This document shows, piece by piece, positions 1 through 36,562 of a DNA stretch of 36,562 nt. The stretch covers positions 1 through 36,562 of the forward strand of contig CAJOMM010000003.1 of NCBI GenBank assembly GCA_905235765.1, read 5' to 3'. Source of the stretch: an uncultured Clostridia bacterium (lineage in GTDB: Bacteria > Bacillota > Clostridia > Christensenellales > Borkfalkiaceae). The notes under the pieces were generated by a model. The model saw only the letters and a program-made list of their open reading frames with translations. It had not been told where the DNA came from and did no database searches. A program made the translations under genes and the position numbers. The stretch's first letter is position 1; each line of letters begins with the position of its first letter.

Positions 1-624
1 TAAAAGCAGAGCGCGAATTTTTCCGCTTTTTGCGCATAGCGAGACGTACCAGTAAGGCTTATCGCTTTTTACGAGCAATTTTAACCGTATTTCGCCGTTG
101 AAATTCCCTTGCGCGTCTTTATAGATGGTCAAAAGTTCCGCCTGCTTTTCCGTAAGACAATTCAGCGCCGTTCGATAGTCAATCGTGTTTTCCGGTATAT
201 CGGAAGATAAAAGGACTTGTTCTTTATCCGAACCGGAACTTACGGTTACGGTAAATTCTTTCGGAGAAAAATTCTTTATTTCTATTTCCGTTCCATAAAC
301 GCCCGTTATTGCGTTAAGCTTTAGTTCGCCGGAATAAGTTTCGCGTTCATATTCTAATGTTACCGTTCTTTTCACCTGATCAACTCCGCCGTTATTTACG
401 CGCAAAGAAAGGACGTATATTTTTTCGCCGATCTCGCCGTCGTTTAGCGCCGGTTGTTCTCTTGAGCCGTAATAAGCGGAAATATCATAATTTTCTGACG
501 TTCCGGAGTATATTTCCGTTCTCGCTTCGCTTACGAATTTTTCATAAGGGTTACCCTTTTCGCAGGCGGATAAGGTCAATAAACATATAAAAACTGCGGC
601 AAAAACGATAAATTTTTTTTTCAT
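1..624 (-). CDS. putative lipoprotein; N-terminal ~208 codons only, ORF continues past the left window edge
   Basis: Minus-strand ATG at 624-622 follows an SD-like GAGGGAG (complement of 629-635). The reverse-complement translation begins MKKKFIVFAAVFICLLTLSACEKGNPYEKF, a signal peptide plus lipobox L-S-A-C. The frame stays open to position 1, so there is no stop and it is absent from the ORF track. Confidence 0.6.
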   Translation of the reverse strand, partial: MKKKFIVFAAVFICLLTLSACEKGNPYEKFVSEARTEIYSGTSENYDISAYYGSREQPALNDGEIGEKIYVLSLRVNNGGVDQVKRTVTLEYERETYSGELKLNAITGVYGTEIEIKNFSPKEFTVTVSSGSDKEQVLLSSDIPENTIDYRTALNCLTEKQAELLTIYKDAQGNFNGEIRLKLLVKSDKPYWYVSLCAKSGKIRALLL

Positions 625-749
625 AATTCTCCCTCGGAATAAATTATGAAAAAGAAGATTAAATTATGCCGGTTATTAAATTTAATAAAACCGTTGATTT
701 TTTATTCGCCGTTTGGTACAATAAAAATATAAAGTTTTGGAGTAATGTT

Positions 750-1343
750 TTGAAAAAGACCGTTTTCTATACGGCGACGATAACTTTAGCCGTCGCAATA
801 GCCGTAATTTTTGCGGTATATTTTATAATCGCAGCCGTTTCCCCGATAACCGTTGCAAAATTTTGGGATAACACGGGAGCGTACGCGCTTTCCGTGAAAT
901 ATTACGAGCGGCAGTACGAAAAAACGGACGACGACTCCGACCTCGCGGAACTTTGCCTAAAATTAAACGAATACGAAGACTCCGTAAAGGCCGCAACCTA
1001 TTGCGAGATTCTTACGGGAAAAGAAGGTTATTCGGAATTTTGCCAAAAGATAGACGCGGAGAAAAAATATTCTTATAAGACTTACGACTACTATTACGGC
1101 AAATACGCCGTGGCGGAATATCTGAAAAACGGTATGGCTTCCGCAATTCTCGTCGCCGAGGCTTCTCAATACAACGGGTATACGGAATACAATCCCTATT
1201 ACGTTCTGTTAAACGACGGGAAACTCAATTTGTCCGACGGAGATAAAGACCTTCTTATATCCGCCGCTGAAGATTTCGTTTCTTCCCTCGATAAAACCGA
1301 CGAGGAAAAGGCGGCTATAAAAAAATCTATGGGTATAGCGTAG
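750..1343 (+). CDS. hypothetical single-pass membrane protein (N-terminal TM helix, Tyr/Glu-rich helical ectodomain)
   Basis: Track ORF is 666..1343. I prefer the in-frame TTG at 750, 7 nt after GGAG (739-742). The 666 start would leave only 41 nt for two divergent promoters and adds an implausible N-terminus. TM segment: TVFYTATITLAVAIAVIFAVYFIIAAV. No recognisable family. Confidence 0.55.
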   Translation: MKKTVFYTATITLAVAIAVIFAVYFIIAAVSPITVAKFWDNTGAYALSVKYYERQYEKTDDDSDLAELCLKLNEYEDSVKAATYCEILTGKEGYSEFCQKIDAEKKYSYKTYDYYYGKYAVAEYLKNGMASAILVAEASQYNGYTEYNPYYVLLNDGKLNLSDGDKDLLISAAEDFVSSLDKTDEEKAAIKKSMGIA

Positions 1344-1378
1344 ATAATTAATTTTAAGTTAATTTAAAACATCGGAAC

Positions 1379-1418
1379 AAGCCCCGAAGCGAAAAATTCG
1401 CTTCGGGGCTTGTATTTT
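1379..1418 (+). terminator. intrinsic terminator downstream of the membrane protein gene
   Basis: 13-bp perfect stem aagccccgaagcg (1379-1391) / cgcttcggggctt (1399-1411) with a 7-nt loop, followed by gtatttt. Confidence 0.75.
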
Positions 1419-1461
1419 AAAATTTTTTAAAAATATTTTCATTTTTGACGTCATAAGCCTA

Positions 1462-1489
1462 TTGTCAAAAATTTTCGTCGGGGTATAAT
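1462..1489 (+). promoter_or_regulatory. sigma-A/sigma-70-type promoter of the phage-like cassette
   Basis: TTGTCA (1462-1467), 16-nt spacer, TATAAT (1484-1489). The track ATG at 1488 lies inside the -10 box, so the real TerL start must be downstream. Confidence 0.55.
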
Positions 1490-1514
1490 GACGGCGAATT
1501 GCAAGGGGAAATAT

Positions 1515-2948
1515 ATGTTAAACACCGTGTCAAAAATACTTCGCATCGAAAAAGAAATTTCTTTAAGAGCGCCCGTGGATAAACTTAAAAATTATAATTC
1601 CGGAGAGGTAAAACACCTCAAACAACTGGCGTTCCACAAGTGCCAAAAGAAAAATCGCTGGGTGTTCGGCGGAAACCGTAGCGGCAAAACGGAGTGCGGT
1701 GCGGTGGAAACCGTATATATGGCAAGAGGTATTCACCCTTACAGGGAAAACCGCAGAGACGTTTTCGGTTGGGTCGTTTCACTTTCTTCGCAAGTTCAAA
1801 GAGACGTCGCGCAGGCGAAAATACTTTCTTACCTTAATCCGCGTTGGATAGACGATATAATTATGAGTTCAGGCAAAAAGGACAGTCCGTCGAGCGGCAT
1901 TATAGATCAGATAAAGATTAAAAACGTCTTCGGCGGCGTTTCCACCGTGGGGTTTAAATCGTGCGATCAGGGAAGAGAAAAATTTCAGGGCAGTTCTTTG
2001 GATTTCGTATGGTTCGACGAAGAACCTCCGAAAGATATATACGACGAGTGCCGTATGAGAGTCCTCGATAAAAACGGCGACATTTTCGGCACTATGACGC
2101 CCCTTAAAGGTCTTACTTTCGTTTACGACGATATCTATCTGAAAAGCGGCGGCGAATCGGATATTTGGTGCGAATTTATGGAGTGGGACGACAATCCCTT
2201 TCTCCCTAAGTCGGAGACGCAATCGCTTTCCGAAACGCTTCCGAAAGACGAGTTGGAATCTCGTAAATACGGCAGGTTTAAGTGCAAAGAAGGGTTTGTG
2301 TATACCGAATTCGACGAAAATATCCACGTCATAGATCCCTTTCGCGTTCCCAAGGAGTGGTACGATAAAATCTCCATCGACCCGGGGCTTAAAAATCCGC
2401 TTTCCGCACATTGGTACGCCGTGGATTACGACGGGACGGTTTACGTTATAGCGGAACATTTCGAGGCGGGGAAAACCGTAGATTATCACGCCGGAAAAAT
2501 AAAGGAAATATCCGAAAAATTAGGTTGGCAAAAAGACGCTGACGGAAGGTACAGGGCTTTGATAGATTCCGCCGCGAACCAAAAAACGCTGGCGGCGGTA
2601 AAAAGCGTTACGGAACTTTTTTACGAACAGGGTATTCTTGCCGATCCTAACGTTAATAAAGAGTTGTTTTCGGGAATTTCTACGGTCAAAAAATATCTTA
2701 AGCTCGTAAACGGAAAACCCGGACTATTCATATTCAGAAATTGCGTAAACCTTATAAGAGAACTCAAAAATTACAGGTGGGGAAAGGAAGATTCGCCCGT
2801 TAAATACGACGATCACGCTTTGGACGAACTCAGATACTACCTTATGACTAAACCGTTAAACTCTCCGCCCAAACCTCAGAAAACTCCCGTGCAATTGGAC
2901 AAAGAAAGGCTTTACAGGAAGATTCTAAATGAAAGGAGAAGATATTAA
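1515..2948 (+). CDS. terL: phage terminase large subunit (TerL)
   Basis: Walker A FGGNRSGKTECG, Walker B LDFVWFDEEPP, and a C-terminal nuclease-type motif YDDHALDELRYY. Start chosen at ATG 1515, 5 nt after AAGGGGA, because 1488 lies within the -10 box. Sits at the head of the morphogenesis operon. Confidence 0.9.
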   Translation: MLNTVSKILRIEKEISLRAPVDKLKNYNSGEVKHLKQLAFHKCQKKNRWVFGGNRSGKTECGAVETVYMARGIHPYRENRRDVFGWVVSLSSQVQRDVAQAKILSYLNPRWIDDIIMSSGKKDSPSSGIIDQIKIKNVFGGVSTVGFKSCDQGREKFQGSSLDFVWFDEEPPKDIYDECRMRVLDKNGDIFGTMTPLKGLTFVYDDIYLKSGGESDIWCEFMEWDDNPFLPKSETQSLSETLPKDELESRKYGRFKCKEGFVYTEFDENIHVIDPFRVPKEWYDKISIDPGLKNPLSAHWYAVDYDGTVYVIAEHFEAGKTVDYHAGKIKEISEKLGWQKDADGRYRALIDSAANQKTLAAVKSVTELFYEQGILADPNVNKELFSGISTVKKYLKLVNGKPGLFIFRNCVNLIRELKNYRWGKEDSPVKYDDHALDELRYYLMTKPLNSPPKPQKTPVQLDKERLYRKILNERRRY

Positions 2949-3297
2949 AGATTTATCGTTTTCGGAAAAACTCAGAGAAACGCTCGTTAAAAAGGCTTTG
3001 GGCTACGACGTTACGGAAGTGGTGGAAGAATATTCGGAAGAGGACGGAGAAATTAAACTCGTCAAAAAGAAAGTAACCGTAAAAAACGTTCCGCCCGACG
3101 TTACGGCGTTAAAAATACTTTTAGACGGCGGAAACGATGACGTTTCAGAGTATTCCGACGAGCGGCTGGAGTCGGAAAAAAACAGACTTTTAGCCGAGCT
3201 TTTAGTAGAAGAAAAAATAAATAAGGAGAAGAAAAATTGCAATCGAAAAAACAACGTAAAAAATTCACCGACGAACTCAAAGACAAAAAATTCATAG
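2929..3297 (+). CDS. small terminase-related protein lacking the N-terminal HTH
   Basis: The only coding frame filling the TerL-portal gap. The segment KKALGYDVTEVVEEYSEEDGEIKLVKKKVTVKNVPPDVTALKILLDG matches, from memory, the central and C-terminal signature of a Firmicute phage TerS family (..RALGYEYEE..K..K.VPPDTTAQIFWLKNR). The HTH that normally precedes it is absent. Overlaps the TerL stop by 20 nt and the portal start by 61 nt. Confidence 0.5.
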   Translation: MKGEDIKDLSFSEKLRETLVKKALGYDVTEVVEEYSEEDGEIKLVKKKVTVKNVPPDVTALKILLDGGNDDVSEYSDERLESEKNRLLAELLVEEKINKEKKNCNRKNNVKNSPTNSKTKNS

Positions 3298-5108
3298 AAG
3301 AGATAGTCGGCGAAGTGCAAGACGATTTTGAAAATCGCCGTAAAAACCGGCTCGCCTTAGAACGGCAATGGGAACTCAATATGAATTTTCTTGTGGGAAA
3401 ACAGTATTGCGACATAAATCGCCGTGGCGAGATAGTGAAAGTTGACGACGGGTATTTCTGGCAGAAACGCGACGTGTTCAACCACATCGCTCCGATAATA
3501 GAATCCAGGCTTGCCAAACTTTCAAAAATTTCGCCCGTATTAAACGTAAGGCCGAAAACGGACGACGACTCGGACGCGCGGGCGGCTACGCTTTCGCAAA
3601 AGCTTTTGTCAGCGGCGTTTGAAGACGAAAACGTTATGTCCGTAGTCAAAAAAACGACGGTTTGGTCGGAAACCTGCGGCACGGGCTTTTATAAAATCGT
3701 GTGGAACGAAAGGAGTGGCGCAATCATTGGGAATTTAGGTAAAGAACCTGTTTTCGAAGGGGACGTAAACGTTATTTCCGTTTCGCCGTTCGAAATATTC
3801 CCGGACAATTTGTTTACCGAAAATTTAGAGGACTGCGACAGCATTATTCACGCAAGAGCGGTAACCGCTTCTAAAGTCAGAGAAAAATACGGAGTTATCG
3901 TGGAAGGCGGAGAAGTGAGCGTTTTCGGGCTTAACGGAGACGGCGAAGACGTTTACGAAGGCGTAAAAGGAACTTTGGATAACGCAGTCGTCGTTATAGA
4001 AAAGTACGAACGCCCGACTCCGGAATTTCCGAACGGCAGACTTATCACCGTCGCGGACGGAAAACTTCTTTATTACGGGGAATTGCCGTATAATAACGCG
4101 CAATACGGAGAAAGAACTTACCCCTTCGTAAAACAGGAAGGTATTAAAGTTGCCGGCAATTTTTTCGGACTTTCGGTTATAGAAAGACTGATACCGGTAC
4201 AGAGGGCGTTCAACGCCGTCAAAAACCGTAAACAAGAATTTCTGAATAGGTTATGCGCCGGCGTTATGACTGTGGAAGACGGTTCGGTAGACGTAGATCA
4301 ACTTGCGGAAGAAGGGTTGTCCCCCGGGAAAATCCTCGTTTACAGGCAAGGGGCAAAAGCGCCGGAACTTATGTCCGGATTTTCCATGCCGGGCGAATTT
4401 TCCGGCGAAGAAGAAAGGCTTATAAACGAATTCGTAAGAATAAGCGGCGTGGCGGACGTTTCGTCCAGCGCGACGAACGCTAACCTTGCGAGCGGTTCCG
4501 CGCTCCAGATACTTATCGAACAGGACAACGAAAGACTTGTGGTGAACGCGGAAATCATCAGAAATTGTATTCTTAAAATTTCCAAGCAAATAATTCGCCT
4601 TTACGGACAGTTCACGGTCAACCTCCGCGCCGTTAAACTTGCGGATAAGGAGGGGAAAATCAGAACTTATTACATCGATAAAGCGGCGATGAATTCCGAC
4701 GACGTGTATATAGAGAACGAAAACGAATTGCTGTTTACCAACAGGCAAAAAAAAGATACGATTTTCGATCTTTATAAAAGCGGACTTTTAACCGACGAAG
4801 ACGGCAATATCCATCCGGCGGTCAAAGAACGCGTGCTTGCGCTTCTCGGTTATAAGGACCTTGACTATAAAAAGGGTATTTCCAGACTTCAGGAACAAAA
4901 GGCGCAAAGCGAAAACGAAGTCATAAGAAAACGCGGACTTAACGTCGAAGATATAGACGACGACAAGATTCATATAGACGAACACACGAGATATATTCTC
5001 GCCGAATACGACGAACTTAGTGAAGACGAAAAAGAACGGCTTTTCGGACACTTAAAAAGTCATAAAGAAAGGGCGGAATCTAAATTAAAGGAGAAAGAAA
5101 ATGAGTGA
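3237..5108 (+). CDS. phage portal protein
   Basis: 623 aa with a TTG start 8 nt after AAGGAG (3223-3228). Lies between terminase and scaffold/capsid genes, has portal-typical size, and ends in an acidic/basic helical C-terminus. Confidence 0.75.
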   Translation: MQSKKQRKKFTDELKDKKFIEEIVGEVQDDFENRRKNRLALERQWELNMNFLVGKQYCDINRRGEIVKVDDGYFWQKRDVFNHIAPIIESRLAKLSKISPVLNVRPKTDDDSDARAATLSQKLLSAAFEDENVMSVVKKTTVWSETCGTGFYKIVWNERSGAIIGNLGKEPVFEGDVNVISVSPFEIFPDNLFTENLEDCDSIIHARAVTASKVREKYGVIVEGGEVSVFGLNGDGEDVYEGVKGTLDNAVVVIEKYERPTPEFPNGRLITVADGKLLYYGELPYNNAQYGERTYPFVKQEGIKVAGNFFGLSVIERLIPVQRAFNAVKNRKQEFLNRLCAGVMTVEDGSVDVDQLAEEGLSPGKILVYRQGAKAPELMSGFSMPGEFSGEEERLINEFVRISGVADVSSSATNANLASGSALQILIEQDNERLVVNAEIIRNCILKISKQIIRLYGQFTVNLRAVKLADKEGKIRTYYIDKAAMNSDDVYIENENELLFTNRQKKDTIFDLYKSGLLTDEDGNIHPAVKERVLALLGYKDLDYKKGISRLQEQKAQSENEVIRKRGLNVEDIDDDKIHIDEHTRYILAEYDELSEDEKERLFGHLKSHKERAESKLKEKENE

Positions 5109-5527
5109 AAAAGAGATTAAACAAGAAAATAGCGGAAAGGAATTGCCGCAGGTCGAGGAGACTTTACCTGTTACGGAGGAAAAAGTCGAACTCGGAAAAT
5201 TCAAAGACGTAAACGCGCTCGCGAAAGCTTACGAATCTTTACAATCTGAATTTACCAAACGCTGTCAGAGAAGAATTGGAGCAACGCGTTTCGGAATTCG
5301 ACAAGACGAATATCCCGAACGACGTAAACGCGGAAGCGTCGGCAAATGCAGGTATATCCGAAGAGGAAAAAGAAGAAATCTTAAAAGGGTACCTAAAACA
5401 GGTGGTCGGCGCGAGATCGAGAGCGATTTTATTAGACGGCGAGGGGACGGGGCTTAAAACTCCGTCAAAAAAACCCAAAACCGTCGCAGAGGCAGGGATT
5501 CTTGCCAAAGAAATTTTATCTAAATAA
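5101..5527 (+). CDS. phage capsid scaffolding protein, interrupted by a +1 frame break near 5266-5278
   Basis: ORF 5101..5457 encodes ..KFKDVNALAKAYESLQSEFTKRCQR, then turns into Arg-rich nonsense. ORF 5276..5527 in the +1 frame continues ELEQRVSEFDK..EEKEEILKGYLKQV... The joined sequence EFTKRCQR/ELEQR matches a scaffold motif recalled from Firmicute phages. Lies between the portal and capsid genes. Confidence 0.6.
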
Positions 5528-5544
5528 TAAATAAAGGAGAAAAA

Positions 5545-6723
5545 ATGGCAGTAAATTTAACTAATGCGGATAACGCGCTCAAGACTTATTATCTCGACGC
5601 GGTTTCCGAACAACTCAACAATAACGCTAATCCGCTTTTGGCGCAGATTAAAAAGACGACCGACGACGTTTGGGGAAAAGAGGTGAAGAAGCTCGCAATA
5701 CACGGCATAAACGGAGGAATCGGCGCCGGAACCGAAGAAGGCGATCTTCCTCCGGCTACCGGCAATAACTATTCGCTTTTTTCGGCAACTCTCAAAAACC
5801 TTTACGGAACGATTGAGATATCCGACAAGGCGGTAAGAGCGTCGGAAAACAATTCGGGAGCGTTCGTCAGTCTTTTGAACGCCGAAATGGACGGGCTTAT
5901 AAAGGCTTCTTCGTTCAACCTTGGAAGGATGCTTTACGGCAACGGTCAGGGCGTTTTGGGAAAAGTAACGAATATTTCTAACGGAATAGTTGTGCTTACC
6001 ACCGTACAGAACGTTATGGAAGGCATGGTCGTCGATTTCAGGACTTCGGCAGGCGCGCTCATCGAAGGCGCTTCGGGTAGAAGGATTTTGGTAGTCGACA
6101 GAATAAGTAAGGCGATAAAGATCGACGGAACTTCGCTTGCGCTTGAAAGCGTGCCGATAAACAGCATAATGACCGTTCAAGGTTCCTACAACAACGAGAT
6201 CACCGGTTTAAGCGCGTTGTTCGACTCAACCACTCCTACTCTTTACGGACTTCAGAAGATAGATAACGCTTGGCTCGTTCCTTATAGCAAGTCGAACGTC
6301 GGGAGCATTTCCGAAGCGGCTATCCAGAAAGCGCTCGACAATATAGAAGAAGCAGGCGGCGCTCCGGCGAACTTCATAGTGTGTTCGTTCGGCGTACGCC
6401 GTGCGCTTATAAATCTTTTGTCGGCGAATAAGAGAAACGTGGACACTTTGGATCTTGCGGGAGGTTTCAAAGCGTTAAGCTACAACGGTATACCGGTAGT
6501 TGCAGACAGATTCTGTCCTTCGGGAACGATGTATATCTTGAATACCGAAGACTTTACGTTACATCAACTCTGCGATTGGCAATGGCTTACCGGCGACGAC
6601 GGAAAAGTGCTTAAACAGATACCCGGGAAACCCGTATATACCGCGACTTTGGTAAAATACGCCGAACTTTTGTGCGCGCGTCCTTACGGTCAAGGTATGC
6701 TTTCCGGTATAAGCGAAGCGTAG
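5545..6723 (+). CDS. phage major capsid protein (presumed HK97 fold; family not assignable by eye)
   Basis: 392 aa with a strong SD AAAGGAGA 7 nt upstream. Follows the scaffold gene directly. Gly/Asn/Thr-rich with no TM segment. A stem-loop follows the gene, as often seen after highly expressed capsid genes. Confidence 0.75.
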   Translation: MAVNLTNADNALKTYYLDAVSEQLNNNANPLLAQIKKTTDDVWGKEVKKLAIHGINGGIGAGTEEGDLPPATGNNYSLFSATLKNLYGTIEISDKAVRASENNSGAFVSLLNAEMDGLIKASSFNLGRMLYGNGQGVLGKVTNISNGIVVLTTVQNVMEGMVVDFRTSAGALIEGASGRRILVVDRISKAIKIDGTSLALESVPINSIMTVQGSYNNEITGLSALFDSTTPTLYGLQKIDNAWLVPYSKSNVGSISEAAIQKALDNIEEAGGAPANFIVCSFGVRRALINLLSANKRNVDTLDLAGGFKALSYNGIPVVADRFCPSGTMYILNTEDFTLHQLCDWQWLTGDDGKVLKQIPGKPVYTATLVKYAELLCARPYGQGMLSGISEA

Positions 6724-6730
6724 TATTTTT

Positions 6731-6758
6731 ATTCTCCGAGGGGAAACCCTCGGAGAAT
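6731..6758 (+). other. perfect stem-loop downstream of the capsid gene (no U-tract)
   Basis: attctccgaggg (6731-6742) pairs with ccctcggagaat (6747-6758) around a 4-nt loop (gaaa, 6743-6746). It is followed by aacattaaaagggg rather than a T-run. Confidence 0.6.
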
Positions 6759-6778
6759 AACATTAAAAGGGGAATAAA

Positions 6779-7336
6779 ATGAAAATAAAAGAAATAATAA
6801 ATAATTCCGCGCTGTATTTGGGGCTCGGCGACGTGCGTGAATATCTTGTCGCCCAAACCGATGCAAGCGAAGAAACGCTGAAAACCGTAGGCGTTTTGAC
6901 AGGGCTTTGCAATCTGGTGATAAGCGAACTCGCTTCCACTTATATTCCTATGACGGCGACCGAAGAGGTCAGCGCCGTAGCCGGCAAAATCTTTTTTGAA
7001 AATTTAAATCACGCGGCGATAAAAGTCGTTTCCGTCAAAGACAGGTCGGGAAACGAAATAAACTTCGAGGTGTTTCCTGAATATATAAAGTTAAAAGACG
7101 GTAGATTTACCGTGGAATACGAATATATTCCGCAAAATTACGGGCTGACGGACGATATAGGCTACGACGAAAAAGACGTGCCGCAGGCGGCTTTATCCTA
7201 CGGGCTTTGCGCCGAATATTGTATTACACAATGCCGTTTCGAGGAAGCCGTTTCGTGGAGAAAACGCTATATTTTTTCGCTGGAAAAATTTTTAGTCCCC
7301 AAAGCGCGTACGATGAAAGCGAGGATGTTCGTATGA
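6779..7336 (+). CDS. hypothetical virion protein; head-completion/adaptor candidate by position
   Basis: 185 aa with SD AAAAGGGGA before ATG 6779. Its stop overlaps the next start (ATGA at 7333-7336). No recognisable motif; assignment rests on position only. Confidence 0.4.
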   Translation: MKIKEIINNSALYLGLGDVREYLVAQTDASEETLKTVGVLTGLCNLVISELASTYIPMTATEEVSAVAGKIFFENLNHAAIKVVSVKDRSGNEINFEVFPEYIKLKDGRFTVEYEYIPQNYGLTDDIGYDEKDVPQAALSYGLCAEYCITQCRFEEAVSWRKRYIFSLEKFLVPKARTMKARMFV

Positions 7337-8541
7337 AATTAGCGGAGTTTGACTTAAAAAGCGCGAAAACTTACGAGTTCGAACCCGACCTTTCAGACGT
7401 AAAACAAAAAAGAAGATTTTATTACGAGCCCTCCGAATCGTTCAGTTTTCCGTCCGCCGCAAAATGCCTTTTCGAGAGAGACGGAGAGGTTTACCTTCTT
7501 GATACGGACGGGTTTTTGTATAAGCGGAGACCGGACGGAACCGGATTTAGAATGGTTTCTATGACGCAGTTCGGACTGACAATCAAATTTTTACCCATAG
7601 TCAAAGACGGAGAAAAAGCGGTTATAGTAGTTACACCTGATACCGCGGAAGTCGCGAGAAACGCTTCCGGAACGGAAATTTCCGTTCCGTACGGCATTTT
7701 GAGGTTTTACGCCGGACGGATTTTTTCCGCAAGCGGAAAAACGGTGTTTTACAGCGGTTTATACGATTTTACTTCCTTCGACCCGAATATCGGCGGCGGC
7801 GGATTTATCGAACTTGAAGAGGACGACGGCGACATAGTCGGCATAGAAGAGTTAAGCGGAAAACTTTATATTTTTTGTAAAAATTCGCTGTTTTCATTGA
7901 CGGCGTTCGGAGAGCCTACCGATTTTAAGTTGGAAAAATTGTCTTTTCCGAGGTTGACGCCCGACGAAAACAGCGTTTTGAAAGTAGATTCAAACGTCTA
8001 TTTTTTAAGCGGCAATATACTAAAAAAATTCGACGGCAAAACGGTTAAGACAGCGTCCTTATCGCTAGTTGGCAAAACCCTTACGGGAGAAGCGGAAAGT
8101 TTTTCCGGTATGTACGTAAGGACTATAACGGGGGAAGACGGAAATTATTCTTTCGTATACGAGGACGCTACCGGTGAAGAAGCGTTCGTAAAAATACCGA
8201 CAAACGCAGAGTGTAACGGCGCTATCACGCCTCAGAGAGCTTCGGGAAAAATTCTAAGATTGACGGGCGAGACGGTCGGGGTAGACCTGTATTCTGTAGA
8301 GGGAGCGGATTTCGGAACTTCGGCAATAAAAACCGTGCTCGCCGCCGACGTCGGCGCAACCGGAACCGCTACGCTTTTAATAAAAGGCGAGAGCGGAACG
8401 GTAAAAAGAAAGATAAAAAACGGCGGAAGTTACGTTAAATTCTGCGCGTCGGGAAGGTTTTTCGACCTATCGTTTACCGACTGTTCGGAAGATTTTTCAA
8501 TAAACAGACTCAAATTGATTTATTCAAAATGCGGAGGATAA
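7333..8541 (+). CDS. hypothetical virion protein with beta-propeller-like repeats (tail-hub candidate by position)
   Basis: Track ORF 7207..8541 overlaps the preceding gene. ATG 7333 is translationally coupled (ATGA) and gives 402 aa. Recurrent blade-like motifs: GEVYLLDTDGFLYKR, GRIFSASGKTVFYSG, GKLYIFCKNSLFSLT, SNVYFLSGNILKKFDG. Confidence 0.4.
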   Translation: MKLAEFDLKSAKTYEFEPDLSDVKQKRRFYYEPSESFSFPSAAKCLFERDGEVYLLDTDGFLYKRRPDGTGFRMVSMTQFGLTIKFLPIVKDGEKAVIVVTPDTAEVARNASGTEISVPYGILRFYAGRIFSASGKTVFYSGLYDFTSFDPNIGGGGFIELEEDDGDIVGIEELSGKLYIFCKNSLFSLTAFGEPTDFKLEKLSFPRLTPDENSVLKVDSNVYFLSGNILKKFDGKTVKTASLSLVGKTLTGEAESFSGMYVRTITGEDGNYSFVYEDATGEEAFVKIPTNAECNGAITPQRASGKILRLTGETVGVDLYSVEGADFGTSAIKTVLAADVGATGTATLLIKGESGTVKRKIKNGGSYVKFCASGRFFDLSFTDCSEDFSINRLKLIYSKCGG

Positions 8542-8542
8542 T

Positions 8543-9439
8543 ATGAATTTTACAACCCCAACGACTAAAGCGGAAATGCTTGAAACGCTTAAAGATATTT
8601 TTTATTATTACAGAATAAAAAGAGAAAGTTTCGAACAACTCGAGTTGAGCGAACTGTCTCTTAGCGACCTGAGTTACGTTTCGCCTACGGCTTTGCAGAC
8701 GAGAAATAAGGCTGTAACTTTGCTCGCTCCGGCGCAAAAGACGAGAGTTCTGAAATACAAGGAAGGTTTAACGACGGAAAAATCCGAACTTACGGAGAAA
8801 CTGTCGTCCGTTTCCGCGGAAACGCAGGTGCTTTTGGAAAAGATACGCGTAAGTTACGAAGAGAGCCTTAATACGGTTCAACAGGAAGCGGTTAAAAAAG
8901 GAGTGGCGCATAGCAGTATAGTTCTCGATAAAATAGCCGCGATTACGGGAGAAAAGAACCAAAAGATACTTGACGTAAACACGGAAAGTCAGCAAAAAAT
9001 TTCCGATATAAATGCGAAGATAGCGGCGATAGACGATCTTTTAGATGACGCAGACACCTATTATAGCGAGATAGAAGAGGCTGAGATACAGGCTAAAATC
9101 GTCGAGCTCAACGAAAAGGAAGAAGAAAAAAGAATAGAGGTATTCAAATACAACAACGGGCTTCACGAAAAGGAAGTAAAATATCTTAACAGTATAACAG
9201 TGAAAACGGCAAGTTTGCAACTGCAATATATGGATATAGTTTCCGATTTTTATACCAAAGACGAATTGGTGGAAATGGGTTATTACACGGACGCTATTAG
9301 CTGCGTAGTCTCTTACTACAACACGTTATCGGCGTATGCGGCTTACACGGATATAGTTGCGGACAGAACATTACCTATCTATCTCGACGATTATTATTCC
9401 AACGTAGTATATATGTACAGAACGAAAGCCGGACAATAA
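8543..9439 (+). CDS. hypothetical coiled-coil protein with a Tyr-rich C-terminal domain (needle/plug or decoration candidate)
   Basis: 298 aa, starting 1 nt after the previous stop. The central ~140 aa are E/K/Q/L/I-rich and heptad-like (..LTEKLSSVSAETQVLLEKIRVSYEESLNTVQQEAVKK..ISDINAKIAAIDDLLDD..). The C-terminus is YYTDAISCVVSYYNTLSAYAAYTD..YLDDYYSNVVYMYR. Confidence 0.4.
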   Translation: MNFTTPTTKAEMLETLKDIFYYYRIKRESFEQLELSELSLSDLSYVSPTALQTRNKAVTLLAPAQKTRVLKYKEGLTTEKSELTEKLSSVSAETQVLLEKIRVSYEESLNTVQQEAVKKGVAHSSIVLDKIAAITGEKNQKILDVNTESQQKISDINAKIAAIDDLLDDADTYYSEIEEAEIQAKIVELNEKEEEKRIEVFKYNNGLHEKEVKYLNSITVKTASLQLQYMDIVSDFYTKDELVEMGYYTDAISCVVSYYNTLSAYAAYTDIVADRTLPIYLDDYYSNVVYMYRTKAGQ

Positions 9440-9480
9440 AATTCGGGCGAAGACATTAACTGTCTTCGCCCGAATTTTGG
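9438..9480 (+). terminator. strong intrinsic terminator closing the phage-like operon
   Basis: 15-17 bp stem attcgggcgaagaca (9441-9455) / tgtcttcgcccgaat (9461-9475) with loop ttaac, running into tttt (9475-9478). Confidence 0.8.
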
Positions 9481-9490
9481 TTTATCCGCC

Positions 9491-9519
9491 TTTACAAAGC
9501 GCGTAAATTGTGTTAAAAT
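9491..9519 (+). promoter_or_regulatory. putative promoter of ispG
   Basis: TTTACA (9491-9496), 17-nt spacer, extended -10 TGtTAAAAT (9511-9519). Confidence 0.45.
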
Positions 9520-9535
9520 AATCTTACGGTGCGTT

Positions 9536-10573
9536 ATGAGTAAAAAAGTTAAGATAGGAAATTTGATTATAGGCGGAGGAGAACCGATAGCCGTACAAAG
9601 TATGGCGACTTTTAAGACGGAGTCTCCGGAAGCCGTAAAACAGGCGATAGCGCTTAAAAACGCAGGCTGCGATATTCTTAGGTTTTCGGTATTGGACGAA
9701 AACGACGCGGCGGCTTTTAAGAATATAAAAAAAGCCGTGGATATTCCGATCTGCGCGGATATTCATTTCGATTACAGGCTTGCGCTTCTGTCGATAAAGG
9801 CCGGCGCGGACAAAATTCGCATAAACCCCGGAAACGTCGGTCAGGAAGCGAACGTTCGGGCGATAGCGGATGCGGTAAAGTCCGCGGCAATTCCCGTAAG
9901 GGTCGGCTCCAACACCGGAAGTATAGATAAACAATTTCTCGAAAAATACGGTAAAAACGAAGTCTCCCTTGCGGAAAGCGCCTTAAAACAGGTGGCGCTT
10001 TTTGAAAAATTCGGCGTAAACGATATAGTTATATCGGTTAAAGCGTCGTCTCCGTCTCTCACGGTAAAAGCTTACGAATATATAGCGGCAAAAACCGATT
10101 ATCCGTTGCATATCGGGGTAACGGAAGCCGGTACCGAATATAACGGAATTATTAAAAACGCCGTGGCGATGGGCGCGCTTTTATTCAAGGGGATAGGCGA
10201 CACGTTAAGGGTAAGCCTTTCCGCCGATCCGCTTAAAGAGATAAAGGCGGCAAAATCCATATTATCCGCGACCGGGCTGAGAAACTACGGCGCGGAAGTC
10301 GTAGCTTGCCCGACGTGTGGGCGTTGCGAGTGGGATTGTATGAGCTTTGCCGAGAAAACGGAAAAATTCTTAGAGGGAGTAAATAAACCGTTAAAGGTGG
10401 CGGTTATGGGATGCGTGGTCAACGGGCCCGGAGAAGCCAAAGACGCAGATATAGGCATTGCCGGCGGAAGGGATGGATGCGTGATATTCTTAAAAGGGAA
10501 ATTACTCAAAAAAATAGATAAAAAGGACGCGGAAAAGGAGTTTTTTGCGGAATTACGAAAATGTATAAATTAA
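9536..10573 (+). CDS. ispG: 4-hydroxy-3-methylbut-2-en-1-yl diphosphate synthase (IspG/GcpE)
   Basis: 345 aa. IGNLIIGGGEPIAVQSM at the N-terminus, RINPGN, and the Fe-S cysteine cluster VACPTCGRC ... GCVVNGPGEA. Confidence 0.95.
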   Translation: MSKKVKIGNLIIGGGEPIAVQSMATFKTESPEAVKQAIALKNAGCDILRFSVLDENDAAAFKNIKKAVDIPICADIHFDYRLALLSIKAGADKIRINPGNVGQEANVRAIADAVKSAAIPVRVGSNTGSIDKQFLEKYGKNEVSLAESALKQVALFEKFGVNDIVISVKASSPSLTVKAYEYIAAKTDYPLHIGVTEAGTEYNGIIKNAVAMGALLFKGIGDTLRVSLSADPLKEIKAAKSILSATGLRNYGAEVVACPTCGRCEWDCMSFAEKTEKFLEGVNKPLKVAVMGCVVNGPGEAKDADIGIAGGRDGCVIFLKGKLLKKIDKKDAEKEFFAELRKCIN

Positions 10574-12093
10574 AGAGCAGCGCGGAGTTTCTTTCGGAAA
10601 TTAAAAATCTCTCGGAAACGCTTAAAGATATTAAAATCAGTTCTATAGAGGTCGACAGGGAAAAAAATTCCGTAGTATATAATTTTATTTGCGAAAAATA
10701 CGTTCCGGAGGATCTCCGCCAAAAGATAGCGGAGGTGGTTTCGGAAAATACGGCGCCGATTTTTTCCGAGGTTTCGGTCAACGTAAAAAAGATAGTTGCG
10801 GACGAGAAACTTATCGACGTGGAAATTTACAAATTCTTAAAGGAAAATTATCCGTCGATCGCCATTTTTTTGACCGAAAAAGACGTGTCGTGCGAATCCA
10901 AAGACGGGTTGGTAAAATATACGCTCAGATTATCTTCCGACGGAGCGGAATACGTCCGCAAAAACGGCGCGATGAAAAACCTGAACGAATATCTTTCCAA
11001 AAAATTCTGCGCGGAATTCGTCGGGGCGACCGACTTGAAGCCGGAAATTCTGTCGGTTAACCTTCTTTCGGACGACGTTTATCAAAGCCAGCTTAGGCGG
11101 ATAGAATACCGTACCATAAAAGTTTCGGGCGTGATGCCGATAGACGATGAGAATATGGGCGACGTCGCTATTTATATAGAGGATATAGAGGACGGAGAAA
11201 TAACCGTTTCGGGCACCATAACCGATATAGAAGAGCGCGAGACGAAGAACGGCAAACCTTTCTTTATCATAAGGATAGACGATACGACCGGCAGAACGGG
11301 CGGCGTGTATTTTTCCAAGAAGGCGACCTATCCTAAAATAAAAGAATTAAAGGTCGGGGACGATATTATAGCGCGTGGAAATTACGGAGATTATAACGGT
11401 AGAAAATCTCTTACGATAGATAAGATAAACCGCTGTGTTTTTCCTAAAGATTTCGTCAAAAAAACAAAGTATAAAAATCCCGTTCCCGCGGAATACCGTA
11501 TGGTATTTCCCGAAAAAGCGGAAAATATAAGCGTTAAAAGCGTGTTCGACGTCGAGGAAAAACTGCCGGAAGAATTAGTGAGTAAGGTTTACGTCGTTTT
11601 CGACCTTGAAACCACCGGAATAGAGCGCTCCGAAAACGGAATAACGGAAATAGGCGCGGTAAAGATCGTAAACGGAGAAATTGCCGAACAGTTTAACGTT
11701 CTCGTTAAACCCGAATATCCTATTTCCGAAGAGAACGCAAATCTTACCGGAATTACTCCCGAAATGGTTGCCGACTGTCCCAAGATAGAAGACGTTTTAC
11801 CGGATTTTATCAAGTTTACGGACGGCGCTATTCTCGTAGCGCACAACGCTTCTTTCGATATGGGGTACATAAAGAAATATGCGGCTGAGTCCGATTACGA
11901 GATAAAAAACGCCGTTATAGACACCTTGGACCTTTCGAGAAGGTATCTTCCGGAACTCAACAAACACGATCTCGGCACGGTTGCGGAAAGATTTAAAATA
12001 GTATTCCGTCACCACAGGGCGCTGTCCGACGCGTACGCTACGGCGGAAGCGTTTATAGAACTTATGAAAATAAAGTGGAAAAACGGCGAGTAG
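10561..12093 (+). CDS. PolC-related protein with N-terminal domain, OB fold and DnaQ-type 3'-5' exonuclease only (no PHP or polymerase domains)
   Basis: Exo I VVFDLETTGI, Exo II ILVAHNASFDMGYI, Exo III HHRALSDAYATAEAF. The OB segment EITVSGTITDIEERETKNGKPFFIIRIDDTTGRTGGVYFSKK..VGDDIIARGNYG resembles the PolC OB domain. 510 aa. Sits in the syntenic polC slot between ispG and rimP. Confidence 0.8.
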   Translation: MYKLKSSAEFLSEIKNLSETLKDIKISSIEVDREKNSVVYNFICEKYVPEDLRQKIAEVVSENTAPIFSEVSVNVKKIVADEKLIDVEIYKFLKENYPSIAIFLTEKDVSCESKDGLVKYTLRLSSDGAEYVRKNGAMKNLNEYLSKKFCAEFVGATDLKPEILSVNLLSDDVYQSQLRRIEYRTIKVSGVMPIDDENMGDVAIYIEDIEDGEITVSGTITDIEERETKNGKPFFIIRIDDTTGRTGGVYFSKKATYPKIKELKVGDDIIARGNYGDYNGRKSLTIDKINRCVFPKDFVKKTKYKNPVPAEYRMVFPEKAENISVKSVFDVEEKLPEELVSKVYVVFDLETTGIERSENGITEIGAVKIVNGEIAEQFNVLVKPEYPISEENANLTGITPEMVADCPKIEDVLPDFIKFTDGAILVAHNASFDMGYIKKYAAESDYEIKNAVIDTLDLSRRYLPELNKHDLGTVAERFKIVFRHHRALSDAYATAEAFIELMKIKWKNGE

Positions 12094-12113
12094 GAAATAA
12101 AAATCACTTAGAT

Positions 12114-12146
12114 GGGCGGGAAAAGTCCTGCCCGACGGTTTTTTTG
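12114..12146 (+). terminator. intrinsic terminator after the PolC-related gene
   Basis: gggcggg (12114-12120) pairs with cctgccc (12127-12133) with one G-U pair, followed by gacggttttttt. Confidence 0.6.
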
Positions 12147-12176
12147 AGATTAAAAACTAAAATTTCGTTAAAACGC

Positions 12177-12205
12177 TTGCAAAAAAGCGGCAAATATGTT
12201 ATATT
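12177..12205 (+). promoter_or_regulatory. putative promoter of the rimP-nusA-infB operon
   Basis: TTGCAA (12177-12182), 17-nt spacer, extended -10 TGtTATATT (12197-12205). Confidence 0.5.
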
Positions 12206-12232
12206 TATTTAGGCTTAAGTACTTTTACTTGT

Positions 12233-12264
12233 ATGAGAACGGTTTTCCGTTCTCATATCTTTTT
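12233..12264 (+). promoter_or_regulatory. leader terminator/attenuator hairpin upstream of rimP
   Basis: atgagaacgg (12233-12242), loop tttt, ccgttctcat (12247-12256), followed by atcttttt. Lies between the promoter and the rimP SD GAGGGGG (12267-12273). Confidence 0.6.
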
Positions 12265-12277
12265 GTGAGGGGGAATC

Positions 12278-12742
12278 ATGAAGGTTTTATCCAACGAAGA
12301 AATAAGGGCTTTTTGCGAAAAATACGCGGCGCCGCTCGGTATTGCGGTTAAAGAAGTGGAATTCAAAAAAGGCAAAAATCCTTCGCTTACCGTTTTCATC
12401 GACAAAGAAGGCGGCGTAAGCCTGGACGATTGCGAGGCGCTGCACAACGCAATTTACGACCCGATAGACGAACTCGACCCCACTTTCGGAGAACCGTATA
12501 CGCTTAACGTATCCAGTCTCGGTGCGGACAGACCGTTCAAGACGGAAAACGATTTTCTTTCGCATATAGATAAAATGGTGGAAGTCAGATTGAAAAACGC
12601 CGTCAAGGGCAAAAAATATCTGGAAGGGGTGCTTATAAAATACGACGGAAAGGAGATCGTCGTTAAAACGGATGAGAAAACCACTCTTTCCCTTGACCTT
12701 AAAACCGTTCAGAAAGTGAGCGAGTATATAGATTTTAATTGA
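12278..12742 (+). CDS. rimP: ribosome maturation factor RimP
   Basis: 154 aa, directly upstream of nusA. Typical RimP features: ..LGIAVKEVEFKK..LTVFIDKEGGVSLDDCEALHNAI..LDP and LNVSSLGADRP. Confidence 0.9.
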   Translation: MKVLSNEEIRAFCEKYAAPLGIAVKEVEFKKGKNPSLTVFIDKEGGVSLDDCEALHNAIYDPIDELDPTFGEPYTLNVSSLGADRPFKTENDFLSHIDKMVEVRLKNAVKGKKYLEGVLIKYDGKEIVVKTDEKTTLSLDLKTVQKVSEYIDFN

Positions 12743-12779
12743 AAAAACGCAGGATTTACTGTTAATTAGGAGAATAAAG

Positions 12780-13880
12780 ATGACAAATCAGGATTTTTTT
12801 GCAGCGCTTGAAGATTTAGAGCGCGAACGCGGTATCTCGCAGGAAGAATTTATCAGCGCGCTTGAAAACGCAATGAGTATCGCCTATAAAAAGGCGTCCG
12901 ACACCCCGGGAGAAGTTGTTATTAAACTCAATCCGGAAAAGAAAAGTATTACCATAACTTCCGTGCGGCGTGTGGTCGACGAGGTGGAGGATCCCGAAAA
13001 GGAAATTTCCGTGGAAGAAGCCAAGGAAATCAAAAAATCCGTAAAATCAGGCGACGTTATTACCGAAGAGATAAAGTCCAAGGACTTCGGAAGGATTGCC
13101 GCGCAGACTGTGAAGCAGGTAATAACTCAAAAGCTTCGCGAGATAGAGCGCAACAATACCGTAAACGAATTCGAGGATAAAGAGGGCGAACTTATGGCGG
13201 CGACTATCCGTCGAATAGAGAACGGCACCGTGTACGTTGAAATAGGCGGCAGTCAGATAGAAGGCGTGCTGCTTCCGAAAGATCAGGTTATCGGCGAAAA
13301 ATACGAGTTAAATCAGACTCTTAACGTTTACGTGAAAAAAGTAAAGAATACCGGTAAAGCCGCGCAAATTATGGTTTCGCGCACGTCTACGGGGTTGGTA
13401 AGGCGTCTTTTTGAAAACGAAGTGCCTGAAATCAAACAGGGCGTCGTAGTGATTAAAAACATCGCGAGAGATCCCGGTCAGCGCACGAAAATCGCTATTT
13501 ACAGCGAAGATCCGGCTGTAGACGCGGTCGGCGCGTGCGTCGGAAATAAAGGCGCAAGGGTAAACGCTATCGTCGCGCAACTCGGCGGTGAAAAAATAGA
13601 TATTATTCCTTGGAGCGAGAATCCGCTCGAATATATTTCGCAAGCGCTTTCTCCGGCGAGAGTCATTAAAGTCGTAGAGACGGGAGAAGAAAGCGCGATG
13701 GCGGTCGTTCCCGACGACAAGCTTTCGCTCGCTATAGGCAGAAAAGGACAAAACGCCAAACTCGCCGTTAAGCTTACCGGGTGGAAGATAGACGTAAAGT
13801 CCGAATCGGCGGCTTTAAGCGAATTGGGCGAAGCGGAAGTAACGGAAGAACCGCAAGAAAACTTAACGGAAGAAAACTGA
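12780..13880 (+). CDS. nusA: transcription termination/antitermination factor NusA
   Basis: 366 aa. N-terminal domain, an S1 domain (GTVYVEIGGSQIEGVLLPKDQ) and two KH domains (GACVGNKGARVNAI, AIGRKGQNAKLAVKLTGWKIDV). Confidence 0.95.
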   Translation: MTNQDFFAALEDLERERGISQEEFISALENAMSIAYKKASDTPGEVVIKLNPEKKSITITSVRRVVDEVEDPEKEISVEEAKEIKKSVKSGDVITEEIKSKDFGRIAAQTVKQVITQKLREIERNNTVNEFEDKEGELMAATIRRIENGTVYVEIGGSQIEGVLLPKDQVIGEKYELNQTLNVYVKKVKNTGKAAQIMVSRTSTGLVRRLFENEVPEIKQGVVVIKNIARDPGQRTKIAIYSEDPAVDAVGACVGNKGARVNAIVAQLGGEKIDIIPWSENPLEYISQALSPARVIKVVETGEESAMAVVPDDKLSLAIGRKGQNAKLAVKLTGWKIDVKSESAALSELGEAEVTEEPQENLTEEN

Positions 13881-13883
13881 TAT

Positions 13884-14150
13884 ATGGAAAAGAAAGTGCC
13901 AATGCGCACCTGTATCGCTTGCAAAAAAGTCGGACCTAAAAAGGATTTTTTGCGCGTGGTAAAAGGCGATGACGGTATTTCTCTCGATAAAACAGGCAGA
14001 AAAAACGGCAGGGGCGCATACGTTTGCAACGATGAAAATTGCATTAAAAAACTTAAAAAAGGCAAGCTTTTGTCGCGCGCGTTTTCCTGTGCGGTTGACG
14101 ACGAGGTCTACGACAAAATAACGGAGGAATTCTTTGGAAAACAAGTCTAA
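13884..14150 (+). CDS. ylxR: YlxR/RnpM family (DUF448) RNA-binding protein
   Basis: 88 aa with PMRTCIACKK...GRGAYVC. Conserved position between nusA and infB. Confidence 0.9.
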   Translation: MEKKVPMRTCIACKKVGPKKDFLRVVKGDDGISLDKTGRKNGRGAYVCNDENCIKKLKKGKLLSRAFSCAVDDEVYDKITEEFFGKQV

Positions 14151-14448
14151 AGCGGAGACCTTTATAGGCTTTGCGGTGAGAGCGGGGAAAATGAGAACGG
14201 GGCTTAACACCCTTTCCACGTTGAAACGCGCCTACCTTATTATCGTTTGCCACACGGCGGCTGAGGCGACGATCGAATCCGCAGTCAAATACGCGGAAAA
14301 ATATAAATGCGCCGCTTTTAAAACGAGCGTTAAGCCGCTCGAAGATTATATTTATAAACAAGGCGTAAAGATAGCGGCGGTTACCGACCGAGGATTGGCG
14401 AAAGCCATATCGGAAAATTCGGGTACGGAATTCACGGCAATATACTAG
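14134..14448 (+). CDS. ylxQ: L7Ae/L30e family RNA-binding protein (YlxQ-like)
   Basis: 104 aa with a TTG start 7 nt after GGAGGA. FIGFAVRAGKMRTGLNTL motif. Conserved slot upstream of infB. Confidence 0.8.
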   Translation: MENKSKAETFIGFAVRAGKMRTGLNTLSTLKRAYLIIVCHTAAEATIESAVKYAEKYKCAAFKTSVKPLEDYIYKQGVKIAAVTDRGLAKAISENSGTEFTAIY

Positions 14449-14458
14449 GAGAGTATTT

Positions 14459-17067
14459 ATGGCAGATATGCATATAGACAACATCAAAAAAATTAACGAA
14501 ATGTTGAAAGACGACCTTTTAAATAAACTCGTTTTGCGTTTTAACGCGTCCGAAAAAAGCGTTAAAGAGTTTAAGGGCGTTCTTACCGCAAAGTACGAAG
14601 AGCTTTCTTCTATAAAAGAGACGGAGACGTTCGCGGAAGAACCTGTCGCCGAAGTCGTGGAAGAGGAAAGAACGGAAGAGGTTTTGCGTGAAAAACCTGA
14701 GGCTCCCGAAGTAAAGGAAGAGGTCTCGGAAAACAAGGACGAACAGATAGAAGATTCGCCCGAAACGCCTTCCGTAAATCCCGAAGAAAAAGCCGAAGAA
14801 CCGGCGCCGAAGCCTGAGCAAAAATCCGAACAAAAGCCCGAAGAAACTCCTGAAGAAGAGCAGGCTAAGAAACCTGAGCCCGTTGAAAAGCCTGCGGAAA
14901 CGATTAAAAACGATAAAAAGAGCGATACGGCAAAACCGATGCCGTCCTTTATCGTGCGCAGGGAATTCGTACCGAAAAACAACACGGATACAAGGGCGCA
15001 AAATTTCAAAACTTCGCAGTCGAAGCCGTATGTAAAAGGGGAAAAACCTGCGTTTACGCCCCGTCCGTCTGCAAAAAAACCGCAGAATACTTACGTTGCG
15101 CCGCCCATAGTTCCGACTTCCTCGGATAAGCGTTCTTTCGGCAAGAAGAACAAAGGCGTAGAAAAGAATTTTGAAGAAAAGCACGTTATAAATAAGCGCG
15201 CGCTTATAAAGAACAACGTCGATATAGACGATTTCGATGAAAATAAGACGGGTTACAGAAAGTTCCGTCCGGTCAAAAAGGCGAAGGAAGAACAGCCCGT
15301 AAACACGATGATCACGCAGTGGTTAATACCGAGATAATACCGCTTAAAGTGTTGAGCGAAAAAATCGGAATTACGACGGTAGAGATTACCAAACGCCTTT
15401 TTAAGGAAGGCATTATGAAAACGATAAACGATTCCGTGGACTTCGATACGGCGGCTTTTATAGCCGACGATTTAGGGGTAGAACTGGAATTGAAACTCGA
15501 TAAGACCGCGGAAGACGTTTTGTCAGCCGGATTCGAGGATGTTCTTGACGAAGAAAAAGATCTTGTGCGTCGTCCGCCGGTGGTTACCGTTATGGGACAC
15601 GTAGATCACGGAAAGACTTCTATACTCGACAAGATTCGTAAAACGAACGTTACCGCCGGTGAAGCCGGAGGAATAACTCAACATATCGGCGCGTATACCG
15701 TTACGGTAAACGGCAGCCCCATAACGTTTTTGGACACTCCGGGACACGCCGCATTTACGGCGATGAGGGCGAGAGGCGCGCAGGCTACCGATATAGCCGT
15801 TCTCGTCGTCGCTGCCGACGACGGAATAATGCCGCAGACGATAGAGGCGATAAGCCACGCCAAAGCGGCGGACGTTCCGATAATAGTCGCGGTAAACAAA
15901 ATCGATAAGCCGGAAGCCAATATCGAGAGGATCAAACAGCAATTGACCGACCACGGACTTCTTCCCGAAGAGTGGGGCGGAGACGTTATCGTTTGTCCAG
16001 TTTCCGCAAAGACGGGAGAAGGCATCAACGGACTTTTGGAGAGCATCAATCTTTTAGCCGAAATAAAGGACCTCAAAGCCAACCCCGACAGAAAAGCGAA
16101 AGGCGTCGTTATAGAGGCGAAACTCGACAACAGCAAAGGTCCTATCGCCACCGTGCTTATTCAGAACGGCACGTTGAAAGTGTCCGACAACGTTATCGTC
16201 GGAACGGTTACGGGTAAAATCCGCGCGATGACCGACGACAAAGGCAGAAGAGTCAATTCGGCAGGTCCGTCCGTCCCCGTTTCGATAATGGGATTGGACG
16301 AAGTTCCGAACGCAGGCGATATTCTTTACGCGGTAGAGCAGGATAAACTTATGAAACTCGTAGCCGAAGAGAGAAAGAATAAAGAGCGCGAAAACATGAT
16401 AAAATCCGCCTCGAAAGTTACGCTTGACGACGTATTCGACAGAATAGCCGAAGGCGAGATAAAAGGTCTTAACATTATAGTAAAAGCGGACGTGCAAGGT
16501 TCTGTCGAAGCGGTCAAACAATCGCTTGAAAAACTTTCCAACGACGAAGTACGCATAAACGTCATACATGCGCAGGCAGGCGCAATAAAAGAGTCGGATA
16601 TTATGCTTGCGGAATCTTCTAACGCAATAATAATAGGCTTTAACGTCCGTCCCGACAGCAACGCCAAGCAGATTGCCGAAAAGAGCAAGGTCGACATCAA
16701 ACTTTACAGGGTTATTTACGAAGCGATAGAGGACGTAGAGAAGGCGCTTAAAGGTATGCTTAAACCTAAATTCAGCGAAGTATATCTCGGAAAAGCCGAA
16801 GTCCGTGAAGTGTTTAAGATTTCCGGCGTAGGACAGGTCGCCGGCTCGTACGTTACCGACGGAAAGATTTTGCGCAGCGGAAAACTCCGTATTTACCGCG
16901 ACGACGTTATGATTTGCGAAGGCAACGTTTTGCAGTTAAAACGCTTTAAGGACGACGTAAAGGAAGTCGCGCAGGGGTATGAGTGCGGTATTTCCATCGA
17001 AAAATTCAACGATATAAAAATCGGCGATTATATAGAATGTTATCAAGTGGAAGAAGAGAAAAACTGA
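14459..17067 (+). CDS. infB: translation initiation factor IF-2, split into two ORFs by a -1 frame break within 15247-15337
   Basis: ORF 14459..15337 (292 aa) is an acidic, Pro/Lys-rich N-terminal region. ORF 15319..17067 (582 aa) holds the IF2_N-like segment ([27 protein letters not shown]), the G domain ([18 protein letters not shown]) and the C-terminal domains. There is no SD before GTG 15319. The frames overlap by 19 nt. Confidence 0.9.
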
Positions 17068-17068
17068 T

Positions 17069-17455
17069 ATGAAAAGACGTTCGGGCGGCGTGCCGAGAGA
17101 GCGTAGGCTCAACAGCGAATTCAAAAAAGAAATCTACGAGATCGTTTCAAGAAAGTTGAACGATCCCGAGATTTCCGCTATGTTTTCGATAACGGAAGTC
17201 GAAACTTCTAAAGACTTGTCGCACGCGAAAGTGTTCGTAAGCGTTTATTCAACCGACGAGGAAAAGAAAAATTCCACCTTTAACGCGATAAAAAGAAACG
17301 CAAAAAAAATAAGGTTCGAACTCGGCTCCGTTATGAGAATAAGAACGGTTCCCGAACTGACGTTTTTACTCGACGGTTCTATGGAATACGGAGACAAAAT
17401 GGATAAATTGTTTTCGGAAATAAATAAAAACGGGAAAAATACCGATGAAAACTGA
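17069..17455 (+). CDS. rbfA: ribosome-binding factor A
   Basis: 128 aa. RLNSEFKKEIYEIV...HAKVFVSV..., directly after infB. Confidence 0.9.
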   Translation: MKRRSGGVPRERRLNSEFKKEIYEIVSRKLNDPEISAMFSITEVETSKDLSHAKVFVSVYSTDEEKKNSTFNAIKRNAKKIRFELGSVMRIRTVPELTFLLDGSMEYGDKMDKLFSEINKNGKNTDEN

Positions 17456-18416
17456 CGCGCGTAAACCGTTCGGAATAGCCGAACTTGCCGATAAACTTCT
17501 TAGCGAAGAGAGAGTCGCGCTTTTCTGCCACGTTCATCCGGACGGGGATACTCTCGGTTCGGCTTGCGCGCTGAAAATCGCGCTGACTAAGGTCGGCGTT
17601 AAAGCCGAAGTCTTTTGTTCGGACAGCGTTCCGTTAAAATATACTTTTCTTCCGGAAATAAGAAACGTAAAGAGCGAACTTGACGGCAAGTTTTCGGCTT
17701 TCGTCGCGATAGATAACGCGGAAATAACGCGGCTGGGCGCGTTTGCCGCGGAATTTTCCGAGTTTAAAAACACTTTTAATATAGATCATCACGTTTCAAA
17801 CACACGTTACGCCGCGATAAATTACGTGGTTGACGGGTCCAGCAACAGCGAAAACGTTTACGATATAATAAATGCGATGAAAGTCGGTATAGACGGAGAA
17901 ATCGCCAATCTTCTTGCGCTGGGAATCGTTACCGACAGCGGCAACTTTCACCATAAAAACGTTACCAAGCGCACTTTTCTGTGCGCGGCGGAACTTTTGG
18001 AGCGTGGCGCGGATTTTAACGAGATTTATTTTAACGCTTTTTCAAGACAGAGCCCCGAACGAGTAAAACTTTTTTCGAGAGTCATGGATAAGATACGTTA
18101 TTTCGAGGACGGGAGAATCGCGCTTATAACGGTTTCTCTTTCCGACCTGAAAGAAACGGGCGCAAAACAAGACGAGACGGAAGGTTTTATAGACTTCGTA
18201 ATGGGTATAGTCGGCGTAGAAGTCGGAATTTGCCTTATGCAAACGGACAATAATTCTTATAAAGCGAGTTTCCGTTCTAAAAACACCGACGTCAACGCCG
18301 TGGCTTCGGTATTCGGCGGCGGCGGACATAAACTTGCCAGCGGCTGTAAGATTTCCGGAAGTTACGAAGAAGCGGTGGATAAAGCTGTTTCCACCGTCAG
18401 AAGGTTTTTAGACTGA
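17445..18416 (+). CDS. nrnA: DHH/DHHA1 phosphoesterase (NrnA-type oligoribonuclease/pAp phosphatase)
   Basis: 323 aa. HVHPDGDTLGS, DNAE, NIDHHVSN, and GGGGHKLASG in the DHHA1 domain. Confidence 0.85.
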   Translation: MKTDARKPFGIAELADKLLSEERVALFCHVHPDGDTLGSACALKIALTKVGVKAEVFCSDSVPLKYTFLPEIRNVKSELDGKFSAFVAIDNAEITRLGAFAAEFSEFKNTFNIDHHVSNTRYAAINYVVDGSSNSENVYDIINAMKVGIDGEIANLLALGIVTDSGNFHHKNVTKRTFLCAAELLERGADFNEIYFNAFSRQSPERVKLFSRVMDKIRYFEDGRIALITVSLSDLKETGAKQDETEGFIDFVMGIVGVEVGICLMQTDNNSYKASFRSKNTDVNAVASVFGGGGHKLASGCKISGSYEEAVDKAVSTVRRFLD

Positions 18417-19256
18417 TGACGGGATTTATAAATATAGATAAACCGACGGGCGTTTCGTCGGCGCGCGCCGTTGCCGCCGTAAGACGTAAATTTTCCACAC
18501 CTTGCGGTCATATGGGCACTTTAGACCCGATGGCGACGGGGGTATTGCCCGTAGGAATAGGTAAAACTTCTCGGCTTTTCCCATACCTTTTAGACAAAAA
18601 AAAGGTTTACAAAGCCGTTTTTACTTTCGGGTATTCGACCGATACTTTAGACGCTACGGGAAAGACCGAAAGCGTTACTTCATATATTCCTACAGAAAAC
18701 GATATAAAATCCGTTCTCTCGGCAATTTCGTGGGAGAAATAGATCAGGTTCCCCCGAATTATTCTTCTAAATGCGTTGACGGGAAAAGAGGGTATCAACT
18801 CGCAAGACGAGGCGTTTTTTTTGAACTTCCGCCGAAAAAAGTGGTTATTGAAAGTATTTCTCTTAACGAAAGGCTTTCCCTTAACGAGTTTGCTTTTGAA
18901 ATTTCCTGTAAAGGCGGAACGTATATCCGTTCCCTTGCCAGGGATATAGCTAAAAGCGTCGGCAGCCTTGTATGTCTAAGTTGACGAGAGCGGAAAGCGG
19001 AAGGTTCAATTTGGGAAATTCGGTAGGGTTAGAAGAGTTCGAGGACTGTTCGGATCCCGAAAAATACGTTATTCCGGCGGACTTCGCGCTCGACTTTGAA
19101 AAGTTATTTCTCGAAGAAAAAGACGCGAAAAAAATTCTCGACGGTGTCTACGAAGACCTCGGGTTTAAGGACGGGACGTACAGGGTGTATAACGGAGATA
19201 AATTTTGGGGTGTTGGCGAATCTTCGGGCGGAAAACTCCGCATATACGTCAGATGA
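18416..19256 (+). CDS. truB: tRNA pseudouridine(55) synthase TruB, broken into three ORFs by two -1 frame breaks
   Basis: 18416..18742 encodes GFINIDKPTGVSS..CGHMGTLDPMATGVLPVGIGK..KVYKAVFTFGYSTDTLDATG. 18730..18984 encodes (F)VGEIDQVPPNYSSK..CKGGTYIRSLARDI. 18972..19256 encodes MSKLTRAESGRFNL plus a PUA-like C-terminus. Together they form a full-length TruB. Confidence 0.85.
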
Positions 19257-20140
19257 TGAAAAAGCAAAATACGGTTTTGGCTCTCGGATATTTCGACAGC
19301 GTGCATATCGGGCATAGGGCGGTATTGAAAGAAGCGGTTGCCCTTGCCGAAAAACTTTCCGCAACGGTTACGGTCGTAACCTTTCGCGGAAATCTTAAAG
19401 CAGCGCTCAAAAAAGGTGAAAGAACTTTCGTATATTCCTATTCGGAGCGTAAAGAACTATTAAAAAGCGCGGGGGCGGACGAGATTTGGTTCGCGCCGGT
19501 ATCGGAAAAGTTCTTATCTCTTTCAAAAACCGAGTTTCTCGATCTTTTAAATGAGAAGTTTTCCGTTTGCGGTTATTGTTGCGGTAAAGATTATCGTTTC
19601 GGTGTAAACGGCGAAGGGGACGCCGAGTTCTTAAAAACTTACGCAGAGTTTAAGGCTCAAAAGGTCGAAATCTTGGAAGGCGTTATGGTCGGCGGCGTTA
19701 AAGTTTCCACTTCGCGCGTTAAAGAACTTCTGGGAAGCGGAGACGTGGCGTCGGCAAACAAACTGCTCGTTAAACCGTATTTCCGCCGTTCGGTCGTAAT
19801 TACGGGCGAAGGCGTGGGGAAAACGCTTGGCTATCCTACGGCTAATTTAAGAGAGGAAAAAGGCAGGCAGCCCATAAAGTGCGGCGTATATTTCGGGCGC
19901 GCGGAGGTTGACGGAATATCGTATAAAGCCGTTATAAACTACGGAAACGCCCCAACTTTCGACAGGAAAAACAGAATTTTGGAAGCGCATCTTATAGATT
20001 TTAACGGCAATCTTTACGGGAAAGAAATAACCGTTTTTTTCTACGGATACCTAAGGGATATAAAAAAATTCAGCGACGCCGAAGAACTTAAAGATATGCT
20101 TGTTTCGGATACGGAAAAGGCGAAAAACACCGTTTATTGA
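19253..20140 (+). CDS. ribF: bifunctional riboflavin kinase / FMN adenylyltransferase
   Basis: LALGYFDSVHIGH near the N-terminus and a C-terminal riboflavin kinase domain (GYPTANL...LEAHLIDFNGNLYGKEI). ATG 19253 overlaps the truB stop (ATGATGA). The track start at 19205 lies inside truB. Confidence 0.9.
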   Translation: MMKKQNTVLALGYFDSVHIGHRAVLKEAVALAEKLSATVTVVTFRGNLKAALKKGERTFVYSYSERKELLKSAGADEIWFAPVSEKFLSLSKTEFLDLLNEKFSVCGYCCGKDYRFGVNGEGDAEFLKTYAEFKAQKVEILEGVMVGGVKVSTSRVKELLGSGDVASANKLLVKPYFRRSVVITGEGVGKTLGYPTANLREEKGRQPIKCGVYFGRAEVDGISYKAVINYGNAPTFDRKNRILEAHLIDFNGNLYGKEITVFFYGYLRDIKKFSDAEELKDMLVSDTEKAKNTVY

Positions 20141-20167
20141 TCTTTTCGTGAGGTCGGGGAGGAAGTT

Positions 20168-21013
20168 TTGATAAAATTCGGGCCGAGCGGCAATTCCGAC
20201 GCTTTTCACGCAATGGGCTTTGAAAAGACCGAAGATTCCGCAAAATGGGTAAAAAATATGGGTCTCGATTGCTTTGAATATTCTTTCGGCAGAGGCGTGA
20301 ATATGAGCGACGAGAAAGCCTTGAAAATCGGCGAAGCGTTTTTCGAGTGCGGCGTCGAAATAAGCGTTCACGCGCCGTATTATATAAACTTTGCCAACCC
20401 CGACGAAGAAATGGCGGAAAAATCCGTCGGTTACGTTATAAATTCCGCTAAAAAAGTGAAACTTCTCGGCGGCAAAAGGGTGGTGTTTCATCCGGCAAGT
20501 CAGGGAAAGGCGGAAAGGTCCGTCGCAAACGCGCTTACCAAAGAAAGACTCAATAAACTTTGCGACGCCATATATCGCGAGGGGCTTGAAGACGTTATGT
20601 TCTGTCCCGAAACTATGGGAAAATTAGGACAAATCGGTACGATAGAGGAGATAACAGACTTCTGCAAAACCGATAAAGTTTTTTATCCGTGTGTGGATTT
20701 CGGACATGTGAACGCGAGAGAACAGGGATCTTTGAAAACCGAAGAGGATTACTTCTTGCGCTTAAACTATATGATATCCGAACTCGGGGCGGACAAGATG
20801 AAAAACTTTCACGCGCATTTTTCCAAGATAGAATATTCCGCGAAAGGCGAAGTCAAACATCTTACTTTCGACGACGAGATATACGGGCCGGAATTCGAGC
20901 CGCTGTCCGCAACGCTTAAAAAATTGGAGTTGGAGCCGTATATCGTGTGCGAATCTGCCGGCACTCAAGACAGAGACGCCCTTAAAATGCGAAAAATATA
21001 TTACAATAATTGA
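20168..21013 (+). CDS. TIM-barrel protein of the AP endonuclease family 2 / endonuclease IV-like group
   Basis: 281 aa with a TTG start. SVHAPYYINFANPDEE..KLLGGKRVVFHPAS resembles the Nfo pattern H.sYliNl..p ... l.fHpG. Confidence 0.6.
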   Translation: MIKFGPSGNSDAFHAMGFEKTEDSAKWVKNMGLDCFEYSFGRGVNMSDEKALKIGEAFFECGVEISVHAPYYINFANPDEEMAEKSVGYVINSAKKVKLLGGKRVVFHPASQGKAERSVANALTKERLNKLCDAIYREGLEDVMFCPETMGKLGQIGTIEEITDFCKTDKVFYPCVDFGHVNAREQGSLKTEEDYFLRLNYMISELGADKMKNFHAHFSKIEYSAKGEVKHLTFDDEIYGPEFEPLSATLKKLELEPYIVCESAGTQDRDALKMRKIYYNN

Positions 21014-21038
21014 CTAAATTCTATTTTTTTGATACAAT
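21010..21038 (+). promoter_or_regulatory. putative promoter of pepP-efp
   Basis: TTGACT (21010-21015), 17-nt spacer, extended -10 TGaTACAAT (21030-21038). Confidence 0.45.
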
Positions 21039-21047
21039 AATTCAGAT

Positions 21048-22094
21048 ATGAAAACGTTACCTTATAAAAAAGGTCAGGGATACCTTATAACCGACAGATT
21101 GACGAGAAAGTATTTGTCGGGCGTGGATATTGCGGAAGGATATATCTTATACGCGGAAAAACCTTTGTATTTTACGGACGCGAGGTATTTTTACGCGGCT
21201 AAAGAAAAACTCTCCGGCACAGGGTTTATTCCCGTGCTTAATAGCGGTATTGACGACGTTAAGTCCGCGATAAACGATTTATCCGTAAAAGAATTGTTCG
21301 TCGATTATTCGAGGACCACCGTTAAAGAATACGAACAATATAAGTCTTTTGCCGAAAAGATTTCCGATTGTTCCAACGTCCTTGAAAACGCGAGGGAAGT
21401 TAAAAACGCCGAGGAAATACGTGCGATAGAAAAAGCGTGCAAAATCGCGCAAGACGCGTTGGAGTTTGCCTTCGAAAACGTTCGAGAGGGGATGACCGAA
21501 AGGGAACTTTGCGCTATTCTTGAAAACAAAATGGCGGAACTCGGGTCTTCGGGACCGTCTTTCGATACCATAGTGGCTTTCGGCGCTAACGCCGCCGTTC
21601 CCCATCACGAGACCGGAGATACGAAACTCGAAAAAAATTCGGTCATACTTATTGATACGGGTTGCGTAAGCGAGTCCTATCTTTCAGACGTTACGCGCAC
21701 GGCGTTTTTCGGAGAACCGGACGAAGAGTTCGCGTTTTGTTACCAAGCGGTGCTTGAAGCCAACGAAAAAGCCGAAAGGGAAATAGTTGAAGGAACCGAC
21801 ACGTTTTCTGCGGATAAAATAGCCAGAGACGTTCTCGAAGAAAAGGGATTAGGCAAATACTTCACTCATTCTTTAGGACACGGCGTGGGTATGGAAATAC
21901 ACGAGACGCCGTACCTGTCGCCAAAGAAAAAGGGCGTGAAAATAAGAAACGGCGTCGTTTTCACGGTGGAGCCGGGAGTATATAAAGACGGCAGATTCGG
22001 TATAAGAATAGAAGATACCTGCGTTATGGAAAACGGCAAAACGAGAAGGCTTTTTACGGACGACAAAAAACTCAAAATAATTAAGACAAAATAA
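21048..22094 (+). CDS. pepP: Xaa-Pro aminopeptidase (M24 family)
   Basis: 348 aa. Metal ligands in the pita-bread fold: IDTGC..SDVTRT, HSLGHGVGMEIHE, TVEPG, IRIED. Conserved pairing upstream of efp. Confidence 0.85.
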   Translation: MKTLPYKKGQGYLITDRLTRKYLSGVDIAEGYILYAEKPLYFTDARYFYAAKEKLSGTGFIPVLNSGIDDVKSAINDLSVKELFVDYSRTTVKEYEQYKSFAEKISDCSNVLENAREVKNAEEIRAIEKACKIAQDALEFAFENVREGMTERELCAILENKMAELGSSGPSFDTIVAFGANAAVPHHETGDTKLEKNSVILIDTGCVSESYLSDVTRTAFFGEPDEEFAFCYQAVLEANEKAEREIVEGTDTFSADKIARDVLEEKGLGKYFTHSLGHGVGMEIHETPYLSPKKKGVKIRNGVVFTVEPGVYKDGRFGIRIEDTCVMENGKTRRLFTDDKKLKIIKTK

Positions 22095-22133
22095 AAAGAA
22101 AAAATAAAGGCAAAAATTAAGGAGAAAACAATT

Positions 22134-22694
22134 ATGATTTCAGCAGGAGAATTCAGAAAAGGCGTTACTTTCGAGTATGAAAGTCAGATCTATACCATAG
22201 TGGACTTTCAACACGTTAAACCCGGAAAGGGCGCGGCGTTCGTGAGAACCAAAATGAAGAACGTAGTTACGGGATCGGTTTTGGAAAAAACCTGGAACCC
22301 CACGGAAAAAGTGCAGGAAGCGCACATCGAAACCAAGAATATGACCTATTCTTATAATGACGGCGAACTCTATTACTTTATGGATCAGGAATTCAATCTT
22401 ACGCCGCTTAACTACGAACAGGTAGAAGACGCTTTACAGTACATCAAAGAGAACGACCCCGTAGTAGTCAAATTTTATAAGGGTGCGGCGTTCTCCGTGG
22501 AATGTGAAAATTTCGTAACTTTACGCGTAGTGCAATCCGATCCTTCGGTAAAGGGCAACACCGCTACCAATGCGACGAAAGAAGCGGTTTTGGAAACGGG
22601 CGCCAAAATACAGGTTCCTATGTTCGTTAACGAGGGTGAACTTATAAGGGTAGACACCAGAACGGGCGAATATATGGAGCGTGTTAAGGGCTAA
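22134..22694 (+). CDS. efp: elongation factor P
   Basis: 186 aa. [23 protein letters not shown], with a strong SD AAGGAGA. Confidence 0.95.
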
Positions 22695-22701
22695 AATTAT
22701 A

Positions 22702-22737
22702 ACCTGCGAAATTCGTTCTTTTCGCAGGTGTTTTTTT
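22702..22737 (+). terminator. intrinsic terminator after efp
   Basis: cctgcgaaa (22703-22711) pairs with tttcgcagg (22720-22728), followed by tgttttttt. Confidence 0.7.
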
Positions 22738-23471
22738 GGGTGAATCTTTTGAAAACTGTTTTGATAACGGGCGCGAGCGGCGCTATCGGCGGCGCAATCG
22801 CCGAAAAGTTTATCGGAGACGGTTATTTCGTCGTCGGTCAATATAACACGGACGAAAATTCCGTAAAAGCGCTGAAAAACAAATTTCCCGATCGGTTTTT
22901 TCCGTTCAGGGCGGATCTGAAACGAGATGAAGACCGTATTCTTCTGACGAAATATTTTAAAAAGAACTTTCCGCGCGCCGGTGCGTTTGTACATTGCGCC
23001 GGAACGGATCTTTATAAGCTTGTGCAGGAAACGGACGCCAAAGAATTAGACGAACTTTTCGCCGTCAATTTCAGGTCGGCTTTTACGATTGTAAAAGACC
23101 TTCTTCCGTCTATGATATCCTATAAGAGCGGCAAGATTATTTTTATTACTTCCGTATGGGGAAAAGTCGGCGCGGCTATGGAAAGCGTATATTCTTCATC
23201 TAAATCTGCGCTTTCCGCCTTTGCGAAATCTCTCGCGAAAGAATTGGGACCTTCGGGTATCACCGTCAACTGCGTTTGCCCCGGCGTTATAGAGTCGCCG
23301 ATGAACGCAAGGTTCAGCGAAGAGGAAATGAACAACCTTAAAAATTCCACGCCTTTGGGAAGAATAGGTAAACCGTCCGACGTTGCGGAACTCTGCCTCT
23401 TTTTGGCGAGCGATAAGGCGGATTTTATTACCGGCGCGGAAATCGTCGTTGACGGCGGTTTTTCGCTTTAA
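22728..23471 (+). CDS. short-chain dehydrogenase/reductase (FabG-like SDR)
   Basis: TGASGAIGGAIA Rossmann motif, catalytic YSSSKSAL (YxxxK), NCVCPGVI. The start is uncertain. The track start at 22728 lies in the efp terminator; in-frame GTG 22740 or TTG 22749 is more likely. Confidence 0.8.
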   Translation: MFFWVNLLKTVLITGASGAIGGAIAEKFIGDGYFVVGQYNTDENSVKALKNKFPDRFFPFRADLKRDEDRILLTKYFKKNFPRAGAFVHCAGTDLYKLVQETDAKELDELFAVNFRSAFTIVKDLLPSMISYKSGKIIFITSVWGKVGAAMESVYSSSKSALSAFAKSLAKELGPSGITVNCVCPGVIESPMNARFSEEEMNNLKNSTPLGRIGKPSDVAELCLFLASDKADFITGAEIVVDGGFSL

Positions 23472-23503
23472 CTTAAAGTATAAGAAATTCTAAAGTCAAG
23501 ACT

Positions 23504-23532
23504 ATTGACAAAACCGTTAAAATGGGGCATAA
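23504..23532 (+). promoter_or_regulatory. putative promoter of purA
   Basis: TTGACA (23504-23509), 17-nt spacer, CATAAT (23527-23532). Confidence 0.55.
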
Positions 23533-23564
23533 TACGTTTTGTTTCTTAAAAAAAAGGAGATAAT

Positions 23565-24836
23565 ATGTTAACAGCAATTTCCGGTATCAACTGGGGGGAC
23601 GAAGGAAAAGGCAGGATGGTTGACCTTTTGAGTTCCGATTACGATATAGTCGTCCGTTATCAGGGCGGCAACAACGCCGGACATACGGTCATCAATGAAA
23701 AGGGTAAGTTTATATTAAACCTTTTGCCGTCAGGTATACTTCGCGACGACGTCGTAAACGTTATGGGTAACGGCATGGTCGTAGATATAAAACACCTCGT
23801 CGAAGAGATGGGAAGGCTTACTGCTGCAGGGATAAAAATTACGCCCGCAAATCTTAAAATCAGTCGGGAAGCCTCTATTTGTATGCCCTATCACGTTCTT
23901 CGGGACTGTCTTGAAGAGACGAGACTTTCGGATAAAAAATTCGGTTCAACTCGTCGCGGAATTGCGCCGTCTTACGGGGATAAATATCTCAAAAAGTCGA
24001 TAAGGATGGGCGAACTTTTCGATCAGGAAGCGCTTAAAGAACGCGTTAAAGATATCGTCGACTGGGAAAACCTGACCATATATAACGTTTATAACGCCGA
24101 ACCCGTCAAGGTAAACGACATAGTCGAATATCTCGAAAAATACGGCGAGATCGTAAAACCTTTCGTATGCGACGTGGGGTCGTATTTAGACGAGCAGGCG
24201 AAAGCCGGTAAAAAAATAATGTTCGAAGCGCAACTCGGTGCCCTTCGCGACATAGATTTCGGCATTTACCCGTACACGAGTTCGTCAAACTCCATTGCGG
24301 CGTACGGACCTATCGGCGCCGGAATACCCAACCGCAAACTGGATCTTTCGATAGGCATAATGAAAGCTTATTCCACCTGCGTTGGCGAAGGACCGTTTAC
24401 GGTAGAATATCTCGGAGAAAAGGCTGAGGAATTGAGAAAAGCCGGCGGAGAATACGGCGCGGCTACCGGAAGACCGAGAAGAGTCGGACCCTTCGACGCG
24501 GTGGCAAGTAAATACGGTATACGCATGCAGGGCGCAGACGAGGTCGCGCTCACCAAACTCGACGTTTTAAGCGGTATGGAAGAACTCGAAGTCTGCGTAG
24601 CCTACGAAAAAGACGGCGTTAAAACTACCGATTTTCCGTTTCCGCAGGATTTAGATAAATATAAGCCCGTGTACGTAAAAGTAAAAGGCTGGAAACAGGA
24701 CATAAGCGGCGCGAGAAAGAAAGAGGATCTTCCCAAAGAAGCACTCGATTATATCGCGCTTATCGAGGAACTTACCGGCGCGAATATAAAATACGTTTCG
24801 GTAGGGCCCGAAAGAAGTCAATATATAATTTTTTAA
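23565..24836 (+). CDS. purA: adenylosuccinate synthetase
   Basis: 423 aa. GINWGDEGKGRMVD, YQGGNNAGHTV, GSTRRGIAPSY, TGRPRRVG. Confidence 0.95.
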   Translation: MLTAISGINWGDEGKGRMVDLLSSDYDIVVRYQGGNNAGHTVINEKGKFILNLLPSGILRDDVVNVMGNGMVVDIKHLVEEMGRLTAAGIKITPANLKISREASICMPYHVLRDCLEETRLSDKKFGSTRRGIAPSYGDKYLKKSIRMGELFDQEALKERVKDIVDWENLTIYNVYNAEPVKVNDIVEYLEKYGEIVKPFVCDVGSYLDEQAKAGKKIMFEAQLGALRDIDFGIYPYTSSSNSIAAYGPIGAGIPNRKLDLSIGIMKAYSTCVGEGPFTVEYLGEKAEELRKAGGEYGAATGRPRRVGPFDAVASKYGIRMQGADEVALTKLDVLSGMEELEVCVAYEKDGVKTTDFPFPQDLDKYKPVYVKVKGWKQDISGARKKEDLPKEALDYIALIEELTGANIKYVSVGPERSQYIIF

Positions 24837-24843
24837 CTTGAAC

Positions 24844-24870
24844 GGGGCGGATTTTCCGCCCCTTATTTTT
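24844..24870 (+). terminator. intrinsic terminator after purA
   Basis: ggggcgg (24844-24850), loop atttt, ccgcccc (24856-24862), followed by ttattttt. Confidence 0.7.
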
Positions 24871-24876
24871 AAAAGT

Positions 24877-26379
24877 ATGGAAAGAAAGAGCGGAATTTTG
24901 ATGCCCGTATTTTCTCTTCCCGGGAAATACGGAATAGGCGATTTCGGAGAGAGCGCGTATAAATTCGTTGATTTTTTGAAAAAAGCCGGACAGAAAGTCT
25001 GGCAGATTTTGCCGCTCGTTCAGACGGGATTCGGCAACTCTCCTTATTCTTCCGTATGCGGAAATTCGTTCAGCCCCTATTTTATTGCGCCTGATATTCT
25101 CATAAAAGACGGGCTTATAACCGAAACGGAAGCGGAGTTTTCTTTAAGTTCAGGAGATTCGGTCGATTACGGTTTTTTAGATTCGGTAAAGTTTCCGCTG
25201 CTTAATAAAGCGTTTTCAAGGTTCGACAAAAGCGATAAAGAATTTTTGCGATTTAAAAAACAGAGTAAGTATAACGGATACGCGCTTTTTATGGCTATCA
25301 AAAACGCGTACGGTCAAAAGCCCTTTTACAAGTGGGAAAAAGGTTTCAGAGAAAAGGACGAAGCCGTACTTTTAGAGTTTAAAAAATCCTACGAAAACGA
25401 GATAGATTTTTGGTTATTCTTACAATTTCAGGCGGAAAAACAATGGAAAAACCTTAAAAAATACGCAAACGCTAACGGGGTAAGCATTTTAGGAGATCTT
25501 CCCCTTTACGTCGCGCAGGATTCCGTAGACGTTTGGGAAAACCCCGAATTTTTCGACCTGGACGAAAATTTCCGTCCCGTATCCGTGGCAGGCGTTCCGC
25601 CCGATTATTTTTCCGCCGACGGGCAATTGTGGGGAAATCCCGTTTACGACTACGCTGCTTTGGAAAAAGACGGTTTTAGGTGGTGGGGGAAAAGACTATC
25701 CGACGCTTTGGACGTTTTCGATTACGTTAGAATAGACCATTTCAGGGGACTTGACAGGTTTTATAAGATTAAATACGGAGAGACAACCGCCAAAAACGGC
25801 GAGTGGGTAGACGTTCCGTCCGAAAAATTATTCTCTGCGCTGCACGATAAAATCGACGCGCGTAAAATAGTGGCGGAAGATCTCGGCATAATAGACGACG
25901 GCGTTAAAAAATTACTTAAATATACGGGCTATCCCGGTATGGCGGTTTTGGAATTTGCTTTTAACGGGGAATCGGATAATCCGTATCTTCCGGAAAATAT
26001 TTCGGAAAATTGCGTTTGCTACACGGGAACGCACGACAACGACACTCTCGCCGGATTTATAAAAAACGCCGATAATTGGGATAAAAACAATTTACAAACA
26101 GGCGTTAAACACAGCGTTAAAGCGTGCGGACTTTCTATCCCCACGGAAACGGACGAGCAACTCGCAGAAGCAATAATTATTCTCGGTTTGAACTCCGCCG
26201 CAAATACGTTTATTATTCCGTATCAGGACGTGCTATTGTGCGGTTCCGACCGCAGGATAAACCGCCCCGGCGTCGTTTCCGATAAAAATTGGGCGGTAAA
26301 ATTCAACGAAGGGGATTTTTCTGATGAAATTGCGCAAAAACTGAAAAGCCTTTGCGTAAGATATAAGAGATATGAGTAA
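24877..26379 (+). CDS. malQ: 4-alpha-glucanotransferase (amylomaltase, GH77)
   Basis: MERKSGILMPVFSLPGKYGIGDFG, QILPL, RIDHFRG, LGDLPLYV, TGTHDNDT. ATG 24877 is preferred because the track TTG at 24838 lies in the purA terminator. No clear SD. Confidence 0.9.
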   Translation: MERKSGILMPVFSLPGKYGIGDFGESAYKFVDFLKKAGQKVWQILPLVQTGFGNSPYSSVCGNSFSPYFIAPDILIKDGLITETEAEFSLSSGDSVDYGFLDSVKFPLLNKAFSRFDKSDKEFLRFKKQSKYNGYALFMAIKNAYGQKPFYKWEKGFREKDEAVLLEFKKSYENEIDFWLFLQFQAEKQWKNLKKYANANGVSILGDLPLYVAQDSVDVWENPEFFDLDENFRPVSVAGVPPDYFSADGQLWGNPVYDYAALEKDGFRWWGKRLSDALDVFDYVRIDHFRGLDRFYKIKYGETTAKNGEWVDVPSEKLFSALHDKIDARKIVAEDLGIIDDGVKKLLKYTGYPGMAVLEFAFNGESDNPYLPENISENCVCYTGTHDNDTLAGFIKNADNWDKNNLQTGVKHSVKACGLSIPTETDEQLAEAIIILGLNSAANTFIIPYQDVLLCGSDRRINRPGVVSDKNWAVKFNEGDFSDEIAQKLKSLCVRYKRYE

Positions 26380-26836
26380 AAAGAGACGAGTTTTTACAGT
26401 TATTATCGCCGCGCTTATTCTTTTGACGCTTGGGTTTATATGGGGTAATTCTCTTCTTTCGGAAAATGCGTCAAGCACGGAGTCTGAAGCCGCCCATGCC
26501 TTTCTGAAAGATTTTTTAGACGCGGTGTTCGGCAAAGACGTTATAACGTCGGGCGTGCTGAGAAAATTGGCGCACGGAGCGGAGTTCTTCGTTTTGGGCG
26601 CTGAGGTATGCGCACTTTACGCGCTTATAGCGGCTCCGAAAACGACGGGGTATCTGCAATTGTTACAGTACGGATTATACGTCGCCGTAATTGACGAAAG
26701 CCTGCAACTTTTATCTTCGCGCGGCGCGGAGGTGAAAGACGTACTGATAGATTTCGGCGGATACGTATGCGCAACCGTTATATTTATTGCGGTTACTTCG
26801 ATAGTTAAGCTTATTAAAAACAAAAAAGCCGTTTGA
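26372..26836 (+). CDS. VanZ-like family membrane protein
   Basis: 154 aa with about 4 TM segments. LRKLAHGAEFFVLG and DESLQLLSSRGAEVKDVLIDFGG are typical of VanZ-like proteins. Its start overlaps the malQ stop (ATGA). Confidence 0.7.
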   Translation: MSKKRRVFTVIIAALILLTLGFIWGNSLLSENASSTESEAAHAFLKDFLDAVFGKDVITSGVLRKLAHGAEFFVLGAEVCALYALIAAPKTTGYLQLLQYGLYVAVIDESLQLLSSRGAEVKDVLIDFGGYVCATVIFIAVTSIVKLIKNKKAV

Positions 26837-26846
26837 AATACGGCTT
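26820..26846 (-). terminator. probable terminator of the minus-strand ecf-truA operon, embedded in the 3' end of the VanZ-like gene
   Basis: aagccgt (26826-26832) pairs with acggctt (26840-26846). On the minus strand the hairpin is followed by tttttt (complement of 26821-26826). There is no T-run on the plus strand. Confidence 0.45.
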
Positions 26847-26883
26847 ATAGAAAGGTATTAAAACTTTTTTGAAGTTTTCGGTT

Positions 26884-27618
26884 TTAAGTATATTCTACGT
26901 TTAATAAACACAAGCCTTTTGCCGGAAGCGTTTTCCCCAAAAGGTTACGGGCGTTCGTTTCGAACGCTTTTTTTATATCGGTTTCGGTTATATCGCCTTG
27001 TCCTGCGGCGATTAACGTGCCGGCGATTATTCTTACCATATTGTATAAAAATCCGTTGCCCGTAACGGTTACTTCTATATCTTCGCCGTTTTCTTGCACG
27101 GTGATATTATACACCGTTCTCGTGGTTGTTTTTACGCTTCCGCCTGTAGCGGAAAAACATTTGAAGTCGTGCGTGCCCTCTATTACGGAGGCGGCGGCTT
27201 TCATTTTTTCCACGTCAAAATTTCCGAAAATGCGATACGCGTAACGTTCTTTGAGCGGCAGCGGAACTTCAGAATTATAAAGGCTGTACCTGTAAGTCTT
27301 TTTTTTCGCGCTTTTTACCGCATTGAAAGACTGAGGCGCTTCTTCGCTTTTTAACACCTTGACGGAATCGGGGAGTAGTACGTTAAGCGCTTTATAAAAT
27401 TTAGACGGCGGTATTTTCGATTGAGTGTCGAAATGAACTACCTGTCCTGCCGCATGAACGCCTGCGTCGGTTCTTCCGCTTGCGGTTGCTTTTATTTTTT
27501 CGCCCGTGAGAGAATATAGCGCGTTTTCCAGCGTTTCCTGAACGGAAACTCCGTTTTTTTGTCTTTGCCAGCCGCAAAACTCCGAGCCGTCGTACGATAC
27601 GGTAAGTTTAATTCTCAT
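26884..27618 (-). CDS. truA: tRNA pseudouridine(38-40) synthase TruA
   Basis: 244 aa. RIKLTVSYDGSEFCGWQRQ, SGRTDAGVHAAGQVVHF, FLYNMVRIIAG. Confidence 0.95.
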   Translation of the reverse strand: MRIKLTVSYDGSEFCGWQRQKNGVSVQETLENALYSLTGEKIKATASGRTDAGVHAAGQVVHFDTQSKIPPSKFYKALNVLLPDSVKVLKSEEAPQSFNAVKSAKKKTYRYSLYNSEVPLPLKERYAYRIFGNFDVEKMKAAASVIEGTHDFKCFSATGGSVKTTTRTVYNITVQENGEDIEVTVTGNGFLYNMVRIIAGTLIAAGQGDITETDIKKAFETNARNLLGKTLPAKGLCLLNVEYT

Positions 27619-28436
27619 GCCGCCACCGATAAAACCAGATAAAATTTATTGAGGAATACCACGCCTACTATCAGCCCTGCGATAAAAAGTACGCCGATAA
27701 GGTCGCGGTAAGAAAGCTTCATTTTTTTGTACTTCGTGCGGTTTTTACTGCCGGAATAGCATCTTGCGTCCATTGCGTCGGCAAGTTCGTCCGCGCGGCG
27801 GAAGGAACTGATGAGTAGCGGAATAAGCACGGGGATTAAAGCACGTACCCGTTTGAAGAGGTTTCCGCTTTCAAAGTCCGCGCCCCTCGCCTTTTGCGCT
27901 TTTATAATTCTGTCCGTTTCTTCGATGAGCGTAGGAATAAAACGCAAAGCGATACTCATAATAAGCGCAAATTCGTGCACGGGAAATTTTATGATTTTAA
28001 GCGGAGTCAAAAGACTTTCTATTCCGTCTGAAAGTTCTACCGGGGTAGTCGTGAAAGTCAGAAGGGAAGCCCCTACTACTACCAACGTTATTCTTACAAT
28101 AATAAACGCCGCGTTTAAAAGCCCTATATTCGTGATAAATCCGTTTTCCCATAGCGGAGTTCCGTTTTTATTGAAAAATATTTGAAGAACGGCGGAAAAA
28201 ATTACGAAAAACAGTATGGTGCGCATACTTTTTAGAACTTTAACGAACGGTATCTTAGCGATTACGATAGATAATGCGATAAAAAAGCCGCAGGCGGCAA
28301 ATCCCAAAAAATGAAAACTCTGTACCAAAAAAACAGCCACGATGTACGCTATCGTTAGTAGAATCTTTACGCGCGCGTCCATTTTATGCACGAAAGAGTT
28401 CGAAGGGTAATAACTTCCGAAAGAAACATCTCTCAT
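27615..28436 (-). CDS. ecfT: energy-coupling factor transporter transmembrane subunit EcfT
   Basis: 273 aa, polytopic. Conserved coupling-helix region IKAQKARGADF. Follows two EcfA genes. Confidence 0.9.
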   Translation of the reverse strand: MRDVSFGSYYPSNSFVHKMDARVKILLTIAYIVAVFLVQSFHFLGFAACGFFIALSIVIAKIPFVKVLKSMRTILFFVIFSAVLQIFFNKNGTPLWENGFITNIGLLNAAFIIVRITLVVVGASLLTFTTTPVELSDGIESLLTPLKIIKFPVHEFALIMSIALRFIPTLIEETDRIIKAQKARGADFESGNLFKRVRALIPVLIPLLISSFRRADELADAMDARCYSGSKNRTKYKKMKLSYRDLIGVLFIAGLIVGVVFLNKFYLVLSVAA

Positions 28437-29305
28437 TGTTTTACCCCCTTAAAGTATTCCGTTAGCGCGTTTACGAAGGAATTAGAGTCGAGATTGCAGT
28501 CTATTTTTATCCCGTGTTCGTTAAGTATTTTGAGCGCGATAGCCGTAGTCGGAAGTCCGAGTCCGCAATCTTTTATGTTTTCGTAATCGGAAAATATTTT
28601 TTCAGGCGTGCCGGCGGCGGTGATTTTGCCGTCCTTAAACACTGCGACATTGTTACAATATTCGGCGACGAGATCCATATCGTGCGATACTATCACCACG
28701 GTTTTTGCAAACGTGCTGTGGAAATTTTTAAGTAAACGTAAGAACTCTTCTTTACCTTTCGGGTCGAGTCCTGCCGCCGGTTCGTCTAAGACCAAAACTT
28801 CGGGCTTTGAAACTATAACCCCTGCTATCGCCACGCGGCGTTTTTGTCCGCCGGAGAGGTCGAAAGGGGACTTGTCTTTTATTTCCGAATAATTCAGTCC
28901 GACGGCGGATAACGCCTCTTTTACGAGTTCTTCCGTACGGGCTTCGGATAGGTCGCTGTGGAAATTTTTAAGTCCGAACGCCACGTCGTCTTTTACGGTT
29001 TCTGCGAAAAGTTGGTATTCGGGATATTGGAACACCATGCCTATTTTAGAGCGCAGCGTCTTAAAATCGCAGTTTTTATCGGTTAGATCGAAGTCTCCGA
29101 CGTAAAGTTTTCCCGAATCTTTCTGCACTTTTATAAGCCCGTTGAGGTGCTGAACGAAGGTGGATTTACCGCTGCCTGTTTTACCGATGATTCCGAAAAA
29201 ATCTCCTTCTTCGATGGTAAGACTTACGCCGTCCAGCGCTTTTACGTTTAAGTTTTTGTCCTTTCCGCCGTAATAATAGCTGAGGTTTTCGGCAACTATT
29301 CGCAT
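28433..29305 (-). CDS. ecfA2: ECF transporter ATPase EcfA2
   Basis: Walker A GKTGSGKST, signature LSGGQKRRVAIAG, Walker B VLVLDEP. Second ATPase in the operon. Confidence 0.9.
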   Translation of the reverse strand: MRIVAENLSYYYGGKDKNLNVKALDGVSLTIEEGDFFGIIGKTGSGKSTFVQHLNGLIKVQKDSGKLYVGDFDLTDKNCDFKTLRSKIGMVFQYPEYQLFAETVKDDVAFGLKNFHSDLSEARTEELVKEALSAVGLNYSEIKDKSPFDLSGGQKRRVAIAGVIVSKPEVLVLDEPAAGLDPKGKEEFLRLLKNFHSTFAKTVVIVSHDMDLVAEYCNNVAVFKDGKITAAGTPEKIFSDYENIKDCGLGLPTTAIALKILNEHGIKIDCNLDSNSFVNALTEYFKGVKQ

Positions 29306-30108
29306 AACGCCACCCCCAAGTCCTCCGCGGTAAAGACTTCGCCTATCGGAACGCCGTTTTCTCTTAATCTGTCGGATATTTCCGTCGGAAAAGGAACGGA
29401 AAGCCCGGCGGTTTTCAAAGCGTCGCGGTCGGAGAATATTTCTTTCGGCGCGCCGACTTTTATAATTTTGCCGTTATTCATGACCAGCACTTTGTCGGCG
29501 TTCAACACTTCGTCCATGTAATGCGTGATAGTTATAATCGTAACGCCTTCGCGATTCAGTTTTGTAAGAACGTCGGCTATTTCTTTTCTGCCTGCCGGGT
29601 CGAGCATGGCGGTCGATTCGTCGAGCACCAGAATTTTCGGTTTAAGCGCAAGCACGCCGGCGATAGCGATTCTTTGTTTTTGTCCGCCCGAAAGACGGGA
29701 CGGCGTGGAATACCTATGTTCCGTCATGCCCACGGCTTGGAGCGCAAAGTCTATTCTTTCGCCTATCTCTTTTCTCGGTATTCCCACGTTTTCCGGACCG
29801 AACGCCACGTCGTCTTCTACGATGGAGGCTATAAGTTGGTTGTCCGGATTCTGAAATACCACGCCTACGCGTTTTCTTATTTCAAACAGAGATTTTTTGT
29901 CGTCAGAAGAATATCCGTCTACGGTAACCGAGCCGCAAGTAGGCGTCAAAAGGGCGTTCAAAATCCTTGCGAGAGTGGACTTGCCGCTGCCGTTGTGTCC
30001 GATTATCGCAATAAATTCTCCGCTTTCCGCGTTGAAACTTACGTCGCTTAGCGCATTTTTATCGTTGCCGTACGAAAAAGAAACGTTTTTTACTTCAAGT
30101 AAAGCCAT
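29296..30108 (-). CDS. ecfA1: ECF transporter ATPase EcfA1
   Basis: Walker A GHNGSGKST, signature LSGGQKQRIAIAG, Walker B ILVLDES. First gene of the operon. Confidence 0.9.
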   Translation of the reverse strand: MALLEVKNVSFSYGNDKNALSDVSFNAESGEFIAIIGHNGSGKSTLARILNALLTPTCGSVTVDGYSSDDKKSLFEIRKRVGVVFQNPDNQLIASIVEDDVAFGPENVGIPRKEIGERIDFALQAVGMTEHRYSTPSRLSGGQKQRIAIAGVLALKPKILVLDESTAMLDPAGRKEIADVLTKLNREGVTIITITHYMDEVLNADKVLVMNNGKIIKVGAPKEIFSDRDALKTAGLSVPFPTEISDRLRENGVPIGEVFTAEDLGVALCE

Positions 30109-30127
30109 AAATCTCCTTTAATTTATA

Positions 30128-30156
30128 ATTCTACCATTTTTTTGTTTTTTTTACAA
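30128..30156 (-). promoter_or_regulatory. putative promoter of the ecfA1-ecfA2-ecfT-truA operon
   Basis: On the minus strand: TTGTAA (complement of 30151-30156), 17-nt spacer, extended -10 TGgTAGAAT (complement of 30128-30136). Confidence 0.45.
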
Positions 30157-30215
30157 GCGTATTATGCCTTTGCCATAAAAAAACAGCGTTTATTATTTTT
30201 AATTGTTATCTTTGA

Positions 30216-30244
30216 TTGACTTTTTACTAATTTACTGGTAAAAT
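30216..30244 (+). promoter_or_regulatory. putative promoter of the cyclophilin lipoprotein gene
   Basis: TTGACT (30216-30221), 17-nt spacer, extended -10 TGgTAAAAT (30236-30244). Confidence 0.45.
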
Positions 30245-30274
30245 TTTACTAACGTGTAAAATACGGAGCGTATT

Positions 30275-31174
30275 ATGAAAAAAATATTTAAGTTTATGGT
30301 AAACTTTTTTGCGTGCGTTATGCTCGCTCTTACCGCTACCTCCTTCGCCGCTTGCGAAGATATTAAGAAAATGGAAATAACCGTTCAGCTGTATAATTAT
30401 TCCGATTCCGTTTTTTATGAAGAAAAAGACGTCAAGATAACTGTGGATCTTTATCGGCACCTCGCACCCAAAACGGTAGACTACTTTACGGAACTCGCCG
30501 ATTCGGGATTTTACAACGGGGCGGTATTTTATAAGATTTCCGATAGGAGTTCGCAAATAAACGTCGGCGACTTTAAGTTCGACGGCGAGACGCTTTCTCA
30601 GAACCTTTTGCCGGACGGCAAAACTCCGAGCGAGATTTACGGTGAATTTGAAAAAAACGGCACTACGGGTTCTAACCTTCAAAACGTTAAAGGTTCTATC
30701 GGTATGTGGCACAGTTGGTACGCTTCTTCCGGGTCGAATACTTATAAAACCAGCAGCGATGCGAGAAACAGCGGAAAAGGTACGTTTTATATTCCCACTT
30801 CTTCCATATCGTCTTACGACGGGTATTTCTGCGTGTTCGCGACAATAGACACTTCGATTGCGGCAAACGCTACTGCGCTAAGCGCGCTTTCGAGCGTGTT
30901 CGAAAGTTCTGCGCGTTACAGCTCTTACGTCGTTTTCTTCACCGGAGAATATGACGAAAATAAGCCGCAGGAAAATTACGGGCTTACTTTTAACGCCGTT
31001 TCGGAGAGCGAGTTCGACAGAGGGTATTCTTCAGACGAAGAAACGTATAACGGTGAAAAGATATTCGTCGCCGAAGGAGATCAACTCGTAGACTATAATC
31101 GCAAAACGGTGTACGTTCCGAACGTGCAAAACGGTTCGGTCGCCGCGGTTATAAAATCCGTTAAAATAAAATAA
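30275..31174 (+). CDS. lipoprotein with a cyclophilin-type peptidyl-prolyl isomerase-like domain
   Basis: Signal peptide plus lipobox (..LALTATSFAAC). LYRHLAPKTVDYFTELADSGFYNGAVFYKI resembles the cyclophilin motif APKTV.NF..L...GfYdG..FHR. The domain is long and looks divergent. Confidence 0.55.
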   Translation: MKKIFKFMVNFFACVMLALTATSFAACEDIKKMEITVQLYNYSDSVFYEEKDVKITVDLYRHLAPKTVDYFTELADSGFYNGAVFYKISDRSSQINVGDFKFDGETLSQNLLPDGKTPSEIYGEFEKNGTTGSNLQNVKGSIGMWHSWYASSGSNTYKTSSDARNSGKGTFYIPTSSISSYDGYFCVFATIDTSIAANATALSALSSVFESSARYSSYVVFFTGEYDENKPQENYGLTFNAVSESEFDRGYSSDEETYNGEKIFVAEGDQLVDYNRKTVYVPNVQNGSVAAVIKSVKIK

Positions 31175-31238
31175 ATTCAAAAGCAATAATAATAGATTAT
31201 CTCCTCGCTTTTTAGGAGAAGGTATATTTATAAGTCGA

Positions 31239-31292
31239 AACGCCTCGAAAGGATGGAAATTCACCCTCAAGAGGCGTTCTATTTTATTTTTT
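31239..31292 (+). terminator. possible terminator after the cyclophilin-like gene
   Basis: aacgcctc (31239-31246) pairs with gaggcgtt (31271-31278) around a large 24-nt loop, followed by ctattttattttttt. Confidence 0.4.
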
Positions 31293-31334
31293 TCGCGCAT
31301 ATAAAGTTTTTAGAAACTCTTAAGGAGAACTTTT

Positions 31335-32114
31335 ATGAACGAAAAACTGCAATACGCTTCTATGTTGGAGATACCCGTAAACACTTGTAACGTTACTTTT
31401 AAGCCTGCTAAGAAAAAACGTTTAAAAAAGAAACGCGATAACGTTTCGCCCGAACAAGTAAAAGAATTGCTCTTAGAAAAAGTAAATTCCGTAGAAGCGG
31501 AAAACGCCGCTCCTATAGTCGAAGATGAGCCCGTTTTACCCGTTTCCACGGAAGAATTTTCCACCGCCAGCGTAAAAACTCAGCCGAAGAAAAAGAAGAA
31601 ATTCGGCTTTTCGGTCATCGCGGTGGAACTCGCGTTGATTGGCGTTCTTACGGCAACCATCTTCTTGACCAACTTTCTATATGAAGACAGCGCGATAAAC
31701 GCGTTTATGAAAAGCGTTTTCGGGACGAGCGCAAAAACGGAAACGGTCGTTAAAAATTACAACGATTACGCTCCCGTTATGAGTTTCGGCGTTTCTTCGG
31801 ATTTTACCGTTGAAAACGGATACTTGAATTACGGCGGAAGCGGTTCCGTTTATTCCCCCTTGGACGGCGAAGTTGTTTCCGTAACCAAAACGGAAAGCGG
31901 GCTTTACGATATGGAAATAAAGATAAGCGATAACTTCATTTCCGTGTTTTCGGGACTTAAATACGCTTACGCAAATATCGGAGACAAGGTTTTCGGGAAT
32001 ATCCCCGTGGGCTACGTCGAGGCGGAAAGTCTTAAAATGTGTTTCAAGTCGGGCGACGGCAATCTTATAACGGGTTATTCCGTAGAAAACGGCGCCGTTA
32101 TATGGGAGGTATAG
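31335..32114 (+). CDS. membrane protein with a degenerate LytM/M23-like C-terminal domain (SpoIVFA-like)
   Basis: 259 aa. Basic N-terminus, one TM segment (FGFSVIAVELALIGVLTATIFL) and a C-terminal SPLDGEVVSV...ISVFSGLKYAYANIGDKV segment. Directly upstream of an M50 protease and overlapping it, as in spoIVFA-spoIVFB. Confidence 0.45.
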   Translation: MNEKLQYASMLEIPVNTCNVTFKPAKKKRLKKKRDNVSPEQVKELLLEKVNSVEAENAAPIVEDEPVLPVSTEEFSTASVKTQPKKKKKFGFSVIAVELALIGVLTATIFLTNFLYEDSAINAFMKSVFGTSAKTETVVKNYNDYAPVMSFGVSSDFTVENGYLNYGGSGSVYSPLDGEVVSVTKTESGLYDMEIKISDNFISVFSGLKYAYANIGDKVFGNIPVGYVEAESLKMCFKSGDGNLITGYSVENGAVIWEV

Positions 32115-32977
32115 GTTTTGACGTACATCCGCTGTTCTTCCTGTTCGGCGTGTATTACGCTTTAACGGGAAGAATTACGGTATTTATAGTTTACACACTC
32201 ACCGCCGTCATACATGAATTCGGACATTCTTTGGCGGCGGCAAAGCGCGGATATAGGCTCAATAAAATTATTCTTATGCCTTTCGGCGCCGTGGTAACGG
32301 GAAACGTTAAAGACCTGAAATTGCGCGACCAAGCGGCTATCGCGCTTGCGGGACCTTTTACAAATCTCGCGCTCGGGTTGTTTTTTGTGGCGACCTGGTG
32401 GTTGTTTCCCGAAACCTACGCTTACACGGATATCGCCGCCGAAGCCAATTTTACGCTTGCGGCGGTGAATTTTATTCCGGCGTATCCACTGGACGGCGGC
32501 AGAATAATTTATTCCGTTCTCGGTATGAAATTCGGTGAGAAAAAGGCGTTTAAGATTTGTCGGGCGACGGGAATTATATTATCGCTGTTATTATTTATAA
32601 TGTTTATACTGACGGCGTTTTATAGCGTAAACCTTTCGCTGCTTTTTTTCTCGGCGTTCGTTTTTTTCGGCGCGGCGAGAAGAAAGCCTGAAAACGAGTT
32701 CGTAAAGATTTATTCCGCACTTAATACGGAAAACTTGAAACACGGCGTCAGAGTGCAACGATTCGCCGTAGATAAAAGCGCGACCGTAAAGACCGTAATG
32801 GGTATGATGGACGGAAACGTTCTAAACGAAGCGGAAATTTTCGACGGAGAAAATTCCGTCGCCGTATTGAAACAAAAACGCCTTTCGGAAATAATGGAAA
32901 CCGCCGATATTTATTCTCCGATAGGAGAATTTCTGACGATTCCGGAAAGTAAACGAATAATTTTAAAAAACGGATAA
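32102..32977 (+). CDS. spoIVFB: M50 family site-2 metalloprotease (SpoIVFB-like)
   Basis: HEFGHSLAA (HExxH), NFIPAYPLDGGRI (NxxPxxxLDG), multiple TM segments and a C-terminal soluble CBS-like region. ATG 32102 overlaps the upstream stop. The track start at 32039 lies inside the previous gene. Confidence 0.7.
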   Translation: MGGIGFDVHPLFFLFGVYYALTGRITVFIVYTLTAVIHEFGHSLAAAKRGYRLNKIILMPFGAVVTGNVKDLKLRDQAAIALAGPFTNLALGLFFVATWWLFPETYAYTDIAAEANFTLAAVNFIPAYPLDGGRIIYSVLGMKFGEKKAFKICRATGIILSLLLFIMFILTAFYSVNLSLLFFSAFVFFGAARRKPENEFVKIYSALNTENLKHGVRVQRFAVDKSATVKTVMGMMDGNVLNEAEIFDGENSVAVLKQKRLSEIMETADIYSPIGEFLTIPESKRIILKNG

Positions 32978-32983
32978 AAAGAC

Positions 32984-33012
32984 TTGACAACGACTAAGAT
33001 ATATGATAAACT
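32984..33012 (+). promoter_or_regulatory. putative promoter of rpmG-secE-nusG
   Basis: TTGACA (32984-32989), 17-nt spacer, extended -10 TGaTAAACT (33004-33012). Confidence 0.5.
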
Positions 33013-33066
33013 ACATTAGCATCTCGGATTCGGGGTGTTAATTTTTTCATGTTCGGAAGGTGCATT

Positions 33067-33231
33067 ATGGCAGCAAAAGGCGCAAGAAGCAAGATTACTT
33101 TGGCTTGTACGGAATGTAAACAGAGGAATTACGATACTTATAAAAATAAAAAGAACGACGCGGAAAGGATTGAAATTACAAAATATTGTAAATTCTGCAA
33201 AAAGCATACCGTTCATAAAGAATCCAAATAA
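33067..33231 (+). CDS. rpmG: 50S ribosomal protein L33
   Basis: [54 protein letters not shown], with Zn-ribbon CxxC...CxxC. ATG 33067 follows GGAAGGTG. Confidence 0.95.
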
Positions 33232-33258
33232 GATTTCTGTAATATAAGGGGAGTTGTA

Positions 33259-33564
33259 ATGGAAAAACTCAAATCAAGTGAAGACGGCTTCACCGCTACG
33301 ACGGAAGAAGCAAAAAAACAAAGAGAACAGGAAAATCTCAAAAAGTCCAAGAAAAAAAGCGATAAGCCGGGATTTTTTAAGCGTTTGGGCGGAAAGATAA
33401 AGGACATTTTTTCCGAACTCAAAAAGGTTACCTGGCCTTCTTTTTCAAAGGTCGTAAAAAATACGGGCGTCGTTTTGGTCATAGTTTTGGTGTTTTTGGT
33501 AGTGATAACCGCTTTCGATTTCGGTTTGGGGCAGTTGCTTAATCTTGTAGCCCCCAGAGCATAA
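33259..33564 (+). CDS. secE: preprotein translocase subunit SecE (with a basic N-terminal extension)
   Basis: C-terminal KDIFSELKKVTWPSFSKVVKNTGVVLVIVLVFLVVITAFDFGL is a typical SecE TM region. Lies between rpmG and nusG. Confidence 0.9.
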   Translation: MEKLKSSEDGFTATTEEAKKQREQENLKKSKKKSDKPGFFKRLGGKIKDIFSELKKVTWPSFSKVVKNTGVVLVIVLVFLVVITAFDFGLGQLLNLVAPRA

Positions 33565-33574
33565 GGAGTTACTG

Positions 33575-34123
33575 ATGGGGTTAGAAGAAGCAAAGTGGTA
33601 CGTCATCCATACCTATTCCGGTTACGAGACGATGGTAAAAGATTCGCTTGAAAAACTTATCGAGAACAACAATCTTCAGGATAAGATAGGCGAAATTCAG
33701 ATTCCTACGGAAGAGACCTTGGAAGAAAAAGCCAACGGAAAGAAAAAAGTAGTGGAAAGAAAGAAATTTCCGTGCTACGTTTTCGTCAAAATGATATATA
33801 CCAACGAAATATGGTATCTCGTTACTAATACGAGGGGCGTTACGGGATTCGTAGGGCCGCAGGGTAGACCTATGCCACTTTCGGACGACGAAGTTATGAG
33901 GATAGGGCTTGTCAAGGTCGCAGTAAACGTGGATTTCGAAGTGGGAGACGACGTTCAGATCGTTTCCGGCGCGTTGGAATCGTTTACGGGCAAAGTCGTT
34001 TCCTTGAACCGTTCGCAACAAAAGGTAATGGTAAACGTTTTAATGTTCGGCAGAAGTACCGACGTAGAAGTGGACTTTGTACAGGTTAAAAAGATAAACG
34101 CCGAGGATAACGCTCAGGCGTAA
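33575..34123 (+). CDS. nusG: transcription termination/antitermination factor NusG
   Basis: KWYVIHTYSGYE NGN domain and a C-terminal KOW domain (GDDVQIVSGALESFTGKVVSL). Confidence 0.95.
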   Translation: MGLEEAKWYVIHTYSGYETMVKDSLEKLIENNNLQDKIGEIQIPTEETLEEKANGKKKVVERKKFPCYVFVKMIYTNEIWYLVTNTRGVTGFVGPQGRPMPLSDDEVMRIGLVKVAVNVDFEVGDDVQIVSGALESFTGKVVSLNRSQQKVMVNVLMFGRSTDVEVDFVQVKKINAEDNAQA

Positions 34124-34138
34124 ATAAAGATGATATAC

Positions 34139-34153
34139 AGGCGATATTCGCCT
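34139..34153 (+). other. short hairpin between nusG and rplK (weak terminator or processing site)
   Basis: aggcga-tat-tcgcct followed by ttatata. Only a 6-bp stem. Confidence 0.25.
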
Positions 34154-34223
34154 TTATATAGTGGGAGTTGCGGTAAATTTTTCACACTATCGTAACGCTA
34201 TAACCACAGATTGGAGGTTTTTT

Positions 34224-34649
34224 ATGGCTAAAAAAGTAACGGCAATAGTTAAACTGCAATTACCGGCAGGCAAGGCGACCCCGGGTCCGCCCGTAGGTTC
34301 GACTTTGGGACCTCACGGAATAAATATTCCCGGATTTACCAAAGAGTTTAACGCGAAAACGGCGGATCAGGCAGGACTTATAATCCCCGTCGTTATGACG
34401 ATTTATCAGGATCGTTCTTTTACTTTCGTACTTAAAACTCCGCCGGCGCCCGTTCTTATCAAAAAGGCGGCGAAGATAGAATCCGGCAGTGCTGTTCCCA
34501 ACAAGACGAAGGTTGCAAAGATAACGAAGTCTCAAGTCGAAGAGATAGCAAAACTCAAAATGCCCGATTTGAACGCCAACACTTTGGAAGCGGCGGCAAG
34601 CATGATTGCCGGCACGGCGAGAAGTATGGGCGTAGAAGTCGTAGACTGA
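34224..34649 (+). CDS. rplK: 50S ribosomal protein L11
   Basis: [38 protein letters not shown] 34224 follows TGGAGG. The track start at 34161 is upstream of the SD. Confidence 0.95.
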
Positions 34650-34654
34650 TTTTA

Positions 34655-34698
34655 GCGTGGGAGGGGTATTCCCCGAAAGTACCACGGGAGGTTATTAA
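34655..34698 (+). promoter_or_regulatory. candidate L1-binding regulatory structure upstream of rplA
   Basis: The sequence gcgtgggaggggtattccccgaaagtaccacgggagg folds as an outer stem cgtgg/ccacg enclosing hairpin gggg-tatt-cccc and an asymmetric loop. It abuts the rplA SD GGGAGG. Confidence 0.3.
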
Positions 34699-35385
34699 AT
34701 GAAACACGGAAAGAAATATACAGAAAGCGCAAAAAACATCGATAAAGCAAAACTTTACGACGCAAGCGAAGGAATAGGTCTCGTTCTCGACGGGGCGAAA
34801 GCCAAGTTTGACGAAACGATAGAACTTCACGTTCGTTTGGGCGTAGACCCCAAACAAGCGGATCAACAGGTCAGAGGCGTTATCGTTCTTCCGAACGGAA
34901 CCGGTAAAGACGTAAAAGTTTTGGTTCTCGCAAAAGGCGACAAGGCGGACGAAGCGAAAGCGGCAGGCGCCGACTTCGTTGGTGCGGAGGATATGATCCA
35001 GAAGATTCAGACGGAGAACTGGTTCGATTACGACGTAATTATCACCACTCCCGATATGATGGGACTTGTCGGTAGGATAGGTAAGGTTTTAGGACCTAAG
35101 GGCTTAATGCCTAACCCGAAATCCGGCACGGTAACCATGGACGTTGCGAAAGCGATTAAAGATACCAAAGCAGGTAAGGTCGAATACAGACTCGATAAAA
35201 ACGCTATCATACATTGCGCTATCGGTAAAAAGAGTTTCGGCGTAGAAAAGATAAAAGAAAACTACGACGCGCTTATGGAAGCCATAATAAAGGCAAAACC
35301 TGCGGCGGCGAAAGGTCTTTATATCCGCAGCGTATCTCTTGCCAGCACGATGGGACCCGGTGTAAAAATTGCCGCTAAAATTTAG
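34699..35385 (+). CDS. rplA: 50S ribosomal protein L1
   Basis: 228 aa. [46 protein letters not shown]. Confidence 0.95.
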
Positions 35386-35414
35386 TTGACAATAGTTTTT
35401 ACCGGTGATATAAT
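35386..35414 (+). promoter_or_regulatory. promoter of rplJ-rplL
   Basis: TTGACA (35386-35391), 17-nt spacer, extended -10 TGaTATAAT (35406-35414). Confidence 0.65.
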
Positions 35415-35419
35415 AAGAA

Positions 35420-35560
35420 AGTAAAAATTAAATAGCCCGAGACAGCAGGTGTATAATTTGGCTATGCCAAAACCAGCCGAGGCGGAAAAACAGAGAAAAC
35501 GATTATTTTATCGCGCCCTCGTTTCCGTTTCGGAAACGAGGGCTTTTTCAAATCAAAAAA
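35420..35560 (+). ncRNA. ribosomal protein L10 leader (autoregulatory attenuator) with terminator hairpin at 35515-35549
   Basis: A ~150-nt structured 5' UTR between a consensus promoter and rplJ. It ends in a 13-bp stem gccctcgtttccg / cggaaacgagggc plus ttttt. This position and architecture match the Firmicute L10 leader class. Confidence 0.6.
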
Positions 35561-35572
35561 GGAGGTAAAGTA

Positions 35573-36097
35573 ATGTCGGCAAATTTTGAAGCGAAAAAAC
35601 AAGTAGTAGAAGAAATCAAAGAAAAAATTCAGAATTCCAAGTCGGTTGTATTCGTTAAATCTTTGGGCTTAACCGTTGCGGAAGATACCGAACTCCGTAA
35701 AGAATTTCTGAGCAAGCAAGTTGAGTATAAAGTGCTTAAAAACACGCTTATAAGACGCGCTTTTAACGACCTCGGCGTAACCGATTTCGACGATGAGTTG
35801 AACGGCCCGACTTCCGTTGCGTTCGGACATGACGAAACGTCTGCGGCAAAAATCGTTATAGAAGCGGCTAAAAAGTATGATACGAAACTTTCGGTAAAAT
35901 GCGCTTACGTAGAAGGCAATAAGGTAGACGTAAAGGGCGTAAAAGCCTTGGCGTCTATGCCCAGCAAAGAAGAACTCGTTGCCAAAATGCTCGGTTCTCT
36001 GCAAGCGCCAATATCCAACTTCGTGGGTGTCCTTTCGGCTATTCCCAGAGGTTTGGTCATCGCCCTCAACGCTGTTGCGGAAAAGAAGGCAAACTAA
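35573..36097 (+). CDS. rplJ: 50S ribosomal protein L10
   Basis: 174 aa with SD AAGGAGG. KQVVEEIKEKIQNSKSVVFV..GLTVAEDTELRKE. Confidence 0.95.
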   Translation: MSANFEAKKQVVEEIKEKIQNSKSVVFVKSLGLTVAEDTELRKEFLSKQVEYKVLKNTLIRRAFNDLGVTDFDDELNGPTSVAFGHDETSAAKIVIEAAKKYDTKLSVKCAYVEGNKVDVKGVKALASMPSKEELVAKMLGSLQAPISNFVGVLSAIPRGLVIALNAVAEKKAN

Positions 36098-36152
36098 GTC
36101 GAAAAACTATAAAAAATTAAAAAATATAAAATAAATTCGGAGGAATAAAAAA

Positions 36153-36530
36153 ATGGCAGATATTCAGAAAATTTTAGAAGAAGTAAAGGGTATGACGGTT
36201 TTGGAACTTAACGAACTCGTTAAGGCTTTGGAAGAAGAATTCGGCGTAAGCGCGGCGGCTCCCGTAGCGGTTGCAGCGGCTCCCGTAGCAGGTGGCGCGG
36301 CGGCTCCGGCTGAAGAAGAAAAGACCGAATTCAAAGTTTCCATCAAAGAAATCGGCGACAAGAAGATCGACGTTATCAAAGCGGTTCGTGAATTCACCAC
36401 TTTAGGTCTCGGCGAAGCGAAAGCTTTGGTTGAAGCTAAGGGCGTAATCAAAGAAAACGCTACCAAAGAAGAAGCTGACAAGATGATCGCGCGCTTCAAA
36501 GAAGCAGGCGCTACCGTCGTAGCAGAGTAA
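36153..36530 (+). CDS. rplL: 50S ribosomal protein L7/L12
   Basis: 125 aa. [31 protein letters not shown], an Ala/Pro hinge, then the C-terminal domain [20 protein letters not shown]. Confidence 0.95.
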
Positions 36531-36562
36531 TTAAAGCAAATTTAAAAAAGCCTTGCCGTGGA

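Follow-up and report, generated by a model that had tools for sequence, protein, structure and literature searches.

Organization and genomic setting

Positions 1450-9480 of the window (the whole 36,562-nucleotide stretch analysed here, contig CAJOMM010000003.1 of the uncultured Clostridia assembly GCA_905235765.1) form a single plus-strand operon bounded by two strong terminators and carrying eight co-oriented, tightly packed genes, referred to below as the cassette (Table 1). A preliminary description of this DNA had proposed just such an eight-gene operon, with junctions ranging from a 61-nt overlap to a 55-nt gap and with an intrinsic terminator on either side. All eight genes are present in the same orientation, the junctions measure as claimed, and both terminators are real by folding energy and z-score. 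The first of them insulates the left side of the cassette.

Table 1. Features of the cassette and its borders (positions in the window)
Feature	Position	Strand	Basis or remarks
Intrinsic terminator of upstream gene	1377..1413	+	17-bp stem, -32.1 kcal/mol, z -7.9, U-rich run after
GTCATAA box, directly 5' of -35 hexamer	1450..1456	+	Candidate regulator site
Sigma-A-type promoter, TTGTCA-16-TATAAT	1462..1489	+	11/12 consensus positions
TerL, large terminase (ATPase + nuclease)	1515..2948 (ORF opens 1488)	+	Terminase_6N 4.9e-11, phrog_2 4e-27
Truncated small-terminase-like protein, 122 aa	2929..3297	+	TerS phrog_309 match
Portal	3237..5108	+	P22_portal 6e-14, phrog_156 4e-29
Scaffolding protein, 143 aa when intact	5101..5527	+	Position and composition
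Major capsid protein (MCP), HK97 fold, podovirus type	5545..6723	+	NCBIfam capsid_maj_Podo, phrog_14242, SU10_MCP
Hairpin between MCP and adaptor genes	6729..6760	+	14-bp stem, -25 kcal/mol, z -5.4
Predicted head-to-tail adaptor (T7 gp11 / SU10 adaptor type), 185 aa	6779..7336	+	AF2 + Foldseek
Predicted nozzle/tail-hub beta-propeller (P22 gp10/T7 gp12/SU10 nozzle type), 402 aa	7333..8541	+	Profile + Foldseek
DUF7934 protein, 298 aa	8543..9439	+	Pfam DUF7934 5e-12
Intrinsic terminator ending operon	9437..9479	+	19-bp stem, -29.7 kcal/mol, z -9.3, then U-run
ispG promoter (promoter-like site)	9491-9519	+	Just past operon-end terminator

The surroundings are those of an ordinary bacterial chromosome. 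Downstream lie ispG, an OB-fold/RNase-T exonuclease gene, rimP, nusA and infB, confirming the core neighbours named earlier, and housekeeping genes make up the rest of the window. To its left, a further 10 kb of sequence hold aro genes, mscS, guaA, Wzz-like genes and two hypotheticals. The claimed absence of other phage functions is borne out across these 10 kb and the 27 kb to the right, which contain no integrase, replication, lysis, fibre or long-tail genes; the suggested search for integrase, tail and lysis genes beyond the left edge thus came back empty over 10 kb. Excisionase, primase/replicase and repressor genes are likewise absent within 10 kb in the species of the window. In all, about 46 kb of this genome and about 20 kb around each relative were inspected. 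The flanks in 80 other species carry gyrase/topoisomerase, MATE, valS, RNase J and similar genes. None of the conserved flanking families checked at these 80 loci is a replication, integration or excision gene, and the cassette and its surroundings yielded no fibre, receptor-binding or lysis gene in the 80 species (about 20 kb each).

Packaging and capsid genes

In the large terminase, Walker A, Walker B, the C-motif and the three nuclease Asp motifs are 96-100% conserved across 56 species, and dN/dS is 0.03-0.07, with one close pair at 0.17. The small-terminase-like family matches TerS phrog_309 in 45 of 47 members, only at profile positions ~196-243 of 319. With a conserved core of about 95 aa (dN/dS 0.06-0.17), it seems to keep only the C-terminal TerS segment, and its length and profile coverage suggest that the N-terminal DNA-binding part is gone. 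The portal evolves at a dN/dS of 0.03-0.10. The MCP reaches 264 bits (1.7e-78) against capsid_maj_Podo and about 2e-58 against phrog_14242; it is 60-83% identical across the 80 species loci, with dN/dS of 0.04-0.22, and its low dS suggests codon bias.

The scaffold, for which profile searches returned no family match, is the one gene that is disrupted here. Through the deletion of 5 bp at 5272, it is broken into two ORFs, 5101-5457 and 5276-5527. Such a lesion is what one would expect of a decaying, functionless prophage stump retained by chance beside essential genes. However, two other assemblies of the same species, otherwise 99.7-99.8% identical, carry TAAAG at this point together with an intact 143-aa ORF, and similar indels in the window break two essential genes, infB and truB. 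Since the deletion is specific to the window and comparable indels have hit infB and truB, the frameshift is an assembly artefact rather than decay. The scaffold is intact in 73 of 73 internal orthologues, and truncated ORFs are absent from seven of the eight cassette gene families (55-76 species each), at dN/dS values well below 1. The decaying stump is therefore an extremely improbable explanation.

Neck genes and the DUF7934 protein

The two genes that follow the MCP were identified as neck components through structure prediction and Foldseek, with profile matches in addition for the nozzle. The adaptor model is confident (pLDDT 88.9, pTM 0.79), and phage adaptors account for every one of the top ~24 PDB matches (TM 0.29-0.60, mostly 0.4-0.6), all but two or three of them from short-tailed phages (SU10, N4, T7 gp11 and others). 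BFVD matches include entries named 'Tail tubular protein Gp11' and 'Head to tail adaptor'. Its dN/dS is 0.1-0.3. For the nozzle, the family profile matches the SU10 nozzle chain 7z47_G (E=3e-4) and, in hhalign, the nozzle of Arthrobacter phage Brad at 83% probability. The top 22 Foldseek matches, obtained with a low-confidence model (pLDDT 54), are all podovirus nozzles, with E from 6e-12 to 2e-6 and TM of 0.27-0.38. P22 gp10, T7 gp12 and the SU10 nozzle are among the nozzle/hub proteins matched. It is the fastest-evolving gene of the cassette (dN/dS 0.08-0.39).

The last gene is of a different kind. The DUF7934 protein combines a conserved N-terminus, a variable, charged helical middle (helical periodicity over residues 61-200) and a Tyr-rich C-terminal domain. 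This lineage-specific protein has no PHROG family, and tblastn against 50,697 phage records gave no match. Among 1.84 billion representatives it is found in just 268 clusters, and full-length members are almost all 292-309 aa long. Its dN/dS is 0.07-0.26 in pairs with cassette dS below about 2. It may be a channel plug, a needle or another virion component. Of the P22-type order that had been proposed for the genes after the capsid, the adaptor and the nozzle/hub hold up, whereas a coiled-coil needle in the 298-aa position, which has no phage homologue, is not established.

Promoter and regulatory elements

Transcription is predicted to start from a single promoter, the top match of the sigma-70 type in the first 12.5 kb, in agreement with the near-consensus, housekeeping-type promoter described before. 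Its -10 box overlaps ATG 1488, and the conserved TerL start is ATG 1515, 3' of a GGGG ribosome-binding site. Both the -35/-10 architecture and the GGGG leader are kept across species. The adjacent GTCATAA box, the sole good match to that motif within the window, holds a fixed position relative to the -35 hexamer in at least 20 species despite differing upstream neighbours. For a function that is costly and probably lethal, a promoter so close to the housekeeping consensus is unexpected, unless repression keeps it in check.

A second candidate control point lies between the MCP and adaptor genes, where a hairpin comparable to that of the window occurs in 69 of 72 species, most of the spacers printed sharing a CCGAG/CTCGG core. 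A T-rich run follows the stem in 13 of 49 scored spacers. The element is a candidate leaky terminator or attenuator that would reduce the dosage of the neck proteins.

Conservation and vertical inheritance

Relatives of the MCP occur in 397 species genomes, and the same cassette with the same gene order was found at 80 of 80 loci retrieved, all from Christensenellales-type MAGs. At about 50 of these, ispG, the exonuclease gene, rimP and nusA lie directly downstream, which answers the question of conservation at the ispG-adjacent locus: the cassette is syntenic in dozens of species. Distances between cassettes track those between housekeeping proteins (Mantel r=0.79; 0 of 2000 permutations as high), and the ORFs stay intact over divergences at which housekeeping proteins differ by about 30%. 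Overall dN/dS is 0.03-0.4, the purifying selection expected of a domesticated element, and dS is similar to that of ispG and nusA in the same genome pairs. The host-like codon style, earlier judged by eye, has now been quantified and is indistinguishable from that of host genes: relative synonymous codon usage correlates at r 0.935, where randomly drawn halves of the housekeeping genes give 0.938+-0.016 with each other; GC3 values are 0.493 for the cassette and 0.501 for the host genes, and NCG codons make up 9.1% and 9.2%, respectively. In the sampled Christensenellales genomes, the cassette is chromosomally fixed, vertically inherited and kept by selection.

These patterns bear on the idea of a capsid-forming satellite (cf-PICI-like) or other helper-dependent element, which would build its own head and borrow tails and induction signals from a helper phage. 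A head-only module with its own terminase is what such an element would carry, and a scaffold of 143 aa, compared with 282-297 aa for the unannotated scaffold-position genes of the nearest phages, could favour small capsids. Against it stand the shared synteny, the host-like distances and dS, and the lack of mobility, replication and repressor genes within 10 kb in the species of the window and among the flanking families checked at the 80 loci. In addition, an adaptor and nozzle of podovirus type point to a short tail of its own rather than docking of a helper's tail. We regard a satellite as very unlikely; of the three hypotheses put forward originally, this one and the decaying stump are both contradicted by vertical co-divergence and intact ORFs.

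A candidate GTA-like head module

The remaining hypothesis, a domesticated minimal podovirus-like or gene transfer agent (GTA)-like packaging device, fits best, and the checks that could have refuted it all favour domestication. Because the cassette is inherited vertically and kept intact without other phage functions, it is probably the domesticated head-neck remnant of a short-tailed (T7/P22/SU10-like) phage, serving as the head module of a GTA-like particle. A functional or recent podovirus prophage was rejected on the grounds that only head and neck genes are present, that they are conserved across species with host codon usage, and that identity to any of the 50,697 phage records, the nearest cultured phages included, is below 30%. 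An encapsulin nanocompartment was likewise discarded, given a conserved portal and a TerL with intact catalytic motifs.

From its genes, we infer particle assembly, random packaging of host DNA, a sealing role for the DUF7934 protein and gene transfer. The gene set would be reduced to capsid assembly, DNA filling and portal sealing. The sigma-A-type promoter with its adjacent GTCATAA box would give rise to a single transcript; scaffold, MCP and portal would form a procapsid, into which TerL, partnered by the TerS-like protein, would pump DNA with headful cutting. A TerS-like partner without a DNA-recognition domain would make packaging independent of sequence, so that host DNA would be taken. 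The conserved hairpin after the MCP gene would lower expression of the three distal genes, whose products, the adaptor, the nozzle and probably the DUF7934 protein, would then seal the portal channel and keep the DNA inside. The genes for lysis or release, and for receptor-binding fibres if there are any, would lie at other loci, as in operon II of FpGTA, the GTA of Faecalibacterium prausnitzii, and in RcGTA.

The domesticated capsid could also have a role other than gene transfer, as a phage decoy or interference device, in bacteriocin-like or eDNA-releasing altruistic lysis, or as DNA-filled capsids that never deliver. PBSX, for instance, makes DNA-containing capsids that deliver no DNA. The lack of fibre, receptor-binding and lysis genes at and around the cassette in all 80 species speaks for such a role, as does a gene set that holds what a sealed DNA-filled head would need and nothing more, and the FpGTA authors too leave delivery open (PMC12946183). 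On the other hand, strong purifying selection acts on the TerS-like partner and on the nuclease and ATPase motifs of TerL, which indicates that DNA packaging is the selected activity. Other GTAs, including FpGTA (operon II) and RcGTA, hold their fibre and lysis genes at distant loci (PMC12946183), and more distant IMG/VR relatives of the cassette have a tail-protein gene (phrog_5302) 3' of the nozzle. On balance, a role outside gene transfer seems unlikely, if well worth keeping in mind. A still bolder proposal, which we consider quite unlikely, is that nothing is missing from the cassette. Throughout the order it would then encode a sealed head filled with DNA, with neither fibres nor lysis, and would represent a new class of domesticated viriform with no phage- or GTA-like injection. 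Its role would be DNA export or storage, whole-particle uptake or anti-phage interference, and DUF7934 would be a new functional part.

Few gut taxa are as heritable or as strongly associated with health as the Christensenellaceae, yet gene flow within them is poorly understood. If the GTA-like reading is correct, this would be the second podovirus-type GTA-like system, possibly domesticated independently, and minimal head-neck modules would be maintainable across a large part of a bacterial order. Prophage predictors would mislabel such loci as viral; 16 relatives of the cassette are already in IMG/VR. Experiments could start directly from the conserved GTCATAA promoter box, from the hairpin that follows the MCP gene or from DUF7934, an orphan protein.

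Comparison with known systems

Among phages, the closest parallels are Jasminevirus (Arthrobacter phages Brad, Adat and Jasmine), Microbacterium phage Shocker and the SU10/P22/T7 podoviruses, which have in common with the cassette the order of terminase, small ORFs, portal, scaffold-position gene and MCP. They also share its MCP and portal families, at 24-29% identity. The nozzle is homologous to that of Brad, and the predicted folds of adaptor and nozzle are those of SU10/P22/T7-type podoviruses. In contrast to the cassette, the phages also carry internal core/ejection proteins, fibres, lysins, a holin and replication genes. Like the scaffold, the portal and nozzle of the cassette are shorter than their counterparts in these phages.

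The cf-PICIs likewise encode capsid, portal and packaging proteins of their own and have no genes for tails or lysis. They are, however, att-flanked mobile islands that carry an integrase, regulators and a module for replication, all lacking over the flanks inspected at this syntenic locus, which co-diverges with its host; a capsid-forming PICI was therefore rejected as an identification.

The most similar GTA is that of F. prausnitzii (Nat Commun 2026), whose operon I encodes TerL, portal, MCP, adaptor, a P22-gp10-like nozzle and, in last position, an abundant particle protein annotated 'TolA'; its capsids are ~40 nm, look tail-less and hold ~8.5-9 kb of host DNA (PMC12946183). Both are chromosomal operons in gut Clostridia with a podovirus-type neck and no replication or integration genes, both are near-ubiquitous within their respective host clades, and the gene-by-gene parallel, drawn by architecture and annotation from the FpGTA proteomics table, extends to the scaffold-position gene. 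The TerS of FpGTA is without a DNA-binding domain, as the TerS-like protein of the cassette appears to be. They differ in size (eight genes in 8 kb versus 10 genes in 10.5 kb), in the position of TerS, which lies 3' of TerL in the cassette, and in host order (Christensenellales versus Oscillospirales). Annotation suggests different MCP families, capsid_maj_Podo in the cassette and N4-gp56 in FpGTA. FpGTA has a second operon with fibres, RBP, holin and endolysin, none of which occurs within the window or about 20 kb around each cassette relative, and FpGTA is known from particles, the cassette from its genes. In the same work, GTA-like fragments of roughly 4-7 kb were seen in VLP long reads for the Christensenellaceae genera HGM11616 and QANA01, with no gene cluster named (PMC12946183). 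The cassette is a concrete candidate for the genes behind this packaging in human faecal VLPs. These fragments are shorter than the 8-kb cassette.

Finally, RcGTA-type GTAs of Alphaproteobacteria, together with BaGTA, VSH-1, Dd1, VTA and PBSX, resemble the cassette in being clusters of structural genes derived from phages, passed on vertically and subject to purifying selection. These agents carry no genes for replication or integration, and neither does the cassette over the flanks inspected. Their TerS lacks a DNA-recognition domain, as the TerS-like protein of the cassette may, and accessory genes would be expected at other loci. For them, host regulators and DNA packaging are documented, compared with gene content here. 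They are siphovirus- or myovirus-like, with long tails, and stem from unrelated phage lineages, whereas the cassette is of podovirus type and confined to one order of Clostridia.

Gene content and surroundings

The self-contained head and packaging cassette of the preliminary description is confirmed, with the ORF map and translations of the window placing its eight genes on one strand. Four are identified by profile searches, namely those for TerL, the portal, the major capsid protein (MCP) and the 122-aa protein. TerS family phrog_309 is matched by 45 of 47 orthologues of the last at profile positions ~196-243 of 319 only, and this partial coverage marks it as a predicted truncated TerS, which would retain the C-terminal TerS segment and lack the N-terminal part that usually binds DNA. 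As a set, the genes would build a procapsid, package and cut DNA, and supply the parts that close the portal.

Cassette genes in order, and two flanking genes, with profile matches and pairwise dN/dS between genomes
Gene	Profile matches	dN/dS
TerL	Terminase_6N (4.9e-11); phrog_2 (4e-27)	0.03-0.07 (one close pair 0.17)
TerS-like (122 aa)	weak match to small-terminase families	0.06-0.17
Portal	P22_portal (6e-14); phrog_156 (4e-29)	0.03-0.10
Scaffold		0.2-0.45
MCP	phrog_14242 (1.9e-58); NCBIfam capsid_maj_Podo (264 bits); SU10_MCP	0.04-0.22
Predicted adaptor (185 aa)		0.1-0.3
Likely nozzle or hub (402 aa)		0.08-0.39
g298 (298 aa)	Pfam DUF7934 only	0.07-0.18
ispG (flank)		0.03-0.08
nusA (flank)		0.01-0.09

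The housekeeping genes said to lie directly downstream are ispG, an OB-fold/RNase T exonuclease gene, rimP, nusA and infB, and the other 20 kb of the window consists of translation, nucleotide and transport housekeeping genes. The exonuclease gene overlaps ispG by 13 nt, occupies the same position in about 45 species and encodes an OB-fold (tRNA_anti-codon) with an RNase T/DnaQ-like exonuclease domain; the protein is not a full PolC. The 10 kb left of TerL, reaching beyond the left edge of the window, hold aroA, aroB, genes for prephenate dehydrogenase and DAHP synthase, mscS and guaA, next to two Wzz-like and two hypothetical genes. Nothing in these 10 kb encodes an integrase or repressor or belongs to a replication, tail, fibre or lysis module, in keeping with the original impression that the window shows nothing else phage-like.

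Coordinates of features in the window and in related loci
Feature	Coordinates	Description
GTCATAA box	1450-1456
Promoter	1462-1489	TTGTCA-16-TATAAT
ATG at ORF opening	1488	overlapped by -10 box
TerL start (ATG)	1515	behind GGGG ribosome-binding site
Eight cassette genes	1488-9439	same strand
Scaffold gene	5101-5527	143 aa when intact
Indel in scaffold gene	5272 (approximate split)	5-bp deletion; splits gene
Post-MCP hairpin	6729-6760	-25 kcal/mol
OB-fold/exonuclease gene	10561-12093	510 aa
Indel in infB	15309	7-bp deletion; splits gene into two ORFs
Indel in truB	18715	2-bp insertion
Indel in truB	18970	4-bp deletion
Indel in truB	19244	6-bp deletion
L10 leader (RF00557)	35418-35558	49.5 bits; upstream of rplJ
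Scaffold-position genes, nearest phages	L081:6557-7405; L082:6508-7401	282-297 aa
Sigma-70 region-4-like gene, IMG/VR relative	L099:379-1059	upstream of cassette
Interrupted cassette, IMG/VR contig	L093:6717-15290

Adaptor, nozzle and 298-aa protein

PDB sequence-profile searches with the 185-aa and 298-aa families returned nothing usable, and the 185-aa protein was resolved by structure prediction only. Its model is confident (pLDDT 88.9, pTM 0.79), and phage head-to-tail adaptors account for every one of the ~24 best PDB matches (TM mostly 0.4-0.6), almost all of them from short-tailed phages (KHP30, Pa223, SU10, N4, DEV, VP1, crAss001, T7 gp11). Proteins named 'Tail tubular protein Gp11' and 'Head to tail adaptor' are among the BFVD matches, and the predicted structure thereby establishes the protein as an adaptor, as first proposed; hhalign of the family against gp21 and gp20 of phage Brad gave no signal. 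For the 402-aa protein, a nozzle or tail hub is the most likely identity, a well-supported assignment that agrees with the P22-type hub suggested earlier. The family profile matches the SU10 nozzle chain (E=3e-4), the nozzle of Arthrobacter phage Brad aligns to it over 119 columns at 83% hhalign probability, and the top 22 Foldseek matches of a model with pLDDT 54 are all podovirus nozzles or hubs, including Pa223, VP1, Pan3, SU10, Pam1, P22 gp10, T7 gp12 and Sf6 (E 6e-12 to 2e-6, TM 0.27-0.38). Homologue searches for alignments yielded 5, 16 and 13 sequences, and these low numbers limited the quality of the nozzle alignment and model. A weak nozzle match, P0029, lies beside an SU10_adaptor-like gene on a 2.5-kb contig and was set aside, having no taxonomic link to Faecalibacterium.

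The P22-type order proposed for the genes after the capsid gene thus holds for two of the three proteins, adaptor and hub; the third, the proposed 298-aa needle, matches DUF7934 alone. This protein has no PHROG family and no tblastn match among 50,697 phage records, and no literature was found on DUF7934. Only 268 relatives occur among 1.84 billion cluster representatives, the full-length ones almost all of 292-309 aa, with conservation at the N-terminus and in a Tyr-rich C-terminal domain and, between the two, a variable, strongly charged middle of helical periodicity. A metagenome scan found no conserved stretch usable as query in the first family alignment, and a narrower alignment reached only 11 close relatives and no other lineages. 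From its gene position, a role as plug or needle is plausible.

Reading frames and selection

The split scaffold ORF could be taken as decay or as programmed frameshifting, and both are ruled out by comparison with independent assemblies. Two metagenome assemblies of the same species, 99.7-99.8% identical to the window over 12.9 kb, carry five extra bases (TAAAG) at the split and an intact 143-aa scaffold ORF. Four more small indels emerged against three further assemblies, each of the sites being compared with 2-3 independent same-species assemblies (five overall); truB is broken into three ORFs by its three indels, and it and infB are intact in every other assembly compared. Since essential genes are also hit, the five indels are faults of this sequence alone, almost certainly artefacts of sequencing or assembly, and do not reflect biological decay. 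The scaffold is about half as long as scaffold-position proteins of the nearest phages, and one might speculate that a short scaffold goes with a small capsid.

Across relatives, seven cassette families contain no truncated ORF and the fast-evolving nozzle family contains 4 in 72, and the Walker A, Walker B, C-motif and nuclease Asp motifs of TerL are 96-100% conserved. Pairwise dN/dS is low and dS is similar for cassette and flanking genes in the same genome pairs, confirming purifying selection. The dS of the MCP and scaffold genes is markedly below that of their neighbours, which suggests strong codon bias. Cassette and housekeeping protein distances are correlated (Mantel r=0.79; 0 of 2000 permutations as high), TerL equals ispG and nusA in conservation (mean identities 75%, 71% and 76%), and the codon usage of the cassette equals that of its host, as its resemblance by eye to the flanking core genes had implied. 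Fixed and ameliorated, the cassette diverges together with its hosts and evolves under purifying selection, which excludes a decaying stump, a prophage of recent origin and a mobile satellite alike. Intact ORFs, purifying selection and co-divergence support the first hypothesis of the preliminary description, a domesticated podovirus-like or GTA-like device.

Distribution and variants

MCP relatives were found in 397 species-representative genomes, the best 80 of which (60-83% identity) are all Christensenellaceae, Borkfalkia-type or unclassified Clostridia MAGs. By tblastn and ORF clustering, all 80 loci keep the order TerL, TerS-like, portal, scaffold, MCP, adaptor, nozzle, g298, and about 50 have ispG-exo-rimP-nusA directly downstream, bearing out conservation at the ispG-adjacent locus; the upstream side shows one of a few housekeeping arrangements. 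A divergent clade (L047, L050, L062, L067, L068, L072, L075, L077, L078) has one extra 260-400-aa beta-rich gene without Pfam match between nozzle and g298, longer scaffolds (190-290 aa) and another context downstream in place of ispG.

Sixteen IMG/VR contigs (L085-L100), mostly short host fragments, carry the cassette or relatives, and virus-prediction pipelines thus appear to class a domesticated locus as viral. Distant IMG/VR relatives have an 805-aa phrog_5302 tail protein between nozzle and g298 in place of the extra gene, and the most distant (52% MCP identity) combines this gene after the nozzle with a sigma-like gene upstream. In one lineage (L093, L100), YpsA/SLOG-family genes and a type I restriction-modification system interrupt the cassette directly 3' of the MCP gene, and neither adaptor nor nozzle was detected in these contigs.

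Regulatory elements

The two intrinsic terminators thought to bound the operon are each a strong hairpin with a trailing U-run (-32.1 kcal/mol, z -7.9; -29.7 kcal/mol, z -9.3), and no sigma-70-type match of the region is better than the near-consensus housekeeping-type promoter. Because the -10 box of this promoter overlaps ATG 1488, TerL is assigned ATG 1515, the conserved start in relatives. At least 20 species share a layout of T-rich tract, GTCATAA, N4, TTGACA-like -35, N17, TAnAAT -10, leader, GGGGG and ATG, independent of which gene is upstream; within the window this composite motif occurs only at the cassette. The GTCATAA box lies 4-5 nt 5' of the -35 hexamer, is a near-palindrome in the window (TTTTGACGTCATAA) and stands upstream of TerL in L003, L004, L005, L008, L010, L030, L038, L042-L046, L051, L052, L057 and L061, among others; it may serve as the binding site of a regulator.

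A second group of loci has, in place of this layout, a conserved divergent gene pair upstream, one member weakly resembling sigma-70 region 4. The upstream sigma-like gene (c16) was considered and discarded, as it occurs in a subset of relatives with no counterpart among the window's upstream genes. Many relatives carry a conserved trio about 0.1-6 kb upstream of TerL (L006, L012, L014, L020, L024-L029, L032, L040, L050, L056, L060, L062, L072, L076, L080), missing from the window: a secreted beta-propeller-like protein of ~850 aa, encoded on the minus strand, whose C-terminus carries a TM segment; a ~175-aa protein aligning weakly (E=2e-7) to the sigma-70 region-4-like protein of L099, a distant IMG/VR relative; and a ~245-aa membrane-anchored protein, divergent from TerL. 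The trio may be a linked regulator or accessory set.

Directly 3' of the MCP stop codon lies a stable hairpin, with a comparable one in the MCP-adaptor spacers of 69 of 72 species (L001-L064 among them), mostly with a CCGAG/CTCGG core, and a T-rich run 3' of the stem in 13 of 49 scored spacers. The element probably acts as a leaky terminator or stabilises the mRNA; a leaky terminator would fit a high ratio of capsid to neck proteins. Rfam finds no RNA family in or upstream of the cassette, the L10 leader being its sole match in the window.

Comparison with known systems

The nearest cultured phages, Jasminevirus, Microbacterium phage Shocker and assorted podoviruses (24-30% identity), carry full ejection, fibre, lysis and replication sets, whereas the cassette is without these. 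By architecture and annotation, the closest described system is FpGTA, the gene transfer agent (GTA) of Faecalibacterium. Its operon I starts with a TerS that has no DNA-binding domain, followed by TerL, portal, a gene in the scaffold position and MCP; after a small ORF come adaptor, a nozzle resembling P22 gp10, another ORF and a protein annotated 'TolA' that is abundant in particles. At a distance of 125 kb, a second operon carries the genes for fibres, a receptor-binding protein, holin and endolysin (PMC12946183). FpGTA particles measure ~40 nm, appear tail-less and contain ~8.5-9 kb of host DNA (PMC12946183). The same study reports GTA-like packaging from the Christensenellaceae genera HGM11616 and QANA01 in 3 of 25 events, with read-length peaks of roughly 4-7 kb and no gene cluster identified (PMC12946183); our literature search found no other paper linking Christensenellaceae with such a locus. 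NCBIfam names the MCPs of the cassette and FpGTA differently, so the two systems may have been domesticated independently.

Taken together, the gene set, its fixation and selection, its likeness to FpGTA and the reported Christensenellaceae packaging lead us to interpret the cassette as a head-neck operon for a putative Christensenellales GTA-like particle. Minimal in content and conserved across a large part of an order, it offers a concrete candidate for the unexplained GTA-like packaging of Christensenellaceae DNA.

Follow-up and report, generated by a model that had tools for sequence, protein, structure and literature searches.

In a large clade of uncultured Clostridia from gut and rumen, the place of the replicative polymerase gene polC is filled throughout by the gene of a 510-aa protein, here called X (gene order ispG-X-rimP-nusA). 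Synteny shows that X sits at the ancestral polC locus, and profile comparisons identify it as a derivative of PolC, whose N-terminal domain, OB fold and exonuclease it retains. X is the founder of a monophyletic, vertically inherited family, all domains of which are under purifying selection. The conservation of X in the polC slot suggests that the replication machinery of these bacteria has been rebuilt around a stand-alone proofreader. Bacterial replication systems have been sorted into DnaE1-only, PolC+DnaE1 and PolC+DnaE3 classes, which rest on surveys of complete genomes, mostly from cultured organisms (PMC3919608, PMC12926913); since the X family is found in uncultured lineages only, it escaped such surveys.

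Genomic context of X

X was found in a stretch of 36,562 nt, the whole of which is referred to below as the window. The gene and its immediate surroundings are as follows:

9536-10573, + strand: ispG (GcpE), upstream of X (PF04551, E 1e-132; ORF coordinates)
10561-12093, + strand: X, complete CDS including the stop codon (ATG start, 510 aa; ORF list)
12113-12145, + strand: intrinsic-terminator-like hairpin (12113-12134; 9-bp stem, 6 GC pairs) with a T-run
12177-12205, + strand: promoter-like site between X and rimP
12231-12258, + strand: leader hairpin ahead of rimP
12278-12742, + strand: rimP, first gene of the rimP-nusA-ylxR-ylxQ-infB unit
12780-13880: nusA, after rimP

The ispG and X reading frames overlap by 13 nt, hence the two genes are probably co-transcribed and translationally coupled. 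The first-pass annotation of this DNA had described a 510-aa ORF closed by a terminator at 12114-12146; we recovered the same ORF and, 20 nt past its stop codon, the hairpin and T-run listed above. Further downstream the order is rimP, nusA, ylxR, ylxQ, infB, rbfA and nrnA, and the usual position of the rimP-nusA-ylxR-ylxQ-infB unit is directly after polC. No polymerase-like sequence is present anywhere in the 36.5-kb window, whose longest ORF (623 aa) encodes a portal protein.

Relative to near-identical contigs, the window carries multi-nucleotide indels that interrupt infB and truB. Such indels could speak for the X ORF being an artefact or a recent pseudogene, i.e. a polC gene truncated by misassembly, a frameshift or a contig join. 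This explanation is exceedingly improbable, and we regard it as refuted; misassembly was one of two findings named in the first-pass annotation as able to undo its reading. The same 510-aa protein (100% identity) is encoded with the same flanks on two independent metagenome contigs (ENA), in both of which infB and truB are unbroken. Moreover, hundreds of homologs of 493-545 aa match X end to end with invariant catalytic residues, approximately 135 deep clusters (50% identity) have this full-length architecture, and the stop codon of X is followed by a terminator rather than by any polymerase-like sequence. Such recurrence goes far beyond what chance would give.

Distribution and conservation of the X family

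The order ispG-X-rimP-nusA occurs in approximately 50 species-level MAGs (L001-L022, L026-L050), with record titles that include Christensenellaceae, Borkfalkia, Coproplasma and Fimimonas, among others. Of the two distant members checked, L312/L313 possess the full order, and in L314 X comes straight after rseP, with neither ispG nor dxr. In most Clostridia sampled polC directly follows ispG, and the ispG-polC pair is found at the same place in Christensenella hongkongensis, Aristaeellaceae, Congzhengia and Limiplasma; these PolC-bearing relatives bear out the earlier statement that the slot after ispG and ahead of rimP-nusA normally belongs to polC. In the ispG tree, X-type and PolC-type loci are not intermixed.

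More than 120 close clusters share the length of X, and all of the 31 close and 108 diverse family members compared preserve its catalytic residues. The X gene differs from that of locus L226 by five nucleotides, all of them synonymous. In the exonuclease tree, which is star-like so that the sister PolC cannot be placed, the X exonucleases are monophyletic. X is not a decaying remnant, which had been one of two alternatives considered at first: the family is both monophyletic and strongly conserved. Three related loci (L041, L042 and L045) form a subclade in which all five catalytic residues have been replaced and the protein architecture has been retained. The persistence of the protein in this subclade points to an additional, non-catalytic and architectural role of X.

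Members of the family appear in the source databases as "hypothetical", "3'-5' exonuclease" or "exoribonuclease", and no curated model of the whole protein reaches its cutoff. The names "exoribonuclease" and "hypothetical" are mis-annotations; furthermore, the missing polC in such MAGs could be mistaken for genome incompleteness.

Domain composition of X

X consists of the following parts:

10561-11160, + strand: N-terminal domain, aa 1-200, homologous to the PolC N-terminal domain (NI/NII) (hhalign, AF2 secondary structure)
11173-11439, + strand: OB fold, aa 205-293, counterpart of the PolC OB domain (PF01336, Foldseek, hhalign)
11440-11580, + strand: disordered linker, aa 294-340, vestigial PHP segment (N-terminal half, C-terminal part) (pLDDT, hhalign)
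11581-12090, + strand: DEDDh exonuclease segment (PF00929, TIGR00573)

In the AF2 model the N-terminal domain comprises two small alpha/beta subdomains (approximately aa 25-96 and 109-159) followed by a low-confidence helix. The OB fold is matched by PF01336 (OB, tRNA_anti-codon type) over residues 214-289 (E 6e-8), and the linker is predicted to be disordered, with pLDDT below 50 for residues 297-326. The exonuclease is matched by PF00929 (RNase_T/DEDDh exonuclease) over residues 345-498 with 131.5 bits against a cutoff of 24, and by the DnaQ-type model TIGR00573 with 121.1 bits, above the cutoff of 71.5; it carries the Exo I, II and III motifs with the catalytic residues D348, E350, D433, H485 and D490. 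The protein stops at aa 510, right after the exonuclease, with the C-terminus ...ELMKIKWKNGE.

The Pfam scan of X revealed no PHP (PF02811), DNA_pol3_alpha (PF07733), finger or HhH domain, and no match at E<=1 to the C-family polymerase core (palm, thumb and fingers; PF07733, PF17657). The C-terminal beta-clamp motif and the (HhH)2 domain of PolC are also missing, so that the absence of palm, fingers, thumb and C-terminal part noted in the first-pass annotation holds. The accompanying statement that both PHP halves are absent is correct for the C-terminal half only, since approximately 35-40 residues of the N-terminal half persist in the linker, without the HxH and DH metal ligands.

Descent from PolC

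The full-length family profile aligns collinearly with residues 1-601 of PolC (hhalign probability 100%, E 1.1e-76, 508 columns), through the N-terminal domain, the OB fold, the PHP vestige and the exonuclease; this is the comparison that the first-pass annotation had proposed, and it covers approximately 600 PolC residues. The N-terminal domain alone aligns with that of clostridial PolC from residue 2 over 152 collinear columns (probability 97.5%, E 7.8e-12; 0.3% in the reversed control). The linker is placed by hhalign on the PolC PHP segment "...DHGVVQAFPEAF...IPGxELY...", and its motif F-P-E-x-[FY] as well as the spacing to Exo I agree with the PHP segments "FPEAF" and "GxELY" of PolC. The best NCBIfam matches of X are the PolC equivalogs, both below cutoff (NF001688, 194.3 bits vs 873; TIGR01405, 170.2 bits vs 1043).

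Structural comparison leads to the same assignment. The top Foldseek match of X is full-length PolC (9qpc_A; E 5.7e-19), aligned over 377 columns of the OB fold and exonuclease, and the nearest solved structures of the exonuclease are those of PolC (2p1j, E 1e-33; 9qpc residues 442-603). The model of the N-terminal domain alone gave weak, non-specific matches to tandem small domains (dual-BON, the KH pair of archaeal NusA) with TM 0.2-0.27. The PolC N-terminal domain, for which no solved structure exists, is of unknown function and was not resolved in cryo-EM structures (PMC12592400). The close resemblance to PolC claimed earlier thus applies at the pairwise level to the exonuclease, which is 44% identical to that of Anaerococcus PolC and was the only region matched by BLASTP between the two proteins, while the OB fold and N-terminal domain match at the profile or fold level only. 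The Pfam models for NI and NII (PF14480, PF11490) matched neither X nor 61 family members; as they also missed genuine clostridial PolCs, the lack of a match says nothing about X. Together with synteny, the collinear profile alignment supports the earlier reading of X as a stand-alone PolC-derived protein at the ancestral polC locus.

We also observed a weak Pfam match of X to the Rv2179c-like exoribonuclease family. RNA is a possible substrate of DEDDh enzymes, RNase T and oligoribonuclease being examples, and it could be argued that X has been co-opted as a 3'-5' exoribonuclease in rRNA or tRNA maturation or in RNA turnover. The Rv2179c-like match, the tRNA_anti-codon-type OB fold, the exoribonuclease names given by NCBI to several members, and the ribosome- and translation-related neighbors (rimP, nusA, infB, rbfA, nrnA and truB) would all fit such a role. 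Nonetheless, we find it improbable: PolC-bearing genomes show the same neighborhood, which X inherited from polC, X and rimP are each provided with a signal of their own (a terminator and a promoter-like site, respectively), the closest relatives of every domain of X are found in PolC, and the database name is an automatic label backed by no curated model above cutoff.

Conserved motifs in the linker

Two short motifs of the family map to the linker:

11494-11520, + strand: Y312-x-x-[VI]-[FK]-P317-[EKQ]-x-[YF], here YRMVFPEKA (family alignment)
11533-11547, + strand: site of the Q-x-[SDN]-L-F motif, here VKSVF (degenerate, without the canonical Q)

In the first motif P317 is present in all 108 diverse family members and Y312 in 106 of them; it aligns with "VQAFPEAF" of the PolC PHP domain and is kept in the clade with the dead exonuclease. 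At the second site a pattern Q..[LMFIV][FLYWM] occurs in the aligned columns of 94/108 members, and 63 of the 68 strict Q-motifs found across whole proteins fall there. Related PolCs carry Q.[SDNT][LMFI][FL] at the extreme C-terminus (98/106), and only 1/99 has it at the position of the X linker. By its pattern, the linker motif of the X family resembles a beta-clamp-binding motif, but it could instead be a conserved remnant of a PHP strand with another partner.

Search for a full-length PolC in X-type genomes

In approximately 47 X-type loci we found no flanking ORF of at least 700 aa with a PolC or DnaE palm motif, and tblastn of the flanks with PolC matched the X exonuclease only. Large ORFs flanking X look by position and start sequences like infB and, in the case of an ORF of approximately 1240 aa, purL. 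The catalytic motif PDIDLNF is found in every PolC examined; a scan for the PolC-specific pattern PDIDLNF.GEYQ yielded 120 loci and a genome scan with the nearest PolC core 80 loci, and the same core was used in a protein search. With sparse sampling, these searches revealed neither an assembly overlap nor a clear PolC candidate in X-type genomes. Nothing relevant was found in the literature on PolC truncations or remnants, nor on PolC together with Christensenellaceae.

We also considered a split PolC, in which a complementary "PHP-Pol only" protein would be encoded separately. The matches of 841-889 aa that might have represented it turned out to be fragments created by contig edges or frameshifts; in L228, for instance, two pieces of 589 aa and 889 aa abut.

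X might also be an additional, sub-functionalized paralog, acting as an accessory exonuclease (in repair, Okazaki fragment or 3'-end processing) beside a full-length PolC at another locus. Relocated "orphan" PolC genes do exist in related lineages, e.g. L240 ("Christensenellales bacterium") and L238, a partial PolC is labelled "Christensenellaceae bacterium" (P0323), and the nine DnaE1-only Firmicutes listed in a 2026 survey do not include C. minuta (PMC12926913). However, approximately 50 X-type and 200 PolC loci have no assembly in common, though sampling is sparse; and nearly all of the PolCs closest to the relatives adjoin ispG, which excludes an X-type slot in those genomes. GC content is 65% for the orphan PolCs nearest to the clade, as opposed to 34-54% in X-type loci. 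One MAG project supplied 20 X-type genomes labelled "Christensenellaceae bacterium", and none of its 23 PolC loci bears that label. Reduction of polC in place is also more parsimonious than duplication followed by relocation. We therefore judge the paralog explanation to be unlikely, if still of some weight.

Predicted origin and function

We propose that two deletions in an ancestral polC in place would have produced X. One would have removed the first 60-70 or so residues of the PHP domain, and the other everything past the exonuclease (the second PHP half, palm, thumb, fingers, C-terminal clamp motif and HhH), leaving the N-terminal domain, the OB fold, a disordered PHP vestige of approximately 40 residues and an intact DEDDh exonuclease. 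At the replication fork the product could work with a DnaE-type polymerase as part of the replisome, supplying 3'-5' proofreading in trans much as the epsilon subunit does in E. coli Pol III. Single-stranded template or a frayed 3' end would be bound by the OB fold and mismatches cut out by the exonuclease, and recruitment would occur via the PolC-type N-terminal domain and the candidate clamp-binding motif Q-x-[SDN]-L-F. The PHP beta3 remnant (G-x-E-L-F/Y) may have given rise to this motif anew once the C-terminal clamp motif of PolC was lost.

From homology and context we predict, with reasonable though not strong confidence, that X, a derivative of PolC, is associated with the replisome and acts in trans as a proofreader or scaffold, with DnaE1 as its probable partner. 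More tentatively, we put forward the possibility that PolC has been dismantled across this whole, species-rich clade, which would replicate with DnaE1 alone and use X as a clamp-tethered proofreader and replisome scaffold; its motif would have been re-invented from a PHP strand remnant, and one subclade would have lost catalysis and kept the scaffold. As precedents, trans proofreading for DnaE3 by the exonuclease of PolC has been reported in B. subtilis, the DnaE1 of clostridia has an active proofreader in its PHP domain, and some Firmicutes are DnaE1-only (PMC12926913, PMC3919608). A full PolC elsewhere in X-type genomes, if present, would weaken the idea that X is an epsilon for DnaE1.

X represents a natural "domain dissection" of PolC: its N-terminal domain, OB fold and exonuclease have lasted as a unit under selection of its own, which opens the role of the PolC N-terminal domain, long unknown, to direct tests. 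Should the polymerase part really have been lost from these genomes, the family documents the collapse of a two-polymerase system to a DnaE1 system that kept the PolC proofreader in trans, and these abundant commensals are predicted to be insensitive to PolC inhibitors such as ibezapolstat; insensitivity to PolC-targeting antibiotics would be intrinsic to the organisms if they are DnaE1-only.

Comparison with known systems

PolC and X have three domains in common (N-terminal domain, OB fold, DnaQ-like DEDDh exonuclease), arranged in one order, and both occupy the slot between ispG and rimP-nusA; the PHP vestige of X lies between OB fold and exonuclease. Unlike PolC (approximately 1400-1470 aa), X (510 aa) possesses no polymerase core, functional PHP domain, HhH or C-terminal clamp motif, and cannot synthesize DNA.

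The epsilon subunit of E. coli Pol III (DnaQ) is, like X, a stand-alone DEDDh proofreader (30% identity; TM approximately 0.85 on the epsilon chain). Its clamp-binding motif, QTSMAF, is said to have been located by Toste Rego in 2013 in a flexible segment adjoining the exonuclease. The candidate Q-x-[SDN]-L-F motif of the X linker is comparable, but lies N-terminal to the exonuclease, whereas that of epsilon is C-terminal. X further differs from epsilon by its 340-residue PolC-type extension (N-terminal domain and OB fold), by the PolC descent of its exonuclease and by the lack of a C-terminal alpha-binding tail, and its 102.7 bits fall short of both cutoffs (222.7 and 196) of the strict epsilon model (TIGR01406/PRK05711).

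The first-pass annotation had also allowed that X might belong to a well-described stand-alone exonuclease family unrelated to the PolC N-terminus; X is not a member of any such described family. Other stand-alone PolC-like DEDD exonucleases (PRK06807, the PRK07883 family and DinG-exonuclease fusions) have a similar exonuclease (158-168 bits, all below the cutoffs of 335-508), but their partners are others (GIY-YIG, BRCT, helicase) and they lack the PolC N-terminal domain and OB fold. A stand-alone protein composed of N-terminal domain, OB fold and exonuclease is not described in PMC3919608 or in the main text of PMC12926913. The Bacteroidetes DnaE1 with an N-terminally fused exonuclease and the non-canonical stand-alone DnaQ proofreaders of mycobacteria and Treponema (PMC12926913) are other pairings of a DnaQ-type proofreader with a DnaE-type polymerase, of independent origins, without the PolC N-terminal domain and OB fold and outside the polC locus.

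PolC without the exonuclease (N-terminal domain-OB-PHP-Pol3-HhH) has been described in Clostridia and Negativicutes (Timinskas 2014, PMC3919608), and such proteins (1232-1284 aa) are encoded in several of the loci we examined. They represent the opposite deletion to that in X, with the polymerase kept, the exonuclease lost and the slot held by the polymerase, and they show that the modules of PolC are separable in Clostridia.

Domain architecture and genomic context of X

In the window, the slot between ispG and rimP-nusA, which in most Bacillota holds the ~1400-residue replicative polymerase PolC, is occupied by a gene for a 510-aa protein (here X) that overlaps the end of ispG by 13 nt according to the ORF coordinates and is followed by rimP, nusA, ylxR, ylxQ, infB, rbfA and nrnA.

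Features around the polC slot of the window
9536-10573, + strand, ispG (GcpE match, E 1e-132)
10561-12093, + strand, X coding sequence, 510 aa, ATG start (from the ORF list)
12113-12145, + strand, GC-rich 9-bp hairpin with T-run, 20 nt past the X stop codon
12177-12205, + strand, promoter-like site 5' of rimP

Since X is followed by a hairpin with T-run, and rimP is preceded by the promoter-like site and a second hairpin, X closes the ispG transcription unit. The second hairpin (12231-12258, + strand; 12 bp, then a T-rich tract) lies downstream of the promoter-like site and ahead of the rimP start codon, and may serve the rimP-nusA-infB operon as leader or attenuator.

Pfam searches identified in X an OB fold (residues 214-289) and an RNase_T/DEDDh exonuclease (345-498), with no match in residues 1-210; PHP, polymerase, finger and HhH domains are all missing. 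The first-pass annotation had described an ORF in the polC slot without PHP or polymerase domains, and this is borne out by the ORF coordinates and the domain calls. The longest ORF of the 36.5-kb window has 623 aa, and the other large ORFs (20 scanned against Pfam) are phage-head or housekeeping genes. By its defining features X belongs to the DnaQ/DEDDh superfamily; it is not a PolC, since it lacks the polymerase and a functional PHP and scores far under the cutoff, and it differs from the strict epsilon subunit in that it lacks the alpha-binding tail and scores under the equivalog cutoffs.

X is a large protein family and not an artefact. An identical protein with identical neighbours is encoded on two independent ENA metagenome contigs (68 and 65 kb; 99.7% identity to the window), and the five nucleotide differences inside the X gene from a near-identical contig are all synonymous. 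A word-indexed search with X returned more than 120 clusters (505-514 aa, 58-72% identity), while an exhaustive HMMER search with the family profile found, among the best 150 matches, ~135 representatives (50%-identity clusters) of 493-545 aa that cover the profile end to end (E 1e-231 to 1e-58), and only one canonical PolC. Relatives are named "hypothetical", "3'-5' exonuclease", "exonuclease domain-containing" or "3'-5' exoribonuclease" in databases, and come from uncultured Clostridia or Bacillota MAGs. The DEDDh residues D348, E350, D433, H485 and D490 show no variation across 31 close and 108 diverse members; mean pairwise identity in the deep family is 0.18 in the N-terminal domain, 0.28 in the OB fold, 0.26 in the linker and 0.46 in the exonuclease.

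A stand-alone protein composed of N-terminal domain, OB fold and exonuclease is not described in the 2014 survey of C-family polymerases (PMC3919608), in the 2026 survey (PMC12926913, main text), or in the papers returned by our full-text literature search. The X family appears to be confined to uncultured lineages, which lay outside the reach of both surveys, built on complete genomes.

Origin from PolC

The best solved relatives of the X exonuclease are PolC exonucleases (2p1j, E 1e-33; 9qpc, residues 442-603), and the top NCBIfam models are two PolC equivalogs, with scores far under their cutoffs. In the AF2 model (pLDDT 76.6), two small alpha/beta subdomains (~25-96 and 109-159) precede an OB barrel (212-293), from which a disordered linker (297-336) leads to the exonuclease. 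With this model, the first Foldseek match was full-length Enterococcus faecium PolC (9qpc_A, E 5.7e-19, 377 columns), aligned over both OB fold and exonuclease, whereas the remaining matches span the exonuclease alone. The decisive evidence for a PolC origin comes from profile-profile comparison: the first 200 residues of X match the clostridial PolC N-terminal domain with probability 97.5% (E 7.8e-12) in a collinear alignment of 152 columns (reversed control 0.3%), and the full-length profile matches PolC residues 1-601 with probability 100% (E 1.1e-76, 508 columns). The Pfam NI/NII models did not match X, which is uninformative, as they also miss genuine clostridial PolCs.

The profile alignment also qualifies the earlier claim that PHP is absent, which holds for most of the domain but not for a vestige of ~40 residues in the linker. 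The conserved stretch around the invariant P317 ([FK]-P-[EKQ]-x-[YF]) aligns with the PolC PHP segment VQAFPEAF, and the next conserved block aligns with the PHP beta3 strand IPGxEL[YF], at a similar spacing to Exo I. Deleted relative to PolC are the first ~60-70 PHP residues (with the HxH and DH metal ligands), the whole second PHP half and the polymerase. This combination of vestige and deletions argues that X is a reduction from a PolC, rather than an unrelated exonuclease or an ancestral form that preceded domain fusion.

Distribution and fate of polC

A scan with X identified 22 species-level MAGs with the order ispG-X-rimP-nusA-ylxR-ylxQ-infB-rbfA-nrnA, and a NusA-anchored scan added ~25 X loci (proteins of 492-549 aa, 22-59% identity), with labels including Candidatus Borkfalkia, Coproplasma and Fimimonas; more distant genomes of the latter scan (Eubacteriaceae, Planococcus, a Firmicute) have ispG-polC(1395-1441 aa)-rimP-nusA. 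Two deep members were looked up: one lies in pyrH-frr-uppS-cdsA-dxr-rseP-ispG-X-rimP-nusA, and the other (L314, JAZOFN010000069.1) in uppS-cdsA-rseP-X, with dxr and ispG missing between, which suggests that X stayed in the cluster when the MEP-pathway genes dropped out. In a sample of 200 PolC loci, drawn by motif and by similarity, most clostridial PolCs are directly downstream of ispG, including those of Christensenella hongkongensis and of MAGs labelled Aristaeellaceae, Congzhengia, Limiplasma and "Christensenellales". X-type and PolC-type loci are kept apart in the ispG neighbour-joining tree, and X exonucleases form a single clade in the exonuclease tree. The simplest history is one reduction of polC in place, followed by vertical inheritance.

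Full PolC has probably been lost from X-type genomes. Loss is favoured because ~50 X-type and ~200 PolC loci share no assembly (in a sparse sampling), the PolCs nearest the X clade adjoin ispG, the two nearest "orphan" PolCs are from 65%-GC genomes (X-type loci have 34-54% GC), and a MAG project with 20 X-type "Christensenellaceae bacterium" genomes has 23 PolC loci, none so labelled. Persistence of polC at another site is the less probable reading, to which relocated PolCs in related lineages (L240) and the sparse sampling lend some weight. If confirmed genome-wide, loss of the polymerase would raise the interest of X. No gene for a complementary "PHP-Pol only" protein turned up; apparent candidates were rejected as fragments. 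One PolC downstream of ispG (L228:6727-11162) is called as two genes (589 and 889 aa) abutting within Exo III, which is a frameshift or gene-calling split and not a natural two-gene PolC.

In two 65%-GC MAGs, L240 (JBGVCH010000037.1, labelled "Christensenellales bacterium") and L238, full-length PolC is encoded apart from ispG and rimP-nusA, which indicates that polC relocation occurs in the wider group; the L240 gene is flanked by genes for GH130, DUF2927, a nucleotidyltransferase, a transglutaminase and uvrB.

Predicted function

Although disorder is predicted for the linker of X, two linear motifs within it are strongly conserved. Motif 1, Y312-x-x-[VI]-x-P317, has P317 in 108/108 members. 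Motif 2, Q325-x-[SDN]-[LMF]-F329, has the form of a beta-clamp-binding motif (QL[SD]LF). In its columns 94 of 108 members match Q..[LMFIV][FLYWM], and of 68 strict matches across whole X proteins, 63 fall at the linker site; the window's own subfamily has [VIL]-[KSN]-[ST]-V-F, without Q. Related PolCs carry a clamp-type motif at the extreme C-terminus in 98/106 cases and before Exo I in 1/99. Once loss of the polymerase had taken the C-terminal motif with it, the PHP beta3 remnant G-x-E-L-[FY] may have been reshaped into a clamp-binding motif; motif 2 could instead bind some other partner.

Three orthologues of 545-549 aa in the same slot (L041:2964-4610, L042:7702-9336 and L045:7484-9121; one from Ca. 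Fimimonas) have all five DEDDh catalytic residues replaced (NVIFK, HNIAS and YNLSN); still present are the N-terminal domain, an OB fold that has an insertion, the Y..V.P and Q-[IL]-x-F motifs and an exonuclease-like fold. Retention of the architecture in these dead orthologues argues for a non-catalytic role besides catalysis.

In B. subtilis, the PolC exonuclease reportedly proofreads for DnaE in trans; most clostridial DnaE1 proteins have an active PHP proofreader, and some Firmicutes possess only DnaE1 (PMC12926913, PMC3919608). The N-terminal domain of PolC is flexible and has no known function (PMC12592400); the later survey describes it as related to tau domain V (PMC12926913). The best explanation would be that X acts in trans as a replisome-tethered proofreader and scaffold for a DnaE-type polymerase.

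Additional observations

In the window, five multi-nucleotide indels (-7, +2, -4, -6 and -5 nt) relative to the two near-identical ENA contigs (L226 and L227, 99.7% identity) leave infB as two ORFs (14459-15337 and 15319-17067) and truB as three; infB (871 aa) and truB (282 aa) are unbroken in both contigs. These indels represent errors of assembly or consensus, or else lesions specific to the strain; a real lesion is unlikely, because infB would be broken.

Indel sites in the window
15310 (infB); 18715-18716 and 18971 (truB); 19245; 5273

Immediately upstream of ispG is a phage-head gene cluster (666-9439, + strand), in which no genes for tail, lysis or integrase functions were seen.

Genes of the phage-head cluster
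1488-2948, + strand, large terminase
3237-5108, + strand, P22-like portal
5545-6723, + strand, major head protein
7333-8541, + strand, virion structural protein
8543-9439, + strand, DUF7934 protein

The cluster is syntenic in ~25 species of the window's subclade (L001-L022, L026, L028, L035), at 55-72% aa identity, a divergence about that of the housekeeping neighbours; X-type loci at greater distance lack it. It resembles a domesticated element (perhaps GTA-like) passed on vertically, and not a recent prophage.

PolCs of ~1230-1284 aa at ten loci (L113, L114, L132, L136, L266, L272, L301, L267, L302 and L307) have no exonuclease match and correspond to the exonuclease-less variants of Timinskas et al. 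2014 (PMC3919608); several occupy the normal ispG-polC slot. Other PolCs are unusually long (L107, 1708 aa; L158 and L172/L239, ~1625 aa; protein P0184, 1631 aa), and P0184 has two tandem exonuclease domains inserted in PHP.
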